Part shown: one piece after another, positions 1-64,000 of the stretch
How the letters are laid out: every line of letters starts with the position of its first letter
How positions within the stretch are numbered: the first letter of the stretch is position 1
Origin: Bacteroidales bacterium
GTDB lineage: Bacteria > Bacteroidota > Bacteroidia > Bacteroidales > VadinHA17
NCBI GenBank assembly: GCA_036261255.1
Contig: DATALD010000051.1
Span: forward strand, 2,575 to 66,574
DNA length: 64,000 bases
Reading direction: 5' to 3'
Notes under the pieces: generated by a model
What the model was told of the DNA's origin: nothing
Database searches by the model: none
The model's input: the letters and a program-made list of their open reading frames with translations, nothing else
Translations under genes and position numbers: made by a program

Positions 1-277
1 AGGAACAAAAGGCAAGAGATCAGCTTTGAGACATTCGAGGATAATGATTCATCAGCCTCTGGGTGGCGCAGAAGGCCAGGCTTCAGACATCGAAATATCA
101 GTTAAACAGATACTTAAAATTAAAAGGGAACTATACGAGATCATTGCTTTCCATTCAGGTAATCCTGTTGAAAAAGTTGAAAAGGATTCCGACAGGGATT
201 ACTGGATGACTTCACAGGAAGCAAAAGACTATGGAATGATTGATGAAATACTTGAAAAATCGCAAAAAACTGCTTAA
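1..277 (+). CDS. clpP: ATP-dependent Clp protease proteolytic subunit ClpP, C-terminal part (5' end outside window)
   Basis: The frame stays open from the window edge (..[22 protein letters not shown]..), which is typical ClpP sequence. Its stop overlaps the clpX ATG (TAATG). Confidence 0.95.
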
Positions 278-1491
278 TGGATAAATGCTCATTTTGCGGC
301 AGGACCAAGAAAGAAGTCAATATGCTTGTTGCCGGGCTTGAAGGTCACATCTGTGACCATTGTATTGAGCAGGCAAGTGCAATAATGAATGAAGAGCTTG
401 GCAGCAAAAAAAATCCTGCATTTGACAAGATCAATCTTCTTAAACCGGCTGAGATAAAACATTTTCTCGATCAATATGTCATCGGGCAGGAGAATGCAAA
501 AAAGGTGCTTTCTGTTGCCGTGTATAACCATTATAAAAGGTTGATGCAGAAACCTGACAACGATGATATAGAGATTGAAAAATCAAATATTATTCTTGTC
601 GGGGAAACAGGTACAGGGAAAACACTTCTTGCCCGTACAATTGCCAAAATGCTGCACGTACCTTTTACAATAGTCGATGCAACTGTTCTGACTGAAGCCG
701 GTTATGTGGGAGAAGACATCGAAAGCCTTCTTACCCGGTTGCTTCAGAATGCTGACTATGATGTCAAAGCTGCTGAAAAAGGAATTGTCTTTATTGATGA
801 GATAGACAAAATTGCAAGAAAGGGCGATAATCCCTCAATCACTCGTGATGTATCAGGCGAGGGTGTTCAGCAGGGATTATTGAAACTTCTCGAAGGTTCA
901 ATAGTTAATGTACCACCACAGGGCGGTAGAAAACATCCGGAGCAAAAGATGATACCTGTTGACACAAAAAATATCCTTTTCATCTGTGGAGGAGCTTTTG
1001 AAGGTATACAGAAAAGAATAGCACAACGGCTTAATACCCAGGTTGTGGGTTATGGAACCACAAAGCTTAGGGAAAACATCAACAAGGATAATCTTCTGCA
1101 ATATATTGCTCCACAAGATCTCAGGTCTTATGGTATGATCCCTGAAATCATCGGAAGATTACCCGTATTAACTCATCTGAATGCACTTAACAGAGATGCA
1201 TTAAGGGCAATTTTAACGCAACCTAAAAATGCACTTGTCAAACAATACATAAAATTATTTAAAATGGATGGTGTTGAGCTGAAGTTCAGTGATGAGGTTT
1301 TGGATTATATTGTTGATAAAGCTGTCGAATTCAAGCTTGGAGCACGTGGACTACGTTCAATATGTGAGACAATTATGCTCGATGCCATGTTTGAAATGCC
1401 TTCAGTGAAGGAAAATGAACTTGAAATAACTGTCGAATATGCTTCAAGGAAACTGGAGAAGATAGATGTTCAGCTTCTTAAAGCTTCATAG
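277..1491 (+). CDS. clpX: ATP-dependent Clp protease ATP-binding subunit ClpX
   Basis: N-terminal C4 zinc finger (CSFCG..CDHC), Walker A GETGTGKT, Walker [10 protein letters not shown] and a GYVGEDIE motif. It sits immediately downstream of clpP. Confidence 0.97.
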
Positions 1492-1529
1492 GTTTATTAA
1501 ATGAATTAAAAATAGATGCAATGGATAGA

Positions 1530-1559
1530 AGAAGAGACGCAAAATTTTGCGTCTCTTCT
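1530..1559. terminator. Bidirectional rho-independent terminator hairpin between convergent clpX and folA
   Basis: Perfect 11-bp stem agaagagacgc / gcgtctcttct with loop aaaatttt, flanked by A/T-rich runs on both sides. Confidence 0.6.
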
Positions 1560-1564
1560 ATTTA

Positions 1565-2047
1565 TTATTTTCTCCTATCGTATATTACATACGAATATGC
1601 AGGCGCTTCTCCTGAAGCAGGGAAGCTTTCTCTTTCAATGACCTGCCAGGTATTTTTGTCTATTTCAGGAAAATAGATATCAGCATCAGCCTTACTGTGA
1701 ACATGGGTAATATAAAGCCTGTCAGCCAGCGGCATGAACTGCCTGTAAATGCTTCCTCCACCAATAATGAACACCTCATCTTCTTTTGACATCTCTGCAG
1801 CCTCATTTATAGAGTAAGCCATCACAGCTCCATCAATAACTTCACCTTCAATGTCTGTCAAAACAATATTTTTCCTCCCTGGTAAAGGTCTTTTTGGTAA
1901 CGATTCCCATGTCTTTTTCCCCATTACAACTGTTTTTCCAGTTGTCAACCGTTTGAATCGTTTCAGATCTTCCGGTATATGCCATAACAGTTTATTCTCT
2001 TTGCCGATACCCCAATCGTCGGCTACTGCAACTATTATTGAAATCAT
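1565..2047 (-). CDS. folA: Dihydrofolate reductase
   Basis: 160 aa. MISIIVAV..GIGKENKLLWHIPEDLKRFKRLTTGK..VMGKKTWESLP..IGGGSIY matches the DHFR pattern. Lies downstream of thyA. Confidence 0.93.
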   Translation of the reverse strand: MISIIVAVADDWGIGKENKLLWHIPEDLKRFKRLTTGKTVVMGKKTWESLPKRPLPGRKNIVLTDIEGEVIDGAVMAYSINEAAEMSKEDEVFIIGGGSIYRQFMPLADRLYITHVHSKADADIYFPEIDKNTWQVIERESFPASGEAPAYSYVIYDRRK

Positions 2048-2061
2048 AAAATTGCTTTTAA

Positions 2062-2856
2062 TTATACTGCTATATCTCCTTTTATGTGTGGATGAGAAAC
2101 ATATTCTTCGAGCATGAAATCTTTATACCTGAACTCAGTAATTTCTTTTACAACCGGGTTGATTTTCATGACAGGAAGCTTATAAGGCTGGCGTGTGAGT
2201 TGCAGCTTAACCTGTTCGATATGATTAAGGTAAATATGGGCATCTCCAAGAGTATGAATGAACTCACCAGGTTTTAATCCTGCAACCTGCGCGATCATCA
2301 TTGTGAGCAGTGAATAGGATGCAATATTGAATGGTACACCAATAAAAATATCAGCGCTTCTCTGGTATAACTGGCATGAAAGAAAGCCATTTGCAACATA
2401 AAACTGAAACAATGCATGACATGGAGGGAGCGCCATCTTATCGAGTTCTCCCACATTCCATGCGCTAACGATATGCCTCCTTGAATCAGGAGAGTTCTTT
2501 ATTGAATGTATTACCTGGCTGAGCTGGTCAATCTGCCTGCCATCACTGGTCGGCCATGACCGCCATTGATGCCCGTAAACAGGACCGAGATTACCATCTT
2601 TGTCAGCCCATTCATCCCATATCTTCACTCCGTTTTCTTTAAGGTACCGGATGTTTGTCTCACCCGAAATAAACCATAATAATTCATGAATTATTGACCT
2701 GAGATGGAGCTTTTTTGTTGTAAGAACAGGAAATCCATCAGATAAGTTAAACCTCATCTGATAGCCAAAAGCGCTTATTGTCCCTGTGCCTGTCCTGTCA
2801 GATTTCTCACAGCCATTCTTAAGTACATGATCAAGTAGATCAAGATATTGTTTCAT
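2062..2856 (-). CDS. thyA: Thymidylate synthase
   Basis: 264 aa. [22 protein letters not shown] and the catalytic-Cys motif [12 protein letters not shown]. Confidence 0.97.
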
Positions 2857-2866
2857 AAAATGTTTT

Positions 2867-4810
2867 TTATAGAATGGGTGTTACCCTGGCCGCCCATCCG
2901 CCACCCGGAGCCATGTGGATCCTCATTCTGCCACCTGACTTTATTTCGCTTCTAACAATCTCATAGTCAGAAGCATTTCTGTCGGCATTAATACCATCCT
3001 GGAAACCATCAACCTTATACTTACCTTCCGGAAGAAAGGAGAAGTCGATATCAATTGTCCGTTCATTCCAGTCAGTCATGGCGCCAACAAACCAGTCATT
3101 CCCCGATTTTCTTGCAAGTAATATAAAATCGCCCACTTTCCCGTCAAGACAGGCAATTTCGTCCCAAACAACAGGTATGTTCTTAATAAAATCGACTGTC
3201 TCTTGTTCTCTCATATAATTTGTTGGACTGTCAGCAAGCATTTGAAGAGGGCTTTCATAGATCACATACATTGCAACCTGGTGAGCTCTTGTTCCCTGAC
3301 TTTCTGGTCTGGCCACTTTCGGAGAAAAGCTTTCTTTATCCATATTAACCATAGCCCCGGGAGCATAGTCCATCGGCCCGTTTGTCATGCGGATAAATGG
3401 AATTGTCACGTCATAATCAGGAGTGACTTCCCTGTTTTGTTTGCTCAGTTCGAGCCCTTTTACTCCCTCGTTTGTCAATACATTTGGCCATACTTTATTC
3501 AGACCTGCAGGCATGCTACCATCATGAAAATTAACAAGCAGGTGATGCTCTGCAGCTTTCCTTGCAGCATCATAATAGGAGTTGACCATTCGCTGATCAT
3601 CTCTTTGAATCAGATCGATCTTGATTCCACTGACTCCCCATTTTTCAAATAATCCAACAGCTTCATCCATCCTGTCCCAGAATAATTTCCATCTGACGCC
3701 AAGCAAAACGCCTACATTCCTGCTTTTTCCATATTCACAAAGATCATACACATTGATCCCTTCAGCTTCATCTGTAACATTATCGTTCTCATACCATCCT
3801 TTATCAAGGATTATAAATTCCAATCCATTATCTGATGCAAAATCAATATAGTATTTATAGGTTTCATTATTGATCCCGGCCCTGAATTTAACGTTATAAA
3901 TATTTGTTTCATTCCATGAATCACAAGCTACCTTCCCGGTTTTAATCCAATCGGTTTCTTCTATCTGACTTGGTTTCGAAAGCCTGTAAACCATATCGCT
4001 ACCTGCAAGGTCTACATCTGCAGAACTCATAATAAATACTTTCCAGGGGAATGTCCTGGTACCTTTTGTTTGTGCAATGTAGCCTTTAGTTTCCGTAACA
4101 ACCATATCATAATTGTTCCTGAATGTTTCTTCGGAAGGAAATTTTGGCCATACTCCTGATATCTTCCTTGATCCCTGACCTAAGAGCCACATCCCGGGAT
4201 AATCATCAAGATCAGCTTCAGACATTAGCACATTGATACCTTCTGATTTGAAAAGTACCGGAAGACTGGCAAGATGGTTTTTGCCTATTGTGTCAAGAGA
4301 AGAATAAGCATAATTTATTTCATTTTTGGAGAAGAAGCCTTCCTCAAGAGGGTACCATGAGGTAGTTTCACGGGGGAACTCAAAATCTGCTATCTCATTT
4401 CTTATTACAAGATCATCTTTCATATTAGTCTCGAACCTGTAAGCAATGCCATCGTCATAAGCTCTGAATACAAGCGTTGAGCCTGATTTAAAATTTATTT
4501 CGAGAATATTGCAACGATTCTTTATTTCAGAACGTTTGTTAGCAACAATAGGAAAAATAGTTTCATCAAGTTTCTTTGTGTCGACCTTCTTTACCCTTTC
4601 ATCTCCAAGTATCTTACCGCTTTTAAGCTCCAGTCCAACGTTATTAGACTTAATCACCTGTTTACCGTCGTACGAAGCTGACCATCTCAACCCGGGACCA
4701 ATGCTTACTATAATTGTTATTCTGTTGTCAGGTGATTTAACCGTATAGTCTTTCGACCAGGTTGCTGTACTTGCAAGGACAGATAATATAAGTAATACGA
4801 ATCTTTTCAT
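2867..4810 (-). CDS. Glycoside hydrolase family 97 alpha-glucosidase (SusB-like), secreted
   Basis: 647 aa with a signal peptide. GH97-like blocks [40 protein letters not shown] and [19 protein letters not shown]. Confidence 0.85.
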
Positions 4811-4966
4811 TGTTCTTCAGTCTGTAAGGTTGATCCATTCCACGATATTATTCTTTACCTGCTGCCCGTCAGGTAACGATAATTTTGACTAAAATAATAA
4901 AAGATGCTATAATTTGCTGATATCCGGAAAGGAAATTTAAAGATGGTTTTCAATGTTTTGCTTAGA

Positions 4967-5560
4967 TCAGCCTTTCTTTTTCTTTTTTCTCTTCTCCAAC
5001 TCATCTCTCACAGCTGCTGCCCGTTCATAATCTTCTGACTTTACTGATTCATCAATTATCTTTGAAAGTTCGTCGTCAGTAAAAGTGTCAAATTTATCTC
5101 CTGAACGTGGCGGGAGATCTTCGTCACCGGGAGCTATCTCAGAGTCAGACTGATTAATTGTGATGCCTGCTTTCTCCAGTATTTCCTCAGTAATAAAAAT
5201 CGGGCAACCGAACCTGAGTGCAAGAGCAACTGCATCAGAAGTTCTGCTGTCGATTGATGATTCTTTGTCGCCATTGTTACAGACCAATTTTGAGAAAAAG
5301 ACCCCCTCTTCCAGTTTATAGATCATAACCTCTGTAACGAAAATATTAAACTCATCTGCGAATTTTTTAAAGAGGTCATGCGTTAATGGTCTTGGAGGAT
5401 CAAGATTTTCAAGCTTAATAACAATAGCCTGCGCCTCAAAACCTCCGATTATTATAGGTATTCTCCTGTCGCCATTCTCCTCAAGAAGTATCAATGCATA
5501 AGCTCCTGATTGAGTCTGACTATATGAGATGCCCATGACCTTTAGCTTTACTCTCTTCAT
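4967..5560 (-). CDS. Bifunctional nuclease (BFN/DUF151) family protein with UVR-like C-terminal helix and poly-Lys tail
   Basis: 197 aa. ..YALILLEENGDRRIPIIIGGFEAQAI..RPLTHDL is typical of the DUF151 nuclease domain. C-terminal EDYERAAAVRDELEKRKKKKKG resembles a UVR motif. Confidence 0.75.
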   Translation of the reverse strand: MKRVKLKVMGISYSQTQSGAYALILLEENGDRRIPIIIGGFEAQAIVIKLENLDPPRPLTHDLFKKFADEFNIFVTEVMIYKLEEGVFFSKLVCNNGDKESSIDSRTSDAVALALRFGCPIFITEEILEKAGITINQSDSEIAPGDEDLPPRSGDKFDTFTDDELSKIIDESVKSEDYERAAAVRDELEKRKKKKKG

Positions 5561-5606
5561 ATCAACTATTTACGTTCAGGTTTTTTAATGGGTCTTGTTC
5601 TATTAA

Positions 5607-5614
5607 CAAAGATA
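5607..5614 (-). promoter_or_regulatory. Candidate Bacteroidota -7 box (TATCTTTG) for the nuclease gene
   Basis: The minus-strand sequence TATCTTTG matches the TAnnTTTG consensus, 47 nt upstream of the ATG at 5560. Confidence 0.3.
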
Positions 5615-5768
5615 GAGATAATAGAGGTAACAGCCTGATCTGCCATATTGTTTTTTTTTCAACAAACAAAAATCATTCTTCTTAATAAGAATGTATTAAT
5701 CAGTATCCGGGTTTTGAATAATTCATTGTATTTTTTATTTGTGGAGTTTGTAAATAACCTAATTTTTA

Positions 5769-5776
5769 TATCTTTG
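5769..5776 (+). promoter_or_regulatory. Candidate Bacteroidota -7 box (TATCTTTG) for rplU-rpmA
   Basis: TATCTTTGCAG matches TAnnTTTG, about 93 nt upstream of the rplU ATG. The same TATCTTTGCAG string recurs upstream of greA. Confidence 0.35.
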
Positions 5777-5868
5777 CAGTCCAAAATTGATAAATTCGAA
5801 GGGGCAATTAAAAAGAGATCTGCATTTAAGCATGTCCGCCTCCCGGAGCAACATAAAACAAATTAGAA

Positions 5869-6312
5869 ATGTACGCAATCGTTGAAATTGCAGGCCAGCA
5901 GTTCAAAGTAGAAAAGGGAAAAAAGATCTTTGTGCACCGCCTGGAAGCAGAAGAAGGAAAAGAAGTTGTATTTGACAATGTTCTTCTAACTGATGATGAT
6001 GGAAAGATTACAATCGGAGAACCCACATTAAAAGACGTTGTTGTTGAGGGTAAAGTTGTTGATCATGTTCGTGGAGAAAAAGTTATTGTCTTCAAGAAGA
6101 AAAGGAAAAAAGGTTACAGGGTAAAGAATGGTCATCGCCAGAATTTCACCCAGGTTGAGATAATAAGCATTGGAAGTAACGGTTCAAAGAAAAAAGCAGC
6201 TAAGGCAGAAGCCGGTGATGTAATATCAGAACCTGCTGAAGAAATGAAAGTAGCAAAGAAACCAGCAGAGAAGAAAGCAACTGCAAAAACAAAGAAAACA
6301 ACTGAAGAATAG
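5869..6312 (+). CDS. rplU: 50S ribosomal protein L21 with Lys/Ala/Glu-rich C-terminal extension
   Basis: MYAIVEIAGQQFKVEKGKKIFVHRL.. is an L21 core of about 100 aa, followed by a charged tail of about 45 aa. rpmA follows. Confidence 0.93.
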   Translation: MYAIVEIAGQQFKVEKGKKIFVHRLEAEEGKEVVFDNVLLTDDDGKITIGEPTLKDVVVEGKVVDHVRGEKVIVFKKKRKKGYRVKNGHRQNFTQVEIISIGSNGSKKKAAKAEAGDVISEPAEEMKVAKKPAEKKATAKTKKTTEE

Positions 6313-6342
6313 AGTTTAATAAGAAATTATAAAGTATAAGCC

Positions 6343-6609
6343 ATGGCACACAAGAAAGGAGCAGGTAGCTCAAGAAATGGTCGCGATTCGCATAGTAAAA
6401 GACTTGGCATTAAGCTTTTTGGCGGCCAGACTGCCAAAGCAGGCAATATTATCGTACGTCAAAGAGGTACAAAACACAATCCCGGTATTAATGTAGGAAT
6501 TGGAAAAGATCATACTCTTTTTGCTCTTGTAGACGGCGAAATCGAATTCAAAAGAAAGAAGGATAACAAAACCTACGTTTCAGTTGTACCTTCAACAGAA
6601 GCTGAATAA
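6343..6609 (+). CDS. rpmA: 50S ribosomal protein L27
   Basis: [40 protein letters not shown] is a canonical L27 sequence. Confidence 0.96.
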
Positions 6610-6670
6610 ACTTACGATACATTCTTCCATCGAAGGACAGGGAGAAGTCGATAGTTTTTAATAATTTTAC

Positions 6671-6694
6671 AGCAGGCTTATGCCTGCTTTTTTA
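6671..6694 (+). terminator. Rho-independent terminator after rpmA
   Basis: Stem agcaggc / gcctgct with loop ttat, followed by TTTTTT. Confidence 0.7.
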
Positions 6695-6711
6695 TTTAAA
6701 CCAATTGCATT

Positions 6712-7986
6712 ATGTTAACGATCAACCTCATCAGGGAAAAAAAGGATTTTGTTATCGAGCGGCTTAAACTCAAAAATTTCAATGCAGAAATAATTGTTGA
6801 GAAGATTTTAGAACTCGACTCCTCAAGGCGTGAGATACAATCAAAAGCAAACCAGTTAGAGTCAGAGATGAACAAGATTTCAAAAGAAATCGGCAATCTC
6901 ATGAAAAATGGCATGAAAGAGGAAGCTGAAAATGCAAAAGGAAAAACCTATTCACTGAAGGAAGAAATTAAAACTCTTCTCGACAAACTTGAACCCATTG
7001 AAAATGAATTAAAATCAGAGATCGTTAAACTCCCTAACATGCCACATGAATCAGTGGCTCCAGGTATCGGGGCTGACGATAACGTAAAGGTAAAAGAAGG
7101 AGGTATCATCCCGGAACTTAAAGATAATGCGCTCGCTCACTGGGATCTCATAAAAAAATACAACATTATTGATTTCGATCTTGGGACAAAACTCACAGGA
7201 GCCGGTTTCCCGGTATACATTGGAAAAGGCGCCAGGCTTGAAAGATCTCTCATCAGCTTCTTCCTTGATGAAGGAGTAAAAGCCGGTTATACTGAAGTTA
7301 TGCCTCCCATAATGGTTAACGAAGATTCAGGTTTTGGCACAGGACAGCTGCCTGATAAAGAAGGGCAGATGTATCATGTGGGCCTTGATAATTATTACCT
7401 TATTCCAACTGCCGAAGTACCAGTTACAAATATATACCGTGATGTTATCCTCAATAGTGATGATCTGCCATTAAAAAACATAGCTTATACTCCATGTTTC
7501 AGAAGAGAAGCAGGCTCGTGGGGAGCGCATGTCAGAGGACTTAATCGTCTGCATCAGTTCGATAAGGTTGAGATTGTACAGATAGCTCATCCCGATAATT
7601 CTTATAAATCGCTCGAAGAGATGGTTGCTCATGTTGAGAGCCTAATAATCAAGCTTGAATTGCCTTACAGGATACTTAGACTCTGCGGAGGCGACATGTC
7701 GTTCACATCATCATTGACATACGATTTTGAAGTATGGTCAGCTGCTCAAAAAAGGTGGCTCGAAGTTAGCTCTGTATCCAACTTTGAATCATTCCAGTCG
7801 AACAGGCTCAAATGCAGGTTTAAAGAAAAAGGCGAAAAACAGACAAAGCTTGTGCATTCACTAAATGGCAGCGCCCTTGCTCTACCGAGGATTGTTGCAG
7901 CAATTCTTGAAAACAACCAGACTGAAAATGGTATCAGAATACCTTCAGCCTTAATCCCTTATACCGGATTTGAAATAATCAACTAA
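6712..7986 (+). CDS. serS: Serine--tRNA ligase
   Basis: 424 aa. N-terminal coiled-coil arm and class II core with FRREAGS.G...RGL.R.HQF.KVE and NGSALA..R motifs. Confidence 0.96.
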   Translation: MLTINLIREKKDFVIERLKLKNFNAEIIVEKILELDSSRREIQSKANQLESEMNKISKEIGNLMKNGMKEEAENAKGKTYSLKEEIKTLLDKLEPIENELKSEIVKLPNMPHESVAPGIGADDNVKVKEGGIIPELKDNALAHWDLIKKYNIIDFDLGTKLTGAGFPVYIGKGARLERSLISFFLDEGVKAGYTEVMPPIMVNEDSGFGTGQLPDKEGQMYHVGLDNYYLIPTAEVPVTNIYRDVILNSDDLPLKNIAYTPCFRREAGSWGAHVRGLNRLHQFDKVEIVQIAHPDNSYKSLEEMVAHVESLIIKLELPYRILRLCGGDMSFTSSLTYDFEVWSAAQKRWLEVSSVSNFESFQSNRLKCRFKEKGEKQTKLVHSLNGSALALPRIVAAILENNQTENGIRIPSALIPYTGFEIIN

Positions 7987-8021
7987 TTATTGATTCTCAG
8001 AAGAAGAGAAATTGCCACAGC

Positions 8022-8912
8022 ATGGATAACAATTCAAATCAACGTAAGTCGATAATCTATGCTCTTCTGGCTGTTTCATTCTGGTCAACAGTAGCTACAT
8101 CTTTCAAATTATGTCTTGCCGAGCTCGATATACTTACAATGCTTACGATTGCGTCTGTTACTTCGACAATTGTTTTATTTGCAGCAGTTCAGATAAAAGG
8201 CAAAGGCCTTGAAATACTAAAAAATACACCAGGAGAATTTCTCAATTCGGCATTCCTGGGACTCATTAATCCATTTCTTTATTACCTGATCTTATTTAAA
8301 GCCTATTCTCTTCTTCCTGCCCAGATTGCCCAACCGTTGAATATGATCTGGCCAATAATCCTTGCTTTTTTATCCGTCCCGTTGCTAAAACAAAAAATTT
8401 CGGCACGAAGTATTACAGCTCTTTTAATCAGTTTTGCAGGTGTTTATATAATATCATCAAAAGGAAATCCATTTAATCCTGGCCATACAAACCCCCTTGG
8501 CGTGTTACTTGCAACAGGGAGTTCGGTTTTCTGGGCATTTTATTTTATAATGAATATTCGCGATAAGAGAGATGAAGCCGTAAAACTATTTCTTAATTTC
8601 TTTTTTGGATCACTCTATCTGCTTCTGATGGTTTTGGCTACAGGCAATTATGGAGAAATAAGTCTAAAAGGTGCATTATTGGCTATTTATATTGGTATTT
8701 TTGAGATGGGAATAACGTTCCTTCTATGGCTTAAGGCGCTAAGTCTTGCAAAATCAACGACAACGATAAGCAATTTTGCCTATCTTTCCCCATTGATTTC
8801 ATTGTTTTTTATTAATCATGTCTTGGGCGAACATGTATATATCACAACTTTGGCCGGGTTGTTGATGATAATTGCAGGAATACTTGTCAGCAACAAACAA
8901 AACAATAAATAA
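8022..8912 (+). CDS. DMT superfamily (EamA-like) transporter
   Basis: 296 aa with about 10 predicted TM helices arranged as two EamA-like halves. Confidence 0.8.
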   Translation: MDNNSNQRKSIIYALLAVSFWSTVATSFKLCLAELDILTMLTIASVTSTIVLFAAVQIKGKGLEILKNTPGEFLNSAFLGLINPFLYYLILFKAYSLLPAQIAQPLNMIWPIILAFLSVPLLKQKISARSITALLISFAGVYIISSKGNPFNPGHTNPLGVLLATGSSVFWAFYFIMNIRDKRDEAVKLFLNFFFGSLYLLLMVLATGNYGEISLKGALLAIYIGIFEMGITFLLWLKALSLAKSTTTISNFAYLSPLISLFFINHVLGEHVYITTLAGLLMIIAGILVSNKQNNK

Positions 8913-8939
8913 ATGGTTATATTTCAGGCGCTGTCAGAC

Positions 8940-8960
8940 TAATAATAATAATAATAATAA
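8940..8960. repeat. (TAA)7 trinucleotide microsatellite
   Basis: Read directly: taataataataataataataa, ending 3 nt before the ATG at 8964. Confidence 0.9.
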
Positions 8961-8963
8961 ACC

Positions 8964-10271
8964 ATGACGAAAAAAATTCTTATTTATACCGTCATCCTGC
9001 TTGCATTAATATCATCATGTAAGAAGGATCCTGATCCTGAACCAATTAAGACTGAGATAACACCAGCAATGGGCAGGGATACTCTTTGGTATATTATGCA
9101 GGATGTTTATTACTGGTACAAGCAGATGCCTTCTGTTAATAAAGATGATTACTCAAATCCTTATGACCTCCTTGAAGCGCTCAGATATAAACCTTTCGAC
9201 AGGTTTAGCTTTGTTGCTGATTATGATGAGTATTACCAGGAGATGGGTGGTATCTTTGTCGGACATGGTATACGTGTTGGCCTTGACTCCGACAACAAAG
9301 CCCGCATTGCAATGATATATGACAATTCGCCATTATATGCCCAGGGGGTAAGAAGAGGATGGACAATCCTTTCAGTAAATGGAAGTGATATAGGGGCTCT
9401 TCTTGCAGCAGGTAACCGCAATCAGTACAATACAGTTATGGGTCCATCCACTGCAGGGGTAACTAATTTATTCGTTTTCAGGAAACCTGATGGAACAAAT
9501 GTGACAATCTCATCTGAAAAAGCATCTTTTCAGACTAATACAGTTCTCCATTATGATACCCTTCATCTTAAAAACGGGATTGCAGGTCACATCGTTTACG
9601 AATCCTTTATTGAACCATCTATTCCAGAATTAGCTACTGCCTTTGCATTTTTCAAGAGCAATAATGTGCAGGATCTTATACTGGATCTCAGGTATAATTC
9701 GGGTGGGCTAGTCAGTATTGCACAGACGCTTGCCAGTTACATAGGAGGTAATGGACTAGCTGGCACAAACCTTGCGAAAATAGAGCATAATGATAAGCTG
9801 ACAGAATATGATCATTCTTTTACGTTTAAAACAACTACCTATCCACTGGATCTTGAACGTGTAGTAATTATTACAACCCGGTCAACAGCTTCTGCCAGTG
9901 AATTCATTATTAATGGTCTAAAGCCCCATGTTCAGGTTGTTACAGTAGGTGATACAACTTATGGCAAACCAGTTGGTTATTATGATTGGACAGCAGGCGA
10001 AAAGTATGTGTTTGCACCAACCGCTTTTAAAATTGTTAACTCCCGTGGAGAAGGGGAGTACTATTTTGGAATTGCACCCGATAAACAAGCGCCAGACGAT
10101 ATTACTCATGATTTTGATGACCGTCAGGAACAATCACTTAAAGAGGCAATCTACTACCTCGATAATGGGATTGTCTCTGCCAAAAGCCTGATACACTTTA
10201 AAAATGGACCTCAGGTATCGGAAAAACCTGAATGGACAAATAATATGCTAATTGATGAACGTCCGTTCTGA
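8964..10271 (+). CDS. S41 (tail-specific/C-terminal processing) peptidase family lipoprotein
   Basis: Lipoprotein signal (LLALISSCKK). PDZ-like segment, then LILDLRYNSGGLVS and TASASEFIINGLK..TYGKPVG blocks typical of S41 peptidases. Confidence 0.75.
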   Translation: MTKKILIYTVILLALISSCKKDPDPEPIKTEITPAMGRDTLWYIMQDVYYWYKQMPSVNKDDYSNPYDLLEALRYKPFDRFSFVADYDEYYQEMGGIFVGHGIRVGLDSDNKARIAMIYDNSPLYAQGVRRGWTILSVNGSDIGALLAAGNRNQYNTVMGPSTAGVTNLFVFRKPDGTNVTISSEKASFQTNTVLHYDTLHLKNGIAGHIVYESFIEPSIPELATAFAFFKSNNVQDLILDLRYNSGGLVSIAQTLASYIGGNGLAGTNLAKIEHNDKLTEYDHSFTFKTTTYPLDLERVVIITTRSTASASEFIINGLKPHVQVVTVGDTTYGKPVGYYDWTAGEKYVFAPTAFKIVNSRGEGEYYFGIAPDKQAPDDITHDFDDRQEQSLKEAIYYLDNGIVSAKSLIHFKNGPQVSEKPEWTNNMLIDERPF

Positions 10272-10381
10272 GGTTAGTCAGGATTATTTAGCTGTTCTTT
10301 GTTGTAAAAAAGTAATATATTTAACCACAAAGAACTCCTTTTTTGAATTGACTATTCAACGAAGGGCAGAAATATTCTTTA

Positions 10382-10957
10382 TTGAAAGCAAAAGCCTCAA
10401 AACCTGCAGAAAGGATCATATTAGGTATTGACCCGGGTACCAGTATAACTGGTTATGGTGTAATAAAATGCTGTGGAAATAATCCCGAGCTTATAACAAT
10501 CGGTTCTATCAACCTGTCGAAATACGACGATCATTATCTTAAACTCAGGCATATCTTCGAACGTATTACAGGCATTATTGAAGAGTATGATCCTGATGAG
10601 CTTGCAATAGAGGCTCCCTTTTATGGTAAAAACGTTCAATCAATGCTTAAGCTTGGAAGGGCGCAGGGGGCAGCTATTTGTGCAGCTTTATCAAGATCAG
10701 TTCCGATTTTTGAATATGCACCCAGGAAAATAAAGATGTCAATTACCGGGCAGGGAGCAGCTACAAAAGAGCAGGTTGCGCAGATGCTCATGAGGATCCT
10801 AAAATTCAGTCTCACTGAATTCCCTCTTGATGCAACAGATGGGCTTGCTGCTGCCTTATGCCACTACTATCAGTCATATAAACCTGACTCGGGCAAACAG
10901 TATAACAGCTGGAAGGATTTCATGAATAAGAATCCGAAGAGAATCAGGCAGGGTTGA
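10382..10957 (+). CDS. ruvC: Crossover junction endodeoxyribonuclease RuvC
   Basis: ILGIDPGTSITGYGVI.., LAIEAPFYGKNVQSMLKLGRAQGA and DATDGLAAALCH. The start is a TTG in the ORF track, so the exact start is uncertain. Confidence 0.9.
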   Translation: MKAKASKPAERIILGIDPGTSITGYGVIKCCGNNPELITIGSINLSKYDDHYLKLRHIFERITGIIEEYDPDELAIEAPFYGKNVQSMLKLGRAQGAAICAALSRSVPIFEYAPRKIKMSITGQGAATKEQVAQMLMRILKFSLTEFPLDATDGLAAALCHYYQSYKPDSGKQYNSWKDFMNKNPKRIRQG

Positions 10958-10958
10958 G

Positions 10959-11660
10959 CTACATCACAGCATAAGCAAGTGCGGCAACGCTTACCTTGAC
11001 ATTTTCTGCTTTCAAAAGCTCATTTGCACATGCTTCCAATGTTGAGCCTGTTGTAATAACATCATCAACAAGCAGTATATGTTTACCTTTTATGCTTCCT
11101 ACATCATTAACCTGAAATATACCTTCTACATTTATCCATCGGCTAAATCGCGACTTCTTAGTCTGCGTTTTGGTTCTAGATGACCTTACAAGAATTTTTG
11201 TAAAAACAGGTAATCCAGTCCCTTCAGAAATCCCTCCTGCAATGAGCTCACTTTGATTAAACCCACGTGACCTTTGGCGGGAAGGGTGAAGCGGGACTGG
11301 AATTATTATGTCAATACCTGATGTGAATCCTGACTGTGACAGAATAGATCCATACATCTTCCCCATCTCAATCCCTATCTCTGTTATTCCTTTATATTTA
11401 AGATTATGAATAAGAGACTGCATACGGCTGCCACTGCTGAAACCTGAATAAGCCGCGGCTCTTTCAATCCGGCATCTTCCCCAGAAAAGCTTGGCTACCT
11501 GGTTTTCAGGCTCATTATGAAAGTTTGTACATGGGATTTCATAAAGACATTCGGTACAAATTACCTTTTCATTTCTCATCAGGTGGTTTCCACATCCGAA
11601 ACAGGTTCGCGGGAAAAGAAGACCTGCAAAATCATCTAACAGATCAACGAACCACATCAT
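10959..11660 (-). CDS. comF: ComF family protein (phosphoribosyltransferase domain)
   Basis: N-terminal Cys-rich zinc finger (CFGCG..CTEC) and C-terminal PRTase motif ILLVDDVITTGSTL. Confidence 0.85.
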   Translation of the reverse strand: MMWFVDLLDDFAGLLFPRTCFGCGNHLMRNEKVICTECLYEIPCTNFHNEPENQVAKLFWGRCRIERAAAYSGFSSGSRMQSLIHNLKYKGITEIGIEMGKMYGSILSQSGFTSGIDIIIPVPLHPSRQRSRGFNQSELIAGGISEGTGLPVFTKILVRSSRTKTQTKKSRFSRWINVEGIFQVNDVGSIKGKHILLVDDVITTGSTLEACANELLKAENVKVSVAALAYAVM

Positions 11661-11670
11661 TTTAGAAGTT

Positions 11671-12066
11671 TTAACTCAGCTTTGCTCTTATATTTTCTGC
11701 AATCTCTTTGAACTCTTCAGGTGTAAGCTTCAATTTAGGATTCCTGAAGTTTGCATCATTAAGATCATTCATGGGAATAAGATGAATATGAGCATGAGGA
11801 ACCTCAAGGCCAAGAACAGCTATGGCGATCCTGTTGCATGGATATGCCTCTTTAATTGCAGCAGAAACCTTTTTTGAAAACAGAATCATCCCCGACAAAA
11901 GACTGTCATCAAGATCAAATAAATAATCAATCTCCTTTTTGGGTACTACCAGGGTATGGCCTTTTTTAAGGGGATTAATATCAAGGAAAGCAAAATAATT
12001 TTCATCCTCGGCTACCTTGTAACAAGGAATTTCGCCGGCAATGATCCTGCTAAAAATTGATGCCAT
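11671..12066 (-). CDS. HIT family (histidine triad) protein
   Basis: MASIFSRIIAGEIPCYKV..D and the histidine triad HAHIHLIP. Confidence 0.9.
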   Translation of the reverse strand: MASIFSRIIAGEIPCYKVAEDENYFAFLDINPLKKGHTLVVPKKEIDYLFDLDDSLLSGMILFSKKVSAAIKEAYPCNRIAIAVLGLEVPHAHIHLIPMNDLNDANFRNPKLKLTPEEFKEIAENIRAKLS

Positions 12067-12081
12067 GATTAACAGATTTAA

Positions 12082-12555
12082 CTATAATGAAATTGATACA
12101 ATTTCAAAAGGAATAACGCCTGACGGAACCTTGATGTTAACAACCTCTCCCACTTTTTTTCCGATAAGTCCCTGTGCTATAGGCGAATTAACAGCAATCT
12201 TACCCTGCTTGAAGTTAGCTTCACTCTCTGGTACAAGCTGATACTCCATAGTGGAGTTATTTGCTTTGTTTTTAATTTTTACTTTACTGAGTATTCTTAT
12301 AGTGAGAGTATCAATCTTTGATTCATCGATTACCCTTGAACGCGCAACAATATCTTCAAGCTTGTTTATTTTAAGTTCAAGCATGCCTTGGGCTTCCTTG
12401 GCAGCTGCATATTCAGCATTCTCTGATAAGTCACCCTTATCTCTGGCTTCAGCTATCTGCTTCGAAATAAGTGGCCGTTCAACATTCCTTAGCTGATCAA
12501 GCTCATCCTTCAGCTTTTGAAGCCCTTCCTCTGTGACATAAACAACATCTGCCAT
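12082..12555 (-). CDS. greA: Transcription elongation factor GreA
   Basis: 157 aa. ..LKDELDQL....RP.I...I..AR..GDLSENAEY.AAKE.Q and a C-terminal SP.A..L.GKKVGE.V block. Confidence 0.95.
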   Translation of the reverse strand: MADVVYVTEEGLQKLKDELDQLRNVERPLISKQIAEARDKGDLSENAEYAAAKEAQGMLELKINKLEDIVARSRVIDESKIDTLTIRILSKVKIKNKANNSTMEYQLVPESEANFKQGKIAVNSPIAQGLIGKKVGEVVNIKVPSGVIPFEIVSISL

Positions 12556-12642
12556 TTTTTTCTCTTATAATTATCAAAAAAAATAAGAAGAATCCCGGTT
12601 ATCCGGAACTCTTCAGTTAAGACGAAATTATGTAATATCCTG

Positions 12643-12650
12643 CAAAGATA
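12643..12650 (-). promoter_or_regulatory. Candidate -7 box (TATCTTTG) for the greA-HIT operon
   Basis: Minus-strand TATCTTTGCAG matches TAnnTTTG, about 88 nt upstream of the greA ATG. Confidence 0.35.
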
Positions 12651-12701
12651 CAAAAAAAATTAATTCAAACCGGGCTATTTTTTCAATAATTCAGTAACGA
12701 G

Positions 12702-13070
12702 TCAACTGTATTTCTTCCGGCCTTTCTTCATTGAAGCCCGCTTATTTTTGCTTTTTTCTTTTTCCCTCTTTGCAAGATCAATTTCATTCTTTTTCATCCT
12801 TGCTTTGACATCTTCAGTTTGAATTTCATAAGTTCGCTTCCGTGATGCTTTCACTGACTTTGCATAATCATTCTTTAGTCTGTCTTGATTCTTTTCCTGC
12901 CTGGCCTTCTCTCCTCTGACAGCTCTTGATTCACGGAAACCTCTTGATTTTACTGACATTTTCCGTTCAACCTTATTTGCAGCTGCCCTCCTTGAAAAAA
13001 CGCTACACGACTCAGCCATTATTAATGACAGGATAATAAACAGGATTGTAATGAACTTTGTTTTTCTCAT
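12702..13070 (-). CDS. Hypothetical Lys/Arg-rich lipoprotein
   Basis: I prefer the internal ATG at 13070 (MRKTKFITILFIILSLIMAESCS, a lipoprotein signal) over the track start at 13157. The mature part is highly basic and low-complexity, and I recognise no family. Confidence 0.5.
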   Translation of the reverse strand: MRKTKFITILFIILSLIMAESCSVFSRRAAANKVERKMSVKSRGFRESRAVRGEKARQEKNQDRLKNDYAKSVKASRKRTYEIQTEDVKARMKKNEIDLAKREKEKSKNKRASMKKGRKKYS

Positions 13071-13144
13071 TTTATAGTCTATAATTTTACCGTTGATAAA
13101 TCGTTTAATAAGGAGGTTATTGTAATTTTGAAAAAAAAACACTA

Positions 13145-13621
13145 GTGATAAAATCAAAAGTATATCTTTTTTTTATACTCTTTGTTGCTTATGTTTCATT
13201 CTCATGCAACAAAGAGAATGATGTAATTCCTGATGTTTATGTTGATTTCTATATTGATATCAACGATGCCAGGTATGTTACAAAACTAAGTTCGATTGGA
13301 GGATCTATTATAGTCAATCAATATACAACTAACGATCCGGATGCTGCAGGTTATGCTGGAAGTGGGATAATTATTGCAGCAGGAACTGATAATGAGTTCT
13401 ATGCTTATGACAGAACTTGTCCAAATGAATATTCGATTGATGGATCAGTTGTTCAGGTGAATATCGATCAAACATTGTTTGCAAAAGCGGTATGCCCGGA
13501 ATGCCAGAGCGCATACGAATTGTTGTCATTTGGAACACCTGCCTCAGGGATCAGTAAATATCCACTGAAAAACTATTCTGCAGATTTTGACGGCAGGTTT
13601 ATTCATGTATGGAATAAATGA
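13145..13621 (+). CDS. Hypothetical lipoprotein, possibly a degenerate Rieske-like fold
   Basis: GTG start and signal LFFILFVAYVSFSCNK. CPNE..(24 aa)..CPECQSAY..YPLKNY..DG.FIHVW resembles Rieske spacing, but both His ligands are replaced. Confidence 0.55.
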   Translation: MIKSKVYLFFILFVAYVSFSCNKENDVIPDVYVDFYIDINDARYVTKLSSIGGSIIVNQYTTNDPDAAGYAGSGIIIAAGTDNEFYAYDRTCPNEYSIDGSVVQVNIDQTLFAKAVCPECQSAYELLSFGTPASGISKYPLKNYSADFDGRFIHVWNK

Positions 13622-13637
13622 TCCTGCCGTCTTTTTT
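13589..13637 (+). terminator. Possible terminator after the lipoprotein gene
   Basis: 9-bp stem gacggcagg / cctgccgtc with a 25-nt loop spanning the stop codon, followed by TTTTTT. The long loop lowers confidence. Confidence 0.4.
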
Positions 13638-13649
13638 CCCTGATGATTG

Positions 13650-15065
13650 TTAATATCTGTAATGTTCAGGTTTGAAAGGTCCTTTTTCGGGAACTCCTAT
13701 ATAATCAGCCTGGTCTTTTGTAAGTTTTGTCAATTTAACACCCAGTTGCTCAAGGTGAAGTCTTGCAACTTCCTCATCGAGATACTTTGGAAGCCTGTAT
13801 ACTCCAACCTCATAAGATTTAGTCCAGAGATCTATCTGAGCAAGTGTCTGGTTACTGAAAGAGTTACTCATTACGAACGATGGATGACCTGTAGCGCAGC
13901 CAAGATTAACAAGCCTGCCCTCGGCAAGGATGAAGATTGCATGACCATCGGGGAAAATATATTTGTCAACCTGCGGTTTTATATTTACCAATGTTATCCC
14001 CTTCATATTGTTAAGCTGATCCATCTGAATCTCATTATCGAAATGACCAATATTGCAGACAATAGCCTGGTCTTTCATTTTCTTCATGTGCTCAAGGGTG
14101 ATAATATCTCTGTTGCCTGTTGCGGTTACGAATATATTCGCCTCACCAAGCGTATCTTCAATTGTTTTCACTTCGAAACCTTCCATTGCAGCCTGCAAAG
14201 CACAAATAGGGTCAATCTCTGTAACGATTACCCTGGCGCCATACGATTTCATCGATCTTGCACATCCTTTACCCACATCGCCATATCCGCAAACGGCTAC
14301 AACTTTACCTGCAATCATAACATCAGTAGCTCTCTTTATCCCGTCAGCAAGCGACTCACGGCAACCATAAAGATTATCGAACTTCGATTTAGTTACTGAG
14401 TCGTTAACGTTTATTGCAGGAACAAGCAGTTCTCCGTTTTCCATCATCTGGTACAACCTGTGCACTCCTGTTGTTGTTTCCTCTGATATTCCCTTCAAAT
14501 CAGCTACAGCCCTTGTCCATTTGCCAGGTTCTTCAACAAGTAGATTCTTCAGTGTTTCAAGGATGATTGCTTCTTCCCTGCTTTCGGGCTTTTTATTAAG
14601 TACATCGGCGTTTTTCTCAGCCCTGTAACCAAGATGAACAAGGAGAGAGGCGTCTCCACCATCGTCAACAATCAGGTCAGGTCCTTTCCCTTCCGGAAAT
14701 GATAAAGCCATTGCAGTGCACCACCAATATTCCTCAAGAGTTTCACCCTTCCAGGCAAATACAGGAATTCCTTTGGCAGCAATTGCAGCGGCAGCATGGT
14801 CCTGTGTTGAAAAGATATTGCAGCTTGCCCATCTTACGTCAGCTCCAAGTTCAGCAAGAGTCTCAATCAGCACAGCAGTCTGAATTGTCATGTGCAATGA
14901 ACCTGTGATCCTTGCCCCCTGAAGAGGTTTTGTTGCTGAATATTTTTTCCTGATAGACAGGAGGCCTGGCATTTCTTTTTCAGCAATTTCAATTTCTTTC
15001 CTTCCGAAATCGGCGAGGCTCATGTCTTTTACTTTATACCTGATTGTTTCAGTCTTAATGCTCAT
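13650..15065 (-). CDS. ahcY: Adenosylhomocysteinase
   Basis: 471 aa. ..[23 protein letters not shown] motif [14 protein letters not shown], and GHFDNEI and [21 protein letters not shown]. Confidence 0.97.
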
Positions 15066-15084
15066 GTTTAAATAATTTGAACTG

Positions 15085-15092
15085 CAAAGGTA
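15085..15092 (-). promoter_or_regulatory. Candidate -7 box (TACCTTTG) for ahcY
   Basis: Minus-strand TACCTTTGCAG matches TAnnTTTG, 20 nt upstream of the ahcY ATG and abutting the ribF stop. Confidence 0.35.
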
Positions 15093-16031
15093 TTAATTAT
15101 TTGAATTAAGAATATCTGTTGATTGCTGTTTGTCAATCTCCATCTGCCGGGCAAGCTCATTTAGTCCTGGAAATTTTTTTTCGTCTCTTAATCGTGCATA
15201 AAATATGATTTCAATTGTCTTCCCATAGATCTCCCTGTCGAAATCAATAATATACACTTCAATACTCCTCATATTTCTGTCATTGTTTACTGTGGGGTTC
15301 GTGCCAATGCTCAGCATCCCGTTATACAACATGCCTTCGATTAACACCTTTACAGCATAAACACCATTTGCAGGAACAAGCTTATCATCATCACAGGGCT
15401 TTATATTGGCAGTAGGGAAGCCAAATGATCTTCCAATCTTCCTGCCTTCAACAACATTGCCTGACAAGAAATAACGATATCCCAGGAGGTTATTGCCTTC
15501 TTCAATTCGCCCATTAAGTAATTCTGATCTTATTACAGATGAGCTTATTGGCTTACCATCATAGATTATTCCATCGGCCTGTTCAATAATAAGTCCGCTT
15601 GTCACTTGGCATTGTCTTATCCTGTTTATGTCACCTTCTCCGCGTTTTCCAAAGTGGTGATCATAACCCATAATAAGTTGCCTGGCTCCGATTTTCTTCA
15701 TAAGTATCTCACTTACAAAATCGCAGGCTTCCATTTCGCTTAGGTCTTTATTAAAGTCAAGGATTATAAGATGATCAACTCCTGTCGTCTCCAATAAGTT
15801 TATTTTTTCATCAATTGTTGTAAGCAGGGAGAGTTCCCTGTTACGCGGCTCGAGAACATGCCGGGGATGTGGGGAAAAAGTAACAACAACGCTTTCTCCA
15901 CCTGTTTCAACTGCTCTCTTTTTTAATGAGTTAATAAGGGCGATATGACCCTTGTGTACTCCATCGAAAATGCCGAGGGTAACAACAGGTTTAACAAGCG
16001 AGAAAACTTCATATCCTTTGTGAACTATCAT
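15093..16031 (-). CDS. ribF: Bifunctional riboflavin kinase / FMN adenylyltransferase
   Basis: 312 aa. LGIFDGVHKGH, VVTFSPHP, and the C-terminal kinase block GRKIGRSFGFPTANI...GVYA. Confidence 0.93.
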   Translation of the reverse strand: MIVHKGYEVFSLVKPVVTLGIFDGVHKGHIALINSLKKRAVETGGESVVVTFSPHPRHVLEPRNRELSLLTTIDEKINLLETTGVDHLIILDFNKDLSEMEACDFVSEILMKKIGARQLIMGYDHHFGKRGEGDINRIRQCQVTSGLIIEQADGIIYDGKPISSSVIRSELLNGRIEEGNNLLGYRYFLSGNVVEGRKIGRSFGFPTANIKPCDDDKLVPANGVYAVKVLIEGMLYNGMLSIGTNPTVNNDRNMRSIEVYIIDFDREIYGKTIEIIFYARLRDEKKFPGLNELARQMEIDKQQSTDILNSNN

Positions 16032-16129
16032 ACCTAAGTAAATTGATCAAATTTAGCAAAGCCCATGGAAATGAACCTGATTGTGCATTTTTTTTTGTAT
16101 TTTTATATTATCAAATGATTCATCGTGCG

Positions 16130-18151
16130 ATGAGCTTGTCTCCCTTTTACAAAGATGACCCATATCTTGATCCTTTTGTTCCTGTGATCGAAAGAAGAAT
16201 TGACTATTGCATAGCCAAAGAATTACAAGTAGCGGGAAATAGGAGCCTTACCGAATTTGCAATGGGCCATTTTTACTATGGCCTTCACAGGGATGGTGAT
16301 GGATGGATATTCAGGGAGTGGGCGCCAAATGCAACAAGCATGTTCATTACGGGGGATTTTACTGGATGGTCGGATAATGAAAGTTATCAGCTAAAAAGGA
16401 TTAACAAGTATGGTGACTGGGAAATAAAACTGCCGAGGGGAAAATTAAACCATGGTGATCTCTATAAACTTTCGATTCATTGGAATGGAGGAGAGGGCGA
16501 GCGGCTACCATCTTATGCAACTCGTGTTATCCAGGATGATACAACAAAGATATTCAGTGCACAAGTATGGGATCCTCTTTTGAAATATAAATGGAAAGTA
16601 TCGGAATTCCAACCCGGCGATACAGCTCCAATCGTCTATGAAGCTCACATAGGAATGTCGACCGAGGAATGGGGGACGGGAACATATAGTGAATTCACAA
16701 ATAAAATTCTTCCGCGTATTGTAAGAGCCGGGTATAATACAATCCAGCTCATGGCGATACAGGAGCATCCGTTTTATGGTTCGTTTGGTTACCATGTTTC
16801 GAATTTCTTCGCGGTATCTTCAAGATTCGGAACACCTGAAGAACTAAAGGAGCTTGTTGATACGGCGCATAGTGAGGGGATATGTGTAATTATGGACCTG
16901 GTTCATTCACATTCAGTAAAAAACGTGAATGAAGGACTGGGTCTTTTCGATGGTTCACCATCCCAATATTTTCATTCAGATGAAAGAAGATATCATAAAG
17001 CCTGGGATTCTCTTTGCTTCAACTATGGCAAAGACAATGTGTTGCATTTCCTTCTTTCGAACTGCCGGTACTGGCTTGAAGAATACAAATTTGACGGCTT
17101 CAGGTTTGATGGTGTTACAAGTATGATTTACTATGATCATGGGCTTGAAAAGAATTTTACTTCATATTCAGAATATTTCGATGGGAATCAGGATCTGGAT
17201 GCCCTGGCATATCTATACCTTGCCAATAAGCTTATTCATGAATTCAAGCCAGGGGCAAATACCGTTGCAGAGGAAATGAGCGGAATGCCTGGGCTTGCTG
17301 CATCAACAAATCAAAAAGGTTTTGGATTTGATTACAGACTTTCGATGGGGGTTCCTGATCTTTGGATAAAATATGTAAAAGATACACCCGACGAACATTG
17401 GGATGTGGGGAAACTGATGTATGAGCTTACCCAACATCGCCCGGAAGAGAAGATCATATCGTACTGCGAATCTCACGACCAGGCTCTTGTGGGCGATAAA
17501 ACCCTGATATTCCGCATGATGGATGCCGAAATGTATACAGGCATGAGGAAATCAGATCATACTTTGAATGTCGACAGGGGGATAGCTCTTCATAAGATGA
17601 TCCGTCTGATAACCTTCACAACTGCAGGAGGCGGATATCTGAACTTCATGGGTAATGAGTTTGGTCACCCCGAATGGATAGATTTTCCCAGGGAAGGTAA
17701 TAACTGGAGTTACAAATATGCGAGGAGGCAATGGAGCCTTGCAGATAATGAGAATCTTAAATATTTCTATCTTGCCGCTTTCGACAGGAACATGGTAAGT
17801 CTACAGAACAATTACAAGTTGCTTGATAATCCCTGGATTGAAAGGATCTATGAGAATAATGCTGATAAAGTAGTTGCTTTTACACGTGGCGACATGCTTT
17901 TTGTATTCAATTTCAATCCGGCAAATTCATTTACTGACTATGGAATACCGGCTGCTGGTAAGTTCAGCATTATCCTTGATACTGATGACCCTGATTTCGG
18001 AGGGTATGATAGGATAGATAAGTCAAATCTTTATTTCTCGATAAGGAAAGGGAGGAACCTTAGCGCTCCATTATATGTATACCTGTATCTTCCTTCGCGG
18101 ACGGCTATTGTGTTGAAGAGAGAAGCAATCAGAAGAGCCACGGACATCTGA
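16130..18151 (+). CDS. glgB: 1,4-alpha-glucan branching enzyme (GH13, eukaryote-like subfamily)
   Basis: YEAHIGMS, HSHSVKN, GFRFDGVTSMIY, AEEMSGMPG and CESHDQALVGDK blocks. I prefer the ATG at 16130 (MSLSPFYKDDPYL) to the upstream track start at 16043. Confidence 0.9.
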   Translation: MSLSPFYKDDPYLDPFVPVIERRIDYCIAKELQVAGNRSLTEFAMGHFYYGLHRDGDGWIFREWAPNATSMFITGDFTGWSDNESYQLKRINKYGDWEIKLPRGKLNHGDLYKLSIHWNGGEGERLPSYATRVIQDDTTKIFSAQVWDPLLKYKWKVSEFQPGDTAPIVYEAHIGMSTEEWGTGTYSEFTNKILPRIVRAGYNTIQLMAIQEHPFYGSFGYHVSNFFAVSSRFGTPEELKELVDTAHSEGICVIMDLVHSHSVKNVNEGLGLFDGSPSQYFHSDERRYHKAWDSLCFNYGKDNVLHFLLSNCRYWLEEYKFDGFRFDGVTSMIYYDHGLEKNFTSYSEYFDGNQDLDALAYLYLANKLIHEFKPGANTVAEEMSGMPGLAASTNQKGFGFDYRLSMGVPDLWIKYVKDTPDEHWDVGKLMYELTQHRPEEKIISYCESHDQALVGDKTLIFRMMDAEMYTGMRKSDHTLNVDRGIALHKMIRLITFTTAGGGYLNFMGNEFGHPEWIDFPREGNNWSYKYARRQWSLADNENLKYFYLAAFDRNMVSLQNNYKLLDNPWIERIYENNADKVVAFTRGDMLFVFNFNPANSFTDYGIPAAGKFSIILDTDDPDFGGYDRIDKSNLYFSIRKGRNLSAPLYVYLYLPSRTAIVLKREAIRRATDI

Positions 18152-18160
18152 GAGAAGCTG

Positions 18161-18320
18161 CAGAGGCGTTAGAGGCTGTAGAGGCTGAGAGGCGCAGAGC
18201 ATAGGGCGCAGGGCAGAGTGCAAGAAAAGCAGTAGATGCAGTAAAGGCTATAAAGGCTGTAAAGGCACTTCTTCATAACTCTAGTCACTCATAACTCTAG
18301 TCACTCTAGTTCACTCTGGT
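18161..18320. repeat. Compound short tandem repeat tract in the convergent intergenic region
   Basis: Three abutting blocks. AGAGGC occurs 4 times at 8-9 nt period (18162-18193). TAAAGGC occurs 3 times at 9 nt period (18242-18266). CATAACTCTAGTCACT occurs twice perfectly (18274-18305), followed by degenerate copies running up to the stop codon at 18321. Confidence 0.85.
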
Positions 18321-21300
18321 TCAGTCAATCCACCTCAACAAATAGAAATCCTGTTTATGAGGAAGATCTGGGTGTTTTGGATAAATTCTTATTCCATAGT
18401 AAAAGGAACCGGCCTTCTCAGGAATAAGTCTCACCCTATAGAGGCACTTTCCGTTTTTTGAACTTACCATTTTAAAATCTTCGCTGGCAACAAACTCATG
18501 ATCACCCCTTTTGCCAAGTTTTGTAATGAGGAATTCAACACCAACATTCTCTTTCGGGATGTCATGAATATCAAGCGCTATCTCAGCTCTGTAATCATGC
18601 CCTGATTTGTATACATTATCATTTGTCTTCTCAAAGCTGTAGTTAATAACTTCAATATTGTCCCAGTTATCAATCATCGATTGTTTCCAGGCTGCCAGTT
18701 CTTTTGCCTTTGCGAAATCATCAGCAACAAGATACTTATAGCGTTTGTGCAGTTTTAGATAGTATTTTTCAAAATAATCATCTATCATTCTTTTCATTGT
18801 GAATTCCGGGGCAATCTTAACCATTGTATTCTTCACATGGCTTATCCATTCTACCGGAACACCTTCATCATTATATGAGTAATATGCCGGGATGATTTCA
18901 TATTCAAGCATATTATAGATAGTCTCGGCATCTATATCATCCTGAAGATCCTGGTTTTCGAAAGTGCGTTTTTTTGGAAGCGCCCAGCCGGCAAAAGCTC
19001 TGTAGCCTTCAACCCACCAGCCATCGAGAACACTGAAGTGGATAGTTCCGTTCATTACTGCCTTTTCGCCGCTTGTACCTGAAGCTTCAAGAGGCCTGGT
19101 AGGCGTGTTAAGCCAAATATCGACACCACGGGTAAGGTATTTTGCAAGTTCAATATCATAATTCTCGAGGAAAATGATTTTGCCGGTGAATTGTGGCATC
19201 TGTGATATTTCATATATGCGCTTTATGAGGTCCTTTCCTCCCCCATCGTTAGGATGAGCTTTACCGGCGTAGATAAACTGTACCGGTTTTTGTGGGTTGT
19301 TGACGATCCTTGCAAGCCTGTCAATATCCCTGAACAACAGATCGGCCCTCTTATATGTTGCAAAACGTCGTGCAAAGCCAATGGTAAGGGCTTTTTCATC
19401 GAGATGATTACTGATATTCAAAAGGGTTCTCGGGCTGACATGCTTTTCAATCATTTCTGACTGGAGTCTCTTCCTGATATTTGCAAACAAGCTCTTCTTA
19501 AGCCCTCTTTTTATATCATAAATTTCTTTATCGTTAAGGGAATATAATTTTTCCCATAAAGAACGATTTGCCTGGTTGAAGTTTTTGTCACCCGTTATTC
19601 TCCTGTAAACTTCACGCCATTCGGGTGCGGTCCATGTTGGATGATGGACACCGTTAGTAACATAGCCTATGAAAAGTTCTTCGCGAAGATACCCCGGCCA
19701 AAGTTTGTTGAACATTCCCTGGCTCACTTTTCCATGAAGTTTGCTAACGCCGTTTAGCTCCTGTGACATCCGTGCTGCAAGGTAGCTCATGTTAAATTTC
19801 CTGTCACTATCGCCCTGGCATTGTCCAAGGGCCATGAGCTCATTCCATGAGATAGAAAGCCTGTTATGATAATGTGAAATATATTTTCGTAGGAGATCTT
19901 CCTCGAAAGAATCATGGCCTGCAGGTACGGGAGTATGGGTAGTAAAGAGGGTTGATGATCTTATTGCCTCAAGAGCCTGGCTGAAAGTAAGATGATTGTC
20001 ATTGATTAGTATTCTCATCCGTTCGAGGCTGATGAAGGCAGAATGTCCTTCGTTGCTGTGATATATATCCGGATTGATGCCAAGCGCTTCAAGCGCCCTG
20101 ATGCCTCCTATTCCAAGCACAAGCTCCTGTCTCAGCCTGTTCTCATTATCGCCGCCATAGAGATAGTGAGTCACAGTCCTGTCTTCAGGAAGATTATCCT
20201 CTGAATCAGTATCAAGCAATATCAATTTAACCTTCCCGATATGTGCTTCCCACACCCTTATCTTGATCGTCCTTCCGGGCCATGTGAGGCTAACTGAGAG
20301 ATTGTTACCATCCTGATCTTTAACAGGAATAATTGGTAACCTTGAGAAGTCTTCGGGTTCGTATACACTTATCTGTTCTCCTTTTGTTCCTATTTTCTGG
20401 GTAAAATATCCATACCTGTAAAGGAGACCAACTCCTGTAATATTCAGGTTTGAATCACTAGCTTCCTTCAGGTAATCGCCTGCAAGGATGCCAAGCCCTC
20501 CGGAATAAATTTTAAGGCATGGATGTATACCGAACTCCATGCTGAAATATGCCACTGATGGCAAATCTTTGTTTTCCGGTCTTTTTATATATTGACTGTA
20601 GAGGTCCCATATTCTTTTTAACTCGGTTACAAAGTCTTCATCATCCTCAAGAACAAGAAGACGTTTATAATCAATTTTCTCAAGTAGAGTTTTAGGGTTA
20701 TGCTTAACAGAATCCCAGAGGGAAGGATCCATGCTCCTGAACAGGTCTTCTGCTTCTGAGTTCCAAGACCACCAGAGGTTGTTTGCAAGCTCACTCAGGA
20801 ATGACAATTTTTCAGGGACATCGCTCTGAACATAAATGTCTTTCCACACCGGCACCTGGTGAGGTTTGCGGAAGCTAATCCCTGTTGATTCAACCAGAGT
20901 CACAAATTCACGAGGTTCTGCTCTCCGGTCTTCTGAATGTTCAAGAGCTATTTCATACGCTTTAAAATAATGATCAACAAGAGTATCCCAGAGCGCTATT
21001 CTTGATACCTCATGAGCCTTCGTTCTTGCCTGCTGTACATCATCGAAGCTCAGGCCTGTGAAGGAGCTTATCACATTGCTGATTTCCAAAACTACCTCTT
21101 GTTCATTATCATCAGTCCTGCCAACAACTTCTATCCCATTGCCAGGGTTCTCGAAATAATTTCTTACCCATAGCCCCATTCCAGCAAGTGAAGTAGTGAT
21201 TGTTGGAATAGAAAACATAAGACTTTCAAGAGGAGTATAACCCCAGGGTTCATAGTAAGAAGGGAAGACTGAGATGTCGAATCCAATTAAGAGATCAAAG

Positions 21301-22544
21301 TATGGAATATTGAAAATCCCGTCATTCCCATTGAGGTATGAAGGCACAAAGACAAGCTTAATCTTTGAATCGCGGCTGTTAGTAATATTATTTGCGGCTG
21401 CCCGGAGAAGTACAGGATCAGTTTGGGGGTAGTGTAGATTATGTGTAAGAAAAGGATCTCCCTTATTCACTGAATCTTTGTTGTTTAAACTCTCGATTAT
21501 ATCCTGGCGGGGTCCTTTATGATAAGCAGGGACCAGGATAAATGCAACACAGTCCTTTTTGACTTTTCCAGCCCTTTGCAGCTCTCCAAGAGTATCAATA
21601 AAAATGTCAATCCCTTTGTTCCTGAATTCATACCTGCCGCTTGTAACAATAAAAACGCTGTCCTCGGGGATATCATAACCCAGCACAGCACCGGCAACAT
21701 TTCTGAGTTTTGTTCTTGCGATGTGTCTCACCCCGGCAAATCTCTCGGGGGATGGAACGAAAGAGTCCTCGAAGCCATTTGGTGTAACAATGTCAACATC
21801 TTTGCCAAGAAAATGGCTGCATTCCCTTGATGTTATCTCACTTACAGTTGTGAACACATCAGCTTCGTGAGCAGAAATCTTTTCAAGCGATTGTTTTGCA
21901 ACAACATTAAACTCCCTGGCAACCTGAACAGGATTATAACCTTCCATTTTCCCATACAGGGGGCGGTTGTTCCCTGCAATACATCGCCCCAGTACTGTGG
22001 CATGCGAAGTAAAAGATGTTGCTATCCATGGGGCATACTTTTTTAGGTAAAGAATACCTGTGCCAGTCATCCATTCGTGGAACTGGGCAATTATATTATG
22101 ATGTTCATGATAGAAAGTCGTAAAGCTTTCAATCAGCTTTCCTGCTGAATAGCCGAAAAGTGCTGGTTCGATATAATCCCACTGACCAGAAATACTATCG
22201 AGTTTGTATGTTTCCCAGAACTTGGCAAATATGTCGTTCTGTTGACCAAAATAAGGAGTAAAATCAATAAGTATTACAATAGGCCGTCCGGCAATGTTCC
22301 ATCGACCGGTTTTTACCCTGAGTCCCTCGGCTGCAGCTTTTTCTTTCCACTCGGCAAAGAGATTATCATCCTGGATAAATTCCGGGTTTACTACATCTTC
22401 ACGCCACACATCCGGGCCTATAAGGATGAAATTATCTTTAAGTTCATGAATTATGTTCAGAGCTTTTGTTGAGATAACAGTGTGAATACCGCCAACTTTG
22501 TTACAAACTTCCCAGCTGGTTTCAAAAAGAAATTCGACCTTCAT
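18321..22544 (-). CDS. Fusion protein: GT3-type glycogen synthase (N-terminal ~555 aa) + GT35 alpha-glucan phosphorylase with DUF3417-like lead-in (C-terminal ~850 aa)
   Basis: One uninterrupted 1407-aa ORF. The N-terminus, FETSWEVCNKVGGIHTVISTKA, is the GT3 glycogen synthase signature. The C-terminal part has LWWSWN..LF..DP.LW (DUF3417-like), SGGLGILAGDYLKEASD and the PLP-lysine block EASGTSGEKAVMNG. Confidence 0.9.
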   Translation of the reverse strand: MKVEFLFETSWEVCNKVGGIHTVISTKALNIIHELKDNFILIGPDVWREDVVNPEFIQDDNLFAEWKEKAAAEGLRVKTGRWNIAGRPIVILIDFTPYFGQQNDIFAKFWETYKLDSISGQWDYIEPALFGYSAGKLIESFTTFYHEHHNIIAQFHEWMTGTGILYLKKYAPWIATSFTSHATVLGRCIAGNNRPLYGKMEGYNPVQVAREFNVVAKQSLEKISAHEADVFTTVSEITSRECSHFLGKDVDIVTPNGFEDSFVPSPERFAGVRHIARTKLRNVAGAVLGYDIPEDSVFIVTSGRYEFRNKGIDIFIDTLGELQRAGKVKKDCVAFILVPAYHKGPRQDIIESLNNKDSVNKGDPFLTHNLHYPQTDPVLLRAAANNITNSRDSKIKLVFVPSYLNGNDGIFNIPYFDLLIGFDISVFPSYYEPWGYTPLESLMFSIPTITTSLAGMGLWVRNYFENPGNGIEVVGRTDDNEQEVVLEISNVISSFTGLSFDDVQQARTKAHEVSRIALWDTLVDHYFKAYEIALEHSEDRRAEPREFVTLVESTGISFRKPHQVPVWKDIYVQSDVPEKLSFLSELANNLWWSWNSEAEDLFRSMDPSLWDSVKHNPKTLLEKIDYKRLLVLEDDEDFVTELKRIWDLYSQYIKRPENKDLPSVAYFSMEFGIHPCLKIYSGGLGILAGDYLKEASDSNLNITGVGLLYRYGYFTQKIGTKGEQISVYEPEDFSRLPIIPVKDQDGNNLSVSLTWPGRTIKIRVWEAHIGKVKLILLDTDSEDNLPEDRTVTHYLYGGDNENRLRQELVLGIGGIRALEALGINPDIYHSNEGHSAFISLERMRILINDNHLTFSQALEAIRSSTLFTTHTPVPAGHDSFEEDLLRKYISHYHNRLSISWNELMALGQCQGDSDRKFNMSYLAARMSQELNGVSKLHGKVSQGMFNKLWPGYLREELFIGYVTNGVHHPTWTAPEWREVYRRITGDKNFNQANRSLWEKLYSLNDKEIYDIKRGLKKSLFANIRKRLQSEMIEKHVSPRTLLNISNHLDEKALTIGFARRFATYKRADLLFRDIDRLARIVNNPQKPVQFIYAGKAHPNDGGGKDLIKRIYEISQMPQFTGKIIFLENYDIELAKYLTRGVDIWLNTPTRPLEASGTSGEKAVMNGTIHFSVLDGWWVEGYRAFAGWALPKKRTFENQDLQDDIDAETIYNMLEYEIIPAYYSYNDEGVPVEWISHVKNTMVKIAPEFTMKRMIDDYFEKYYLKLHKRYKYLVADDFAKAKELAAWKQSMIDNWDNIEVINYSFEKTNDNVYKSGHDYRAEIALDIHDIPKENVGVEFLITKLGKRGDHEFVASEDFKMVSSKNGKCLYRVRLIPEKAGSFYYGIRIYPKHPDLPHKQDFYLLRWID

Positions 22545-22562
22545 CTTAAACTTTAGTTACTA

Positions 22563-24092
22563 TTATTTTTTTGTTTTTTTATTTTTTGCCGCTGAGCTTT
22601 TGACACTTTTAGTTCCGGTATCTTCATGTTCAAACCCAACTTCAGATAATTCAAAAATATCGTCATCAATTATTGATTTGGCAGAGCTTCTATTCTCCTT
22701 CTTTTCCTTCGGTGTTTTATTTTCAGCTGATTTCTTTTTATTTGTTTTTTTTGTAGTGTTTTTCGATGGTGACAGTCTTGTTATTTTCCTGTTAAGCTTT
22801 TCTATTTCAGCAGCTTGCTTGCTTATTACCATATCTTTCTCAATGATCTCTGCGCCCATTTTATATAACTGATCCTGTTCATGAGTATCGGGGAAGTATT
22901 TGCTAAGCCTTATCTCAAAGTCGCTAAGTACATTCATAAAGTTCATGAAGGCATCGTAGGGGGTTTCATAAGGATTGAAGTAAGCATGTACTGCGCCATC
23001 AGAGAAAAACTTTGTGGCCATATAATAAAAATGATCACTGGCTTGCAGGTATTGCCAGTCTTTTTTAACCTGGTCATCAGTGCATTTGTCGACTTTTTCA
23101 GCAAGGCTGTAAAGTTTATCGAGGGCAGAGATCTGTAGTTCATTTCCCTGCCACGCAGTCAGGTCTCTTTCTTCATCGGCCCAGGAAATTGGAGAATGGA
23201 TTCCGATAGCAGAAACAGGTTGAAGCATATCAGCAATTTCTGAAGGAGTCATAAAACGGAATGGGGTTTTCCTGATAATGGCGCCAGGCAGATGTTCGAG
23301 AAAATCAAATATGCCGGTTTCTTCTGCGTTATGTTCGCCGAAAGTTTCGTAATCGAGAAATATATTCAGGAGTTCGCTTTTAGGAGCAAGCTTGCTGATC
23401 CATGTGGCATATTTATCGGCTGTTAATGGCCATTCATTCCATGTCCTGTTAGAAAACCTGAATGCAATATCATCGCTCAGAACAAAATTTCTCAGAAGTA
23501 CTTTAAGTCTTGGATTAATAAGGTTACAATAAAGAAAATTCGGGCTCTTCCATCCCAGGACATGTTTTGCTCCTTCAGTAAGCATTGCCTTGAACCCCAT
23601 ATCTGCAACCCATGCTCCTATCTCGTCAGAATAAATCAGTTCAGTGTTCCTGAAAGATTTAGCATCAACTCCAATGTAATTTTGAAGCATCTCCTTGTGT
23701 TGTACAACCTGTTTCTCAAATTCATTACGTGACTTGAGTGAAGCCAGAGAATGAGAGTTTGTCTCTGCAAGGAATTCAACCATGCCCGTTTCTGCGAGCT
23801 TCCTGAAGGATTCAAGGACGTCAGGAGCATAAAGTCTGAACTGGTTAATAACAAGCCCGGTAACTGAAAATGTAACTTTGAATTTACCTTTATGTTTATT
23901 CAGCAGACTGAGCAATACCTTGTTTGCAGGAAGGTAACATCTGTCTGCAACTTTCCTAAGAATTGATTCATTTGAATAATCATCATAATAGTAATGATCA
24001 TTGCCAATGTCGAAAAACCTGTACCTTTTAAGACGAAAAGGCTGGTGAACCTGGAAACACAGACAGATAGCCTTTTTATTGGAAATACTCAT
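22563..24092 (-). CDS. Glycoside hydrolase family 57 protein with ~105-aa coiled-coil/Lys-rich C-terminal tail
   Basis: ICLCFQVHQPFRLKRY.., YLPAN, FLAETNSHSLA and DYETFGEH are GH57-like blocks. The tail runs from about residue 405 (..KKTNKKKSAENKTPKEKKE..AAKNKKTKK). Confidence 0.85.
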   Translation of the reverse strand: MSISNKKAICLCFQVHQPFRLKRYRFFDIGNDHYYYDDYSNESILRKVADRCYLPANKVLLSLLNKHKGKFKVTFSVTGLVINQFRLYAPDVLESFRKLAETGMVEFLAETNSHSLASLKSRNEFEKQVVQHKEMLQNYIGVDAKSFRNTELIYSDEIGAWVADMGFKAMLTEGAKHVLGWKSPNFLYCNLINPRLKVLLRNFVLSDDIAFRFSNRTWNEWPLTADKYATWISKLAPKSELLNIFLDYETFGEHNAEETGIFDFLEHLPGAIIRKTPFRFMTPSEIADMLQPVSAIGIHSPISWADEERDLTAWQGNELQISALDKLYSLAEKVDKCTDDQVKKDWQYLQASDHFYYMATKFFSDGAVHAYFNPYETPYDAFMNFMNVLSDFEIRLSKYFPDTHEQDQLYKMGAEIIEKDMVISKQAAEIEKLNRKITRLSPSKNTTKKTNKKKSAENKTPKEKKENRSSAKSIIDDDIFELSEVGFEHEDTGTKSVKSSAAKNKKTKK

Positions 24093-24095
24093 ATC

Positions 24096-25394
24096 CTAAA
24101 CCTTTATTTTTTCTAATACACTGTAATAAATATCACGCACATGTCGAGCCGAATTATCCCATTTAAGCCTGATTACTTCCTCTTTACCATTGATAATAAA
24201 CATGTTGGCAAGAGCAGGATAATTGAGGATACCGTAAATAGCATCTGCCATGGCATCGATATCCCAAAAGTCAGTTTTAACAGCATGGGTCAGAATTTCT
24301 GCAACCCCCGATTGTTTGCTTATAATAACAGGGACATTCGATTGCATGGCTTCAAGTGGGGAAATGCCAAATGGTTCAGACACAGAGGGCATAATGTAAA
24401 CATCACTCATATAGAGCATTGAAAAAACATCTGCTCCCCTGAGAAACCCGGTAAAATGAAACCTGTCGGTGATTTTAAGAGCTGCTGCTCTCCTCATCAT
24501 CCTTTCCATCATATCACCGGAACCAGCCATCACGAATCTGACATTCTTCATTTTCTTTAGAACTTTATTCGCCGCTTCGATGAAATATTCAGGACCTTTC
24601 TGCATTGTTATCCTGCCAAGGAAGGTCACTACTTTTTCATCGAAGCCCTTTCGTACCATCATACTTTCTGATAAGCCTACACGGTCAACAGCATTATAAA
24701 CTGTTTCTACCTTTGCAGGATCAATATTATATTTATGTATAACAATATCGCGGGTAAGATTGCTCACTGTAATGATTTTCGCGGCAGCATCCATTCCTCG
24801 TTTTTCAATCCTGTAAACATCGGGGTTAACATTCCCTCCGCTCCTGTCGAAATCGGTGGCATGCACATGGATCACAAGAGGTTTTCCTGATACTTCCATA
24901 GCAGCAATACCGGCAGGATATGCAAGCCAGTCGTGGGCGTGAATGATTTCAAAATCGTTTTCTTCCGCAATTAAAGAGGCAACAACAGCATATTTCTCAA
25001 TCTCTTTCATCAGGTTCTGATCATATTTCCCTGAAAAGTCGATTGTGCCTTTATCGTTCACCTCAATAAACATGTTCCTTCCTGATTTTTCTTTTCGAGT
25101 AACCTTCCAGAAATTTTCAGGGTCGGTATATGGAATTATTTTAGATGATACTTCAATTTTTTCAAAAGATCTCCTAAATCCTTTATAGTATATTTTTTTA
25201 TATGCAACAGGTATCTGGTTAGCGCCTATAAGCCGTACAGTGGTTTCATCCTCGTCGCCCCATATTTTGGGAACAACAAAGATGACATCCACATCGTCAA
25301 GTGTGGCCATACCTTTTGTCAATCCATAACTGGCTGTACCCAATCCGCCGGAAATATGAGGCGGAAACTCCCATCCGAACATTAAAACACGCAT
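24096..25394 (-). CDS. Glycosyltransferase family 4 (GT-B, glycogen-synthase-like)
   Basis: MRVLMFGWEFPPHISGGLGTA.., HAHDW and C-terminal PSVSEPFGISPLEAM (E-x7-E region). I chose the ATG at 25394 because the track start at 25436 would overlap the upstream gene. Confidence 0.8.
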   Translation of the reverse strand: MRVLMFGWEFPPHISGGLGTASYGLTKGMATLDDVDVIFVVPKIWGDEDETTVRLIGANQIPVAYKKIYYKGFRRSFEKIEVSSKIIPYTDPENFWKVTRKEKSGRNMFIEVNDKGTIDFSGKYDQNLMKEIEKYAVVASLIAEENDFEIIHAHDWLAYPAGIAAMEVSGKPLVIHVHATDFDRSGGNVNPDVYRIEKRGMDAAAKIITVSNLTRDIVIHKYNIDPAKVETVYNAVDRVGLSESMMVRKGFDEKVVTFLGRITMQKGPEYFIEAANKVLKKMKNVRFVMAGSGDMMERMMRRAAALKITDRFHFTGFLRGADVFSMLYMSDVYIMPSVSEPFGISPLEAMQSNVPVIISKQSGVAEILTHAVKTDFWDIDAMADAIYGILNYPALANMFIINGKEEVIRLKWDNSARHVRDIYYSVLEKIKV

Positions 25395-25401
25395 ACCACA
25401 G

Positions 25402-27369
25402 CTATTGATTAGAATATTGAGTTTCAAGTATTTCAATTATACGTAAAATTTCTCCTACACTCCATGCCTGTGATATTGCGCCCCTGGGAAAGTGAGGAGG
25501 GTCACCATCGTAAATTTCGGAGATTGTTGTAATGCCATGTTCATTCATCACCTCCTCCATCCCATAAATAAGGTTTTTCACCCTTTGAACACCCTGTTTC
25601 CCATAGACTTTGAGCCAGCCTTCACAGAATGGACCAAAGAGCCATGGCCACACTGTTCCCTGGTGATAGGCAGAATCGCGTTCCTCCTGGTTTCCTTTGC
25701 ATACTCCTTTATAAAGACTGTTTCTTGGTGAAAGTGTTCTTAATCCCCTGACTGTGACAAGGTCCTTATCTGCTACATCGAGTACCTTTTTCATCTGTTC
25801 CTTATTGAGCATTGAATAAGGCAACGATGTAGCAATCAACATATTAGGTCGGATGAAGAAATTCTTTCCTTCTTCATCGTTTACATAGTCGGCCAGGTAT
25901 CCTCTTTCGTCGCTCCAGAAGAGTTCAAGGAATGATTTCATTATCAATTCCGGAAGTTTCCCGAATTCTTTTACAAATTTTCTGTCATTTGCTTTACCTG
26001 CCATATCGAGTGCAAAACAGACAGCATTATACCAGAGAGCATTGATTTCGACATCGTATCCGCTTCGCTGTGTTACAGGCACACCATCAACAACGGCATC
26101 CATCCAGGTAAGGGCTTTGCCAGGTGCGTCGGCATATATAAGTCCATTTTCTCTCATGTGGATGTTGAACATCGTACCTTTTGTGAATGAAGAAATAACA
26201 GATTTAGCGGCTTCTCCGTAAATTTCCCAGCAGTCGGTTCCTCCATGCAATATGAATTGCTGCAACGACCAGAAGAACCAGAGGGGAGCATCCAATGAAT
26301 TAAAAGCTGGGTTTTCTTCATCTCCCATGTTTGGAAACATGCCATTCTTCATTCTTGCCACCTGTGTATCCAAGACCTGTCTGTAAAGTATCTGGACATG
26401 CCTGGCGAGCGCCAATCCGGGTAGCGAAATAAACGTATCTCGTCCCCATGCTCCAAACCATGGATATCCTGCAATAATAAGGACTTTACCTGCACGTTTT
26501 TCAACGAACTGCTGGGCAGCATTCCGAAGGCAATTTTTGAAATTGTCCCTTGGTATCTTAGTTGATATTGTCTTTGTAAACTTTGGTTTGAATCCTGCAG
26601 GCTTTTCTTCGCGTGTTGAAGCAGAGAATACTATAACATCGTTCTTTTTTGCCTTAAACTCAAAGAAACCGGGCGTGAAAAGGTCTTCGCGGTAATCATA
26701 ACCTCTTTTTTGTTCCTCTGTATATTCAATCCCAAGGTACCAGTCTGGAACGGCGATGAAATCATTTTTACACGATAATTGAAGATTCAGGTAAGGAAAA
26801 CCTTCATACATCTTTGCTCTTATTCCATTTGTTACCGGTTCAACTTTTGTGTTGGCATTAAGATTAGAATGAGTAAGTTGATGAATATTCCTGAACGCAA
26901 GAAAAGGCCTCACCTGAATCTTCATAGGTTCAGATGCTTCGAGAATTGTAAACCTGATAAGGAATTGCTCCTCATAATGAACCATTAATCTTTCCTGCTT
27001 AAGGATAACATTCCCAACCCTGTAAATTCTTGACGTATCGGAAAGAAAATCCTCAATATATTTATGACCTTTAGGACTGAAATGGTCATCACCATATTTT
27101 CTTATTCCAATATTGAAACTCTTCTCTTTATTCTGAATGATGACATCCATTGAGGACAGTAATACATATCTCTCTCCCCCAAACTGGTCTATTGGGCAAA
27201 CCAGAAGCCCATGATATTTCCTTGTATTACAGTCGACAATAGTTGTTGAGTAATAGGAACCAGCCCTGTTTGTCCTTAAAACTTCCCTTGAAAGAGAGTA
27301 CTCAAGATTAACAATCTGATTCTTGTCGAACTTAATATAAGCCATAAGATTACTGTTTTCCTTGATCAA
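25402..27369 (-). CDS. Glycogen debranching enzyme family protein (amylo-alpha-1,6-glucosidase domain)
   Basis: 655 aa. N-terminal RKYHGLLV, then GYPWFGAWGRDTFISLPGL and a C-terminal (alpha/alpha)6-like block ..YHQGTVWPWL.G.F.. Confidence 0.85.
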   Translation of the reverse strand: MIKENSNLMAYIKFDKNQIVNLEYSLSREVLRTNRAGSYYSTTIVDCNTRKYHGLLVCPIDQFGGERYVLLSSMDVIIQNKEKSFNIGIRKYGDDHFSPKGHKYIEDFLSDTSRIYRVGNVILKQERLMVHYEEQFLIRFTILEASEPMKIQVRPFLAFRNIHQLTHSNLNANTKVEPVTNGIRAKMYEGFPYLNLQLSCKNDFIAVPDWYLGIEYTEEQKRGYDYREDLFTPGFFEFKAKKNDVIVFSASTREEKPAGFKPKFTKTISTKIPRDNFKNCLRNAAQQFVEKRAGKVLIIAGYPWFGAWGRDTFISLPGLALARHVQILYRQVLDTQVARMKNGMFPNMGDEENPAFNSLDAPLWFFWSLQQFILHGGTDCWEIYGEAAKSVISSFTKGTMFNIHMRENGLIYADAPGKALTWMDAVVDGVPVTQRSGYDVEINALWYNAVCFALDMAGKANDRKFVKEFGKLPELIMKSFLELFWSDERGYLADYVNDEEGKNFFIRPNMLIATSLPYSMLNKEQMKKVLDVADKDLVTVRGLRTLSPRNSLYKGVCKGNQEERDSAYHQGTVWPWLFGPFCEGWLKVYGKQGVQRVKNLIYGMEEVMNEHGITTISEIYDGDPPHFPRGAISQAWSVGEILRIIEILETQYSNQ

Positions 27370-27468
27370 AATTCTAAGATACTATAATTAATAATGTCAT
27401 GCAAAACAATCATAACGTAATGAGAGCTAATAAATTTAAAACAACATGTGGTCACATTAAAAAAAGAA

Positions 27469-27476
27469 TAACTTTG
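27469..27476 (+). promoter_or_regulatory. Candidate -7 box (TAACTTTG) for the TlpA-like gene pair
   Basis: TAACTTTGCAA matches TAnnTTTG, about 40 nt upstream of the ATG at 27517. Confidence 0.35.
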
Positions 27477-27516
27477 CAATTCATAATTCAAATACTAACA
27501 TCTAAATACCTTGACA

Positions 27517-28686
27517 ATGATCAGATTGTTTATCGCGGTACTATGTACAATAAGCATATTCTCCCTGTCAGGATGTAAATCCAATAAAGCCCAGGTGTCA
27601 GGCTCCTTAATAAACCATATAAAGGGAGAATTCATCTTTCTGGATAAACTTGAATCTGATAAGTTCGTACCTGTCGATTCGGTAAAGATTTCAAATTCCG
27701 GAACATTTGCTTTAGAAACAAAAGTTGATAATCCTTCCTTTTTCGTTTTAAGATTGAATACTAACAATTTTCTAACTATGGTTGTTGAGCCTGATCAGGA
27801 AATAATTATAAATGCACATCATGATTCTTTAAGCTACCCGGTGAGCATAGAAGGCTCGGAAGGAACCAGAAGGCTGGCAGAATATAATGACAGTTTAAGA
27901 GCAACAGTCGATAAATTACTGGCTATTAACGGAATTTATGATCAGAATGTAGATAATCCCCGTCTGCCTGCTATCATGGATTCCCTAGATAGTATGGCCC
28001 AGGTTTATCTTAATGATATCAACTTATACACAAAAAGGTTCATCGACGACAACATAACCTCACTTACAAGCCTTGTTGCGCTTTATCAACAGGTCGCACC
28101 AGGCGTAAATGTTATGAATCAGACAAAAGATTGGAGGTATTTCGTCAAAGTTGATTCATCATTATTCAGTTCGTACCCCGATTATGAACCGGTAATAACG
28201 CTTCATGAGCAGGTTAAAGAGCTAACATCGAGCCTTGGATTAAATAATCCAGGCGCCCCAGGTATTAATTCCTATGCCCCCGAAATATATTTACCGAACC
28301 CTGAAGGAGATTCTATTAAGCTTACTTCAACACGTGGATCGTATGTGCTACTAGATTTCTGGGCAGCCTGGTGTCCTCCCTGCAGGGCTGAGAGCCCCAA
28401 TCTCGTTAAAGCTTATGATCAGTTTCACAAGAGAGGATTCCAGATATTCCAGGTTTCTCTTGATAAAACAAAGGATGCATGGATAAAAGGGATTGAAGAT
28501 GACAAACTGGGAAGATGGATTCATGTAAGCGATATACAATATTGGGCTTCTGTTGTAGTTCCACTCTATAAAATAGAATCAATTCCGACCAACTACCTGC
28601 TTGACAGGGAAGGACGTATAATTGCGGTCAACTTACGTGGTGACCGGTTAAATGAAAAACTATTAGAGATTTTCAATAAAAAATAA
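27517..28686 (+). CDS. TlpA-family thiol:disulfide oxidoreductase lipoprotein (DUF4369-like N-domain + thioredoxin fold)
   Basis: Lipoprotein signal IFSLSGCKS and an intact active site FWAAWCPPC (CPPC at 28372-28383). I prefer the ATG at 27517 to the TTG at 27511. Confidence 0.85.
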   Translation: MIRLFIAVLCTISIFSLSGCKSNKAQVSGSLINHIKGEFIFLDKLESDKFVPVDSVKISNSGTFALETKVDNPSFFVLRLNTNNFLTMVVEPDQEIIINAHHDSLSYPVSIEGSEGTRRLAEYNDSLRATVDKLLAINGIYDQNVDNPRLPAIMDSLDSMAQVYLNDINLYTKRFIDDNITSLTSLVALYQQVAPGVNVMNQTKDWRYFVKVDSSLFSSYPDYEPVITLHEQVKELTSSLGLNNPGAPGINSYAPEIYLPNPEGDSIKLTSTRGSYVLLDFWAAWCPPCRAESPNLVKAYDQFHKRGFQIFQVSLDKTKDAWIKGIEDDKLGRWIHVSDIQYWASVVVPLYKIESIPTNYLLDREGRIIAVNLRGDRLNEKLLEIFNKK

Positions 28687-28704
28687 TTTTCAGATTTCAG
28701 ATTA

Positions 28705-29868
28705 ATGAGAAAGACAGTTTATTTATCAGCGCTTGTACTGCTTGCTTTTTCAGGGTGCAAATCAAAAGACAGTTTTACAATAAATGGTACAATTAAAGGA
28801 GAAAAAGAAAATTATATTCAGATCAACAAACTGGATGTAGATATACCCGTTTTTTTAGATTCAGTTAAGGTTGCAAAGAATGGCAATTTCAGGTTTAGAA
28901 TTGAAGCAGAAAATCCTGATTTTTACCAGGTTGGCTTTTCTTCATCCAATTTTGTTACACTACTTGCCAAACCAGGTGAAAAAATAGATCTCACATTTAA
29001 TGGCAAAAAGCTGTATGATAATTTTGAAGTCGAAGGGTCTGAAGGGACAAGCCAGCTTAAGTTGCTGGATAAGAATCTTGAAATAACAAAGAAAAGGCTT
29101 GATTCGCTTGTATTAATATATAATAGAGAAATGTCGCAACCGGATTTTGAAACATCAAGAGGGCCGGAGCTCCGGGAGTTATATAACAATGCATTAAAAG
29201 AACAAAGAAAAAGGAGTATTGGCTTCATAATAGAAAACCCGGCTTCTTTTGCTTCTATCAAAGCCCTTTACCAGAAAATCAACGATGAAGACTACGTTTT
29301 AAATCAAACAAGGGATCTTCAATATATGAAAATAGTGAGTGATACTTTATCTAAATACTATCCCAATTCCAAGCATGTTAAAGCGCTTACCAGTGATCTT
29401 AATAATGGTATTGGCAAGATGAATGCAGAAATGTTGAAAGCAATGTTCAATGATCTTCCTGAGGCTGAACTAAACCCTGATCTTAATGATATTAACGGAA
29501 AACGTGTATCACTATCATCTTTGCAAGGGAAATATGTTCTTTTGACTTTCTGGTCAGTAGCATCAAATAGCTGTATTGAAGAAAACAATCAATTAAAGGA
29601 CCTGTACAGAAAGTACAAAAATAAAGGCTTCGAAATCTATCAGATAAATATTGATCCAAATGAAGCTGCATGGAAATCGGCTGTCAGGTTTGATGAGCTT
29701 CCATGGATCAGTGTAAGAGAAGATGATACCATGAAGCTCCCAATTGCAAGATTGTTTAACGTTACAGCTTTACCAACGAATTACCTTTTCGATCGTGAAG
29801 GAAAAATTATTGGATCAAACCTTCATGGCAAGGCTCTCCAGATAAAGCTTGGGCAGCTATTCAATTAA
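28705..29868 (+). CDS. TlpA-like thioredoxin-fold lipoprotein paralog with degenerate active site (SNSC)
   Basis: Same architecture as the upstream gene (signal LLAFSGCKS, DUF4369-like N-domain). The active-site position reads FWSVASNSC (29551-29574), so the first Cys is a Ser. Confidence 0.8.
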   Translation: MRKTVYLSALVLLAFSGCKSKDSFTINGTIKGEKENYIQINKLDVDIPVFLDSVKVAKNGNFRFRIEAENPDFYQVGFSSSNFVTLLAKPGEKIDLTFNGKKLYDNFEVEGSEGTSQLKLLDKNLEITKKRLDSLVLIYNREMSQPDFETSRGPELRELYNNALKEQRKRSIGFIIENPASFASIKALYQKINDEDYVLNQTRDLQYMKIVSDTLSKYYPNSKHVKALTSDLNNGIGKMNAEMLKAMFNDLPEAELNPDLNDINGKRVSLSSLQGKYVLLTFWSVASNSCIEENNQLKDLYRKYKNKGFEIYQINIDPNEAAWKSAVRFDELPWISVREDDTMKLPIARLFNVTALPTNYLFDREGKIIGSNLHGKALQIKLGQLFN

Positions 29869-29879
29869 TAATCATTCTC

Positions 29880-30623
29880 TTGAAAGAAAAAGGGAAAATA
29901 TATTTTGCGTCAGATTTCCACCTGGGATTAGCAGCAGGATCGCTTCCAATTGAAAGAGAAAAGAGAATAGTATCATGGCTTGATAAAAGCAGGGCTGATG
30001 CCACAGCTTTTTACCTGCTTGGTGATATCTTTGATTTCTGGTGGGAGTACAGGAAGGTTGTTCCAAAAGGGTTTACAAGGTTTCTTGGTAAAATATCTGA
30101 AATAACAGACACTGGAATACCTGTTCATTTCTTCACAGGAAACCATGATATGTGGGTATTGGATTATTTTCGGAATGAATGCGGAATGATAGTGCATACC
30201 GGCCCGGTAATCGAGAAATTCGACGGCAAAACTTTTTATCTTGCTCATGGAGAAGGACTTGGATCGAATGATAAAGGGTATGCCTTTCTCCTCGCAATCT
30301 TTCGTAACAAACCTTTGAGAAAGATGTATTCAGCGCTCCACCCAACGATAGGAATGGGCATTGGACACAGCTGGTCACTAAATTCAAGACTTGCTAAGGG
30401 TATAAAAAGAGACTTTCTTGGTGAAGATAAGGAAGATCTTATCAGATATGCAAAAATGGTTTTGAAGAATGAGAAAGTTGACTATTTCATATTTGGCCAT
30501 CGGCATCTCGGAATGATTCACGATCTTGGACAGGCCAGGGTGATTCTTTTAGGCGACTGGATAAAAGGTGGAAGCTTTGCAGTATGGGATGGAGAAAGAG
30601 TTGAACTTACGAGTTTTGATTAA
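29880..30623 (+). CDS. lpxH: UDP-2,3-diacylglucosamine diphosphatase (LpxH family metallophosphoesterase)
   Basis: IYFASDFHLG, YLLGDIFDFWWEY, FFTGNHDMW, AHGEG and FGHRH. TTG start, so the exact start is uncertain. Confidence 0.85.
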   Translation: MKEKGKIYFASDFHLGLAAGSLPIEREKRIVSWLDKSRADATAFYLLGDIFDFWWEYRKVVPKGFTRFLGKISEITDTGIPVHFFTGNHDMWVLDYFRNECGMIVHTGPVIEKFDGKTFYLAHGEGLGSNDKGYAFLLAIFRNKPLRKMYSALHPTIGMGIGHSWSLNSRLAKGIKRDFLGEDKEDLIRYAKMVLKNEKVDYFIFGHRHLGMIHDLGQARVILLGDWIKGGSFAVWDGERVELTSFD

Positions 30624-31728
30624 CTTTTTCTTCCACTTTTACATTAAGCATATAATAAGAATAGAGGTCATTTATCCTGTCAAAATCATAATCAAGCTTG
30701 CTCCCTGATTTTCTTGCCATCTCAATTAACCCCATATTACCTGTACTTTCAGTTTCAGTAGTCTGGCTTGATAAGGATTTCCTGAATAGTTCTTTTAAAC
30801 CAAGCTTGTCATATTTATTAATGATATCTATCTTATCTTTTAAAAAGCCTACATTCTCATTAAGAATCAGATTCCCTGTAGTAAGTGAGAAGACCTTGTC
30901 TTCCATTCTGATCATGGCCATTGGCATACCATATTGTTCTTCAGGGATCCTGCCAGGGCTGTATTTTGAGACATTCTCAAGAATCTCGACAAGTATACTG
31001 AATACTTTCCTTCGAACATTTGAGGCGACATCATCTTCACTAAGCTTTGTTTCTGTAAATGATATCACTTCTTTACCTATGTCTGGTGAAATATGTCCCG
31101 ACCAGATAAGATAGAGGTTGCTCTCTGCCATAATTTTCTCAAGTTGAGAATAGGACACCCCACTAAAAGTATTTTCTGCATCTTTATGAATACCCATTCC
31201 CCCTGAATCAACTGTTTTGCTAAGGACAAAATATGAATACTCATCATCTATTTTTACAAAATCGTAATCGAGTTTATTTCCTGTTTTTTTTGCCATCTCA
31301 ATTAAACCAAGGCCAGCTCCGCCCTTTGTACTGAACTCAGATGAACTCAGCATGCGACGGTATACATTTCTAATGTCTTTATTTTCAAGCTTATTAACTG
31401 CATCAAGCTTTCGTTTAAGATCTTTCTTAGCTGAGTTTGGCAGGACATTACCTGTTGTGACTGTGTAGCCTGTAGAAGTTTTGGAATATACAACAAGCGA
31501 CATATTTGCGTGCCTGTTATTAAGGCTATGCCTTGATACGTTCTGGAGACTCTCAAGAACAAACATGAACAGTCGCTTTCTTCCGACAAAACCAAATTCA
31601 GAATTCTCCATCTCCTTTTCGAGAAGCATCAATAATGGAACTGAATTTTCATTTGTGACGATGCCGCGATAGACAAACATGAGATTCTCCTTCATCATTT
31701 TGTCGCGGATAAGACGGGTTAACTCCAT
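30607..31728 (-). CDS. Internally duplicated GHKL-type (SiaB/DUF6272-like) putative protein kinase
   Basis: Two homologous halves of about 186 aa. Each carries a ..(F/I)(V/L)ES/EILQNVS(R/K)(H/Y)S core helix and ends in GLIEMA(K/R)K(T/S)G(N/S)KLDYDF..(I)(D/N)D.YSY(F/Y). The family assignment is from memory and needs an HMM search. Confidence 0.6.
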   Translation of the reverse strand: MELTRLIRDKMMKENLMFVYRGIVTNENSVPLLMLLEKEMENSEFGFVGRKRLFMFVLESLQNVSRHSLNNRHANMSLVVYSKTSTGYTVTTGNVLPNSAKKDLKRKLDAVNKLENKDIRNVYRRMLSSSEFSTKGGAGLGLIEMAKKTGNKLDYDFVKIDDEYSYFVLSKTVDSGGMGIHKDAENTFSGVSYSQLEKIMAESNLYLIWSGHISPDIGKEVISFTETKLSEDDVASNVRRKVFSILVEILENVSKYSPGRIPEEQYGMPMAMIRMEDKVFSLTTGNLILNENVGFLKDKIDIINKYDKLGLKELFRKSLSSQTTETESTGNMGLIEMARKSGSKLDYDFDRINDLYSYYMLNVKVEEKVNQNS

Positions 31729-31928
31729 TGAGAATGGGTCAGTTTTGATTCCTCATAAAATTAAAATAAATTGATTAATTCACCCACAAAATGAAAAAAA
31801 TTCATCATAAATGATTAAACTTTAAAAAAAGTTAAAAAAAATGGACCTTGTTTTTCCAATATACAATAATTATCATTACGTTTAATCGCAATAATGATTG
31901 GTTTAATAAATGTGAAGTTTTTGTCTGT

Positions 31929-32813
31929 ATGAAGAAAAAGAACGAAGATTACGCTTTTCTGGAGGAATTAGTACAGAGAGGCGGGCCTAAAGAATCAGAA
32001 TATGAGAAGTTTACATCTATTGTTGATAACCTCGAACCTTCTGAGATCACCAGATTCAGGGAAGATGTCAATCCTGTTTTGAATGAGAATACCCTTATTG
32101 GTCATGCTTATGTTAAGCCTTATGGATATCCGGGTGATTTCCTTCTAATTGACTATATTTATAATTTTAAAGTCAACGAGGATGAACGATACCGTAACTG
32201 GGATTTGTTTTTCCAGAACCAGGCAGGTGCAAATGCAGTAAGAAACAGGAAAGATTATTTTGTCAGATATTGCAGTGAAATCTCAAAATCGAGGAATAAT
32301 CCTAAAGTTCTTATTCTTGGTTCCGGGCCAGGATCTGATGTTTATGAGTTTTTCTCAACATATCCCAATGCAAATATCAGCTTTGATCTGATTGATTTTG
32401 ACCAGGCGGCAATTGAGTTTTCTAAAGAAAGAAATAAAGTATTCAATGATAAAATTTCTTACTATAGAATAAATGCGCTTCGCTACAACTCGCTTAAGCT
32501 TTATGATCTTATTTGGAGCGCTGGTTTATTCGATTACTTCAAGGACAAGCATTTCAATTTCCTTGTCAGGAAGTATTATCATTGCCTTACTGAAGATGGA
32601 GAAATGATAATTAGTAATTTCAGCACAAGGAATCCAACAAAGAAACTGATGGAACACCTTTCTGACTGGTATCTTAACTTAAGAACAGAATCTGACCTTT
32701 ACAGAATTGCATCAGAGGCAAATATTGATAAGGAACTCGTTAGTATTGATAAAGAACCTCTAGGAGTCAACCTGTTTCTTAGGATTAAGAAAAATCACCT
32801 AAAAAAAATATAA
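31929..32813 (+). CDS. Class I SAM-dependent methyltransferase
   Basis: Motif I VLILGSGPGSD, acidic loop DLIDFD, post-I/II IWSAGLFDYF, and an N-terminal KPYGYPGDFLLIDYIY segment. I chose the ATG at 31929 (MKKKNEDYAF) over the track TTG at 31848. Confidence 0.75.
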   Translation: MKKKNEDYAFLEELVQRGGPKESEYEKFTSIVDNLEPSEITRFREDVNPVLNENTLIGHAYVKPYGYPGDFLLIDYIYNFKVNEDERYRNWDLFFQNQAGANAVRNRKDYFVRYCSEISKSRNNPKVLILGSGPGSDVYEFFSTYPNANISFDLIDFDQAAIEFSKERNKVFNDKISYYRINALRYNSLKLYDLIWSAGLFDYFKDKHFNFLVRKYYHCLTEDGEMIISNFSTRNPTKKLMEHLSDWYLNLRTESDLYRIASEANIDKELVSIDKEPLGVNLFLRIKKNHLKKI

Positions 32814-32822
32814 AGAAAACAG

Positions 32823-34802
32823 ATGTTCACTCTGCTGAAAAAAATAGCGACTCCTTTTTTCGGCACTCGTTCTTTAAACAAGAACGAGATGAATCTAAAT
32901 TATTTAACCCTGTCTTTTAAAGGGGAGGAGGCAAGTTTTGAAAAAGATTTCCAGGATGACTACTTCAAAAAATCGCTGTGGCATTTCAGGTTTTCGCTCA
33001 TCCTTTCAATGATCTTTTATGCCTCTTTTGCATTCCTCGATGCAAATATGGTTCCCTCACTAAAAGAAAAATTCTGGTTCATCAGATTCGTAGTTGTGTT
33101 TCCGGCGCTGGGGCTTGTTTACGCATTATCATTTGCAGGTTTCTTCAAGAAATATATGCAGCTAATAATCGCGTCGATAATGTTCATTACAGGCTTCGGA
33201 ATTATCATCATGAACGTTTTCGCATCAAGAATTGCCGTTCACACATATTATGCGGGTCTTATTCTCATTTTCATCTTCGGATACACTTTTATCAGGGCCC
33301 GCTTCATCTATGCATCTCTTGCCGGATGGTCAATAGTATTGTTTTACGAGATTTCAGCTACCGTATTAACATCAACCCCGGTGCAGATACTTGTGAATAA
33401 TAACTATTTTTTCATTAGCGCGAATCTTATCGGAATGTTTATTGCGTATTTTCTTGAGCTGTCTGCCAGGTCAGAATTTTATGTGAGGGTGCTTTTGGAA
33501 CGCGAGAAAGAAAACGTTAAAATTGCAAACAATGCTCTTGAAAAAAGAGTATTGGAAAGAACTGAACAGCTATACAACGCCAACCTCGATCTTAAAAAGG
33601 AAATAGAAATACGCAGGAAATTTGAAACCGAGAGAGCCGAACTTGAAAAACAACTTTTTCAACTTCAGAAAATGGAGACAATCGGCACCCTTGCAGGCGG
33701 TATTGCTCATGATTTTAACAACATATTAACCCCAATACTCGGGTACACCGATATGGCACTTGAAGAACTTCCCGTAGAGAGCAATCTTCGCTTTGATATA
33801 GAGCAGATAAATAATGCAGCCGTCAGAGGAAAAGACCTTGTTCAGCAGATTCTTACATTCAGCCGTGAAGTTGATTTCAACAAAAAGGCTATTAAGCTTC
33901 AACCAATAATTTCTGAAACCCTGAACCTTCTTAAAGCATCGTTGCCACCCGGGATAACGATAAAACAATCACTTGATCCACGTATTGGAACAGTGCTGGC
34001 CGATCCTACGCACATTCACCAGATCGTTATGAATCTTTGCACAAACGCAAATCATGCAATGCTTGCCAAGGGCGGTGTACTTGAGGTAAAACTCGATTCA
34101 GTGAGAATTGATCAGAAACAGGCTGACAAGATAAGAAACCTTAAAAAGGGAGAATACGTGTGTCTTACTATTTCAGATACTGGTCATGGGATGGACATTA
34201 AGACAAAGGAAAGAATTTTCGAACCTTTTTTTACACGTAAAGAAGTTGGGTTGGGTTCCGGTCTGGGCCTTTCAGTAGTTCATGGCATTGTAAATAATTA
34301 TGGCGGAGCAATTGAAGTTGAATCAAGCCCCGACAAGGGAACAACCTTCAGAATATACTTGCCACAATCAGGTTCTGATCCTGGTGAGTCAGATAAACTC
34401 GATAAAAGGCCTGTTAAAGGAGTTGAACATATTCTGTTTGTTGATGATGAACCCGAGATAATATTTATGGGTAAAAAGATGCTTGAAAACCTTGGATACA
34501 AAGTATCGATAAGAAGCGACAGTCAGGCTGCTCTTGAAGAATTTAAAGCTCATCCAGATAAGTATTCACTCCTCGTAACTGATCAGAATATGCCCGTTTT
34601 ATCAGGCACTGATCTTGCCAGGGAAATGCATCAAATAAGGCCGGAGTTCAAAATAATTATTATTACCGGTTTTGCAGATAATCTCTCGGATGAGATATTG
34701 ACAAGCCATGGCGTTTCAGAAGTTATTCTTAAACCCATGATCCTTGACGATTTCAGTAAAGTAATCAGGAGAGTACTAGATAAGAAACAAATAAAGAACT
34801 AA
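32823..34802 (+). CDS. Membrane-bound hybrid sensor histidine kinase / response regulator
   Basis: About 6 TM helices (residues ~50-215) and a coiled coil. H-box GGIAHDFNNIL, N/G boxes (NLCTNANHAM, DTGHGMD, GLGSGLGLS) and a C-terminal receiver (ILFVDDE..LVTDQNMP). Confidence 0.9.
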   Translation: MFTLLKKIATPFFGTRSLNKNEMNLNYLTLSFKGEEASFEKDFQDDYFKKSLWHFRFSLILSMIFYASFAFLDANMVPSLKEKFWFIRFVVVFPALGLVYALSFAGFFKKYMQLIIASIMFITGFGIIIMNVFASRIAVHTYYAGLILIFIFGYTFIRARFIYASLAGWSIVLFYEISATVLTSTPVQILVNNNYFFISANLIGMFIAYFLELSARSEFYVRVLLEREKENVKIANNALEKRVLERTEQLYNANLDLKKEIEIRRKFETERAELEKQLFQLQKMETIGTLAGGIAHDFNNILTPILGYTDMALEELPVESNLRFDIEQINNAAVRGKDLVQQILTFSREVDFNKKAIKLQPIISETLNLLKASLPPGITIKQSLDPRIGTVLADPTHIHQIVMNLCTNANHAMLAKGGVLEVKLDSVRIDQKQADKIRNLKKGEYVCLTISDTGHGMDIKTKERIFEPFFTRKEVGLGSGLGLSVVHGIVNNYGGAIEVESSPDKGTTFRIYLPQSGSDPGESDKLDKRPVKGVEHILFVDDEPEIIFMGKKMLENLGYKVSIRSDSQAALEEFKAHPDKYSLLVTDQNMPVLSGTDLAREMHQIRPEFKIIIITGFADNLSDEILTSHGVSEVILKPMILDDFSKVIRRVLDKKQIKN

Positions 34803-34808
34803 TAAATA

Positions 34809-35204
34809 ATGTCAAAGATACTTGTATTTGATGATGAGCCGTCCATCCTGCTGATGATAAAGAAGATGCTTGAAAAAGCAGGCCATGAGGTTGATGTAGC
34901 TCTGAATGCCAAAGAAGGGATGGTTATTTTTAATAAAAACATACCAGACCTTCTGATTACAGATATTATTATGCCTGAGAAAGAAGGATTGGAAACAATT
35001 TTCGAACTTCGGAGATTACATCCGAAACTAAAAATAATTGCAATTTCCGGTGGAGGCAGAATAGGTCCCGAGGGCTACCTTCCCGGAGCTAAGTTGCTCG
35101 GAGCCAATGCTGTTTTTGCCAAACCGCTAATCCCAAAAGACTTCCTGAAAGCTGTAGCTGACCTGCTTGGAGAAGACAAGAATAAGTTACATTATGTTCT
35201 ATAG
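34809..35204 (+). CDS. Single-domain (CheY-like) response regulator
   Basis: 131 aa. ILVFDDE..LLITDIIMPEKEGLE..IAISGG..KP. Starts 6 nt after the hybrid kinase. Confidence 0.9.
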   Translation: MSKILVFDDEPSILLMIKKMLEKAGHEVDVALNAKEGMVIFNKNIPDLLITDIIMPEKEGLETIFELRRLHPKLKIIAISGGGRIGPEGYLPGAKLLGANAVFAKPLIPKDFLKAVADLLGEDKNKLHYVL

Positions 35205-35729
35205 ACAAGCGGTTAATCGGCAGCTGGAACAAAAAGACTGGCTTTTCTGATCAATATCTTCTACATAGGTTACTGACCTCATTACGCAGGTTGGTACATT
35301 ACAATGCCTGAGCCCAAGCATGTGCCCAAGCTCATGGATAACCTCTTTTCTGAAACGGTTTAAATACAGTAAATCATCCTTCTTCATTCCATATAGCTCG
35401 TTGTCAAGCCTGAATGATGATGCAATACCGCTACGACCATTAAGATAAGCCTGCCCTAATATAAATGTAAGAATCGGAATGAAAATGTCAACATTGAATA
35501 ATCCAAGTGTCTTGAAACTATCTGAGCCATAAGAATAATCGATCTTCTTTAAGAGCTTGTTACCATCATACTGCCTTCGGGCTGCATCATAGAACTCCGT
35601 AAGATCAAGGTGTGCTTCCTTAAGTTCAACATGTAGCCTGAATTCATTCACAACAGCTTCTTTTATCATTCCAAGAAATTCATTCTCAAAATGACCAAAA
35701 TAAATAAGTCTTATTTTATGGGGATCCAT
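35199..35729 (-). CDS. Archaemetzincin-type zinc metalloprotease (peptidase M54 family)
   Basis: HELGHMLGLRHCNVPTCVMRS..(16 aa)..CSSC (35220-35336) closely matches the archaemetzincin signature HEXXHXXGX3CX4CXM...CXXC. Size is 176 aa. Confidence 0.8.
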   Translation of the reverse strand: MDPHKIRLIYFGHFENEFLGMIKEAVVNEFRLHVELKEAHLDLTEFYDAARRQYDGNKLLKKIDYSYGSDSFKTLGLFNVDIFIPILTFILGQAYLNGRSGIASSFRLDNELYGMKKDDLLYLNRFRKEVIHELGHMLGLRHCNVPTCVMRSVTYVEDIDQKSQSFCSSCRLTACL

Positions 35730-35751
35730 TAAATATGCTATTCTGGAAGAG

Positions 35752-37086
35752 CTAATTACTCTTTAGTCCGTACTTTGCTATTTTATTGTACAAAGTAACC
35801 CTGTCTACCTTAAGCGCCTTCGCCGCCCGAGAAATATTCCAGCCATATTTTTCAAGAATCAGGCTAATATGGCTTTTTTCAAGATCATCGAGACTTTCGG
35901 CTATATTTCCAGCAGCAGTTTTTTCAATAGGGAGATCTGATATTGTTATCTTTTTCCCATTTCCAATGACTATTGCTCTTTCAATCATGTTTTCCAATTC
36001 ACGAACATTCCCGGGGAAAGAATAGTTTTTCAGCCTTTCAATTGCAGTCTTATCAATGCTCACTTCAGTCCTGTTCATCGAATTGCAGTATTTCTTTGTG
36101 AAGTAATCGATAAGTAATGGGATATCCTCTTCCCTTTCCCTTAATGGCGGTATTTTTATGTTCACAACATTCAGCCTGTAGTACAGATCTTCCCTGAATG
36201 ATCCTTCGTCTACCATCGCTTTCAGGTCCCTGTTTGTCGCACAGATAACCCTGAAATCAGACGATATTTCTTTGTTACCTCCTACCCTCGTAAATCTTTT
36301 TGTTTCAAGAACCCGCAGAAGATCAATCTGCATCTTAACAGATATCGTGGCTATCTCATCAAGAAAAATTGTTCCGTTGTCAGCCATCTCAAACCTTCCC
36401 TTCCTGTTATACATGGCGCCTGTAAAAGCTCCTTTTTCATGCCCGAAAAGCTCACTTTCGAGGAGACTTTCTGATAATGCTCCGCAATGAACGCTGACAA
36501 GCGGGAAAAACTTGCGTGACGAATTTGAATGGATAGCTCGTGCCACAAGTTCCTTACCTGTACCGCTCTCACCAGTAATAACAACTGATGAATTTGATTT
36601 CGAAACACTTTCAATTGCTGAAAGCACCTTCCTCATTGGTTCACTCCTGCCTACCAGGTCATCAATATTTTCGAGACTGACAACCTTCTGCTTTAACGAC
36701 TCATTCTCTTCAACAAGTTTAACCTGCCTCGATGCATTCCTTATCAGGTGAGTAAGATCATCGGGATCAAAAGGTTTGGTTATATAATCAAAAGCGCCAT
36801 CCTTAAGAGCCCTTACAGCAGTGTCGACAGTAGCAAAAGCTGTCATTATTATAATTAATGCATCAGGCCTTAGCTGCTTGATTCGTCGCATCATTTCAAG
36901 ACCATCCATACCAGGCATCTTTATATCTGCAAGAATAATATCAAAATCACCCGACTCAATCATTGTCAGGGCTTTCCCGGCATTTTCAGCACAATCAACC
37001 CTGTACCCGTCTTCCTCGAACCAATTTAATAATGAATCCCTTACAGATTCTTCGTCATCTACGATCAGTATTGATATTGTTTTCAT
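35752..37086 (-). CDS. Sigma-54-dependent response regulator (NtrC family)
   Basis: Receiver (ILIVDDE..ILADIKMPGMDG), AAA+ domain with Walker A GESGTGKE and the GAFTGA motif, and a C-terminal Fis-type HTH. Confidence 0.93.
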   Translation of the reverse strand: MKTISILIVDDEESVRDSLLNWFEEDGYRVDCAENAGKALTMIESGDFDIILADIKMPGMDGLEMMRRIKQLRPDALIIIMTAFATVDTAVRALKDGAFDYITKPFDPDDLTHLIRNASRQVKLVEENESLKQKVVSLENIDDLVGRSEPMRKVLSAIESVSKSNSSVVITGESGTGKELVARAIHSNSSRKFFPLVSVHCGALSESLLESELFGHEKGAFTGAMYNRKGRFEMADNGTIFLDEIATISVKMQIDLLRVLETKRFTRVGGNKEISSDFRVICATNRDLKAMVDEGSFREDLYYRLNVVNIKIPPLREREEDIPLLIDYFTKKYCNSMNRTEVSIDKTAIERLKNYSFPGNVRELENMIERAIVIGNGKKITISDLPIEKTAAGNIAESLDDLEKSHISLILEKYGWNISRAAKALKVDRVTLYNKIAKYGLKSN

Positions 37087-37102
37087 ATTGAGATTTGCCT
37101 AA

Positions 37103-37160
37103 AGTGACTAGAGTGACTAAAGCAAGGAGTGACTAAAGTTGTCATATTAAGAGAGTTATG
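37103..37160. repeat. Inverted copies of the CATAACTCTAGTCACT repeat family
   Basis: AGTGACTA(G/A)AG occurs 3 times (37103, 37112, 37128), plus AGAGTTATG (37152-37160). These are the reverse complement of pieces of the 16-mer tandemly repeated at 18274-18305. The tract overlaps the stop codon of the kinase gene. Confidence 0.7.
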
Positions 37161-38826
37161 TTGTTATGAGGGGAAGGAGGATTGACATAGTGGTGCCTTT
37201 ACCTGGTTCTGTAGTAACATCGATCTGCCCGTTGTGGTTTTTGATAATACCATGAACTATTGCCAGGCCGAGTCCGATTCCTGAAGCCTGGTGTTTTGTT
37301 GAAAAGAACGGTTCGAAAATATGTGGGAAATCATCTTCTCTTATTCCTACTCCATTATCTGCTATATCAATCCTTATATTTCCGCTATCCGGATTTGAGG
37401 TGCCGATTATTATTTCACCATCTGTTGTTATAGCTTCCATAGCGTTAACTATTATAGCTATGCATGCCTGTTTTATCTGGTTGGAACTGCAAAAAACAGT
37501 ATCTGATACAGCAGCAAGGTTAGTTGTGAACCTGATGTTGGCCATTGTCACAGGATGCATCATAAGTTCATACGTCTCCGTTAGAATGTTATTTATATGT
37601 TTTTGTTCAAAATCTTCTTTTTCTTTCCTCGAGAAATCAAGCAATCCTTTTACTATTTCACCACATCTCTTCGTCTCTGCCTCAATAAGCTTAAGATGCC
37701 TGAGCATTGATTCGCGTTTTGAGGCATACACCTCCGGATTGTTTAATTGTTTATGAATCAGCTTTGTGTAAATGAGTATTCCTGACAAGGGATTATTGAG
37801 TTCATGAGCAACAGAAGATGAAAGTTTTCCAAGCGAAGCAATCCTCTCAATATGGATAAGCTCATTCCTGGCAGCACCAAGCTCTTCCGACTTTTTTCTC
37901 ACTTTATATTCGAGCTGTTGTGACCAGTTCTTAAGCTCTTCATTTGCAGCCTGCAACTTGTCCAGCATTTCATTAAAAGCAACAGAAACTGTTCTCATGT
38001 CATCGAGCTGCTGAGGCTTTATATCAAGCCTTGTTGCCTTATCGCCACCAGCCACAGCGAGACTTGCTTTGATAATATTATTAAGCGGCTCTTTAATTTC
38101 CCTCCTGGTAAAAACTATCAGAGTTACTATTAATAACAAGGTAATAATAGTTGCAATGAAATAAAATCTCGCAGACGATTGGCGAACCGTGTTATCAAGA
38201 TCTTCAAGGGGCATCTTGATTATTAATGATCCCAGGATAGCTTCAGATTCCTGATGAGCATGGCATGAAGCTGTGTAACACGATCGTTCATTCAGAATTG
38301 GAGATCTTATAAGAAGATGCCTGTGTGTATTGTCATTTTTATTCATTACGCAATCATTATTAACAGGCATTATCCTGTAGGACTTTTCCTTTGCCGGGAA
38401 CATTGAAGACAGGTTTGTATGGCACGACCGGCAATCAGGATTGCTTTGAGAAGAAGCCATGGTACTTACAGAAGAATAGATAAGGCTGTCGTCTTCATTG
38501 TACATATTAACAGCATCAATACCAGACATAGTATGTATCTGATCGAGAGTATTCTGGAGCATGCTTTTATCATTCTCAAGCATCGAATAATAAAGCGATC
38601 CTTCCACTATTGAGCCTATGTTATTACCATTCTGCCTGATTACGTTGTTAAGGTTATTTTCATAAACAGACTTGAATATGATCCCAAGAGATACAAACAG
38701 GATGATTGATGAAATAGTAATAATGAATACGACACGGCCGTATATTGTCGACCTGAACCTTACATACTGTTTAAATTTTCTTCCTGAATCTCTTTCTCCC
38801 AAAATATTTCCTTGTCCCTGAATCAT
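37156..38826 (-). CDS. Sensor histidine kinase (TM - periplasmic Cys/His-motif domain - TM - HAMP - HisKA - HATPase)
   Basis: TM1 at ~31-52 and TM2 at ~221-240. The periplasmic loop contains CRSCH and CYTASCH. H-box SSVAHELNNPL and G boxes DNGVGI / GIGLGLAIV. Confidence 0.9.
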   Translation of the reverse strand: MIQGQGNILGERDSGRKFKQYVRFRSTIYGRVVFIITISSIILFVSLGIIFKSVYENNLNNVIRQNGNNIGSIVEGSLYYSMLENDKSMLQNTLDQIHTMSGIDAVNMYNEDDSLIYSSVSTMASSQSNPDCRSCHTNLSSMFPAKEKSYRIMPVNNDCVMNKNDNTHRHLLIRSPILNERSCYTASCHAHQESEAILGSLIIKMPLEDLDNTVRQSSARFYFIATIITLLLIVTLIVFTRREIKEPLNNIIKASLAVAGGDKATRLDIKPQQLDDMRTVSVAFNEMLDKLQAANEELKNWSQQLEYKVRKKSEELGAARNELIHIERIASLGKLSSSVAHELNNPLSGILIYTKLIHKQLNNPEVYASKRESMLRHLKLIEAETKRCGEIVKGLLDFSRKEKEDFEQKHINNILTETYELMMHPVTMANIRFTTNLAAVSDTVFCSSNQIKQACIAIIVNAMEAITTDGEIIIGTSNPDSGNIRIDIADNGVGIREDDFPHIFEPFFSTKHQASGIGLGLAIVHGIIKNHNGQIDVTTEPGKGTTMSILLPLITT

Positions 38827-38921
38827 TTCAGACCAGAATTAAACACATCCCATTGCACTAAGTTAGGAAGATTTTCATTAAAAACACATGGCTTCTTCCG
38901 GGATGTTAAACGCCAGGAACT

Positions 38922-40583
38922 TCAGATAATTTCATAAAACCAAACTTGTTTTGAAGGATCGATAATTTTGATTTGAAATTCTTCCCAGGCTTCAGGGCTC
39001 ATCTCAGAAAGGAAACCCTCATACAACATTCCTCCATCCTGAAGAGCAATCGCAAGATTTTCCTGCTTACTTACGAGCGAGGCAAGCATATCTTTTATTT
39101 TCACAAGCTCACCTGTGATGAACTGTTTATGTTTTTCAGTCATGAAAAGAAGCTGGTTTTCGCGCTGCCAGTTGTCAGGTTCAATCATGTAAACCCAGCC
39201 TTCAGAGTATGGGGAATTGTTTATTATCGAGGGATCAGATCCAACCAGGGAGTTTCTTCTGCGGATCGTTCCTGTTACGGGTGAATAGAGCGAGATCTTT
39301 TTCCCGTTCTGAACAAGAGATAACAATACTTCGCCTTTCTTTACTTTATCACCTTCATTTTTCATCTCGATCCTGTTAAGCGGACCAGTGAGCCTCAGAA
39401 TAAAGTCATCTATACCTGTTCTTACATACCCGTTCTGTTCAAGGAAAGCCCAGGTATGAGTCTTATCGAAATACATTCCTGCCGGAAAAATCAGGGTATT
39501 TTCATTAAGAGCCCTGCGAGGCAGGTTTTCAATGATTCCGTCAGCAGGTTTTCGTCTGAACATTCGAGCTGCAAATTGGAAAAGCAGCAAAACTGCAATT
39601 AGTGCACCAATGAATATAAATATTCCTTTAAAAACTGACTTTTGGACGGGATTATCGATTATAGCCGGAATGCCGACTATTCTATCATTTATTGAAACCT
39701 TTTCAGTTGGAAGAATTGTAGTAAAACCTGATTTCTCAATTGTTTCCTGGCCTTCGTTCAGAATAAAGTCAAGAAAAGATTTTGCCTCCTTGTTTTCAGA
39801 GACCGGCATGATAAAATAAATATTTGAATAGAGGCTTTTTTGATATTTCCCGATCCAGACGCCTCTTGTAAACGAAGTAATGTCTTTGAATATGTTTTCA
39901 CTATAGTCAAGTGATCCATTGCCGTCTTTATCTAAAGGTAACAGGTTAATACTTCTCATCAACGAAGTATCGCTGGAATATTGTATGTCGCTAAGCCGGC
40001 AAAAACCGATTGAGTATTTGTCTTCCATAACAGATTTAAGCATTTGCCTTGAATCTTCCGGAAGAACAACATCAATATTTTCCGTTGGCCCTGTAATGCG
40101 TGCTATACTTTCAAGAACGACCTTGTCTTTTGCAACATGCATTGTAATCCTGTCTGCAGCATTGCCTCCCAGGAGATAACCCCAGTTAGCCTTGCTCCTG
40201 TCCTTCATTGCTTCCTGCAGCTTATCTGAAGGAATTCCTTCAGACATTATTGCATCCATGTAAGGGTTCTTTGAATTGAATACAGTTACAACAATGTTGC
40301 GACCTATTACAAACCTTAAATACTCATTACTGGAAAAATCTACAGGATGTTCGCTGCTAACAATTGCCACACTTCCATTTAATGTAATCCCTTTAACAGA
40401 ATCGTTCAGTTCTGTTATAACAATGCTATTCTGACCAGACTTGTAGCTTTTAGCCCATTCACTTGCAAGGTCTTTAATATCTGCAGAACATAGAACATTA
40501 AGTGAGTCCTTATCACCTTTTGAACCTGACACTTTTAAATTTGCAGCAGCCAGCATTATCAGCAAATAGATAATTTTCTTCAT
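38922..40583 (-). CDS. Fusion protein: periplasmic PstS/PhnD-like substrate-binding domain - single TM - cytoplasmic GcvH (glycine-cleavage H / lipoyl-carrier)-like domain
   Basis: Signal peptide. PBP-like region (..IVSSEHP.., YSIGFCRLSDI, LLPLDKDGNG). TM at 318-337 (FKGIFIFIGALIAVLLLFQF). Residues ~365-470, MYFDKTHTWAF..GYVRTGIDDF....G..V.KGEVLLSLVQNGKKISLYSPVTG.....N......P..IN..PY.EGWVYMIEP, follow the GcvH pattern. Confidence 0.65.
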   Translation of the reverse strand: MKKIIYLLIMLAAANLKVSGSKGDKDSLNVLCSADIKDLASEWAKSYKSGQNSIVITELNDSVKGITLNGSVAIVSSEHPVDFSSNEYLRFVIGRNIVVTVFNSKNPYMDAIMSEGIPSDKLQEAMKDRSKANWGYLLGGNAADRITMHVAKDKVVLESIARITGPTENIDVVLPEDSRQMLKSVMEDKYSIGFCRLSDIQYSSDTSLMRSINLLPLDKDGNGSLDYSENIFKDITSFTRGVWIGKYQKSLYSNIYFIMPVSENKEAKSFLDFILNEGQETIEKSGFTTILPTEKVSINDRIVGIPAIIDNPVQKSVFKGIFIFIGALIAVLLLFQFAARMFRRKPADGIIENLPRRALNENTLIFPAGMYFDKTHTWAFLEQNGYVRTGIDDFILRLTGPLNRIEMKNEGDKVKKGEVLLSLVQNGKKISLYSPVTGTIRRRNSLVGSDPSIINNSPYSEGWVYMIEPDNWQRENQLLFMTEKHKQFITGELVKIKDMLASLVSKQENLAIALQDGGMLYEGFLSEMSPEAWEEFQIKIIDPSKQVWFYEII

Positions 40584-40635
40584 TTCTTTTAATTTTTTCC
40601 CTTCTGAAATTCAACTTAGTTATATGCAATTGTTT

Positions 40636-40651
40636 ACCAACAATAGTGCCA
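40636..40651 (-). promoter_or_regulatory. Candidate sigma-54 (-24/-12) promoter for the PBP-GcvH/kinase/NtrC/archaemetzincin operon
   Basis: The minus strand reads TGGCAC-TATTG-TTGGT against the consensus TGGCAC-N5-TTGC(A/T). The -24 element and spacing are perfect and the -12 GC reads GG. It lies about 50 nt upstream of the ATG at 40583. Confidence 0.35.
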
Positions 40652-40846
40652 TTGTATGCATATTACTCATTTACAAGTTGTTGTGCGGCATGAATAATAG
40701 CCTTATCGGATTTTAAATGTAGATATTTTAAACAGTATGAACATAATTATAGTCCCTCTGCCAGGAACAATGTGGTTCATGTTATTGTTGTGTATTTTTT
40801 CAACAAGTGTTGATAATTGCAACAACAAAGGGGATGAATCGAATTG

Positions 40847-40874
40847 GATAAAAATGCAGGGCGTTGCCCTGCAT
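40847..40874 (-). terminator. Rho-independent terminator after the orphan gene at 40887-41600
   Basis: 9-bp stem atgcagggc / gccctgcat with loop gtt. On the minus strand it is followed by TTTTTAT. Confidence 0.7.
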
Positions 40875-40886
40875 TAAGAAAAAAAT

Positions 40887-41600
40887 TTATTGTATCTGTT
40901 CTAAATCTTCAACTTTTATAAATTTCAAAAGCTCAGGTTTGAATCTTACACTTTTATAAAGTGATGAGTCTTGTAAGACATTATGTATCCCATCTATTGA
41001 AGACTGCATAATTCCATATCCTTCAACATTAAAATTCTTATTTATTGTAGGTTTGAAATACTCGACTAAATTGTCACCTATCATTCCATAAGTTTGCATA
41101 CTATAATACACTCGAGTTTTATTGTTATTAAGTTGAACAGAAGCAGCAACATTTGGAAGATTATCAATAGCTATCCCGTTTTTTACTCTTTTGAATAAAT
41201 AATGGAGTGAATAACCACATCCATAAACACTATCGTTATAAACACCTGTTTCTATGTAATAAACATTCACATTTGACTCTTTATTCTCCAACTTCACACC
41301 ACCAAAGCCAGGAATAGTTAAGCCTGCATTATGATCACCATCATAAATTTTTACAACCATGCGCATCTTTTCCAAATCATTTCTAGATTCTGGAATATGT
41401 TTCTTTACGACATTCTGTTCATTATCTGATTTTATGGGTACAGAGCTTCTTGAATCAACTACTCTAAATATAGAATCATTGAGAAAACCCTGAAAGTCCT
41501 CAAGCGCAAGTTTGTTACCACTAAATGAACATCTTGTAAAATTGAATAACAAGAACATAAAAAAAGACACCAAAAGGAAAGTTGATTTAAATGTTTTCAT
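40887..41600 (-). CDS. Hypothetical secreted protein or lipoprotein (orphan), AT-rich gene
   Basis: 237 aa with N-terminal signal FLLVSFFMFLLFNFTRCS. I recognise no family. Visibly more AT-rich than its neighbours, and it has its own terminator. Confidence 0.6.
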   Translation of the reverse strand: MKTFKSTFLLVSFFMFLLFNFTRCSFSGNKLALEDFQGFLNDSIFRVVDSRSSVPIKSDNEQNVVKKHIPESRNDLEKMRMVVKIYDGDHNAGLTIPGFGGVKLENKESNVNVYYIETGVYNDSVYGCGYSLHYLFKRVKNGIAIDNLPNVAASVQLNNNKTRVYYSMQTYGMIGDNLVEYFKPTINKNFNVEGYGIMQSSIDGIHNVLQDSSLYKSVRFKPELLKFIKVEDLEQIQ

Positions 41601-41693
41601 AGCATCAAAGAATTTAAAGTTAGGTAATTGGTTAAATCTTAAGAAATATGAATAACAGCATTTATAATCAAAAAAAATGTGGCTTCTCTGCCT

Positions 41694-43232
41694 TTACCCT
41701 GCCCATCCATCCCTGTCGAGATTCCTGTAATTAATAGCTTCTGAAAGGTGTTCAGCTTTAATATTTTCAGAATCACTGAGATCGGCTATTGTTCGGGCTA
41801 CCTTTAGTATCCTGTCATAAGCCCTGGCGGAGAGACCGCGCATCTCCATAGCGGTTTTGAGTAACCTGCCGCTCATTTCGTCAAGATGGCAGAATTTGCG
41901 TTGCATTGAGGAAGTCATCTGGGCATTTGAATAGATCCCTTTGACGTTTGAAAATCTTTGGGCTTGTATCGCTCTTGCCCTGACCACCCGTTCCCTGACT
42001 ATTGAAGAGCTTTCGGTTTTTACAGAGTCTGTCAGCTTATCATAATTTACTGGTGTTACTTCAATGTGTATGTCAATCCTGTCGAGTAAGGGGCCGGATA
42101 TACGATTGAGATATTTCTGAACCATCCCTGCTGTGCAGACACATTCTTTTTCAGGATGGTTGTGGAAACCACATGGACATGGGTTCATGCTGGCTATAAG
42201 CATAAAGCTTGCCGGGTAGTCTACTGAAGATTTTGCCCTTGAAATTGTTATTACCCGGTCTTCGAGCGGTTGACGCATAACTTCAAGAACTGACCTTTTA
42301 AATTCCGGAAGCTCATCGAGGAATAAAACCCCATTATGGCCAAGGGATATCTCACCTGGTTGAGGGTATGTACCCCCACCAACGAGGGCAACATCAGATA
42401 TTGTATGGTGCGGTGACCTGAATGGTCTCTTTGTCATCAGAGCTGTGTGGTCGTCAATCTTCCCTGCAACAGAATGAATTTTTGTAGTCTCAAGCGCTTC
42501 TTCAATTGTGAGCGGAGGAATAATAGTAGGGACTCTCTTTGCGAGCATCGTCTTGCCTGCACCCGGAGGGCCAACCATAATGACATTATGACCTCCCGCA
42601 GCCGCTACCTCCAGGGCTCTCTTAACATTTTCCTGGCCACGTACATCTGAAAAATCAACTTCGTACCTGTTTGCTTCACTGTTAAATATCTCCTGCAGGT
42701 CAACCTTCACAGGAGAAAACTGTTTTGTATTATTAAAAAAATCAATTACATCGGAAATGTTGTTCATCCCATAGACATCGAGACCTTCAACAACTGCTGC
42801 TTCTCTTTCGTTTTTTGCAGGTACTATCAATCCTTTAAACCCTTCTTCCCTCGCCCTGATAGCTATCGGCAGAACACCTTTGACAGCCTGGAGAGAGCCA
42901 TCGAGTGAAAGCTCTCCAACCATTACATAGGACTCAAGTTCAGAAGATGTTATCATTTCGTTGCCGGCAATAATGCCTATCGCGAGAGGAAGATCGTATG
43001 AAGATCCTTCTTTGCGGATATCGGCAGGCGCCATATTAATAAGCACCTGCTTACCCGGCCAATGGAGTCCGAGCACCCTCAGTGCCGATTCAATCCGCTG
43101 CTGACTCTCTTTGACTGCAACATCAGGAAGCCCTACAAGGAGGAATCTTACGCCCCTGGAAACATTGACTTCAATAGTAATAGTAACGGCATCAATGCCT
43201 GTTACGGCGCTTGTATAAGTTCTGACCAACAT
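41694..43232 (-). CDS. comM: YifB/ComM family Mg-chelatase-like ATPase
   Basis: MLVRTYTSAVTGIDAV.., a Lon-protease-like domain, Walker A VGPPGAGKTM and GVLFLDELPEF. I chose the start at M12 of the track ORF (43232). Confidence 0.92.
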   Translation of the reverse strand: MLVRTYTSAVTGIDAVTITIEVNVSRGVRFLLVGLPDVAVKESQQRIESALRVLGLHWPGKQVLINMAPADIRKEGSSYDLPLAIGIIAGNEMITSSELESYVMVGELSLDGSLQAVKGVLPIAIRAREEGFKGLIVPAKNEREAAVVEGLDVYGMNNISDVIDFFNNTKQFSPVKVDLQEIFNSEANRYEVDFSDVRGQENVKRALEVAAAGGHNVIMVGPPGAGKTMLAKRVPTIIPPLTIEEALETTKIHSVAGKIDDHTALMTKRPFRSPHHTISDVALVGGGTYPQPGEISLGHNGVLFLDELPEFKRSVLEVMRQPLEDRVITISRAKSSVDYPASFMLIASMNPCPCGFHNHPEKECVCTAGMVQKYLNRISGPLLDRIDIHIEVTPVNYDKLTDSVKTESSSIVRERVVRARAIQAQRFSNVKGIYSNAQMTSSMQRKFCHLDEMSGRLLKTAMEMRGLSARAYDRILKVARTIADLSDSENIKAEHLSEAINYRNLDRDGWAG

Positions 43233-43327
43233 AATTGTAGCACACATTTGGAAATGCAGCATCAAATTATGAAGAATTTGTCAAAGAGCAATCAAATAAT
43301 CCCTGAAAAGTTGAGCCTGGCTCTTAA

Positions 43328-43669
43328 TCAAATGGCATCACTTCCTCTCTCCCCGGTCCTGATCCTTATACATTCTTCGAGCGGAGTAATGAATATTTTT
43401 CCATCACCTACCTTGCCCCCGTTTGTGCGTGCTGCCTTAAGGATTGTTTCAACAGTGATATCAACAAAAGCATCATTAACCGCAATGTCAATTCTTATCT
43501 TTGGTGTAAGGTCAGGAATAATAACCTGGCCTCTGTGCAGTTCTTCAATTCTCTGCCTTCCATGTCCGGATACCTGACTGACAGTTATCCTGTTTATCTC
43601 AGCTTCTACAAGGGCTGTGCGTACCTTGTCGAGCTGGACTTCTCTTATAATTGCTGTAATTACTTTCAT
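43328..43669 (-). CDS. glnK: P-II family nitrogen regulator
   Basis: 113 aa. MKVITAIIR...LD.V..AL.. and GDGKIFI.PLEE. It lies immediately downstream of the ammonium transporter. Confidence 0.93.
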   Translation of the reverse strand: MKVITAIIREVQLDKVRTALVEAEINRITVSQVSGHGRQRIEELHRGQVIIPDLTPKIRIDIAVNDAFVDITVETILKAARTNGGKVGDGKIFITPLEECIRIRTGERGSDAI

Positions 43670-43686
43670 TTAGTTAGCTTTTAATA

Positions 43687-45015
43687 TTAACTTGGATTCA
43701 ACATTCCATATCCTCTTTCACCATGGTAAGAGCGATCAAGACCTGCCATCTCATCAGATTCATCTGACTTGAACTTTATAAATTTATTCATCAGTACAAT
43801 GATTATATATGTCATAATTGCAGCATATACTATTGCTATACCAACAGCAAGTACCTGGATGCCTAGCTGGTTCAATATAGTCCAGCTGCCTCCGGCTGCT
43901 TCAGCCGCATCTTTCCACCACGATGGCCTTATGAAGAATGTGAGAAGGATAGCTCCTGTTATTCCACCGACGCCATGTATGCCAAAAGCGTCGAGGCTAT
44001 CATCGTAGCCAAGCTTGTTCTTCAACTGAATTGCCATATAACATATAAGCGAAGCCGTGGCGCCAAGTATCATTGCCCCATACGGCTGAACAACTCCTGC
44101 TGCGGGGGTCACTGCAACAAGTCCAGCTAAAATGCCGCTCGCAAAGCCCAACGATGTTGCTTTGCCCTGGTGAAAGCTTTCTATCACGATCCAGGCAAGT
44201 GCGCCTGAGGCGGCAGCCACCTGTGTAGCAGTGAGAGCCTGTGCTGTGCTTAATCCTGATGCAATGCTGCTTCCTGCGTTAAACCCGAACCATCCTACCC
44301 AGAGAAGGCCGGCGCCGAGCATAGTAATTACAAGGTTATTCGGGCGTATTACCTGGTAAGGATAACCTCTGCGGGCTCCGAGATAAAGAGCAGCTACAAG
44401 TCCGCTTACACCGGCTGAAATGTGAACAACTGTTCCCCCGGCAAAATCTATTGCTCCTTTAGCGCCGAGATTAAAGAGGAAGCCATCATTCGACCAGACC
44501 CAGTGACAAAGCGGATTGTAAACAAGCAAGCCCCACAAGGCGATGAAAAAACAGTATGCTTTAAAAGAGACCCTTTCAGCAAAGGCGCCTGCAATTAGGG
44601 CAGGCGTAATGATTGCAAATTTTCCCTGGAACATTGAAAAGACATATTCGGGTATTCCTGCTTCCATAACATTTTCGTCAATGCCTTTCAGAAAAAAATA
44701 GTCATTATTCCAACCAAACCATCCGAATAAAACATTCTTTCCAAAAGCCATGCTGTAACCGACAACAACCCATAATACACTTATAATACCCATTGAAACA
44801 AAACTATGCATTATTGTACCCAACACGTTTTTTGAACGAACCAATCCGCCGTAGAACATTGCAAGTCCCGGGATCATTAGCAATACAAGTGTTGTTGATG
44901 TCAGCATCCATGCTGTGGCGCCCGTGTCAATTGGAACACTTCCTTCAGCTGATAAAGCCTGGCTCATGGCCAGACTTACCAGGATCATCATACTTCTTTT
45001 AAGATACTTTCTCAT
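43687..45015 (-). CDS. amtB: Ammonium transporter (Amt family)
   Basis: 442 aa, 11-12 TM helices. DTGATAWML, AIDFAGGTVVHISAG, GWFGFNAGS and DDSLDAFGIHGVGGI. Confidence 0.95.
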   Translation of the reverse strand: MRKYLKRSMMILVSLAMSQALSAEGSVPIDTGATAWMLTSTTLVLLMIPGLAMFYGGLVRSKNVLGTIMHSFVSMGIISVLWVVVGYSMAFGKNVLFGWFGWNNDYFFLKGIDENVMEAGIPEYVFSMFQGKFAIITPALIAGAFAERVSFKAYCFFIALWGLLVYNPLCHWVWSNDGFLFNLGAKGAIDFAGGTVVHISAGVSGLVAALYLGARRGYPYQVIRPNNLVITMLGAGLLWVGWFGFNAGSSIASGLSTAQALTATQVAAASGALAWIVIESFHQGKATSLGFASGILAGLVAVTPAAGVVQPYGAMILGATASLICYMAIQLKNKLGYDDSLDAFGIHGVGGITGAILLTFFIRPSWWKDAAEAAGGSWTILNQLGIQVLAVGIAIVYAAIMTYIIIVLMNKFIKFKSDESDEMAGLDRSYHGERGYGMLNPS

Positions 45016-45034
45016 TTTATTTATTTATTTCATG

Positions 45035-45042
45035 CAAATATA
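45035..45042 (-). promoter_or_regulatory. Candidate -7 box (TATATTTG) for amtB-glnK
   Basis: Minus-strand TATATTTGCATG matches TAnnTTTG, 20 nt upstream of the amtB ATG. Confidence 0.35.
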
Positions 45043-45368
45043 TTCAAATTATAGGGGGCGCTGTCTTTTTTTTATTCTTTTTTCATTATATACCCTATTT
45101 TTTTAAGGGTCGTTCCTATTATTTCAATGCATATTATGATTTTCCCCCGGGCTGCAAGAGGGGATATGATTAAATAGCTTAATAAGTTGTAAAGGTTGTA
45201 GGCATAAAAAATGCAGAGAAATCATAGTAATCGCTAGCATCTAAGCCTAGTGCTGTGACTCAGGGAGTGTATTATTGACAATGCAAAGAAGCAAAGCAAA
45301 GATTTTGACATAAAATTATTTAAAAATATTTGAGGATTTAAAAAAAGTATATATTTTTAACCGTTTGA

Positions 45369-45401
45369 TTAAACCTTTTGGTTTAAGTATTTATTTAAAC
45401 C
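45369..45401. promoter_or_regulatory. Candidate TetR operator: palindrome TTAAACC-TTTT-GGTTTAA plus a third TTAAACC half-site
   Basis: Perfect 7-bp inverted repeat at 45369-45386 and another TTAAACC at 45395-45401, directly upstream of the TetR ATG candidates (45404 / 45422). Confidence 0.4.
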
Positions 45402-45421
45402 AAATGATAAAACTTAAGGAG

Positions 45422-46051
45422 ATGACAATTAATGACATGCAAACAGAAGACAGGATATTTGAAGCCGCTACAGAGGTTTTCGAAGAAAAAGGTCTTTCAG
45501 GCGCCCGGATGCAGCAGATAGCTGACAAAGCAGGCATCAACAAGGCCCTTCTGCATTATTATTTCAGGACAAAAGACCACCTGTTTGATGCAGTTTTTTC
45601 AAAGGTGGCGAATAAACTGATAATGAAGTTTAATCCAATAATGGATGAAAAACTGACTCTGGAAGAGAAGATACGTTTTTTCTTCACAGAGCACATAACA
45701 TTCCTTCAAAAGAACCCACGGCTTCCTGCCTTTGTCCTCAATGAAATAAACCACAACCCCGAACGGATCCTAAAGTTCATTATCAAAATGGATATTCATG
45801 CGTACTGGAAAAATATTCTGGATCAGCACAAGTATGAACTTCACAAATACAATATTACGGAAGAGACCCTCCCACAGATATTGACAACCATAGTGTCCAT
45901 AAGCATATTCCCATTTGCTGCAAAGGGTGTTGTCGAGACAATATTAAATCAGATGGGAGTGACTTTCAATGAATTTCTTGATAAAAGGAAGGATTTTGCT
46001 GCAGAATTCGTGATAAACGCAATAAAGAAATGTCCTGAAGAGACAAAATAA
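45422..46051 (+). CDS. TetR/AcrR family transcriptional regulator
   Basis: HTH region RIFEAATEVFEEKGLSGARMQQIADKAGINKALLHYYFRTKDHLF. The start is taken at ATG 45422 because the track TTG start at 45365 would run through the operator palindrome. Confidence 0.85.
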   Translation: MTINDMQTEDRIFEAATEVFEEKGLSGARMQQIADKAGINKALLHYYFRTKDHLFDAVFSKVANKLIMKFNPIMDEKLTLEEKIRFFFTEHITFLQKNPRLPAFVLNEINHNPERILKFIIKMDIHAYWKNILDQHKYELHKYNITEETLPQILTTIVSISIFPFAAKGVVETILNQMGVTFNEFLDKRKDFAAEFVINAIKKCPEETK

Positions 46052-46065
46052 TTAATAATACTACC

Positions 46066-47385
46066 ATGAACAATATCATATATAATACAGCACGCCTGAC
46101 AGTATTACTTTTTATGCTGTTCATTATTTCAGCGATAAACCTAAATGCACAGAAAGTACTTTCATTAACCGAATGCTATGAATCTGCAAATAAAATAAAC
46201 GCTCTTTCAACAGAAAAGAACATGTATTCTGATATTTCAACTTTGAAAGAAAAGAACATTGCAACAGGATGGCTTCCTTCACTTGATCTGAGTGGCAGCA
46301 TAGTTTACAATTCTGATGTTGCTGACATGGGGAATGTTCTTAAATCGTTGCCTTTCCCGGGAGTGGCTGACGCAATCAGTCCATTGCCTCATGATCAGTA
46401 TAAGATTACTCTCGAAATAAACCAGGTTATTTACGACGGGGGAACTATTAAAGGAGCCAGGGAACTTGAAAAGTCAGATAAGAAAGTAAACGAAAAACAA
46501 ACTGAAAGCGATCTTTATAAGCTCAGATCACAGATCAACACTTATTATTATAGTATTCTTCTCCTCAACAGGCAAAAGGAGCTTCTGAGTAATTACCTTC
46601 AAGTTATTGAGAAAAGATTAAAATCAATCAATTCAGGCATTGAGAATGGTGTAGTTTCAAAGAGTGATGCCGACGTTATTACAACCGAAAAGATAAACCT
46701 TCTCCAGCAGCTTTCGGAGAACAGTATCAAAAAAAATACTCTGCTGATTGTTCTTTCATCAATCACAGGCATAGATATTCCTGAAAAGGCTGAATTTACA
46801 GTGCCTGAAATATCAATTAATGCAGAAACTGAGCTTAATAGGCCCGAGCTTGCATTGTTCGATCTTAAAAAGGAACAACTATCAGCAGGTGAACAGCTTA
46901 TCAACAGTAAAAGAATGCCAAAAGCATTTGGCTTTGCAACGCTGGGCTATGGCAACCCTCCGGGAAGCAACTTCTTTGCTGATGAATTTGATACATATTA
47001 TATAATAGGTGGAGGCATAAAGTGGAATATTTTCGACTGGAACAAAGCTAAAAACGATAAACAGGTAATATCGATCCAGAAAAACATCATAGAAAACAGG
47101 AAAAAGGATCTTGAAGACAATCTTACAAGGCAACTCAGAATCAAACAGTCTGAAATACAAACACTTGAAAAGCTGGCAACAGATGATGCTGAACTTATTA
47201 ATCTTAGAAAGAGGATAACTGCATCAGCTGAATCACAATATGATAACGGTGTAATAACGGCCACAGAATACCTGAACATACTGAATTCTGAGAAACAGAC
47301 ACTAATCAACTCCGAAATACATAAAGTTAACCTGGCTCTTGCCAAAACTGATTATCTGAATATATCAGGCAAAGAACTTCAATAA
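46066..47385 (+). CDS. TolC family outer-membrane efflux protein
   Basis: 439 aa with a signal peptide. Two-repeat coiled-coil/beta-barrel pattern typical of outer membrane factor proteins (LSL.EC...A...N, ..YDGG...). First gene after TetR. Confidence 0.85.
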   Translation: MNNIIYNTARLTVLLFMLFIISAINLNAQKVLSLTECYESANKINALSTEKNMYSDISTLKEKNIATGWLPSLDLSGSIVYNSDVADMGNVLKSLPFPGVADAISPLPHDQYKITLEINQVIYDGGTIKGARELEKSDKKVNEKQTESDLYKLRSQINTYYYSILLLNRQKELLSNYLQVIEKRLKSINSGIENGVVSKSDADVITTEKINLLQQLSENSIKKNTLLIVLSSITGIDIPEKAEFTVPEISINAETELNRPELALFDLKKEQLSAGEQLINSKRMPKAFGFATLGYGNPPGSNFFADEFDTYYIIGGGIKWNIFDWNKAKNDKQVISIQKNIIENRKKDLEDNLTRQLRIKQSEIQTLEKLATDDAELINLRKRITASAESQYDNGVITATEYLNILNSEKQTLINSEIHKVNLALAKTDYLNISGKELQ

Positions 47386-47395
47386 TGTAAAAACC

Positions 47396-48286
47396 ATGAA
47401 AAAGATTTTTATACTAATCGTCCCATCGTTTTTTATTTTGTCATGCAGTGAAAACGGCAATGAAGCTGATGCTTATGGGAATTTCGAAGCAACTGAAGTT
47501 ACTGTATCATCTGAAACAAATGGAAGAATACTACAGTACATTCCTGAAGAAGGATCACAGATAAAAAAAGCTGAAACAATTGCATTGATTGACACCACAC
47601 TCTTTTCATTGCAAAAGGCTGAACTCATCGCAGGAATGAATGGCATCAGGACAAAACTTGCAACGATAGATGCACAGAATGCGATCCTAAACCAGCAAAT
47701 AGAAAACCTTTCAGTAAATATTAAACGTACCGAAAAGATGCTGGCTGACGAAGCTGTTCCTTTAAAGCAGATGGATGATCTGACTGGCCAAAGAGCCGTT
47801 TTTGAGAAACAAATAGCAGCAAATAACACTCAGAAAAATTCAATTGCATCAGAGTTACAGGTATTTCAGTCTAAGCTGAAAACTCTTAATGAGCAGATTG
47901 ACAGATCTTCAGTAAAAAGTCCGCTGGATGGTACTATTATCCAGAAATATGCCGAGGAAGGTGAACTTGCAACAACAGGCAAACCTATTGCTAAAATTGC
48001 AGAGCTTGGTATGATGAAATTAAAAGTCTATGTAAGCGGAGCTTCAATAGGTGATGTCAAAACCGGTCAGAAGTGTATCGTAAGAACAGATAAAGGAGAA
48101 AAAGGTTTCAGTGAATTCAGCGGCACAGTATCTTATATTTCCCCTAAAGCCGAATTCACACCTAAAATCATCCAGACAAAAGAAGAAAGAGTGACATTGG
48201 TTTATGCCGTTACGATCAATGTTGAGAACGATGGTACAATTAAGTCGGGCATGCCCGGTGAAGCTATATTCAAATCAAATGAATAA
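47396..48286 (+). CDS. HlyD-family membrane fusion (periplasmic adaptor) protein
   Basis: Lipoprotein-like signal (FFILSCSEN), central coiled coil and barrel-sandwich ends (V.SP.DG.I..), with C-terminal FTPK.IQTKEERV.LVYAV...V.N. Confidence 0.85.
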   Translation: MKKIFILIVPSFFILSCSENGNEADAYGNFEATEVTVSSETNGRILQYIPEEGSQIKKAETIALIDTTLFSLQKAELIAGMNGIRTKLATIDAQNAILNQQIENLSVNIKRTEKMLADEAVPLKQMDDLTGQRAVFEKQIAANNTQKNSIASELQVFQSKLKTLNEQIDRSSVKSPLDGTIIQKYAEEGELATTGKPIAKIAELGMMKLKVYVSGASIGDVKTGQKCIVRTDKGEKGFSEFSGTVSYISPKAEFTPKIIQTKEERVTLVYAVTINVENDGTIKSGMPGEAIFKSNE

Positions 48287-49190
48287 TGTTATAGAGGCAT
48301 CAGGCCTGTTCAAAAGCTTTGGAGATACCCGGGCTTTAAATGATATAAGCATCACAGCTAATCAGTCAGAAATATTTGGGTTCATTGGCCCTGATGGAGC
48401 CGGCAAAACAACATTGTTCAGGATAATAACTACATTGCTGCTTCCCGACGAGGGAAAGGTTACAGTTCTTGGCGAGGATTGTGTTAAAGGATACCGTCAT
48501 TTAAGAGAAAGGATCGGGTATATGCCGGGTCGGTTTAGCCTTTACCAGGATCTGTCTGTTGAAGAGAACCTGAACTTCTATGCAACAGTATTTGGTACAA
48601 CTGTTAAAGAGAATTACGACCTCATTGCCGATATTTATTCGCATATCGAGCCATTTAAGAAGCGTCTTGCAGGTAAGCTCTCCGGGGGAATGAAGCAGAA
48701 ACTGGCTTTATCATGTGCCCTGATTCACAAACCCGATCTGCTTGTCCTGGATGAGCCTACCACAGGTGTTGATGCAGTTTCAAGATCGGAGTTCTGGACA
48801 ATGCTTTCGCGTCTGAGAAAGCATAATATTACAATACTTGTCTCTACTCCGTACATGGATGAAGCAATGCAATGCGACAGGGTTGCACTTATTCAAAAAG
48901 GGAAGATACTTTCGGTTGATACCCCAGGAAATGTATGCCAGGGCTTCACAAGAAAGATGTTTATTGTAAAAGCCGGATCAAGATATAACCTGATAAAAGC
49001 TCTCAGAAATTACAGTGAAACAATATCAGCATATCCTTTCGGTGATTCTGTCCATCTGACAACCTCATCAGACAGAATTGAAGATTCACTTTTGGAGCAT
49101 TTAAGAAAAGAGGGTATTTATGATTTTGTATTTGAAGAAGCGCCTGCCGGTATAGAAGACAGGTTCCTTGAATTAATGGAAAAGAATTGA
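48279..49190 (+). CDS. ABC transporter ATP-binding protein (ABC-2/YbhF-like, first NBD)
   Basis: Walker A GPDGAGKTT, signature LSGGMKQK and Walker B LLVLDEPT. The ATG at 48279 overlaps the HlyD stop (ATGAATAA). Confidence 0.9.
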   Translation: MNNVIEASGLFKSFGDTRALNDISITANQSEIFGFIGPDGAGKTTLFRIITTLLLPDEGKVTVLGEDCVKGYRHLRERIGYMPGRFSLYQDLSVEENLNFYATVFGTTVKENYDLIADIYSHIEPFKKRLAGKLSGGMKQKLALSCALIHKPDLLVLDEPTTGVDAVSRSEFWTMLSRLRKHNITILVSTPYMDEAMQCDRVALIQKGKILSVDTPGNVCQGFTRKMFIVKAGSRYNLIKALRNYSETISAYPFGDSVHLTTSSDRIEDSLLEHLRKEGIYDFVFEEAPAGIEDRFLELMEKN

Positions 49191-49960
49191 AGCAGATTAT
49201 GTCAGCAGAACCGGTAATATCAGTAAAACATCTTTATAAGAAATTTGGCAGTTTTATTGCCAACAACGATCTCAATTTTGAAGTATCAGAAGGCGAGATA
49301 TTCGGCTTCCTGGGAGCTAACGGAGCCGGCAAAACAACTGCAATAAGGATTCTTTCAGGATTATCAGAACCAACTTCAGGTAAGGTTATTGTGGCAGGCT
49401 TCGATGTTGGCAAACATCCTGAAAAAGTAAAGAAGAACATTGGTTACATGTGCCAGAAGTTCTCACTTTACGAAGACCTGACAGTAAAAGAAAATATTGT
49501 GCTTTATGGAGGAATTTACGGACTTAAAAAGAACACAATAAAAGAGAGAACATCTGAACTCCTGGAGAAGCTGAATTTCAGTTCTTTTGAAAAGCGGATT
49601 ATTGCAGATCTTCCTCTCGGACTAAAGCAGAAACTTGCATTCTCTGTTGCCATTATCCACAAACCAAAGATCGTTTTTCTTGATGAACCGACAGGTGGGG
49701 TCGACCCTGTCACAAGAAGGCAGTTCTGGGAAATGATTTACGAAACTGCAGCAAATGGTATTACTGTTTTTGTAACAACTCATTATATGGATGAAGCTGA
49801 ATATTGCGATCGCATTTCTATAATGAATGAAGGCAGGATAGCTGCAATCGGTACTCCTGCAAACCTGAAAAAGCAATTCAGCGCATCGAGTGTAGAAGAG
49901 GTTTTTATAAGCATTGCAAGACCTGCTGATGACACCAAAGAACATTTAAAAGCGGAATAG
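49187..49960 (+). CDS. ABC transporter ATP-binding protein (second NBD)
   Basis: Walker A GANGAGKTT and Walker B IVFLDEPTGG. The TTG at 49187 overlaps the previous stop, and an in-frame ATG lies at 49199. Confidence 0.9.
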   Translation: MKQIMSAEPVISVKHLYKKFGSFIANNDLNFEVSEGEIFGFLGANGAGKTTAIRILSGLSEPTSGKVIVAGFDVGKHPEKVKKNIGYMCQKFSLYEDLTVKENIVLYGGIYGLKKNTIKERTSELLEKLNFSSFEKRIIADLPLGLKQKLAFSVAIIHKPKIVFLDEPTGGVDPVTRRQFWEMIYETAANGITVFVTTHYMDEAEYCDRISIMNEGRIAAIGTPANLKKQFSASSVEEVFISIARPADDTKEHLKAE

Positions 49961-51067
49961 ATGAAGCGATTTTTTGGATTTATAAAAAAAGAGTTTCTGC
50001 ATATTTTCAGGGATTACCGCACGCTTATAATATTATTCGGGATACCTGCAGCGCAGATCTTAATATTCGGATATGCTGTATCTATGGATGTTAAGGAAGC
50101 AGGAGTTGCGATTCTTGATATGTCAAAAGATGAAGCTTCAAGGCAGTTATCATCCAAACTTGTTTCTTCAGAATTCTTTAAAGAAACGGGCAGTCTCCAA
50201 AATTATGAAGATATAGACAGGATTTTCAAGGAGGGCAATACTAAAGCTGTGTTTGTGTTTGGTGATAATTTCGGAGAAAGTTTAACGTCTGAAGGAAGAG
50301 CTCCCCTGATGATAGTTGCCGATGGCTCTGAACCCAATACTGCAACACTTGTAACAAATTATGCCATGGCAATAATAAACGACTTCATTCTTGAGTATAA
50401 TTCCGGAATGAACATCAAGTCAGCTATTCAGCCTGAAGTCAGAATGTTCTATAACCCGGAACTAAGCAGTCATTTCATGTTCGTTCCCGGAGTTATTACA
50501 CTCATACTTATATTAATATGTGCATTGATGACATCAGTTACAATAACCCGTGAAAAAGAGTTCGGGACCATGGAGGTGTTGCTTGTTTCTCCACTCCGCC
50601 CATGGCAGATAATTACAGGAAAAGTAATGCCATATTTCCTTCTCTCGCTTATCAATGTCATTATGATCCTCATTTTATCATGGTTTGTATTCCACCTGCC
50701 GGTTAAAGGTAGTTTAATCCTTCTATTGGCTGAAAGCATGCTTTATATTTTAATGAGTCTCACGCTGGGCATTCTTATCTCCACCGTATCATCGAACATG
50801 CAACAGGCAATATTCATTTCTCTTATAGGGTTGATGCTGCCGACAATACTTCTTTCCGGCTTCATTTTTCCAATAGAGAACATGCCTAAGGTTTATGATT
50901 ATGTTAGCATGATACTCCCTCCCAGGTATTTTATTACAATAATTAAAAGCATTATGATAAAAGGAACAGGTATAGCAAATGTATGGAAAGAAACACTGGT
51001 ACTTGTTTTTATGACTTTTACTTTTGCTGTGTTAAGCATGAAGAAATTCAAAGTAAGATTAGAGTAA
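49961..51067 (+). CDS. ABC-2 type transporter permease (YbhS/YbhR-like)
   Basis: 368 aa. One N-terminal TM, a large extracytoplasmic loop, then 5 C-terminal TMs (..TREKEFGTMEVLLVSP..). Starts 1 nt after the NBD stop. Confidence 0.88.
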   Translation: MKRFFGFIKKEFLHIFRDYRTLIILFGIPAAQILIFGYAVSMDVKEAGVAILDMSKDEASRQLSSKLVSSEFFKETGSLQNYEDIDRIFKEGNTKAVFVFGDNFGESLTSEGRAPLMIVADGSEPNTATLVTNYAMAIINDFILEYNSGMNIKSAIQPEVRMFYNPELSSHFMFVPGVITLILILICALMTSVTITREKEFGTMEVLLVSPLRPWQIITGKVMPYFLLSLINVIMILILSWFVFHLPVKGSLILLLAESMLYILMSLTLGILISTVSSNMQQAIFISLIGLMLPTILLSGFIFPIENMPKVYDYVSMILPPRYFITIIKSIMIKGTGIANVWKETLVLVFMTFTFAVLSMKKFKVRLE

Positions 51068-51088
51068 GGCAATTATTAAAAGATTTCT

Positions 51089-52204
51089 ATGAGAACAACA
51101 TTATATCTTATCAGAAAAGAATTTCTGCAGATCTTCCGGAACAAATTTATCTCTAAAGCTATTTTCATGGTTCCCATTCTTCAAATGCTTATTCTTGTAC
51201 CTGCAATAACTTTCGAGATAAAAAATCTTAATATTACAATTGTTGACAAAGATATGAGCCCGGAGTCAAGAGATCTGATCAGCAGGCTTGAAGGTTCATC
51301 ATTCTTTAATATAGTTAAAATGTCAACTTCGGTTGAGGATGCGGAAGAACAATTTAGGAGCAATAGAAGCACATTGATACTCGAATTCCCTTCAGGATTT
51401 GGAAAGGATATTGCAAGTGGTGAAACCGGTAAATTGATGGCATCTGTAGATGCAGTAAATGCTTCATCGGCGCAGTTATCCTGGGCTTATTTAAATGGGG
51501 TAATCCGCGACTATAATTCTGAATTGGCATCAGCAAATATGAATCATGCAGCTGCTATGCCAAAAATGATTGACGTAACTAACAGGTTCTGGTACAATGA
51601 AAGTCTCAATTACAAGTATTATATGCTCCCCGGGATCCTTGTTGTGCTTGTCACCGCAATAGGGTTCCTGCTTGCCGGTTTGAATATGGTAAGAGAGAAA
51701 GAAATTGGGACGATAGAGCAAATCAACGTTACTCCTGTAAGAAAATACCAGTTCATTGCAGCCAAAATGGTACCATTTCTGTTGATCGGGCTTGCTGATC
51801 TTGCACTAGGTCTTTTACTTGGTAAATTATTCTTTAAAATTCCTTTTGAAGGAAATATCCTGGTTATGTTTTTGGGGGCAACGATCTTCCTCATTGCAGT
51901 ACTGGCACTAGCACTTTTCATTTCGACATTATCAGGAACCCAGCAACAATATATGTTCATAGCATTCTTCTTCATGATAATTTTTATCCTGATGAGTGGT
52001 ATATTTACACCTCTTGAAAGTATGCCTGACTGGGCGCAAAAATTCGATTTTGTTAATCCTGTTGCTTACCTTATAAAGATAAACCGAATGGTAATGCTTA
52101 AAGGATCGGAATTTATTGATATTTCAGGAGAATTACTGTCATTAACAGCAGTTTCAGTAGTCTTCAGCATTCTTGCAATCAGGAGATACAGGAAGACTGC
52201 ATAA
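51089..52204 (+). CDS. ABC-2 type transporter permease (paralog)
   Basis: 371 aa with the same topology and motif (VREKEIGTIEQINVTP). Confidence 0.88.
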   Translation: MRTTLYLIRKEFLQIFRNKFISKAIFMVPILQMLILVPAITFEIKNLNITIVDKDMSPESRDLISRLEGSSFFNIVKMSTSVEDAEEQFRSNRSTLILEFPSGFGKDIASGETGKLMASVDAVNASSAQLSWAYLNGVIRDYNSELASANMNHAAAMPKMIDVTNRFWYNESLNYKYYMLPGILVVLVTAIGFLLAGLNMVREKEIGTIEQINVTPVRKYQFIAAKMVPFLLIGLADLALGLLLGKLFFKIPFEGNILVMFLGATIFLIAVLALALFISTLSGTQQQYMFIAFFFMIIFILMSGIFTPLESMPDWAQKFDFVNPVAYLIKINRMVMLKGSEFIDISGELLSLTAVSVVFSILAIRRYRKTA

Positions 52205-52206
52205 TG

Positions 52207-53286
52207 CTATCTTCTCACCCTCGCATTCCCCTTCCAGATGCTCCACACCTGTTCTTCATCAGCCGGAAGTCCGTAATCGGTTAAAACAGTTGTTGCAAGA
52301 GCTCCTGTTGCCCATCCAAACTGTATCCATTTCTCAGGCTCCCACCCTTTGAGAATTCCATATAACAACCCTCCAACAAACCCATCACCACCTCCTATCC
52401 TGTCAAGAACATGTATCTCACGGGGCTCAACAACATGCCATTTTTCTCCTTCAAGCATTATTGCTCCCCAGAGATGCTCATTAACGCTTATTACTTCACG
52501 GAGCGTTGTTGCAAATACGCTGGCGTGTGGATGTGCCTGTCTGACCCTGTTTATCATCTCCTTAAAGCTTTCAATCTTTGACAAGAGTCCTTTTCCTCCT
52601 TCTTCAGGGCCTTGTATTCCGAGGCATAGTTGAAAATCTTCTTCATTGCCCACCAGGATATCGGCAACTCCTGCTATTGCCCTGAAACTGTCAGCTAGCT
52701 CTTTTTCGCGGCCTTTCCAGAACGACGCCCTGTAATTAAGGTCGAAGGAGATAAGTGAACCGCTCTTCTTTGCTCTTTTTGCAAGCTCGAGACAAAAGGA
52801 TGTTGTTTCATGTGAAAGGGCAGCAATTAGCCCCGATAGATGCAGTATTGCAACACCTTCCTTGTTGAAGAGCTTTTCAAGGTCATAATCACCAGCCTTA
52901 AGCGTACGACCAACCTCCCCTGCGCGATCGTTATGCACTCGCGGTCCCCTTGATCCATAACCAGTATCTGCAATATTGAACTGGTGCCTGTAACCCCAAG
53001 GCCCGCCTTGTTCTACATCGGGGCCTTCCCATGATATATTTCTGCTTGCCAGATTGTCTTTTATAAACCTTGCTATCGGACTGTCTTTAACAAATGCTGT
53101 CAGAACTTTAGCGGGTAATCCGAGATATGAGGAAACACTTATAACATTCGATTCAGCGCTTGTTGCATACAAATTGAATGTGTTACTGCAATGAACAGGC
53201 TGGCTGTCAACCGGAGTTATCCTTACACCCATGCTAGTTGGGACTACAAGCGCCCACCTGTAATCTCTTTTCAATTCTGATTTCAT
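52207..53286 (-). CDS. PfkB-family sugar kinase (2-keto-3-deoxygluconate kinase-like)
   Basis: 359 aa with the C-terminal PfkB signature VLDRIGGGDGFVGGLLYG. Substrate is not determinable from sequence alone. Confidence 0.75.
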   Translation of the reverse strand: MKSELKRDYRWALVVPTSMGVRITPVDSQPVHCSNTFNLYATSAESNVISVSSYLGLPAKVLTAFVKDSPIARFIKDNLASRNISWEGPDVEQGGPWGYRHQFNIADTGYGSRGPRVHNDRAGEVGRTLKAGDYDLEKLFNKEGVAILHLSGLIAALSHETTSFCLELAKRAKKSGSLISFDLNYRASFWKGREKELADSFRAIAGVADILVGNEEDFQLCLGIQGPEEGGKGLLSKIESFKEMINRVRQAHPHASVFATTLREVISVNEHLWGAIMLEGEKWHVVEPREIHVLDRIGGGDGFVGGLLYGILKGWEPEKWIQFGWATGALATTVLTDYGLPADEEQVWSIWKGNARVRR

Positions 53287-53310
53287 TGATAATAAAATGA
53301 GTTTATTATA

Positions 53311-54177
53311 TTAATTCAATCCGATAGTTGCAACAACCGGCCAATGATTTGAGATAAATATGCTGCCTTTTTTATAAGGTACAATAGTATGTTCATAGAC
53401 TTTCAGACCGCTCTTAACAAGTATATAATCTGTTCTTCCGAAGCCAGTTTCATCTGAGAAATTATTAAATGTAAATTCTGGTCCCTCAGGTTTCTTTTCT
53501 GATACAAGATATGAATCCTGAAGAACTGAAAGATTGGCCCCCTCACCGGCAAGGGCTGAATATTCGGGGCTATGAGGAAACATATTGAAATCTCCAGCGA
53601 CGATAAAAGGGAATGAACCTGCAATCTTTGGTATCTCGTCATTCAATATCATTGAGCTTCTTAATCGTGCTGAGTCAGAATCTTCGGCAAAGCGGGTGTT
53701 GAAGAAAAAAAGGTGTTCATGACTATCTTTTTTTACAAGCTCGACCCATGTAACAATCCGGGGAGACAATGATCCCCATCCAAGCGAACCCGCGGAATCG
53801 GGCTCTTCTGACAACCAGAATGTCAGAGTCCTTGTTATATCAAATTTGTCCTTCCTGAAGAAAACCGGGTTCATCTCGCCTTTCCTGAAACCATCTTCTC
53901 CTGCTATACCTGCAGAAGCATATTTGTCCAATGCTGAATCGAGCACAGTATATTGTGTCCAGAGAACTTCCTGCATTCCAATAATATCCGGGTCTTCCTG
54001 ATATATGAATTCAAGTACCGGATCTATTCTATTTAACCATGAGTTTAGGCTATCGTTTGGATTCTCGTGCTTAATATTCAGGGAGATAACCTTTATTGCA
54101 TCTTTTTTACTTCCTTTCCCGCAGCCCGTTACAAGAAAAACCAAGAGTGTGAGTGAATAAAAAATCTGCTTTCCCAT
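53311..54177 (-). CDS. Endonuclease/exonuclease/phosphatase (EEP) family lipoprotein
   Basis: Signal LLVFLVTGCGK, then VISLNI.., IIGMQEV, AGDFN and SNHWPV. Confidence 0.8.
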   Translation of the reverse strand: MGKQIFYSLTLLVFLVTGCGKGSKKDAIKVISLNIKHENPNDSLNSWLNRIDPVLEFIYQEDPDIIGMQEVLWTQYTVLDSALDKYASAGIAGEDGFRKGEMNPVFFRKDKFDITRTLTFWLSEEPDSAGSLGWGSLSPRIVTWVELVKKDSHEHLFFFNTRFAEDSDSARLRSSMILNDEIPKIAGSFPFIVAGDFNMFPHSPEYSALAGEGANLSVLQDSYLVSEKKPEGPEFTFNNFSDETGFGRTDYILVKSGLKVYEHTIVPYKKGSIFISNHWPVVATIGLN

Positions 54178-54280
54178 AATAAAAGAGGTTAATGAACATC
54201 AAATTTACGTTTGAAAAAATAAAAAACACTAATTCCGGCCAAATATTATAAGTATCATTCCACATTTCTTTGCACCTTTA

Positions 54281-54288
54281 TATATTTG
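54281..54288 (+). promoter_or_regulatory. Candidate -7 box (TATATTTG) for mutL
   Basis: TATATTTGCAT matches TAnnTTTG, 60 nt upstream of the ATG at 54348. Confidence 0.3.
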
Positions 54289-54347
54289 CATAGAAGTTGA
54301 AACCTGTCATTTTTTTTACCTTACAAAACGATCTAACTTACAATCTG

Positions 54348-56147
54348 ATGCCAGATATAATAAAGCTTCTTTCAGATGCAGTAGCTAACCAGATTGCCGC
54401 TGGCGAGGTCATTCAGCGGCCTGCTTCAGTTGTGAAAGAACTTGTTGAGAACGCTGTCGATGCCATGGCTGATGATATTAGTGTCATCATACGTGATTCG
54501 GGGAAAACACTAATTCAGGTTATCGATAATGGTTCAGGGATGTCTGAAACAGATGCAAGGCTTGCTTTTGAAAGGCATGCTACCTCAAAAATAAGTTCGG
54601 CACAGGATCTGTTTGCAATAAAAACCAAAGGTTTCAGAGGAGAGGCTCTTGCATCAATAGCTGCAGTTGCAATGGTTGAGCTCAAGACAAGAATGAAGGA
54701 TGAAGATGCCGGAATATTGATCTCAATCAGCGGATCGAAGGTTGAGAAACAGGAACCATGCAGTTGCCATGCAGGTTCTTCATTCGCTGTAAAGAATCTA
54801 TTCTTCAATATCCCTGCAAGAAGAAAATTCCTGAAATCAGATAATACTGAAATGCGTCATATTGTTAATGAGTTTCAGAAGATAGTTCTTGCTCATCCTG
54901 AAATAAAGTTTTCACTGATCCATAACGATTCAGAAATATACAACCTGCCAAAAGGCAATCTGAGACAAAGAATTATTGGAGTTTTTGGGAAACAGATCAA
55001 CCAGGAACTGATTACACTTGAAACTGAAACAACCCTGATATCAATAAACGGTTTTATAGGAAAACCTGAAAATGCAAGAAGAACCTATGGAGAACAATTC
55101 TTCTTTGTTAATAACAGGTACATGAAACACCCGTACTTTCATAAAGCCATTTCAGAAGCTTATCAGAATATCCTTCCCTCTGAATCAATTCCTTCGTACT
55201 TTATCTATATGGAAACTGACCCGGCTTCAATCGACATCAATATACACCCGACAAAAACAGAGATCAAGTTCGAAGATGAAAGAGCCATCTGGCAGATATT
55301 GATGGCATCTGTAAGGGAAGGTCTTGGAAGGTTTAACATCGCTCCTTCTATCGATTTTGGTAATGAAGCATTGATAGACATCCCTGTTGTAGTACCAGAC
55401 CATAATATGCCCGAACCAGTTATTAAAATTAACCCTGCATTCAATCCTTTTGATAACGAACAGGCTGCCACTTCCGGTAAAAGTTTCAAAGAAAGGTTTG
55501 AACACGGAAATTCCTCGGGCTGGCAGAAGCTTTATACAGGCATTGAGAACAATAAGGCTGCTTCTTCGTTTGATAGTATTGAGACAAGGAGAAAATTCTT
55601 CCAGATAAAAAGTAAATATATTGTTTGCCAGGTGAAGTCGGGACTAATGCTCATTGACCAGAAAAGGGCTCACGAAAGGATTCTATATGAGCACTTTCAG
55701 GAATGCCTTCATAGTGGGCATCTTGCTGCCCAGGCAGAGATGTTTCCCGTATCTGTAAGCCTTAATCCATCAGATTTTTTGGTATTCAGAGAAATCGAAA
55801 GAGAACTTGTAATGCTTGGTTTCAGGTTTGAACACAAATCTGAAAATGAAATTTTAATCACGGGTCGGCCGGCAATTGACAATACTCCTGAAATAAAAGA
55901 GATTGTTGAGATCCTGATAGAGAACTATAAGAACACCCAGGCTTCGCCTTCACTTGATGCCCATGAAAAATTAGCGGTATCGATGGCAGGCGCTTCTGCA
56001 ATTCCTTATGGTAAAATCCTTGACAATTTAGAGATGGAAGAAATGTTTGACAACCTTTTTGCATGTAAGTCACCAAACTACTCCCCAAAAGGGAAACCTG
56101 TCATTAGCATTATGACACTTGATGATATCGATAAAAGATTTGGATGA
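54348..56147 (+). CDS. mutL: DNA mismatch repair protein MutL
   Basis: MPDIIKLLSDAVANQIAAGEVIQRPASVVKELVENAVDA, DNG.GM and GFRGEAL. The start is taken at ATG 54348, which is internal to the track ORF. Confidence 0.95.
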   Translation: MPDIIKLLSDAVANQIAAGEVIQRPASVVKELVENAVDAMADDISVIIRDSGKTLIQVIDNGSGMSETDARLAFERHATSKISSAQDLFAIKTKGFRGEALASIAAVAMVELKTRMKDEDAGILISISGSKVEKQEPCSCHAGSSFAVKNLFFNIPARRKFLKSDNTEMRHIVNEFQKIVLAHPEIKFSLIHNDSEIYNLPKGNLRQRIIGVFGKQINQELITLETETTLISINGFIGKPENARRTYGEQFFFVNNRYMKHPYFHKAISEAYQNILPSESIPSYFIYMETDPASIDINIHPTKTEIKFEDERAIWQILMASVREGLGRFNIAPSIDFGNEALIDIPVVVPDHNMPEPVIKINPAFNPFDNEQAATSGKSFKERFEHGNSSGWQKLYTGIENNKAASSFDSIETRRKFFQIKSKYIVCQVKSGLMLIDQKRAHERILYEHFQECLHSGHLAAQAEMFPVSVSLNPSDFLVFREIERELVMLGFRFEHKSENEILITGRPAIDNTPEIKEIVEILIENYKNTQASPSLDAHEKLAVSMAGASAIPYGKILDNLEMEEMFDNLFACKSPNYSPKGKPVISIMTLDDIDKRFG

Positions 56148-56219
56148 AGGTGACAATTTGACAAGTAATAATATTTTGGCCTCAGAATTGCTGCAACAAG
56201 AATACTTAATAAAGAATAA

Positions 56220-56963
56220 ATGAACGGATACGGAAGAGGTTTTTTTGCCCTGCCACCTGTGGTTAAGAACATCATAATGCTCAATGTAATAATGCTGTTG
56301 GCTAACTATGCAGCTAAAGCAGCATTAGGCATCGATCTGAACACAATACTTGGTCTGTATTTCCCAAAGTCAGAGCAGTTCATGCCCGTGCAGATTATTA
56401 CTCATATTTTTATGCATGGCGACTTCCTGCATCTCCTCCTCAATATGTATGCTCTTTTCATATTCGGGCAGGTACTGGAGAGTACGTGGGGGCCAAAAAA
56501 ATTCCTGTTATATTATCTTGTCTGTGGTATAGGAGCAGCGATAACTCATGAAACAGTTATTGCATTCCAATATTCTGCAATTGCTTCGAACCTCGACTCA
56601 GATAGTCTTTCGATGGTGCTTGAAGAGGGGACCGATTGGTTCAGAAGAGGACAACCATTACCTGGTAATGAGATGCTTAAGCTGCAAATGTTATTGAATA
56701 CACCTACTGTTGGCGCTTCAGGAGCAGTATTCGGTATTCTCCTTGCATTCGGAGTTATGTTTCCAAATACCCAGCTGATGCTTCTCATCCCCCCAATGCC
56801 AATAAAAGCAAAATATTTTGTTATAATGTATGGAGCTATTGAACTCTATAGCGCAATCACCCAACCTGGAAGCAATATTGCACATGCTGCACATCTCGGG
56901 GGTATGCTGTTCGGCTATATAATGATAAGGTACTGGAAAAAAACCACTAATTACTTCTATTAA
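56220..56963 (+). CDS. Rhomboid family intramembrane serine protease
   Basis: HIFMHGDFLHLLLNM, catalytic GASGAVFG, and His in AHAAHLGG. Confidence 0.88.
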   Translation: MNGYGRGFFALPPVVKNIIMLNVIMLLANYAAKAALGIDLNTILGLYFPKSEQFMPVQIITHIFMHGDFLHLLLNMYALFIFGQVLESTWGPKKFLLYYLVCGIGAAITHETVIAFQYSAIASNLDSDSLSMVLEEGTDWFRRGQPLPGNEMLKLQMLLNTPTVGASGAVFGILLAFGVMFPNTQLMLLIPPMPIKAKYFVIMYGAIELYSAITQPGSNIAHAAHLGGMLFGYIMIRYWKKTTNYFY

Positions 56964-57850
56964 TGGGAATTTTTGATGATATGCTGAAATCGTTCAGGAA
57001 AGGGAACCATCTTATTAAATTGATTTATATAAATGTTGGGATCTTCCTTGTTATTGCTATTGCATCAATCCTGGGATTTCTTCTGAACAATACTGAAATC
57101 CCATCGACAATAATTTCAGTTCTCGCAGTCCCTGCTGATTCAAATTCATTAATTCTGAAACCCTGGACTTTATTGACATATATGTTCACTCACAAGGATG
57201 TTTTCCATATCCTTTTTAATATGTTATGGTTATACTGGTTTGGTACAATTTTTCTTGAATACCTTGATCAGAGGAAACTTACCGCAGTTTACCTTCTTGG
57301 AGGATTGACAGGTGCAATAGTCTATGTGCTTTCATTCAATATATTTCCAGCATTCACCAACGTTGTTTCAGAATCAATTGCAATTGGAGCCTCAGCTTCG
57401 GTAATGGCAATTGTTGTTGCAATTTCAGCTTATGTTCCTGAATACCAAATCAATCTGTTTCTTCTGGGAAGGGTGAGAATAAAATATATGGCGCTTGGAA
57501 TATTTATCCTTACTTCTGTTGTTGATTTTTCAATTAATTCAGGAGGCAAGCTTGCCCATATTGGTGGTGCACTTTTTGGATATCTTTTTACATTGAATTT
57601 AAGAAAAGGCCGCGATGTATCAAGGGGCTTTAATAAAATAATTGACTTTTTTGCAACCATTCTTAAGCCTCGTAAAAAGCTGCGCATGACCCATAAGAAA
57701 CCGGTAAATGATTATGATTATAATAGTATGAAAGCCGAGAGGCAAAAAACAATAAACAGCATACTCGATAAAATATCAAAAGCCGGATACGAAAGTCTTA
57801 CAAAAGAAGAAAAGGATATACTCTTCAGGGAAAGTCAAAACAAAAACTAA
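56963..57850 (+). CDS. Rhomboid family intramembrane serine protease (paralog) with charged C-terminal tail
   Basis: FTHKDVFHILFNM, GASASVMA and AHIGGALFG. Its ATG overlaps the previous stop by 1 nt (TAATG). Confidence 0.85.
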   Translation: MGIFDDMLKSFRKGNHLIKLIYINVGIFLVIAIASILGFLLNNTEIPSTIISVLAVPADSNSLILKPWTLLTYMFTHKDVFHILFNMLWLYWFGTIFLEYLDQRKLTAVYLLGGLTGAIVYVLSFNIFPAFTNVVSESIAIGASASVMAIVVAISAYVPEYQINLFLLGRVRIKYMALGIFILTSVVDFSINSGGKLAHIGGALFGYLFTLNLRKGRDVSRGFNKIIDFFATILKPRKKLRMTHKKPVNDYDYNSMKAERQKTINSILDKISKAGYESLTKEEKDILFRESQNKN

Positions 57851-57858
57851 CAGGAACA

Positions 57859-58938
57859 TTGAAAAAAGTACTTTATAGGTTACTCCTTTCAATAAATATT
57901 ATGCTTGGATTAGCATTAATCCTGTCATACCTTTCGGTTCATGTTAATCCTGAGGATCTTGCCTTTCCAGCTTTTTTCGGACTTGCATATCCATATCTCC
58001 TGCTCGTAAATATTATTTTGGTAATAATTTGGGCAATGCTGTTACGGCTTGAGGCTCTCATTTCTGTCGTTCTTATTGCTGCCGGGTTTAATCATTTCCT
58101 GAACTACATTCAGCTCTTTAAGACAAAAGAAAATAAGGAAGATACATTCAGGGTTATTAGTTATAATGTACATCTGTTCAATTACCTGAATAATAAAGAA
58201 ACCTCTTCACAAAAAAAGGTTTTCGAATTTGTTAAAGCTCATAAGCCCGATATTCTTTTTATTCAGGAATTCTACACAGGCGAAAACCCTTCAAAGATCA
58301 AGGCTTCAATCAATTCTGCAACAGGGTTAAAGTACAATACCCACTTAAAGATCCTTGGCAATGGCAAGAACAGGTTTTATGGAATTGCCACTTTTACAAG
58401 GTATCCGATTATAAACAAGGGTGAAATCATTCATCCTCACTCTTCAAGTCTTACAACATTCACCGATATCATTATTCAGAAAGACACATTCAGAATTTAC
58501 AACAATTACCTTGAGTCATTCAGACTTAAGAGGATGGAAAGATCGTTTATTGAAGAGATCACTTCAACCGACGATAATGAGTCATTTAGTGAAGTAACTA
58601 AGAACCTTTATTCAAGACTTAAAAAAGGTTTCGTAAACAGATCTCTCCAGGCACAGATTGTCAAGGATCATATCAGAAAATCTCCCTATCCTGTTATAGT
58701 TTCAGGTGATTTTAATGACACCCCTGTCTCTTATGCGTACAGGAAAATACGAAACGGTCTGAATGATTCATTTGTTAACTCAGGTTATGGGGCAGGCTTT
58801 ACTTACAAGGGTAATTATCCGCCAAACAGGATTGACTATATCCTTTATGATAACAAATTGATTAACAAGTACTTTGAGATAATTAAAGTGAAGTATTCCG
58901 ATCATTACCCCATAATTGCATACTTCAGGAAACCTTAA
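57859..58938 (+). CDS. Membrane-anchored endonuclease/exonuclease/phosphatase (EEP) family protein
   Basis: 3 N-terminal TM helices, then VISYNV.., LFIQEF, SGDFNDTP and SDHYPI. TTG start. Confidence 0.8.
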   Translation: MKKVLYRLLLSINIMLGLALILSYLSVHVNPEDLAFPAFFGLAYPYLLLVNIILVIIWAMLLRLEALISVVLIAAGFNHFLNYIQLFKTKENKEDTFRVISYNVHLFNYLNNKETSSQKKVFEFVKAHKPDILFIQEFYTGENPSKIKASINSATGLKYNTHLKILGNGKNRFYGIATFTRYPIINKGEIIHPHSSSLTTFTDIIIQKDTFRIYNNYLESFRLKRMERSFIEEITSTDDNESFSEVTKNLYSRLKKGFVNRSLQAQIVKDHIRKSPYPVIVSGDFNDTPVSYAYRKIRNGLNDSFVNSGYGAGFTYKGNYPPNRIDYILYDNKLINKYFEIIKVKYSDHYPIIAYFRKP

Positions 58939-59878
58939 ATGGCAGGTTCCTGAAATCAACATTCCCTCCTGATATTATTAATCCTGCCTTCTTACCTTTG
59001 AACATATCGGGATTTTCTTTAATAACTGCAAGAACAACAGCAGATGAAGGCTCTATAACTATTTTCATTCTTTCCCATACAAGAAGCAAACATTCTATAA
59101 TAGATTCTTCAGTAGCGGTAAGTATCTGATCAACATTAGTCCTTACGATTTCGAAAGTGAGAGGGCTGAATGATGTGAGTAATCCATCGGCAACTGTTTT
59201 ATTGTTTGTTGGAGGAACAATCTGTCCTGATTTAAAAGAAAGGTATGCATCATTCACAGTCAATGGCTCAGCTCCGTAAATCTTAATCTCTTTTTTCATT
59301 GCTCTGGCAGCTGTTGAAGTACCGCTTAATAATCCTCCGCCGCCGATAGGCGCCATTACTATTTCAAGATCTTTGACCTCTTCAAGCAATTCTACGGTTG
59401 CAGTTCCCTGTCCACAAATAACATTGAAATTGTCATAAGGATGCACAAGTGTTGCTCCTTCTTCTTCAATAATGATCCTGACAGTTCCTTCCCTTGCTTG
59501 TTGGTTTGGTTTACAATAAGTTATACTTGCTCCATACCCCTCAACTGCAGCCTTCTTCACAATTGGAGCATTTTCTGGCATCACAATATGTGCATTAATG
59601 TTGTTCATGCGTGCAGCAAGGGCGAGGGCTGCAGCATGATTACCAGAAGAATGTGTTACAACACCCTTCTTTTTTTCTTCGGCTGTTAACGAAAGGACAG
59701 CATTTGTTGCACCTCTGAACTTAAAAGCTCCTGTTTTCTGGAAATTTTCACATTTCAGATAAAGCTCGCACCCGAAAATGCTGTTTAGCATTTTTGATGT
59801 AAGTACAGGTGTCCTGTGGATAAAAGGACTTATCCTTTTATGTGCTTCCAGAATATCTTGAAAAGATGGCGTTAGCAT
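58925..59878 (-). CDS. PLP-dependent threonine/serine dehydratase (serine racemase-like, fold type II)
   Basis: PLP-lysine motif ENFQKTGAFKFRGA, plus SSGNHAAALA and the GGGGLLSG loop. Confidence 0.88.
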   Translation of the reverse strand: MLTPSFQDILEAHKRISPFIHRTPVLTSKMLNSIFGCELYLKCENFQKTGAFKFRGATNAVLSLTAEEKKKGVVTHSSGNHAAALALAARMNNINAHIVMPENAPIVKKAAVEGYGASITYCKPNQQAREGTVRIIIEEEGATLVHPYDNFNVICGQGTATVELLEEVKDLEIVMAPIGGGGLLSGTSTAARAMKKEIKIYGAEPLTVNDAYLSFKSGQIVPPTNNKTVADGLLTSFSPLTFEIVRTNVDQILTATEESIIECLLLVWERMKIVIEPSSAVVLAVIKENPDMFKGKKAGLIISGGNVDFRNLPFKVS

Positions 59879-59900
59879 AAAAAAAATTTATCGTAAAGTA

Positions 59901-59934
59901 CAAAAAAAGAAGGGCAGAAAATCACTGCCCTTCT
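59901..59934 (-). terminator. Rho-independent terminator after hppA
   Basis: 10-bp stem agaagggcag / ctgcccttct with loop aaaatca. On the minus strand it is followed by TTTTTTTG. Confidence 0.7.
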
Positions 59935-59957
59935 ATGTATTATTGTTTTGTATAATC

Positions 59958-62249
59958 CTATAATATACTGAATGCAACAGTTAAACCTGCAAGAACTACA
60001 GAAACCATTGACATAAGTTTAATAAGGATATTGAGTGCTGGTCCGGAAGTATCTTTGAAAGGATCACCTACTGTATCACCAACAACACTTGCCTTGTGGC
60101 AGTCAGATCTCTTACCGCCATAGTTACCTCTTTCAATATATTTCTTAGCATTATCCCATGCGCCGCCTGCATTGTTGAGCATACTTGCAAGAACAAACCC
60201 TGCTGACATACCACCAGCGAGAAGGCCAACTACACCAGGTACGCCAAAGATAATACCTACGAGAAGAGGAGCAATAATAGCAATAAGCGATGGAATAAGC
60301 ATTTCCTTCTGTGCTCCCGCGGTAGAAATAGCTACACATTTTGCATATTCCGGTTTTGCTTTGCCTTCCATAATACCAGGTATTTCTCTGAACTGGCGTC
60401 TTACTTCGTCAACCATGCTTCCTGCAGCACGACCAACAGCTTTCATGCTCATGGCGCTGAAAAGGAAGGCCATCATGGCGCCAATGAATACGCCACCAAG
60501 AAGGATTGGGTTGAAAAGAGAAAGATCATAAGCAGCAACAAAATCCCTGATTGATGCATTTGTTATATTAACAGCAACCTGTCCATCCTGAACTGCAGGA
60601 ACAGTACTGCTGTAGAATAGTGTATCACCAATCTGCTTGAAGCCATCGGGTGACTTGTCGATAAGACGGCCAAGCCATAATCTTATCTCTTCCATGTATG
60701 CTGCCATAAGCGCGAGAGCAGTAAGCGCTGCTGAACCAATAGCGAAACCTTTACCGGTTGCTGCTGTAGTGTTTCCAAGTCCGTCGAGAGCATCTGTTCT
60801 TTCCCTTACCTCTGCAGGAAGCTCTGACATTTCTGCATTTCCACCCGCATTGTCAGCGATAGGACCGAATGCATCAGTTGCAAGAGTTACTCCAAGGGTT
60901 GAAAGCATACCCACAGATGCGAAACCAATTCCATAGACACCCATTGCAAAGTTGCTGAATCCGCCAGCAAAACCATAAGCAGCAATAATTCCCGCAACAA
61001 TAGTAATAACCGGGATCCATGTTGAGAACATACCAACAGCCATACCTTCAATAATAACTGTTGCAGGACCTTGCTGTGATTGTTTTGCAATTCCCTGAGT
61101 TGGTTTGTTACCATCTGATGTAAAGTATTCTGTTGCCTGGCCGATTATCACCCCTGCAAGAAGACCTGAAACTGCAGAACCGAAAACACCCCAGGTGATC
61201 ATACCAACCCCAGCCATTACGGCCAGAACTACAAGGATGAGGGCTGAGCTACCGCCTGTTCCTAAAAGCAATGCTCTAAGAAGAGCTTTTGGAGTTGCTG
61301 ACTCTTGGGTCCTTACCATGTAAACGCCTGCTATGGAAAGTAGAATACCAACAGCTGAAACAAGCATAGGAGCAATAACGGCATCGACCTGTGTCATCCC
61401 TCCAACAGCCGGAAGTGCAGCGCCAAGTGCAGCAGTTGCAAGAATTGAACCTGCATAAGATTCATAGAGGTCAGCGCCCATACCCGCAACGTCACCTACG
61501 TTGTCACCAACGTTATCTGCAATAGTTGCAGGGTTACGTGGATCGTCTTCAGGAATACCTGCTTCTACTTTACCAACGAGGTCAGCGCCAACGTCAGCTG
61601 CTTTTGTAAAGATACCACCGCCAACGCGGGCAAAAAGAGCCTGTGTTGATGCACCCATACCGAATGTAAGCATCACAGCAGTGATCTCAATAAGTTTTTC
61701 ATGATCAGTTGTCCCCGGGTGTACAAATGTGAGTCCAAGAAGATCAAGGCCACTTGCCATGTGTTCGGGTGTGAATACGAGACCATTGAGTATCATAAAC
61801 CACAGAGCAATGTCGAGAAGTCCGAAACCAACAACAACAAGACCCATAACAGCTCCACTCCTGAGAGCAACCTGCAAGCCTTTATTAAGTGATTTTGAAG
61901 CAGCCCAGGCTGTCCTGTTGGATGCAAAAGTTGCAGTTTTCATCCCAAGGAAACCACATAATCCTGAGAAGAATCCTCCTGTCAGGAATGCGATCGGAAC
62001 AAACGGGTTCTGAATACCAAAGTAAGCCAGGACAGAAAGCAGAATAACAAGGATAATAAACACCTTCCCAACTACGGAATACTGGCGTTTCAAGTAAGCC
62101 ATTGCGCCTTCCCTTACATAGCCTGCAATCTCTTTCATCCTGTCTGTGCCCTCCTCCTGAGCTTTCATGCTCCGGTAGAATATCCATGCGAACAGAAGTG
62201 CGCAAAGAGCTGAGACCGGCACAATCCAAAAAATAGAACTACCAATCAT
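59958..62249 (-). CDS. hppA: Membrane-bound (K+-dependent type) ion-pumping pyrophosphatase
   Basis: 763 aa and about 16 TMs. [28 protein letters not shown] and [11 protein letters not shown]. The [16 protein letters not shown] block has Ala rather than Lys, which is the K+-dependent signature. Na+ versus H+ specificity is not decidable from sequence. Confidence 0.96.
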
Positions 62250-62304
62250 TTTATAGGTTTTTAAATTAATAATAGGTTTTAATAAGAAAATTTTTTCTCG
62301 GGTA

Positions 62305-62312
62305 CAAAACTA
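62305..62312 (-). promoter_or_regulatory. Candidate -7 box (TAGTTTTG) for hppA
   Basis: Minus-strand TAGTTTTG matches TAnnTTTG, about 55 nt upstream of the hppA ATG. Confidence 0.25.
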
Positions 62313-62678
62313 AAGTAAATTTTAATAAAAAGAACTAAAAAGATTTAAACTTTAAAGCGCTTGCAATTTAGAATAAATCTAAATTCAATGAATTGAGAAT
62401 CAGGATACATTCAGATGCATTGAGCGAAAGTCAAATTGCACGTGTTAAGAAAAAGAGAGAAAAACAATCAGTTACAGATGAAAACATCTGGGTTAATCAG
62501 TAAACTAAAAACTATTCGAGGAATAAAATGGCAGATTTTTTGATGCTTATAAATCTGATGATGCCAAAAAATACTGACAACAATTATGATTTCTCAATAT
62601 GTACTACTACTTTTGGTTCCCTTAATAGTCAAACTTTGCGTTTAAGGTCGTTTGCAATAATATTTAGTTAAATTTATT

Positions 62679-62686
62679 TACTTTTG
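62679..62686 (+). promoter_or_regulatory. Candidate -7 box (TACTTTTG) for the GT2 gene
   Basis: TACTTTTG matches TAnnTTTG, 20 nt upstream of the ATG at 62706, with a TTTG at 62651-62654 as a possible -33 element. Confidence 0.3.
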
Positions 62687-62705
62687 TCAGGTACCACAAT
62701 AAGTT

Positions 62706-63479
62706 ATGCCAAAAATAACCGCGATAATAATAACTTACAACGAGGAAGAGTACATCGGACGGTGTCTTGAATCAATCAAAGGGATTGTTGATGAAATAAT
62801 TGTAGTTGACTCATTTTCAACAGATAAAACAGAAGAGATCTGTAATAAATATAATGTAAGGTTCATAAAGCATAAATTTGAAGGGTATCGCGACCAGAAG
62901 AATTATGCCCTTAAACATGCAACTTATCCAAATATCCTTTCGCTCGATGCCGATGAAGCATTAAGTGACACTCTCAGAGAATCAATCCTGTCAATAAAGG
63001 ATATGGATAGATGGGATTACGATGGCTATAAATTCAACAGGAAAAACTATTACTGTGGTAAATGGATAAAATATTCAGATTGGTATCCTGACAGGCAACT
63101 GCGGCTCTTCTTTGCAGATCATGGTCAGTTCGGAGAACTAAATCTGCATGAGAAATTTATTCTCTCAAATGGCGCCAGGATAGGAAGATTGAAAGGAGAT
63201 CTTCTTCACCTGGCTTTTCTTTCTGAAAAAGAACATTTAGATAAAATGGAGAAGTATGCCCATCTTGGGGCAACAGAATATCATAGAACGGGTCGTAAAG
63301 CAAGCCTGATAACACCTTTCGTACATGCGGCCTGGGGATTCTTCAGAAAATATTTTATTCGTGGCGGATTCCTTGACGGGAAGGACGGATACAACATTTG
63401 TTCTGTTTATGCCCGTTCTGCCTTTAAAAAATACCGGATGCTTTATAAGCTAAATAGGACTAAAAAAAATAAAAATTGA
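62706..63479 (+). CDS. Glycosyltransferase family 2 (LPS-core KdtX/WaaE-like)
   Basis: ITAIIITYNEE, IIVVDSFSTDKT, QKNYAL and the SLDADE (DXD) motif. Confidence 0.85.
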   Translation: MPKITAIIITYNEEEYIGRCLESIKGIVDEIIVVDSFSTDKTEEICNKYNVRFIKHKFEGYRDQKNYALKHATYPNILSLDADEALSDTLRESILSIKDMDRWDYDGYKFNRKNYYCGKWIKYSDWYPDRQLRLFFADHGQFGELNLHEKFILSNGARIGRLKGDLLHLAFLSEKEHLDKMEKYAHLGATEYHRTGRKASLITPFVHAAWGFFRKYFIRGGFLDGKDGYNICSVYARSAFKKYRMLYKLNRTKKNKN

Positions 63480-64000
63480 ATTTCGGAGACGATATTAAAA
63501 ACTGCCTTGAAGTTCTCAAAGAAGGTGGAATAATCATCTATCCTACAGATACAATCTGGGGTCTGGGATGTGATGCAACAAACAACAAAGCAATTGAAAA
63601 AATATTCAGTATAAAATCAAGAGAGGAGAATAAAAGTCTCCTTATACTTGTTAATGGGATTGGTATGCTCGAAAGATATGTTTCAGAAATACCTTCAACA
63701 GCATCAGAACTCATCTCCGTATCTGATGATCCTCTGACAATTATCTACCCAAAAGGAAAGAATCTTGCGACAGGTGTCTGCAGTTCTGATGGATCAGTTG
63801 GAATCAGGATATGTAATGAAGAATTCTGTAATGAGCTTATAAGCAGATTCAGAAAACCAATTGTTTCAACCTCAGCAAATTTGAGCGGGAATCCTTCACC
63901 AAGGCATTTCGGTGAAATAGATAAGAGTATCCTTGAAAAAGCTGATTATATTGTAAGTTACAGGAGAAATGATAAACGAATCAAAAATCCTTCGCCTGTT
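63476..64000 (+). CDS. L-threonylcarbamoyladenylate synthase (YrdC/TsaC/Sua5 family), 3' end outside window
   Basis: Not in the ORF track because it has no stop. My translation from the TTG at 63476, which overlaps the GT2 stop (TTGA), gives ..GGIIIYPTDTIWGLGCDATN..SLLILV..PLTIIYP..IRI..RKPIVSTSANLSGNPSP... The frame stays open to the window end. Confidence 0.88.
   Translation, partial: MNFGDDIKNCLEVLKEGGIIIYPTDTIWGLGCDATNNKAIEKIFSIKSREENKSLLILVNGIGMLERYVSEIPSTASELISVSDDPLTIIYPKGKNLATGVCSSDGSVGIRICNEEFCNELISRFRKPIVSTSANLSGNPSPRHFGEIDKSILEKADYIVSYRRNDKRIKNPSPV

Follow-up and report, generated by a model that had tools for sequence, protein, structure and literature searches.

Which genes in a crowded stretch of bacterial signalling genes belong to the same system, and what could that system do? 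The 64-kb window analysed here (64,000 nt from a Bacteroidales bacterium) contains, on the minus strand, a gene for a tandem-duplicated SiaB-family (DUF6272) GHKL-like protein of 373 aa (30607..31728) and, divergent from it on the plus strand, genes for a class I SAM-dependent methyltransferase (MT; 31929..32813, 294 aa), a hybrid sensor histidine kinase (HK; 32823..34802, 659 aa) and a stand-alone CheY-like receiver (REC; 34809..35204, 131 aa). A sigma-54 two-component operon, consisting of an NtrC-type regulator (35752-37086) and a HAMP kinase (37156-38826), lies next to them. An earlier note on this DNA had taken the four genes, or a 10-kb stretch that includes the sigma-54 operon, for one signalling island. 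The new analysis indicates that what is conserved is the three-gene operon at 31929-35204, which is found across Bacteroidales. Its main result is a link that the earlier note missed: sequence comparison relates the first two genes of this operon to PhcB and PhcS, and the methyltransferase is thereby a short, PhcB-like putative signal synthase.

The descriptive part of the earlier note stands up well. All four open reading frames exist with the coordinates and strands it gave, the domain calls (a tandem GHKL-like protein of the SiaB family, a non-CheR class I methyltransferase, a hybrid kinase with about six transmembrane (TM) segments and a CheY-like receiver) are borne out by HMMs and hydropathy, and the adjacent sigma-54 operon is there. 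The spacing was likewise measured exactly as described, with gaps of 9 nt between MT and HK and 6 nt between HK and REC, and with a divergent region of 119-200 nt whose two bounds reflect two candidate starts of the methyltransferase: 200 nt separate the start of the SiaB-like gene from the ATG, and 119 nt separate it from an upstream in-frame TTG, so that the open reading frame is 31848/31929-32813 and encodes 321 or 294 aa. Translation probably does not begin at the TTG (31848), since homologous methyltransferases start at the ATG. The 200-nt intergenic region (31729..31928), AT-rich when the sequence is read directly, presumably holds the promoter of the three-gene cassette and, in this lineage, that of the SiaB-like gene. 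Sigma-70-type sites are not enriched within it, and counts of promoter-like and terminator-like sites between 29.8 and 36 kb do not exceed shuffled expectation; the tight three-gene operon that the note had proposed thus rests on short spacing and conserved gene order, and both agree with it. A motif search in the 260 nt 5' of the methyltransferase gene at 79 loci returned no universal or autoregulatory motif; TAnnTTTG occurs at 18 of these loci and is absent from the region in the window. No RNA runs contain the window sequence, which is matched only by soil-metagenome DNA runs.

Comparison across genomes separates the cassette from its neighbours. MT and HK are adjacent in all 80 loci retrieved, each of which comes from a MAG, REC directly follows HK in 76 of the 77 evaluable reference-genome loci, and unbiased clustering of open reading frames returned these three as the sole gene families common to all loci. 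Relatives of the methyltransferase occur in 229 species genomes, nearly all of them Bacteroidales MAGs. If the whole block were one island, the SiaB-like kinase would serve MT, HK and REC, for instance by phosphorylating the receiver or the methyltransferase, and perhaps the sigma-54 system as well. The divergent arrangement around a common 200-nt intergenic region, which recurs in 23 related genomes, speaks for such a connection, as does the lack of a canonical SiaC or PP2C partner nearby, which makes an unconventional target conceivable. However, of 71 evaluable loci, only 23 have the SiaB-like gene as the divergent neighbour of the cassette; in 45, the 10 kb upstream of the cassette do not contain it, and in 2 more it lies 5-6 kb off, behind inserted genes. 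In another clade, a NapC/FGE-sulfatase gene takes the divergent position. The sigma-54 operon adjoins the cassette at only about 4-6 of the 80 loci, sometimes on one side and sometimes on the other. By the gene-order check that the note itself proposed, the island is not supported: MT-HK-REC is kept, but the SiaB-like gene stays with LpxH and TlpA even where the cassette is missing. Its own backbone reads GH57–GT–GDE–TlpA–TlpA–LpxH–SiaB-like, with a 17-nt overlap between its 3' end and LpxH, and elsewhere the gene directly abuts ComM. In two loci without the cassette (L087 and L088) it still sits with LpxH, TlpA and glycogen genes, and its other flank varies, with acyltransferase/PFL genes in L087 and ComM in L088. 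No flanking direct or inverted repeats were found around 31.8-41.6 kb, and the window encodes no tRNA genes. The block varies from genome to genome and its status as an island is not demonstrable; we consider a four-gene or 10-kb island improbable. The SiaB-like kinase is a lineage-specific neighbour rather than a conserved part of the cassette, and annotators should not read it and the sigma-54 operon as one system with the cassette.

What, then, could the three-gene operon do? Phc signals are methyl esters of 3-hydroxy fatty acids, namely methyl 3-hydroxymyristate or methyl 3-hydroxypalmitate, and this quorum-sensing system has been studied almost solely in Ralstonia and Cupriavidus. The phcBSRQ genes encode, in this order, a methyltransferase, a sensor histidine kinase and receiver proteins without DNA-binding domains (PMC8578825, PMC11960443), an order that we also saw in Cupriavidus, Massilia, Janthinobacterium and on a Paraburkholderia plasmid. 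PhcB and PhcS form a synthase-receptor pair (PMC8578825) and are the only characterised gene pair homologous to MT and HK. The earlier note was right that a non-CheR methyltransferase is the first gene of this two-component operon, but calling the arrangement atypical requires a qualification, as phcBSRQ has the same architecture (PMC8578825).

The methyltransferase carries Pfam Methyltransf_31/25/12 domains, and JGI labels its close homologs with the KEGG name PhcB. The true Ralstonia PhcB sequence was not among the best 120 matches; orthologs from Cupriavidus, Massilia, Janthinobacterium and Paraburkholderia, whose gene neighbourhoods have the phcBSRQ architecture described in the literature, served as proxies. 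In BLASTP, the window protein matches the Paraburkholderia PhcB-type protein with 27% identity over 304 columns (E 2e-28), aligned to aa 159-457 of the latter, and hhalign pairs it with the PhcB family at 99.8% over 237 columns (E 5.8e-28); the reversed control gave a null result. Conversely, the best matches of PhcB among 230 members of the methyltransferase family are those encoded in cassettes, and the best full-length match in a tblastn search among plasmids is a PhcB-type gene. Invariant motifs common to both proteins include KPxGYxGD, RNR, GxGP, AGLFDY, NP and WYL; in the window protein, G131 and G133 belong to the SAM site. The homology covers the catalytic region of PhcB only (aa 159/202-459). 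The window protein does not show the full-length PhcB architecture: it has 294 aa versus about 463-468 aa and is missing the N-terminal ~155-200 aa, and cassette methyltransferases have a median length of 300 aa. One methyltransferase fusion raised the idea that the N-terminal extension of PhcB is PilZ-like; no such relationship was found.

AF2 predicts for the methyltransferase a fold of the small-molecule methyltransferase type, capped by helices (pLDDT 88.9). Structures matched in the fold search are small-molecule O-, N- and C-methyltransferases; as the top one, 3OCJ, is an uncharacterised Bordetella protein, the search assigns no substrate. These results bear on the idea that the enzyme methylates a protein of the pathway, either the kinase or the receiver, in an adaptation resembling that of chemoreceptors by CheR. 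Its spacing from the kinase and receiver genes implies co-transcription with both, as such a role would have it, and some distant members of the family show weak matches to the CheR SAM-binding domain. Yet the window protein itself has no CheR match at E <= 0.01, its fold and its homology to PhcB, a small-molecule methyltransferase, point to another type of substrate, and the domain search detected neither MCP-type methylation helices nor CheB, all of which makes this role highly improbable. The nature of the substrate may instead be glimpsed in the wider family, in which members elsewhere carry fused domains of the acyl-CoA dehydrogenase, ACP, KAS III and fatty-acid desaturase types; these fusions to fatty-acyl enzymes suggest a lipid-type substrate. 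With 2077 representatives at E <= 1e-10, the family is a large one, and outside the cassette clade its members do not pair with kinases like HK, so that family membership alone implies no role in signalling.

The second gene extends the link from the putative synthase to its candidate receptor. As assigned by Pfam, NCBIfam, hydropathy and the H-box, HK consists of an N-terminal sensor domain with about six TM segments (aa ~31-240, nt ~32913-33542), followed by a coiled coil, HisKA, HATPase_c (aa 394-515) and a fused Response_reg receiver (aa 537-648), the Asp of which lies in LLVTD. The hydropathy profile contains about six hydrophobic segments between aa 55 and 214, and the phospho-acceptor histidine is H296 (nt 33708-33710). 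BLASTP aligns the kinase with a PhcS-type protein continuously from aa 72 to 516 (aa 41-444 in PhcS) and colinearly through the TM region (E 4e-25), and similarity of the kinase core to PhcS is generic only. For the TM domain, profile-profile comparison with the MASE8 domain of PhcS gave 89% (E 2.2e-6, score 47.4, 197 columns). Controls scored far below this, with maxima of 18 for column shuffles, 30 for shuffles of TM blocks and 19 for a set of eight unrelated membrane proteins. The Pfam MASE8 model matches 6 of 38 HK relatives weakly and the window kinase not at all, and the generic 6-TM model AC_N matches 17 of the 38. With so weak a result for Pfam MASE8 itself, which is non-significant, the homology of the TM region rests on the controlled profile-profile comparison, by which the sensor domain of HK appears related to that of PhcS. 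The histidine of HisKA lies just past the TM/coiled-coil region in both proteins, at H296 in HK and at H230 in PhcS (PMC11960443).

The third gene encodes a receiver domain and no output domain; read from the sequence, its residues D8/D9, D52, S80 and K105 are intact. The receivers of the cassette have only generic similarity to those of PhcR and PhcQ, no greater than to that of the window's own NtrC-type regulator. The cassette resembles the Phc system of the Ralstonia solanacearum species complex and of Cupriavidus in its order, from methyltransferase to membrane sensor kinase to one or more receivers without DNA-binding domain, as well as in the homology of its enzyme to the PhcB catalytic region and, at profile level, in the apparent homology of its membrane sensor to that of PhcS. 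It differs in its host phylum, which is Bacteroidota, in the shorter methyltransferase, in the receiver fused to its kinase, which PhcS lacks, and in the replacement of PhcR (a receiver plus an HK domain) and PhcQ (~330 aa) by a single 131-aa receiver. Additionally, no LysR-type protein (HTH_1/LysR_substrate), including one of the PhcA type, is encoded in the 64-kb window.

The available data are compatible with a model in which 31929-35204 is a Phc-like cassette for a signal synthase and its receptor, a reading that we favour with moderate confidence. The homology of methyltransferase and sensor to PhcB and PhcS, the intact catalytic and phospho-acceptor residues and the near-universal linkage of MT, HK and REC are observed; that the product of the methyltransferase is the ligand of the kinase we infer, along with the chemistry of this ligand, density dependence and output. 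Specifically, the cassette probably produces a lipid-like methylated signal of its own and also detects it, as the relationship to Phc suggests. The 294-aa methyltransferase, equivalent to the catalytic region of PhcB, would methylate a fatty-acid-derived carboxylate or a similar lipid-like metabolite to give a more hydrophobic, diffusible product. This methylated product would then partition into the membrane and be sensed by the MASE8-like domain of HK. Ligand binding would, in turn, alter autophosphorylation at H296, with the phosphoryl group subsequently passing to the receiver of the kinase itself, to the 131-aa REC, or to both. Without a DNA-binding domain, as is the case for PhcQ, REC would act through protein partners encoded elsewhere.

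A similar set of parts could also serve metabolism. HK might sense a lipid of external or membrane origin, for example a free fatty acid. The methyltransferase, whether as a regulated target or as an enzyme of detoxification or metabolism, might then modify or neutralise this lipid by esterification, without any signalling between cells. The conserved linkage of the two genes, the lipid-associated fusions and the membrane-embedded sensor fit this explanation equally, and family members encoded elsewhere without kinases indicate that the enzyme is used outside signalling. Against it, the sole characterised homologous pair is a synthase and its receptor (PMC8578825), the cassette has no transcriptional output through which HK could induce the methyltransferase, and the methyltransferase is the promoter-proximal gene of the very operon that encodes the kinase. 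On this evidence we regard a purely metabolic role as unlikely, and prefer the synthase-receptor cassette.

A comparable logic is found in other systems. In the alpha-hydroxyketone systems CqsA/CqsS of Vibrio and LqsA/LqsS of Legionella, the autoinducer synthase gene adjoins that of a polytopic-membrane sensor kinase, and this kinase perceives, inside the membrane, a hydrophobic signal derived from fatty acids; the likeness is one of logic. CqsS, like HK, is a hybrid kinase and has its receiver at the C terminus. The synthases CqsA and LqsA are PLP-dependent acyl-CoA transferases, unlike the methyltransferase of the cassette; the Lqs system is described in PMC10653808.

If the Phc-like reading holds, several consequences follow. 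The phc system has been called restricted to Betaproteobacteria, on the basis of a survey of Proteobacteria only (PMC10653808), and Phc-type signalling would extend beyond that class. The literature searched does not describe a Phc-like cassette in Bacteroidota. To our knowledge, no well-defined dedicated autoinducer system exists in Bacteroidales, and self-signalling in Bacteroidota is poorly defined. We put forward, as a tentative and still doubtful generalisation, that Bacteroidales widely carry a distant, streamlined relative of Phc, in which a short PhcB-like methyltransferase would supply a methylated fatty-acid-derived and possibly volatile signal to a MASE8-like hybrid kinase. Such a family would bring cell-cell signalling to Bacteroidota of anaerobic soil, peat, sediment and digesters, and it would illustrate the rebuilding of a quorum-sensing module, with the synthase core and the membrane sensor kept and the phosphorelay changed. 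The presence of the cassette in more than 200 Bacteroidales species genomes makes this a concrete and directly testable synthase-receptor hypothesis.

The tandem protein next door (30607..31728) poses a question of its own. The SiaB-type assignment and the duplication given in the earlier note are both upheld: the NCBIfam model SiaB_fam_kinase NF038262 scores 241 bits versus a cutoff of 85, DUF6272 (PF19788) matches in two stretches, and the halves are 31% identical (E 1e-28), a repeat that is visible at the DNA level too. The SiaB equivalog model NF038264 reaches 100 bits versus a cutoff of 225, which does not support orthology to SiaB itself. The closest solved relative of the protein is SiaB in the SiaB-SiaC complex PDB 6KKO (sequence E 1.5e-7; fold, target TM 0.73). 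Each half belongs to the family of SiaB from the Pseudomonas aeruginosa partner-switch module SiaABCD, from which the window protein differs in being a tandem of 373 aa versus 181 aa for SiaB and in having LpxH and TlpA-like genes as conserved neighbours. The note had also reported that SiaC (DUF1987), STAS and PP2C partners are missing nearby; in fact, among open reading frames of 70 aa or more, none in the whole 64-kb window encodes any of these, the PP2C protein SiaA and the GGDEF protein SiaD included, and SiaC (DUF1987), PP2C and SiaD are likewise absent beside the homologs in L087 and L088. The protein is probably a separate orphan kinase of the partner-switch type or a pseudo-dimer that belongs to the neighbouring conserved backbone, with a target that would be encoded outside the window. 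The result also draws attention to a large family of such tandem proteins without canonical SiaA, SiaC or SiaD partners. In SiaB, Glu61 is the predicted catalytic residue (PMC7647112). In each half of the tandem protein, the N-box has an invariant Glu and an invariant Asn (E59/N63 and E248/N252), and the glycine-rich lid in the second half reads TGNMGL versus GAGLGL.

All four open reading frames described in the earlier note were found, with the gaps it had given. Specifically, a 373-aa SiaB-like protein with two DUF6272 stretches is encoded on the minus strand (30607-31728), divergent from three plus-strand genes: a methyltransferase (MT; 31929-32813) of class I SAM-dependent type by domain search, a hybrid histidine kinase (HK; 32823-34802) that combines some six hydrophobic segments with HisKA (H296), HATPase_c and receiver domains, and a 131-aa receiver-only protein (REC; 34809-35204). 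The divergent genes lie 200 nt apart, or 119 nt counted to an in-frame TTG at 31848, which is unlikely to be where the MT begins, given that its homologs start at the ATG; MT and HK are 9 nt apart, HK and REC 6 nt. Over 49 nt, the beginnings of the fused (34441-34489) and stand-alone (34828-34876) receivers are 71% identical at the nucleotide level, and the protein identity is 34%, which suggests that the two are paralogs.

Relatives of the MT were sought in one genome per GTDB species and found in 229 genomes. The best 80 loci are nearly all from Bacteroidales/Bacteroidota metagenome-assembled genomes (MAGs) of soil, fen, peat, sediment and digesters; every cassette locus retrieved is a MAG, and the window itself originates from a soil metagenome. 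Across these loci, what is conserved of the gene order is the MT-HK-REC cassette: HK stands immediately 3' of MT in 80/80 loci, a stand-alone REC follows HK immediately in 76 of 77 evaluable loci, and no gene families other than these three are common to all. In contrast, the earlier reading of the four genes and their surroundings as one 10-kb signalling island does not hold, as the SiaB-like gene is the divergent neighbour of the cassette in 23 of 71 evaluable loci, lies 5-6 kb off behind inserted genes in two and is missing from the 10 kb upstream in 45. Another divergent neighbour, a NapC/NirT-cytochrome plus FGE-sulfatase gene, occurs in 25 loci. The sigma-54 operon, likewise counted into the island, adjoins the cassette in only four loci on the window's side and two on the opposite side. 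One contig labelled as a Chloroflexota MAG (L036, JBLNAO010000124.1) has LpxH, the SiaB-like gene, the cassette and the sigma-54 operon arranged as in the window, with proteins 72-79% identical to those of the window; this suggests misbinning of a Bacteroidales contig, not an occurrence in Chloroflexota.

On other contigs, SiaB-like homologs form part of a backbone of their own that is likewise conserved (GH57, GT, GDE, TlpA, TlpA, LpxH, SiaB-like gene), in which the SiaB-like gene is convergent with LpxH and beyond which the far side differs between contigs. At L088 (5366-8116), a SiaB-like locus without the cassette, a ComM-like Mg-chelatase gene directly precedes and abuts the SiaB-like gene; in the window, about 10 kb separates the ComM-like gene (41694-43265) from the SiaB-like gene, a stretch that holds the cassette and the sigma-54 operon as well as a 237-aa ORF (40887-41600; no match in a Pfam search). 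No repeats or tRNA genes marking a mobile element were found at the edges of this 31.8-41.6 kb block. Together with the separate backbone, the locus comparison indicates that the block is a variable set of independent modules, and that the four-gene "island" is a lineage-specific juxtaposition.

The duplicated protein itself scores 241 bits on the NCBIfam SiaB_fam_kinase model (cutoff 85), which bears out its assignment as a SiaB-family kinase, and falls under the SiaB equivalog cutoff. Its halves are 31% identical, with the repeat also present at the DNA level; each half has the invariant Glu and Asn of the N-box, and the lid reads GGAGLG (SiaB-like) in the first and TGNMGL in the second. By sequence and fold, the closest solved relative is SiaB of the SiaB-SiaC complex 6KKO, followed by SpoIIAB-type and UsfX-type anti-sigma kinases and PDK/BCK. 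In Pseudomonas aeruginosa, SiaB phosphorylates SiaC at T68 as part of a partner switch that also involves the PP2C phosphatase SiaA (PMC7647112). SiaA and SiaC partners are missing from the window: as the earlier note had it, a Pfam scan covering each ORF of 70 aa or more within the 64 kb found no DUF1987/SiaC, STAS or PP2C domain. The protein may thus be a partner-switch kinase in the form of a covalent pseudo-dimer, acting on a target encoded elsewhere.

The MT belongs to a broad family: an exhaustive search gave 230 representatives at E <= 1e-30, and 2077 when the threshold was relaxed to E <= 1e-10, mostly about 300 aa long. Fusions to acyl-CoA dehydrogenase, ACP, KAS III, fatty-acid desaturase, PilZ or HTH domains occur in some members, and these fusions suggest fatty-acyl or lipid substrates for the family. 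More distant members have no such kinase downstream, so family membership alone is no proof of signalling. A sense-and-modify module serving detoxification or metabolism, the main rival explanation for the cassette, is considered rather unlikely. The AF2 model (pLDDT 88.9) has a small-molecule methyltransferase fold with a helical cap and is not CheR-like; the top fold match, from Bordetella, is uncharacterised, and the next ones are natural-product O-, N- and C-methyltransferases. On Rhizobium binae plasmid p1 (L082, 3716-4753), a 345-aa MT of the same broad family is divergent from a GGDEF-EAL gene and lacks a downstream kinase, an arrangement also seen on about 116 other Rhizobium plasmids. 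At a further locus (L089), a distant member is followed by a GGDEF fragment in a conjugative-element-like stretch (ParB, TraX, ArdC).

In JGI annotation, many close MT homologs carry the name that KEGG gives to PhcB, 'extracellular factor (EF) 3-hydroxypalmitic acid methyl ester biosynthesis protein'. In the Phc quorum-sensing system, the methyltransferase PhcB produces methyl 3-hydroxymyristate or methyl 3-hydroxypalmitate as the signal. The sensor kinase is PhcS (H230), PhcR combines a receiver with a histidine kinase domain, and PhcQ, also a receiver, lacks a DNA-binding domain (PMC8578825, PMC11960443). The best full-length tblastn match of the MT among plasmids is in Paraburkholderia graminis, where a 468-aa MT is followed by a 445-aa kinase, a 134-aa receiver and a 344-aa receiver; this MT shares 68% identity with Cupriavidus proteins whose loci (MT, 463 aa; MASE8, HisKA and HATPase kinase, 443 aa; receiver plus histidine kinase, 381 aa; receiver, 332 aa) match the published phcBSRQ architecture. 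With orthologs from four other Burkholderiales genera standing in for Ralstonia, the window MT is 27% identical to a PhcB-type protein (E 2e-28, spanning PhcB aa 159-457). Family profiles align with 99.8% probability (E 5.8e-28, 237 columns; reversed control null), and the motifs KPxGYxGD, RNR, GxGP, AGLFDY, NP and WYL are invariant in both families. Among MT-family matches to PhcB proteins, Bacteroidales cassette MTs take 18-24 of the top 25 places, with a median of 92 bits against 75-79 bits.

The kinase likeness extends colinearly from membrane domain to catalytic core (HK aa 72-516, PhcS-type aa 41-444, E 4e-25). When only the membrane domains are compared, the profile alignment spans 197 columns (89%, E 2.2e-6) and scores 47.4, against 15 for the reversed control, at most 18 for column shuffles, at most 30 for 22-column block shuffles and at most 19 for eight unrelated membrane proteins. 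The curated Pfam MASE8 model has no match in the window HK and weak ones in 6/38 relatives, fewer than a generic 6-TM model. As the HK core and the receivers are no closer to Phc proteins than to other two-component proteins of the window, the specific relationship is limited to two parts, the core of the synthase and the membrane sensor. The cassette differs from Phc in phylum, in its truncated synthase, hybrid kinase and other relay, and in having no PhcA nearby.

On this comparative evidence, MT and HK probably form a synthase–receptor pair of the kind known from Phc. The MT would produce a hydrophobic methylated, fatty-acid-derived compound that may be sensed by the membrane domain of the adjacent HK; phosphoryl groups would then flow from H296 to the receiver fused to the HK, to the 131-aa receiver, or to both, the 131-aa receiver presumably acting on partners encoded elsewhere. 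A survey limited to Proteobacteria reported the phc cluster as restricted to Betaproteobacteria (PMC10653808), and no paper in the literature searched links PhcB-type systems to Bacteroidetes, where automated KEGG-style names already hint at such genes.

Additionally, several other genes of the window deserve mention. The sigma-54 operon, comprising a HAMP kinase (37156-38826), an NtrC-type regulator (35752-37086) and an archaemetzincin M54 (35199-35729), begins with a 553-aa protein (38922-40583, minus strand) that joins a weak periplasmic solute-binding-like N-terminal part and a membrane segment to a C-terminal GcvH-like (lipoyl-carrier type) domain, an unusual two-component partner. In a glycogen cluster with branching-enzyme-like (16043-18151), GH57 (22563-24092), GT (24096-25436) and debranching-enzyme (GDE; 25402-27369) genes, a single 1407-aa protein (18321-22544, minus strand) fuses glycogen synthase, DUF3417 and an alpha-glucan phosphorylase. 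Two adjacent ORFs of about 150 aa without a Pfam family (12702-13157, minus; 13145-13621, plus) adjoin an S-adenosylhomocysteine hydrolase gene (13650-15065), and two tandem rhomboid-family genes occupy 56220-57850 (plus strand), the second with a C-terminal DUF6576.

Follow-up and report, generated by a model that had tools for sequence, protein, structure and literature searches.

A conserved, uncharacterised operon in environmental Bacteroidales with a probable role in extracytoplasmic redox sensing

Two-component systems of the NtrB/NtrC class, such as AtoS/AtoC and ZraS/ZraR, typically have a -24/-12 promoter with upstream activator sites and are autoregulated. In other systems further proteins are encoded beside the kinase. 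The WalRK-YycHIJ operon of Firmicutes is a two-component operon with single-pass accessory proteins that control the kinase and with a metallo-hydrolase gene in last place. TorT-TorS and LuxP-LuxQ have a periplasmic binding-protein fold encoded next to the sensor kinase. Regulators may also be encoded together with the hydrogenase or Hmc-type genes that they control, as in HoxJ/HoxA, HupT/HupR and the Desulfovibrio hmc operon with rrf1/rrf2. In cytochrome c3 heme is bound by CX4CH motifs. Covalent heme-c Cache sensors exist as precedent (PMC12889525), sigma-54 control of hydrogenase genes has been noted and sigma-54 transcription is documented in Bacteroidota (PMC12316311). Here, we analyze four adjacent genes in a 64-kb stretch of Bacteroidales DNA (the window). 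An earlier note on this DNA had regarded their composition as possibly new, and we found no published description of a system with this composition in the literature. We think it rather probable that the four genes form the core of a two-component operon that is specific to Bacteroidales, depends on sigma-54 and activates itself, and that most likely monitors periplasmic redox state or a heme ligand such as a small gas.

The four genes lie on the same strand (Table 1) and, from gene 1 through kinase and regulator to protease, are separated by 95, 69 and 22 nt. The 3' end of the protease gene shares 6 nt with a convergent receiver gene (34809-35204). Both the short spacing and the closing overlap had been claimed before and are reproduced by our measurements. 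At the other end, the terminator-like hairpin closes the upstream gene (40887-41600) and sets the 5' boundary of the unit.

Table 1. Coordinates of the operon genes and of the motifs and elements discussed in the text
Feature	Position	Strand	Remarks
Gene 1	38922-40583	minus	ORF, 553 aa, single-pass membrane protein
Gene 1 domains (residues)			signal peptide; PstS-like ~27-305; TM 317-340; flexible linker; GcvH-like 371-488; helical extension 489-553
EF-hand-type loop DKDGNGSLDYSE	39897..39932	minus	gene 1 residues 218-229, in periplasmic domain
QNGKK hairpin	39297..39311	minus	GcvH-like domain; G427 aligns with lipoyl-lysine of true H-proteins
Sensor histidine kinase	37156-38826	minus	ORF, 556 aa
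Kinase architecture (residues)			TM1 ~30-52; periplasmic single-Cache-type domain; TM2 ~220-240; HAMP; HisKA; HATPase_c
CRSCH, CXXCH heme-c attachment motif	38419..38433	minus	kinase residues 132-136
CYTASCH, CX4CH motif	38260..38280	minus	kinase residues 183-189, followed by invariant AH
NtrC-type enhancer-binding response regulator	35752-37086	minus	ORF, 444 aa
Archaemetzincin (peptidase M54), cytoplasmic	35199-35729	minus	ORF, 176 aa
Sigma-54-type promoter TGGCACtattgTTGG	40637-40651	minus	-24 TGGCAC, -12 TTGG, 54 nt before ATG
Possible enhancer-like site 3 TGTTTAAAATATCTACA	40718..40734	minus	two mismatches, 83 nt upstream of -24
Enhancer-like site 2 TGTTGAAAAAATACACA	40789..40805	minus	degenerate right half, 19 nt from site 1
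Enhancer-like site 1 TGTTGCAATTATCAACA	40808..40824	.	perfect palindrome, 173 nt upstream of -24 element
Terminator-like hairpin GCAGGGCAACGCCCTGC + T run	40848..40878	minus	read directly from sequence

A near-consensus sigma-54 promoter had been suggested in front of gene 1, and the element is well conserved. It differs from TGGCAC-N5-TTGC at one position, a search of both strands of the window that allowed up to one mismatch gave only 5 sites, and of 74 upstream regions in related loci 71 retain TGGCAY-N5-TTG before gene 1. Its -12 element reads TTGG, and the relatives have TTGA or TTGG there instead of the canonical TTGC, which counts against the sigma-54 reading; of 61 distinct promoters, 57 have A or G 3' of TTG and no more than 2 have C. 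No rpoN gene is present in the 64 kb searched. Synteny and promoter conservation together predict a single sigma-54-type operon, in agreement with the earlier proposal.

The enhancer-like site 1 is the sole exact TGTTG-N7-CAACA in the window, which holds no second exact copy anywhere. Of the first 10 related loci, 8 have exact copies solely upstream of gene 1, and across related loci their distance to the -24 element is constant at about 170-183 nt. Tandem sites with an equal 19-nt offset occur in L007, L052 and L053, and the degenerate right half of site 2 is seen in relatives too. Site 3, the weakest one, is a possible site; L007, L050 and L092 likewise have a third site, 82-91 nt before the promoter, and L008 and L010 have degenerate copies at a similar position.

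The claim that the kinase sensor loop carries heme-c motifs stands. Two motifs, CRSCH and CYTASCH, are located between the two transmembrane helices and are invariant in 9 orthologues and 34 homologues. The structural model of the sensor (pLDDT 77.8) suggests one single Cache-type fold. Its best structural match is the extracellular domain of WalK, including a WalK-YycH model, and it also matches the heme-c sensor GSU0935; the Geobacter sensor domain 3b42 is among its Foldseek matches. Among the profiles sCache_4 comes nearest but stays slightly below threshold, and the search gave no match to the described heme-Cache family PF11845. Instead of binding heme, the CX4CH motif might make up a metal site or a disulfide with a single invariant cysteine. 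Cytochrome c maturation genes were not found within the 64 kb. The regulator has the receiver, Sigma54_activat (AAA+) and HTH_8 (Fis-type helix-turn-helix) domains of Pfam with GAFTGA and Walker A, as expected of the NtrC-type activator that had been called. The protease scores 152.3 bits against the NCBIfam archaemetzincin cut-off of 145 and carries HELGHMLGLRHCNVPTCVM...CSSC. Catalytic and signature motifs are intact in both proteins.

Gene 1 had been described as a fusion of a periplasmic solute-binding domain with a cytoplasmic lipoyl-carrier-like GcvH domain. Both folds are recovered, with one predicted transmembrane helix between a periplasmic PstS-like and a cytoplasmic GcvH-like domain. 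Foldseek relates the N-terminal domain to PstS-type binding proteins (4jwo, TM 0.68; the Pfam match to SBP_bac_11 is weak) and the C-terminal domain to H-protein (1onl, rmsd 1.9 A over 105 residues), and Pfam GCV_H matches residues 371-488 with an E value of 1e-21. Thus, the HMM searches named as a check in the earlier note back both the GcvH-like and the M54 calls. The lipoyl-carrier reading is uncertain, as glycine (G427, invariant) occupies the canonical lipoyl-lysine position and a nearly invariant lysine, K428, follows one residue later. A lipoate ligase gene does not recur in the operon neighbourhoods of the related loci examined. The helical C-terminal extension is conserved, and our searches detected no relatives of it. 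The transmembrane helix is poorly conserved, and a specific contact with a helix of the kinase is accordingly less likely.

Gene 1 could be a solute co-sensor, in which the PstS-like domain binds a small anion or calcium and relays this main signal to the kinase, in the manner of TorT with TorS or LuxP with LuxQ. The PstS-type fold is clear, and the ectodomain contains invariant residues as well as an almost perfect EF-hand loop (positions 1, 5 and 12 invariant, positions 3, 6 and 9 at least 90% conserved in 42 homologues). Gene 1 also occurs predominantly as the fusion, the majority of its 150 best family representatives being about 560 aa long. However, the PstS anion ligands GSTS, GSS and SR are replaced, and the ectodomain is the least conserved and fastest evolving part of gene 1 (25-36% identity versus 54-79% for the C-terminal half, each with different reference sequences). 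It is also absent in L091 and L092, which retain promoter, enhancer sites and all downstream genes, and a conserved cofactor-type sensor is already present in the kinase itself. Because the periplasmic domain was the basis of the co-sensor idea, these properties make us doubt it, and we consider solute sensing as the main input unlikely.

Conservation in relatives points in another direction. The order gene 1, optional cassette, kinase, NtrC and M54 is found in 36 of 36 informative loci, that is, those with enough downstream DNA, and the protease closes the block in each of them; the synteny that the earlier note had proposed to survey is therefore present, and loci reached via the individual homologues have the identical order. 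In 65 of 77 classified loci the cassette, a periplasmic redox unit, directly follows gene 1 and so separates it from the kinase. It usually consists of an HmcB/HybA-like protein (HmcB-like, 323 bits), an HmcC/HybB-like protein (HmcC-like, 414 bits) and a second membrane-anchored GcvH-like protein that always accompanies it. In one genome a twin-arginine [FeFe] hydrogenase takes this position (group A, 415 bits, cut-off 406, with an RRKFIEK signal). In relatives, a gene for a tetraheme cytochrome c with four CXXCH motifs is often located immediately upstream. The presence of the cassette in most relatives strengthens the idea of redox sensing and gives less weight to the sensing of a solute. 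The window contains no hydrogenase and no Hmc genes, and its operon has no obvious effector besides gene 1 and the protease. On the NtrC-plus-sensor tree the four-gene form occurs at scattered positions, and therefore the core persists without the cassette. As judged by these sequence comparisons, it is a recurrently derived, reduced core of a larger operon, the cassette having been lost in the lineage of the window and in at least five others.

The position of the cassette directly behind gene 1, its constant companion and the GcvH-like genes on both sides of it would also fit a structural role outside signalling. Gene 1, its paralogue and the protease would then belong to an HmcBC/HybAB-like membrane complex, as subunits or for its maturation, and the genes in the window would be leftovers of cassette loss. 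We regard this as improbable. In nine cassette-free loci from several separate branches gene 1 and protease are intact, the hydrogenase can stand in for the cassette while gene 1 remains, and gene 1 and M54 are intact ORFs with conserved motifs across about 40-64% protein identity. That four independent genes without shared function are neighbours by chance has next to no probability, since the invariant order extends to proteins as low as 33-60% identical and this synteny already contradicts it, the gaps are short, the flanks of related loci hold no further recurrent partner family, and the unit has a terminator before it and a conserved promoter. The arrangement exceeds chance, because gene order, motifs and promoter are all conserved.

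In the reading that we favour, the monitoring of periplasmic redox state or of a heme ligand, the single-Cache-type domain of about 165 residues would face the periplasm and bind heme at its two invariant c-type motifs. A change at the heme would then alter autophosphorylation and phosphotransfer to the NtrC-type regulator, as family knowledge suggests. The regulator would bind the TGTTG-N7-CAACA sites, about 85-190 nt upstream of the -24/-12 promoter, and the activated promoter would express gene 1, kinase, regulator and protease as one predicted transcript. In most relatives the same transcript would add the periplasm-facing electron-transfer cassette, the likely physiological output. Gene 1 may be an accessory membrane protein whose constant part is the transmembrane helix with the tethered cytoplasmic GcvH-like module, and we tentatively favour a role as modulator or adaptor of the kinase/regulator pair. 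Its optional PstS-like, calcium-loop-bearing ectodomain might add an input, and the archaemetzincin might act in the cytoplasm as the part of the loop that serves processing or turnover. In this way the operon gives a membrane-anchored GcvH-like protein and an archaemetzincin, both of them orphans, a defined place in signalling.

Compared with the described systems, the locus resembles the NtrB/NtrC class in its kinase core and regulator. However, the best profile matches of kinase and regulator (AtoS 203, AtoC 468, ZraR 403 bits) are all under the equivalog cut-offs, and the system is not an orthologue of any named member of this class. It differs in the heme-c motifs of the sensor, in the non-canonical -12 element and in the additional membrane-anchored GcvH-like protein and archaemetzincin. 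The sCache_heme family (DUF3365/Tll0287; PMC12889525) and Geobacter GSU0935 and GSU0582 likewise have CXXCH in a periplasmic Cache/PAS-like fold fused to a signalling output, but with one motif instead of the two (CXXCH and CX4CH) seen here. The likeness to WalRK-YycHIJ is one of layout only, as accessory proteins and hydrolase are unrelated in sequence and WalR is no sigma-54 activator. In contrast to TorT-TorS and LuxP-LuxQ, the binding domain is membrane-tethered, fused to a cytoplasmic domain, optional and devoid of the ligand residues of its parent family. HoxJ/HoxA, HupT/HupR and hmc-rrf1/rrf2 sense hydrogen via a regulatory hydrogenase or are not sigma-54 or heme based. Finally, the C-terminal module of gene 1 shares with GcvH and with LbpA of the sHdr sulfur-oxidation system the fold, most GcvH signature motifs and 25-30% identity, but it is tethered to the membrane, has a unique C-terminal extension and has its lysine shifted by one position.

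The four minus-strand genes that the earlier note had proposed as a sigma-54-dependent operon were found with the boundaries and the gaps it had given (95, 69 and 22 nt along the operon), and its domain assignments held for all four products. The first encodes a membrane protein (gene 1) with a GCV_H match and a weak solute-binding match in Pfam, and the other three match kinase, NtrC-type activator and M54 peptidase (archaemetzincin) profiles, respectively. The four-gene feature is genuine and conserved, and our literature search found no published description of this gene cluster. Judged from its sequence, it is a predicted sigma-54 two-component operon in which a putative, unannotated diheme sensor is combined with two orphan partner proteins. 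While the description in the earlier note was right, its mechanistic guess, a co-sensor for a solute or for redox state, is supported only in part. The features of the operon and its surroundings are collected in the table.

Coordinates of the operon, its candidate regulatory sites and features of the surrounding window
Feature	Position	Strand	Remark
Gene 1	38922-40583	minus	ORF of 553 aa
Kinase gene	37156-38826	minus	ORF of 556 aa
Regulator gene	35752-37086	minus	ORF of 444 aa
Protease gene	35199-35729	minus	ORF of 176 aa
Promoter candidate	40637-40651	minus	TGGCACtattgTTGG; 54 nt before the gene 1 ATG
Exact palindrome	40808-40824		TGTTG-N7-CAACA
Second palindrome copy	40789-40805		degenerate right half; 19 nt from the first copy
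Third palindrome copy	40718-40734		weaker; 83 nt upstream of the promoter
Hairpin and T run	40848-40878		end of the upstream gene; read from the sequence
EF-hand-like loop of gene 1	39897-39932	minus	DKDGNGSLDYSE; residues 218-229
CRSCH of the kinase	residues 132-136		between the two hydrophobic helices
CYTASCH of the kinase	residues 183-189		between the two hydrophobic helices
Kinase-regulator gap	37087-37155		69 nt; three copies of TAGTCACT inside 45 nt
ORF upstream of gene 1	40887-41600	minus	237 aa
Receiver gene	34809-35204	plus	131 aa; overlaps the protease gene by 6 nt
MASE8-type hybrid kinase and receiver genes	32823-35204	plus	kinase of 659 aa; converging on the operon
Tandem-DUF6272 gene	30607-31728	minus	
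Glycogen synthase-phosphorylase ORF	18321-22544	minus	1407 aa
Tandem pair, DUF4369-thioredoxin (TlpA-like) genes	27511-29868	plus	
Tandem pair, rhomboid protease genes	56220-57850	plus	
TGGCAC-N5-TTGC	9761-9775	plus	inside a peptidase S41 ORF (8964-10271)

The candidate promoter upstream of gene 1, likewise anticipated in the earlier note, has a perfect -24 element and the correct spacing, while its -12 element reads TTGG instead of the canonical TTGC. This departure is systematic: among 61 distinct promoters, TTG is followed by A or G in 57 and by C in just two. The site itself is conserved: 71 of the 74 loci with enough upstream DNA carry TGGCAY-N5-TTG at 50-270 nt before gene 1, and its spacer, approximating YRTWR, is conserved as well. 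Upstream of the promoter lie repeated palindromes of the form TGTTG-N7-CAACA. An exact copy is present at a single place in the 64-kb window, and in eight of the first ten loci exact copies are found only upstream of gene 1. The distance to the -24 element is constant, at about 170-183 nt. The second and third copies match the arrangement in relatives. Palindromes and promoter together have the layout expected of an enhancer-dependent promoter under the control of the operon's own activator, and we regard them as candidate sites for it. Sigma-54-dependent transcription has been described for Bacteroidota (PMC12316311). The window contains no second exact enhancer palindrome that would point to further regulon members, and the cytochrome gene upstream of gene 1 in related loci carries neither element. 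The only exact TGGCAC-N5-TTGC of the window lies within a coding sequence and is probably a chance occurrence. In several related loci (L002, L008, L009 and L010, there at 7280-8000) about 700 nt devoid of any ORF of at least 60 aa lie between the tetraheme cytochrome gene and gene 1, and promoter and enhancer sites cover only about 300 nt of this stretch. Neither the leader nor the gaps gave a match to a structured RNA when positions 30000-46000 of the window were scanned against Rfam. The 237-aa ORF upstream of gene 1 sits where relatives have the tetraheme cytochrome c gene; its product has a hydrophobic, signal-like N-terminal segment, contains no CXXCH and has no match in Pfam, NCBIfam or PADLOC.

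The kinase has HAMP, HisKA and HATPase_c domains (Pfam) and two hydrophobic helices at residues ~30-52 and ~220-240. The heme c attachment motifs described in the earlier note are indeed present in the sensor loop, and they are predicted to face the periplasm because they lie between these two helices. The CXXCH, a lone cysteine and the CX4CH-A-H motif are invariant in nine orthologues and in 34 homologues. A model of residues 25-300 (pLDDT 77.8) shows a single Cache/PDC-type fold, for which Foldseek ranks the extracellular domain of WalK (4ywz) and a WalK-YycH model highest; the Geobacter heme c sensor domain from GSU0935 (3b42) is among the other matches. The best Pfam match of the sensor, sCache_4, stays near threshold (20.9 bits, cut-off 22.1). 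A family of heme-Cache sensors was described in 2026 (PMC12889525). The kinase shares with this sCache_heme family a CXXCH inside an extracytoplasmic Cache fold, but it fails the family profile (PF11845, sCache_heme/DUF3365), with no match even at an E-value of 10, and membership was therefore rejected. Hence, the sensor may work like the heme-Cache family without belonging to it, and the kinase would represent, beside the one already described, a second lineage of covalent-heme Cache-type sensors that lacks annotation. In L002, a related locus on a 4.38-Mb genome contig, a frameshift at 12670-12676 divides the kinase orthologue into two ORFs, which may reflect a sequencing error or a pseudogene.

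Gene 1 is built from a constant and a variable part. Its AlphaFold2 model, based on 42 homologues (mean pLDDT 72.6), begins with an alpha/beta domain, which is followed by a long transmembrane helix (residues 317-340), a linker of low confidence, a beta-sandwich and a helical tail. The N-terminal domain has the class II fold of PstS-type periplasmic binding proteins: all its top Foldseek matches are PstS or phosphate-binding proteins (best 4jwo, TM 0.68, 11-17% identity), and the gene 1 profile matches PstS 4h1x with an E-value of 2e-7. Where 4h1x has the anion-binding motifs GSTS, GSSAG and VSRE, the aligned sequence reads STPD, SEKKL and VSNE, respectively, and no pstCAB genes are adjacent in the window or in related loci. 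Phosphate sensing or transport as the primary role was rejected on both counts. In a rival model, which follows the idea of the earlier note, gene 1 would act as a solute co-sensor of the kinase through this domain. A near-canonical EF-hand calcium-binding loop inserted in the PstS-like domain, with each liganding residue either invariant or conserved in at least 90% of 42 homologues, would allow for calcium or another ectodomain input. However, besides the loss of the PstS ligand residues, the domain diverges rapidly: relative to the related locus L010 it is 32% identical, with values of 56% for the GcvH-like half of the same protein, 64% for the M54 protein, 72% for the kinase and 80% for the regulator. 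It is also absent in some lineages; in two further loci (L091 and L092) gene 1 encodes only 226-229 aa, consisting of the transmembrane helix and the GcvH-like module, and all other operon features are unchanged. The co-sensor proposal is thus weakened.

The constant part of gene 1 is a membrane-tethered GcvH-like module. GCV_H (PF01597) matches residues 371-488 with an E-value of 1e-21 and 77.5 bits (cut-off 22.2), and the beta-sandwich superimposes on the H-protein structure 1onl with an rmsd of 1.9 A over 105 residues at 30% identity (Foldseek against PDB). Most signature motifs of GcvH are retained. Despite the shared fold, the module differs from GcvH in equivalog score, lysine register and genomic context. 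It misses the NCBIfam cut-offs for GcvH (NF002270, 72 versus 117 bits; TIGR00527, 60 versus 115.85 bits), the invariant G427 occupies the place of the lipoyl-lysine known from E. coli and T. thermophilus GcvH and is directly followed by the nearly invariant K428 in the sequence QNGK, and none of the window ORFs that were scanned has a GCV_T or GDC-P domain. Moreover, whereas GcvH is a small soluble protein, the module forms the C-terminal portion of a membrane protein of 553 aa. A canonical GcvH with a role in glycine cleavage was rejected for its low equivalog scores, its wrong lysine register and the lack of gcvT and gcvP among the scanned ORFs. The module is followed by a strongly conserved 65-residue C-terminal extension (LQDGG..., PE.WE.F) that has no relative in Pfam or PDB. 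A membrane-anchored GcvH-like protein with a displaced lysine points to uses of the GcvH fold beyond glycine cleavage and sulfur oxidation.

Regulator and protease are both intact. The regulator matches Response_reg, Sigma54_activat (234 bits) and HTH_8 in Pfam and retains DIKMPGMDG in the region of the receiver aspartate, the Walker A sequence GESGTGKE and GAFTGA, as required of an intact NtrC-type activator. In PADLOC it gave only generic AAA+ matches, and an anti-phage defence system was rejected on this basis. The protease, an intact cytoplasmic archaemetzincin, matches Peptidase_M54 (PF07998, 79.5 bits, cut-off 24.4) and the NCBIfam archaemetzincin model (NF033823, 152.3 bits, cut-off 145). 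Its motif, HELGHMLGLRHCNVPTCVM followed by 16 residues and CSSC, is kept in 34 orthologues; the spacer before CSSC is one residue shorter than in the published motif HEXXHXXGXXHCX4CXMX17CXXC (PMC3427221). By profile and motif it is a true archaemetzincin. The biological role of archaemetzincins is little known (PMC3427221); the one described here is bound to a conserved operon in which both the regulator and a candidate partner are defined, so that the question of its role becomes testable.

A search with gene 1 returned 912 relatives; the best 120 of these are mostly ~570 aa long and unnamed save for automatic labels. Searches with single sub-domains yielded mostly fragments. When a profile of the transmembrane helix and the GcvH-like module was searched exhaustively against 1.84 billion representatives, 420 clusters at 50% identity were obtained (E <= 1e-30), the best 150 of which are mostly ~560-aa fusions. 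The gene 1 family is real and modest in size. Where homologues have a source name, the label is nearly always Bacteroidales, Prolixibacteraceae, Marinilabiliales or Cyclobacteriaceae; the exceptions are three records, labelled Chloroflexota, Syntrophothermus and an unclassified 'bacterium'.

Gene order was compared by tblastn in the contexts of individual homologues and in 80 metagenome loci. The association of the four genes recurs in relatives, always in the order gene 1, kinase, NtrC-type regulator and M54 (36 of 36 loci with enough downstream DNA). The interval between gene 1 and the kinase gene varies. In 65 loci it holds an HmcB/HybA-like twin-arginine Fe-S protein, an HmcC/HybB-like NrfD protein and a membrane-anchored protein of 236 aa that is a paralogue of the C-terminal half of gene 1; nine loci have nothing in this place, as in the window's four-gene form, and one has the paralogue only. 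Two loci, on contigs with an identical gene 1 protein, have a group A [FeFe] hydrogenase with the twin-arginine signal RRKFIEK. Often a tetraheme cytochrome c gene lies directly upstream of gene 1. None of these genes, the HmcB/HybA-like and HmcC/HybB-like ones included, was found in the 64-kb window by tblastn. In a neighbour-joining tree of regulator and sensor the four-gene loci are scattered among the seven-gene loci, and therefore the cassette has been lost at least five or six times with the core intact. The four genes are best described, on the strength of these comparisons, as the persistent core of a larger, predicted periplasmic redox operon, and the electron-transfer cassette would frequently belong to the same transcription unit. 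Gene 1 and the protease might be seen as purely structural parts of an Hmc/Hyb-like complex, given where they are encoded in most loci; this idea is weakened, since both repeatedly survive without such a complex and are also kept beside a hydrogenase in its place. Adjacency by chance is excluded by the conserved synteny.

All-against-all clustering of ORFs from 93 loci revealed no further recurrent partner such as lipoate ligase, cytochrome maturation proteins or rpoN; a SiaB-family kinase gene and housekeeping neighbours recur in one clade only. In one clade of relatives a tandem-DUF6272 gene directly follows M54, and its L010 orthologue matches the NCBIfam model for SiaB-family protein kinases. 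In the window a methyltransferase gene, the MASE8 hybrid kinase gene and the receiver gene separate the DUF6272 gene from M54. The MASE8 kinase and the stand-alone receiver occur only in the window's own sub-lineage (L004-L007 and L009), which places them outside the conserved module. Farther away, the 1407-aa ORF is a fusion of Glycogen_syn, DUF3417 and alpha-glucan phosphorylase domains and lies in a glycogen cluster with GH57, GT4, debranching enzyme and branching enzyme genes.

We propose that the kinase binds heme and reports the periplasmic redox state or a heme ligand. It would then phosphorylate the activator, which would bind the palindromes and switch on the operon in a positive autoregulation, with the electron-transfer cassette as the physiological output in most lineages. 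For gene 1 and the protease we favour accessory, modulating roles by analogy of layout with WalRK-YycHIJ. We attach low confidence to both roles, and the transmembrane helix of gene 1 in particular shows little conservation. A more far-reaching idea would be that the GcvH-like module is a new swinging-arm carrier, whose shifted lysine carries a lipoyl or acyl group and relays redox or metabolic state to kinase and regulator, and that the archaemetzincin is a dedicated amidase or protease that resets or matures the carrier. We consider this quite improbable; if true, it would provide the first physiological substrate for bacterial archaemetzincins and define a new accessory principle for two-component signalling. 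With its tetraheme cytochrome and an HmcBC/HybAB-like pair or a periplasmic [FeFe] hydrogenase, the operon likely marks an undescribed regulated periplasmic electron-transfer module in environmental Bacteroidales, which is relevant to how hydrogen and electrons flow in sediments and wetlands.

Kinase and regulator fall into the NtrB/NtrC class, but the pair is orthologous to no named system, since all equivalog scores are far below the cut-offs. Operons in which single-pass membrane proteins and a metallo-hydrolase accompany a kinase are established for WalRK-YycHIJ. The likeness of the operon described here to WalRK-YycHIJ is one of layout only.
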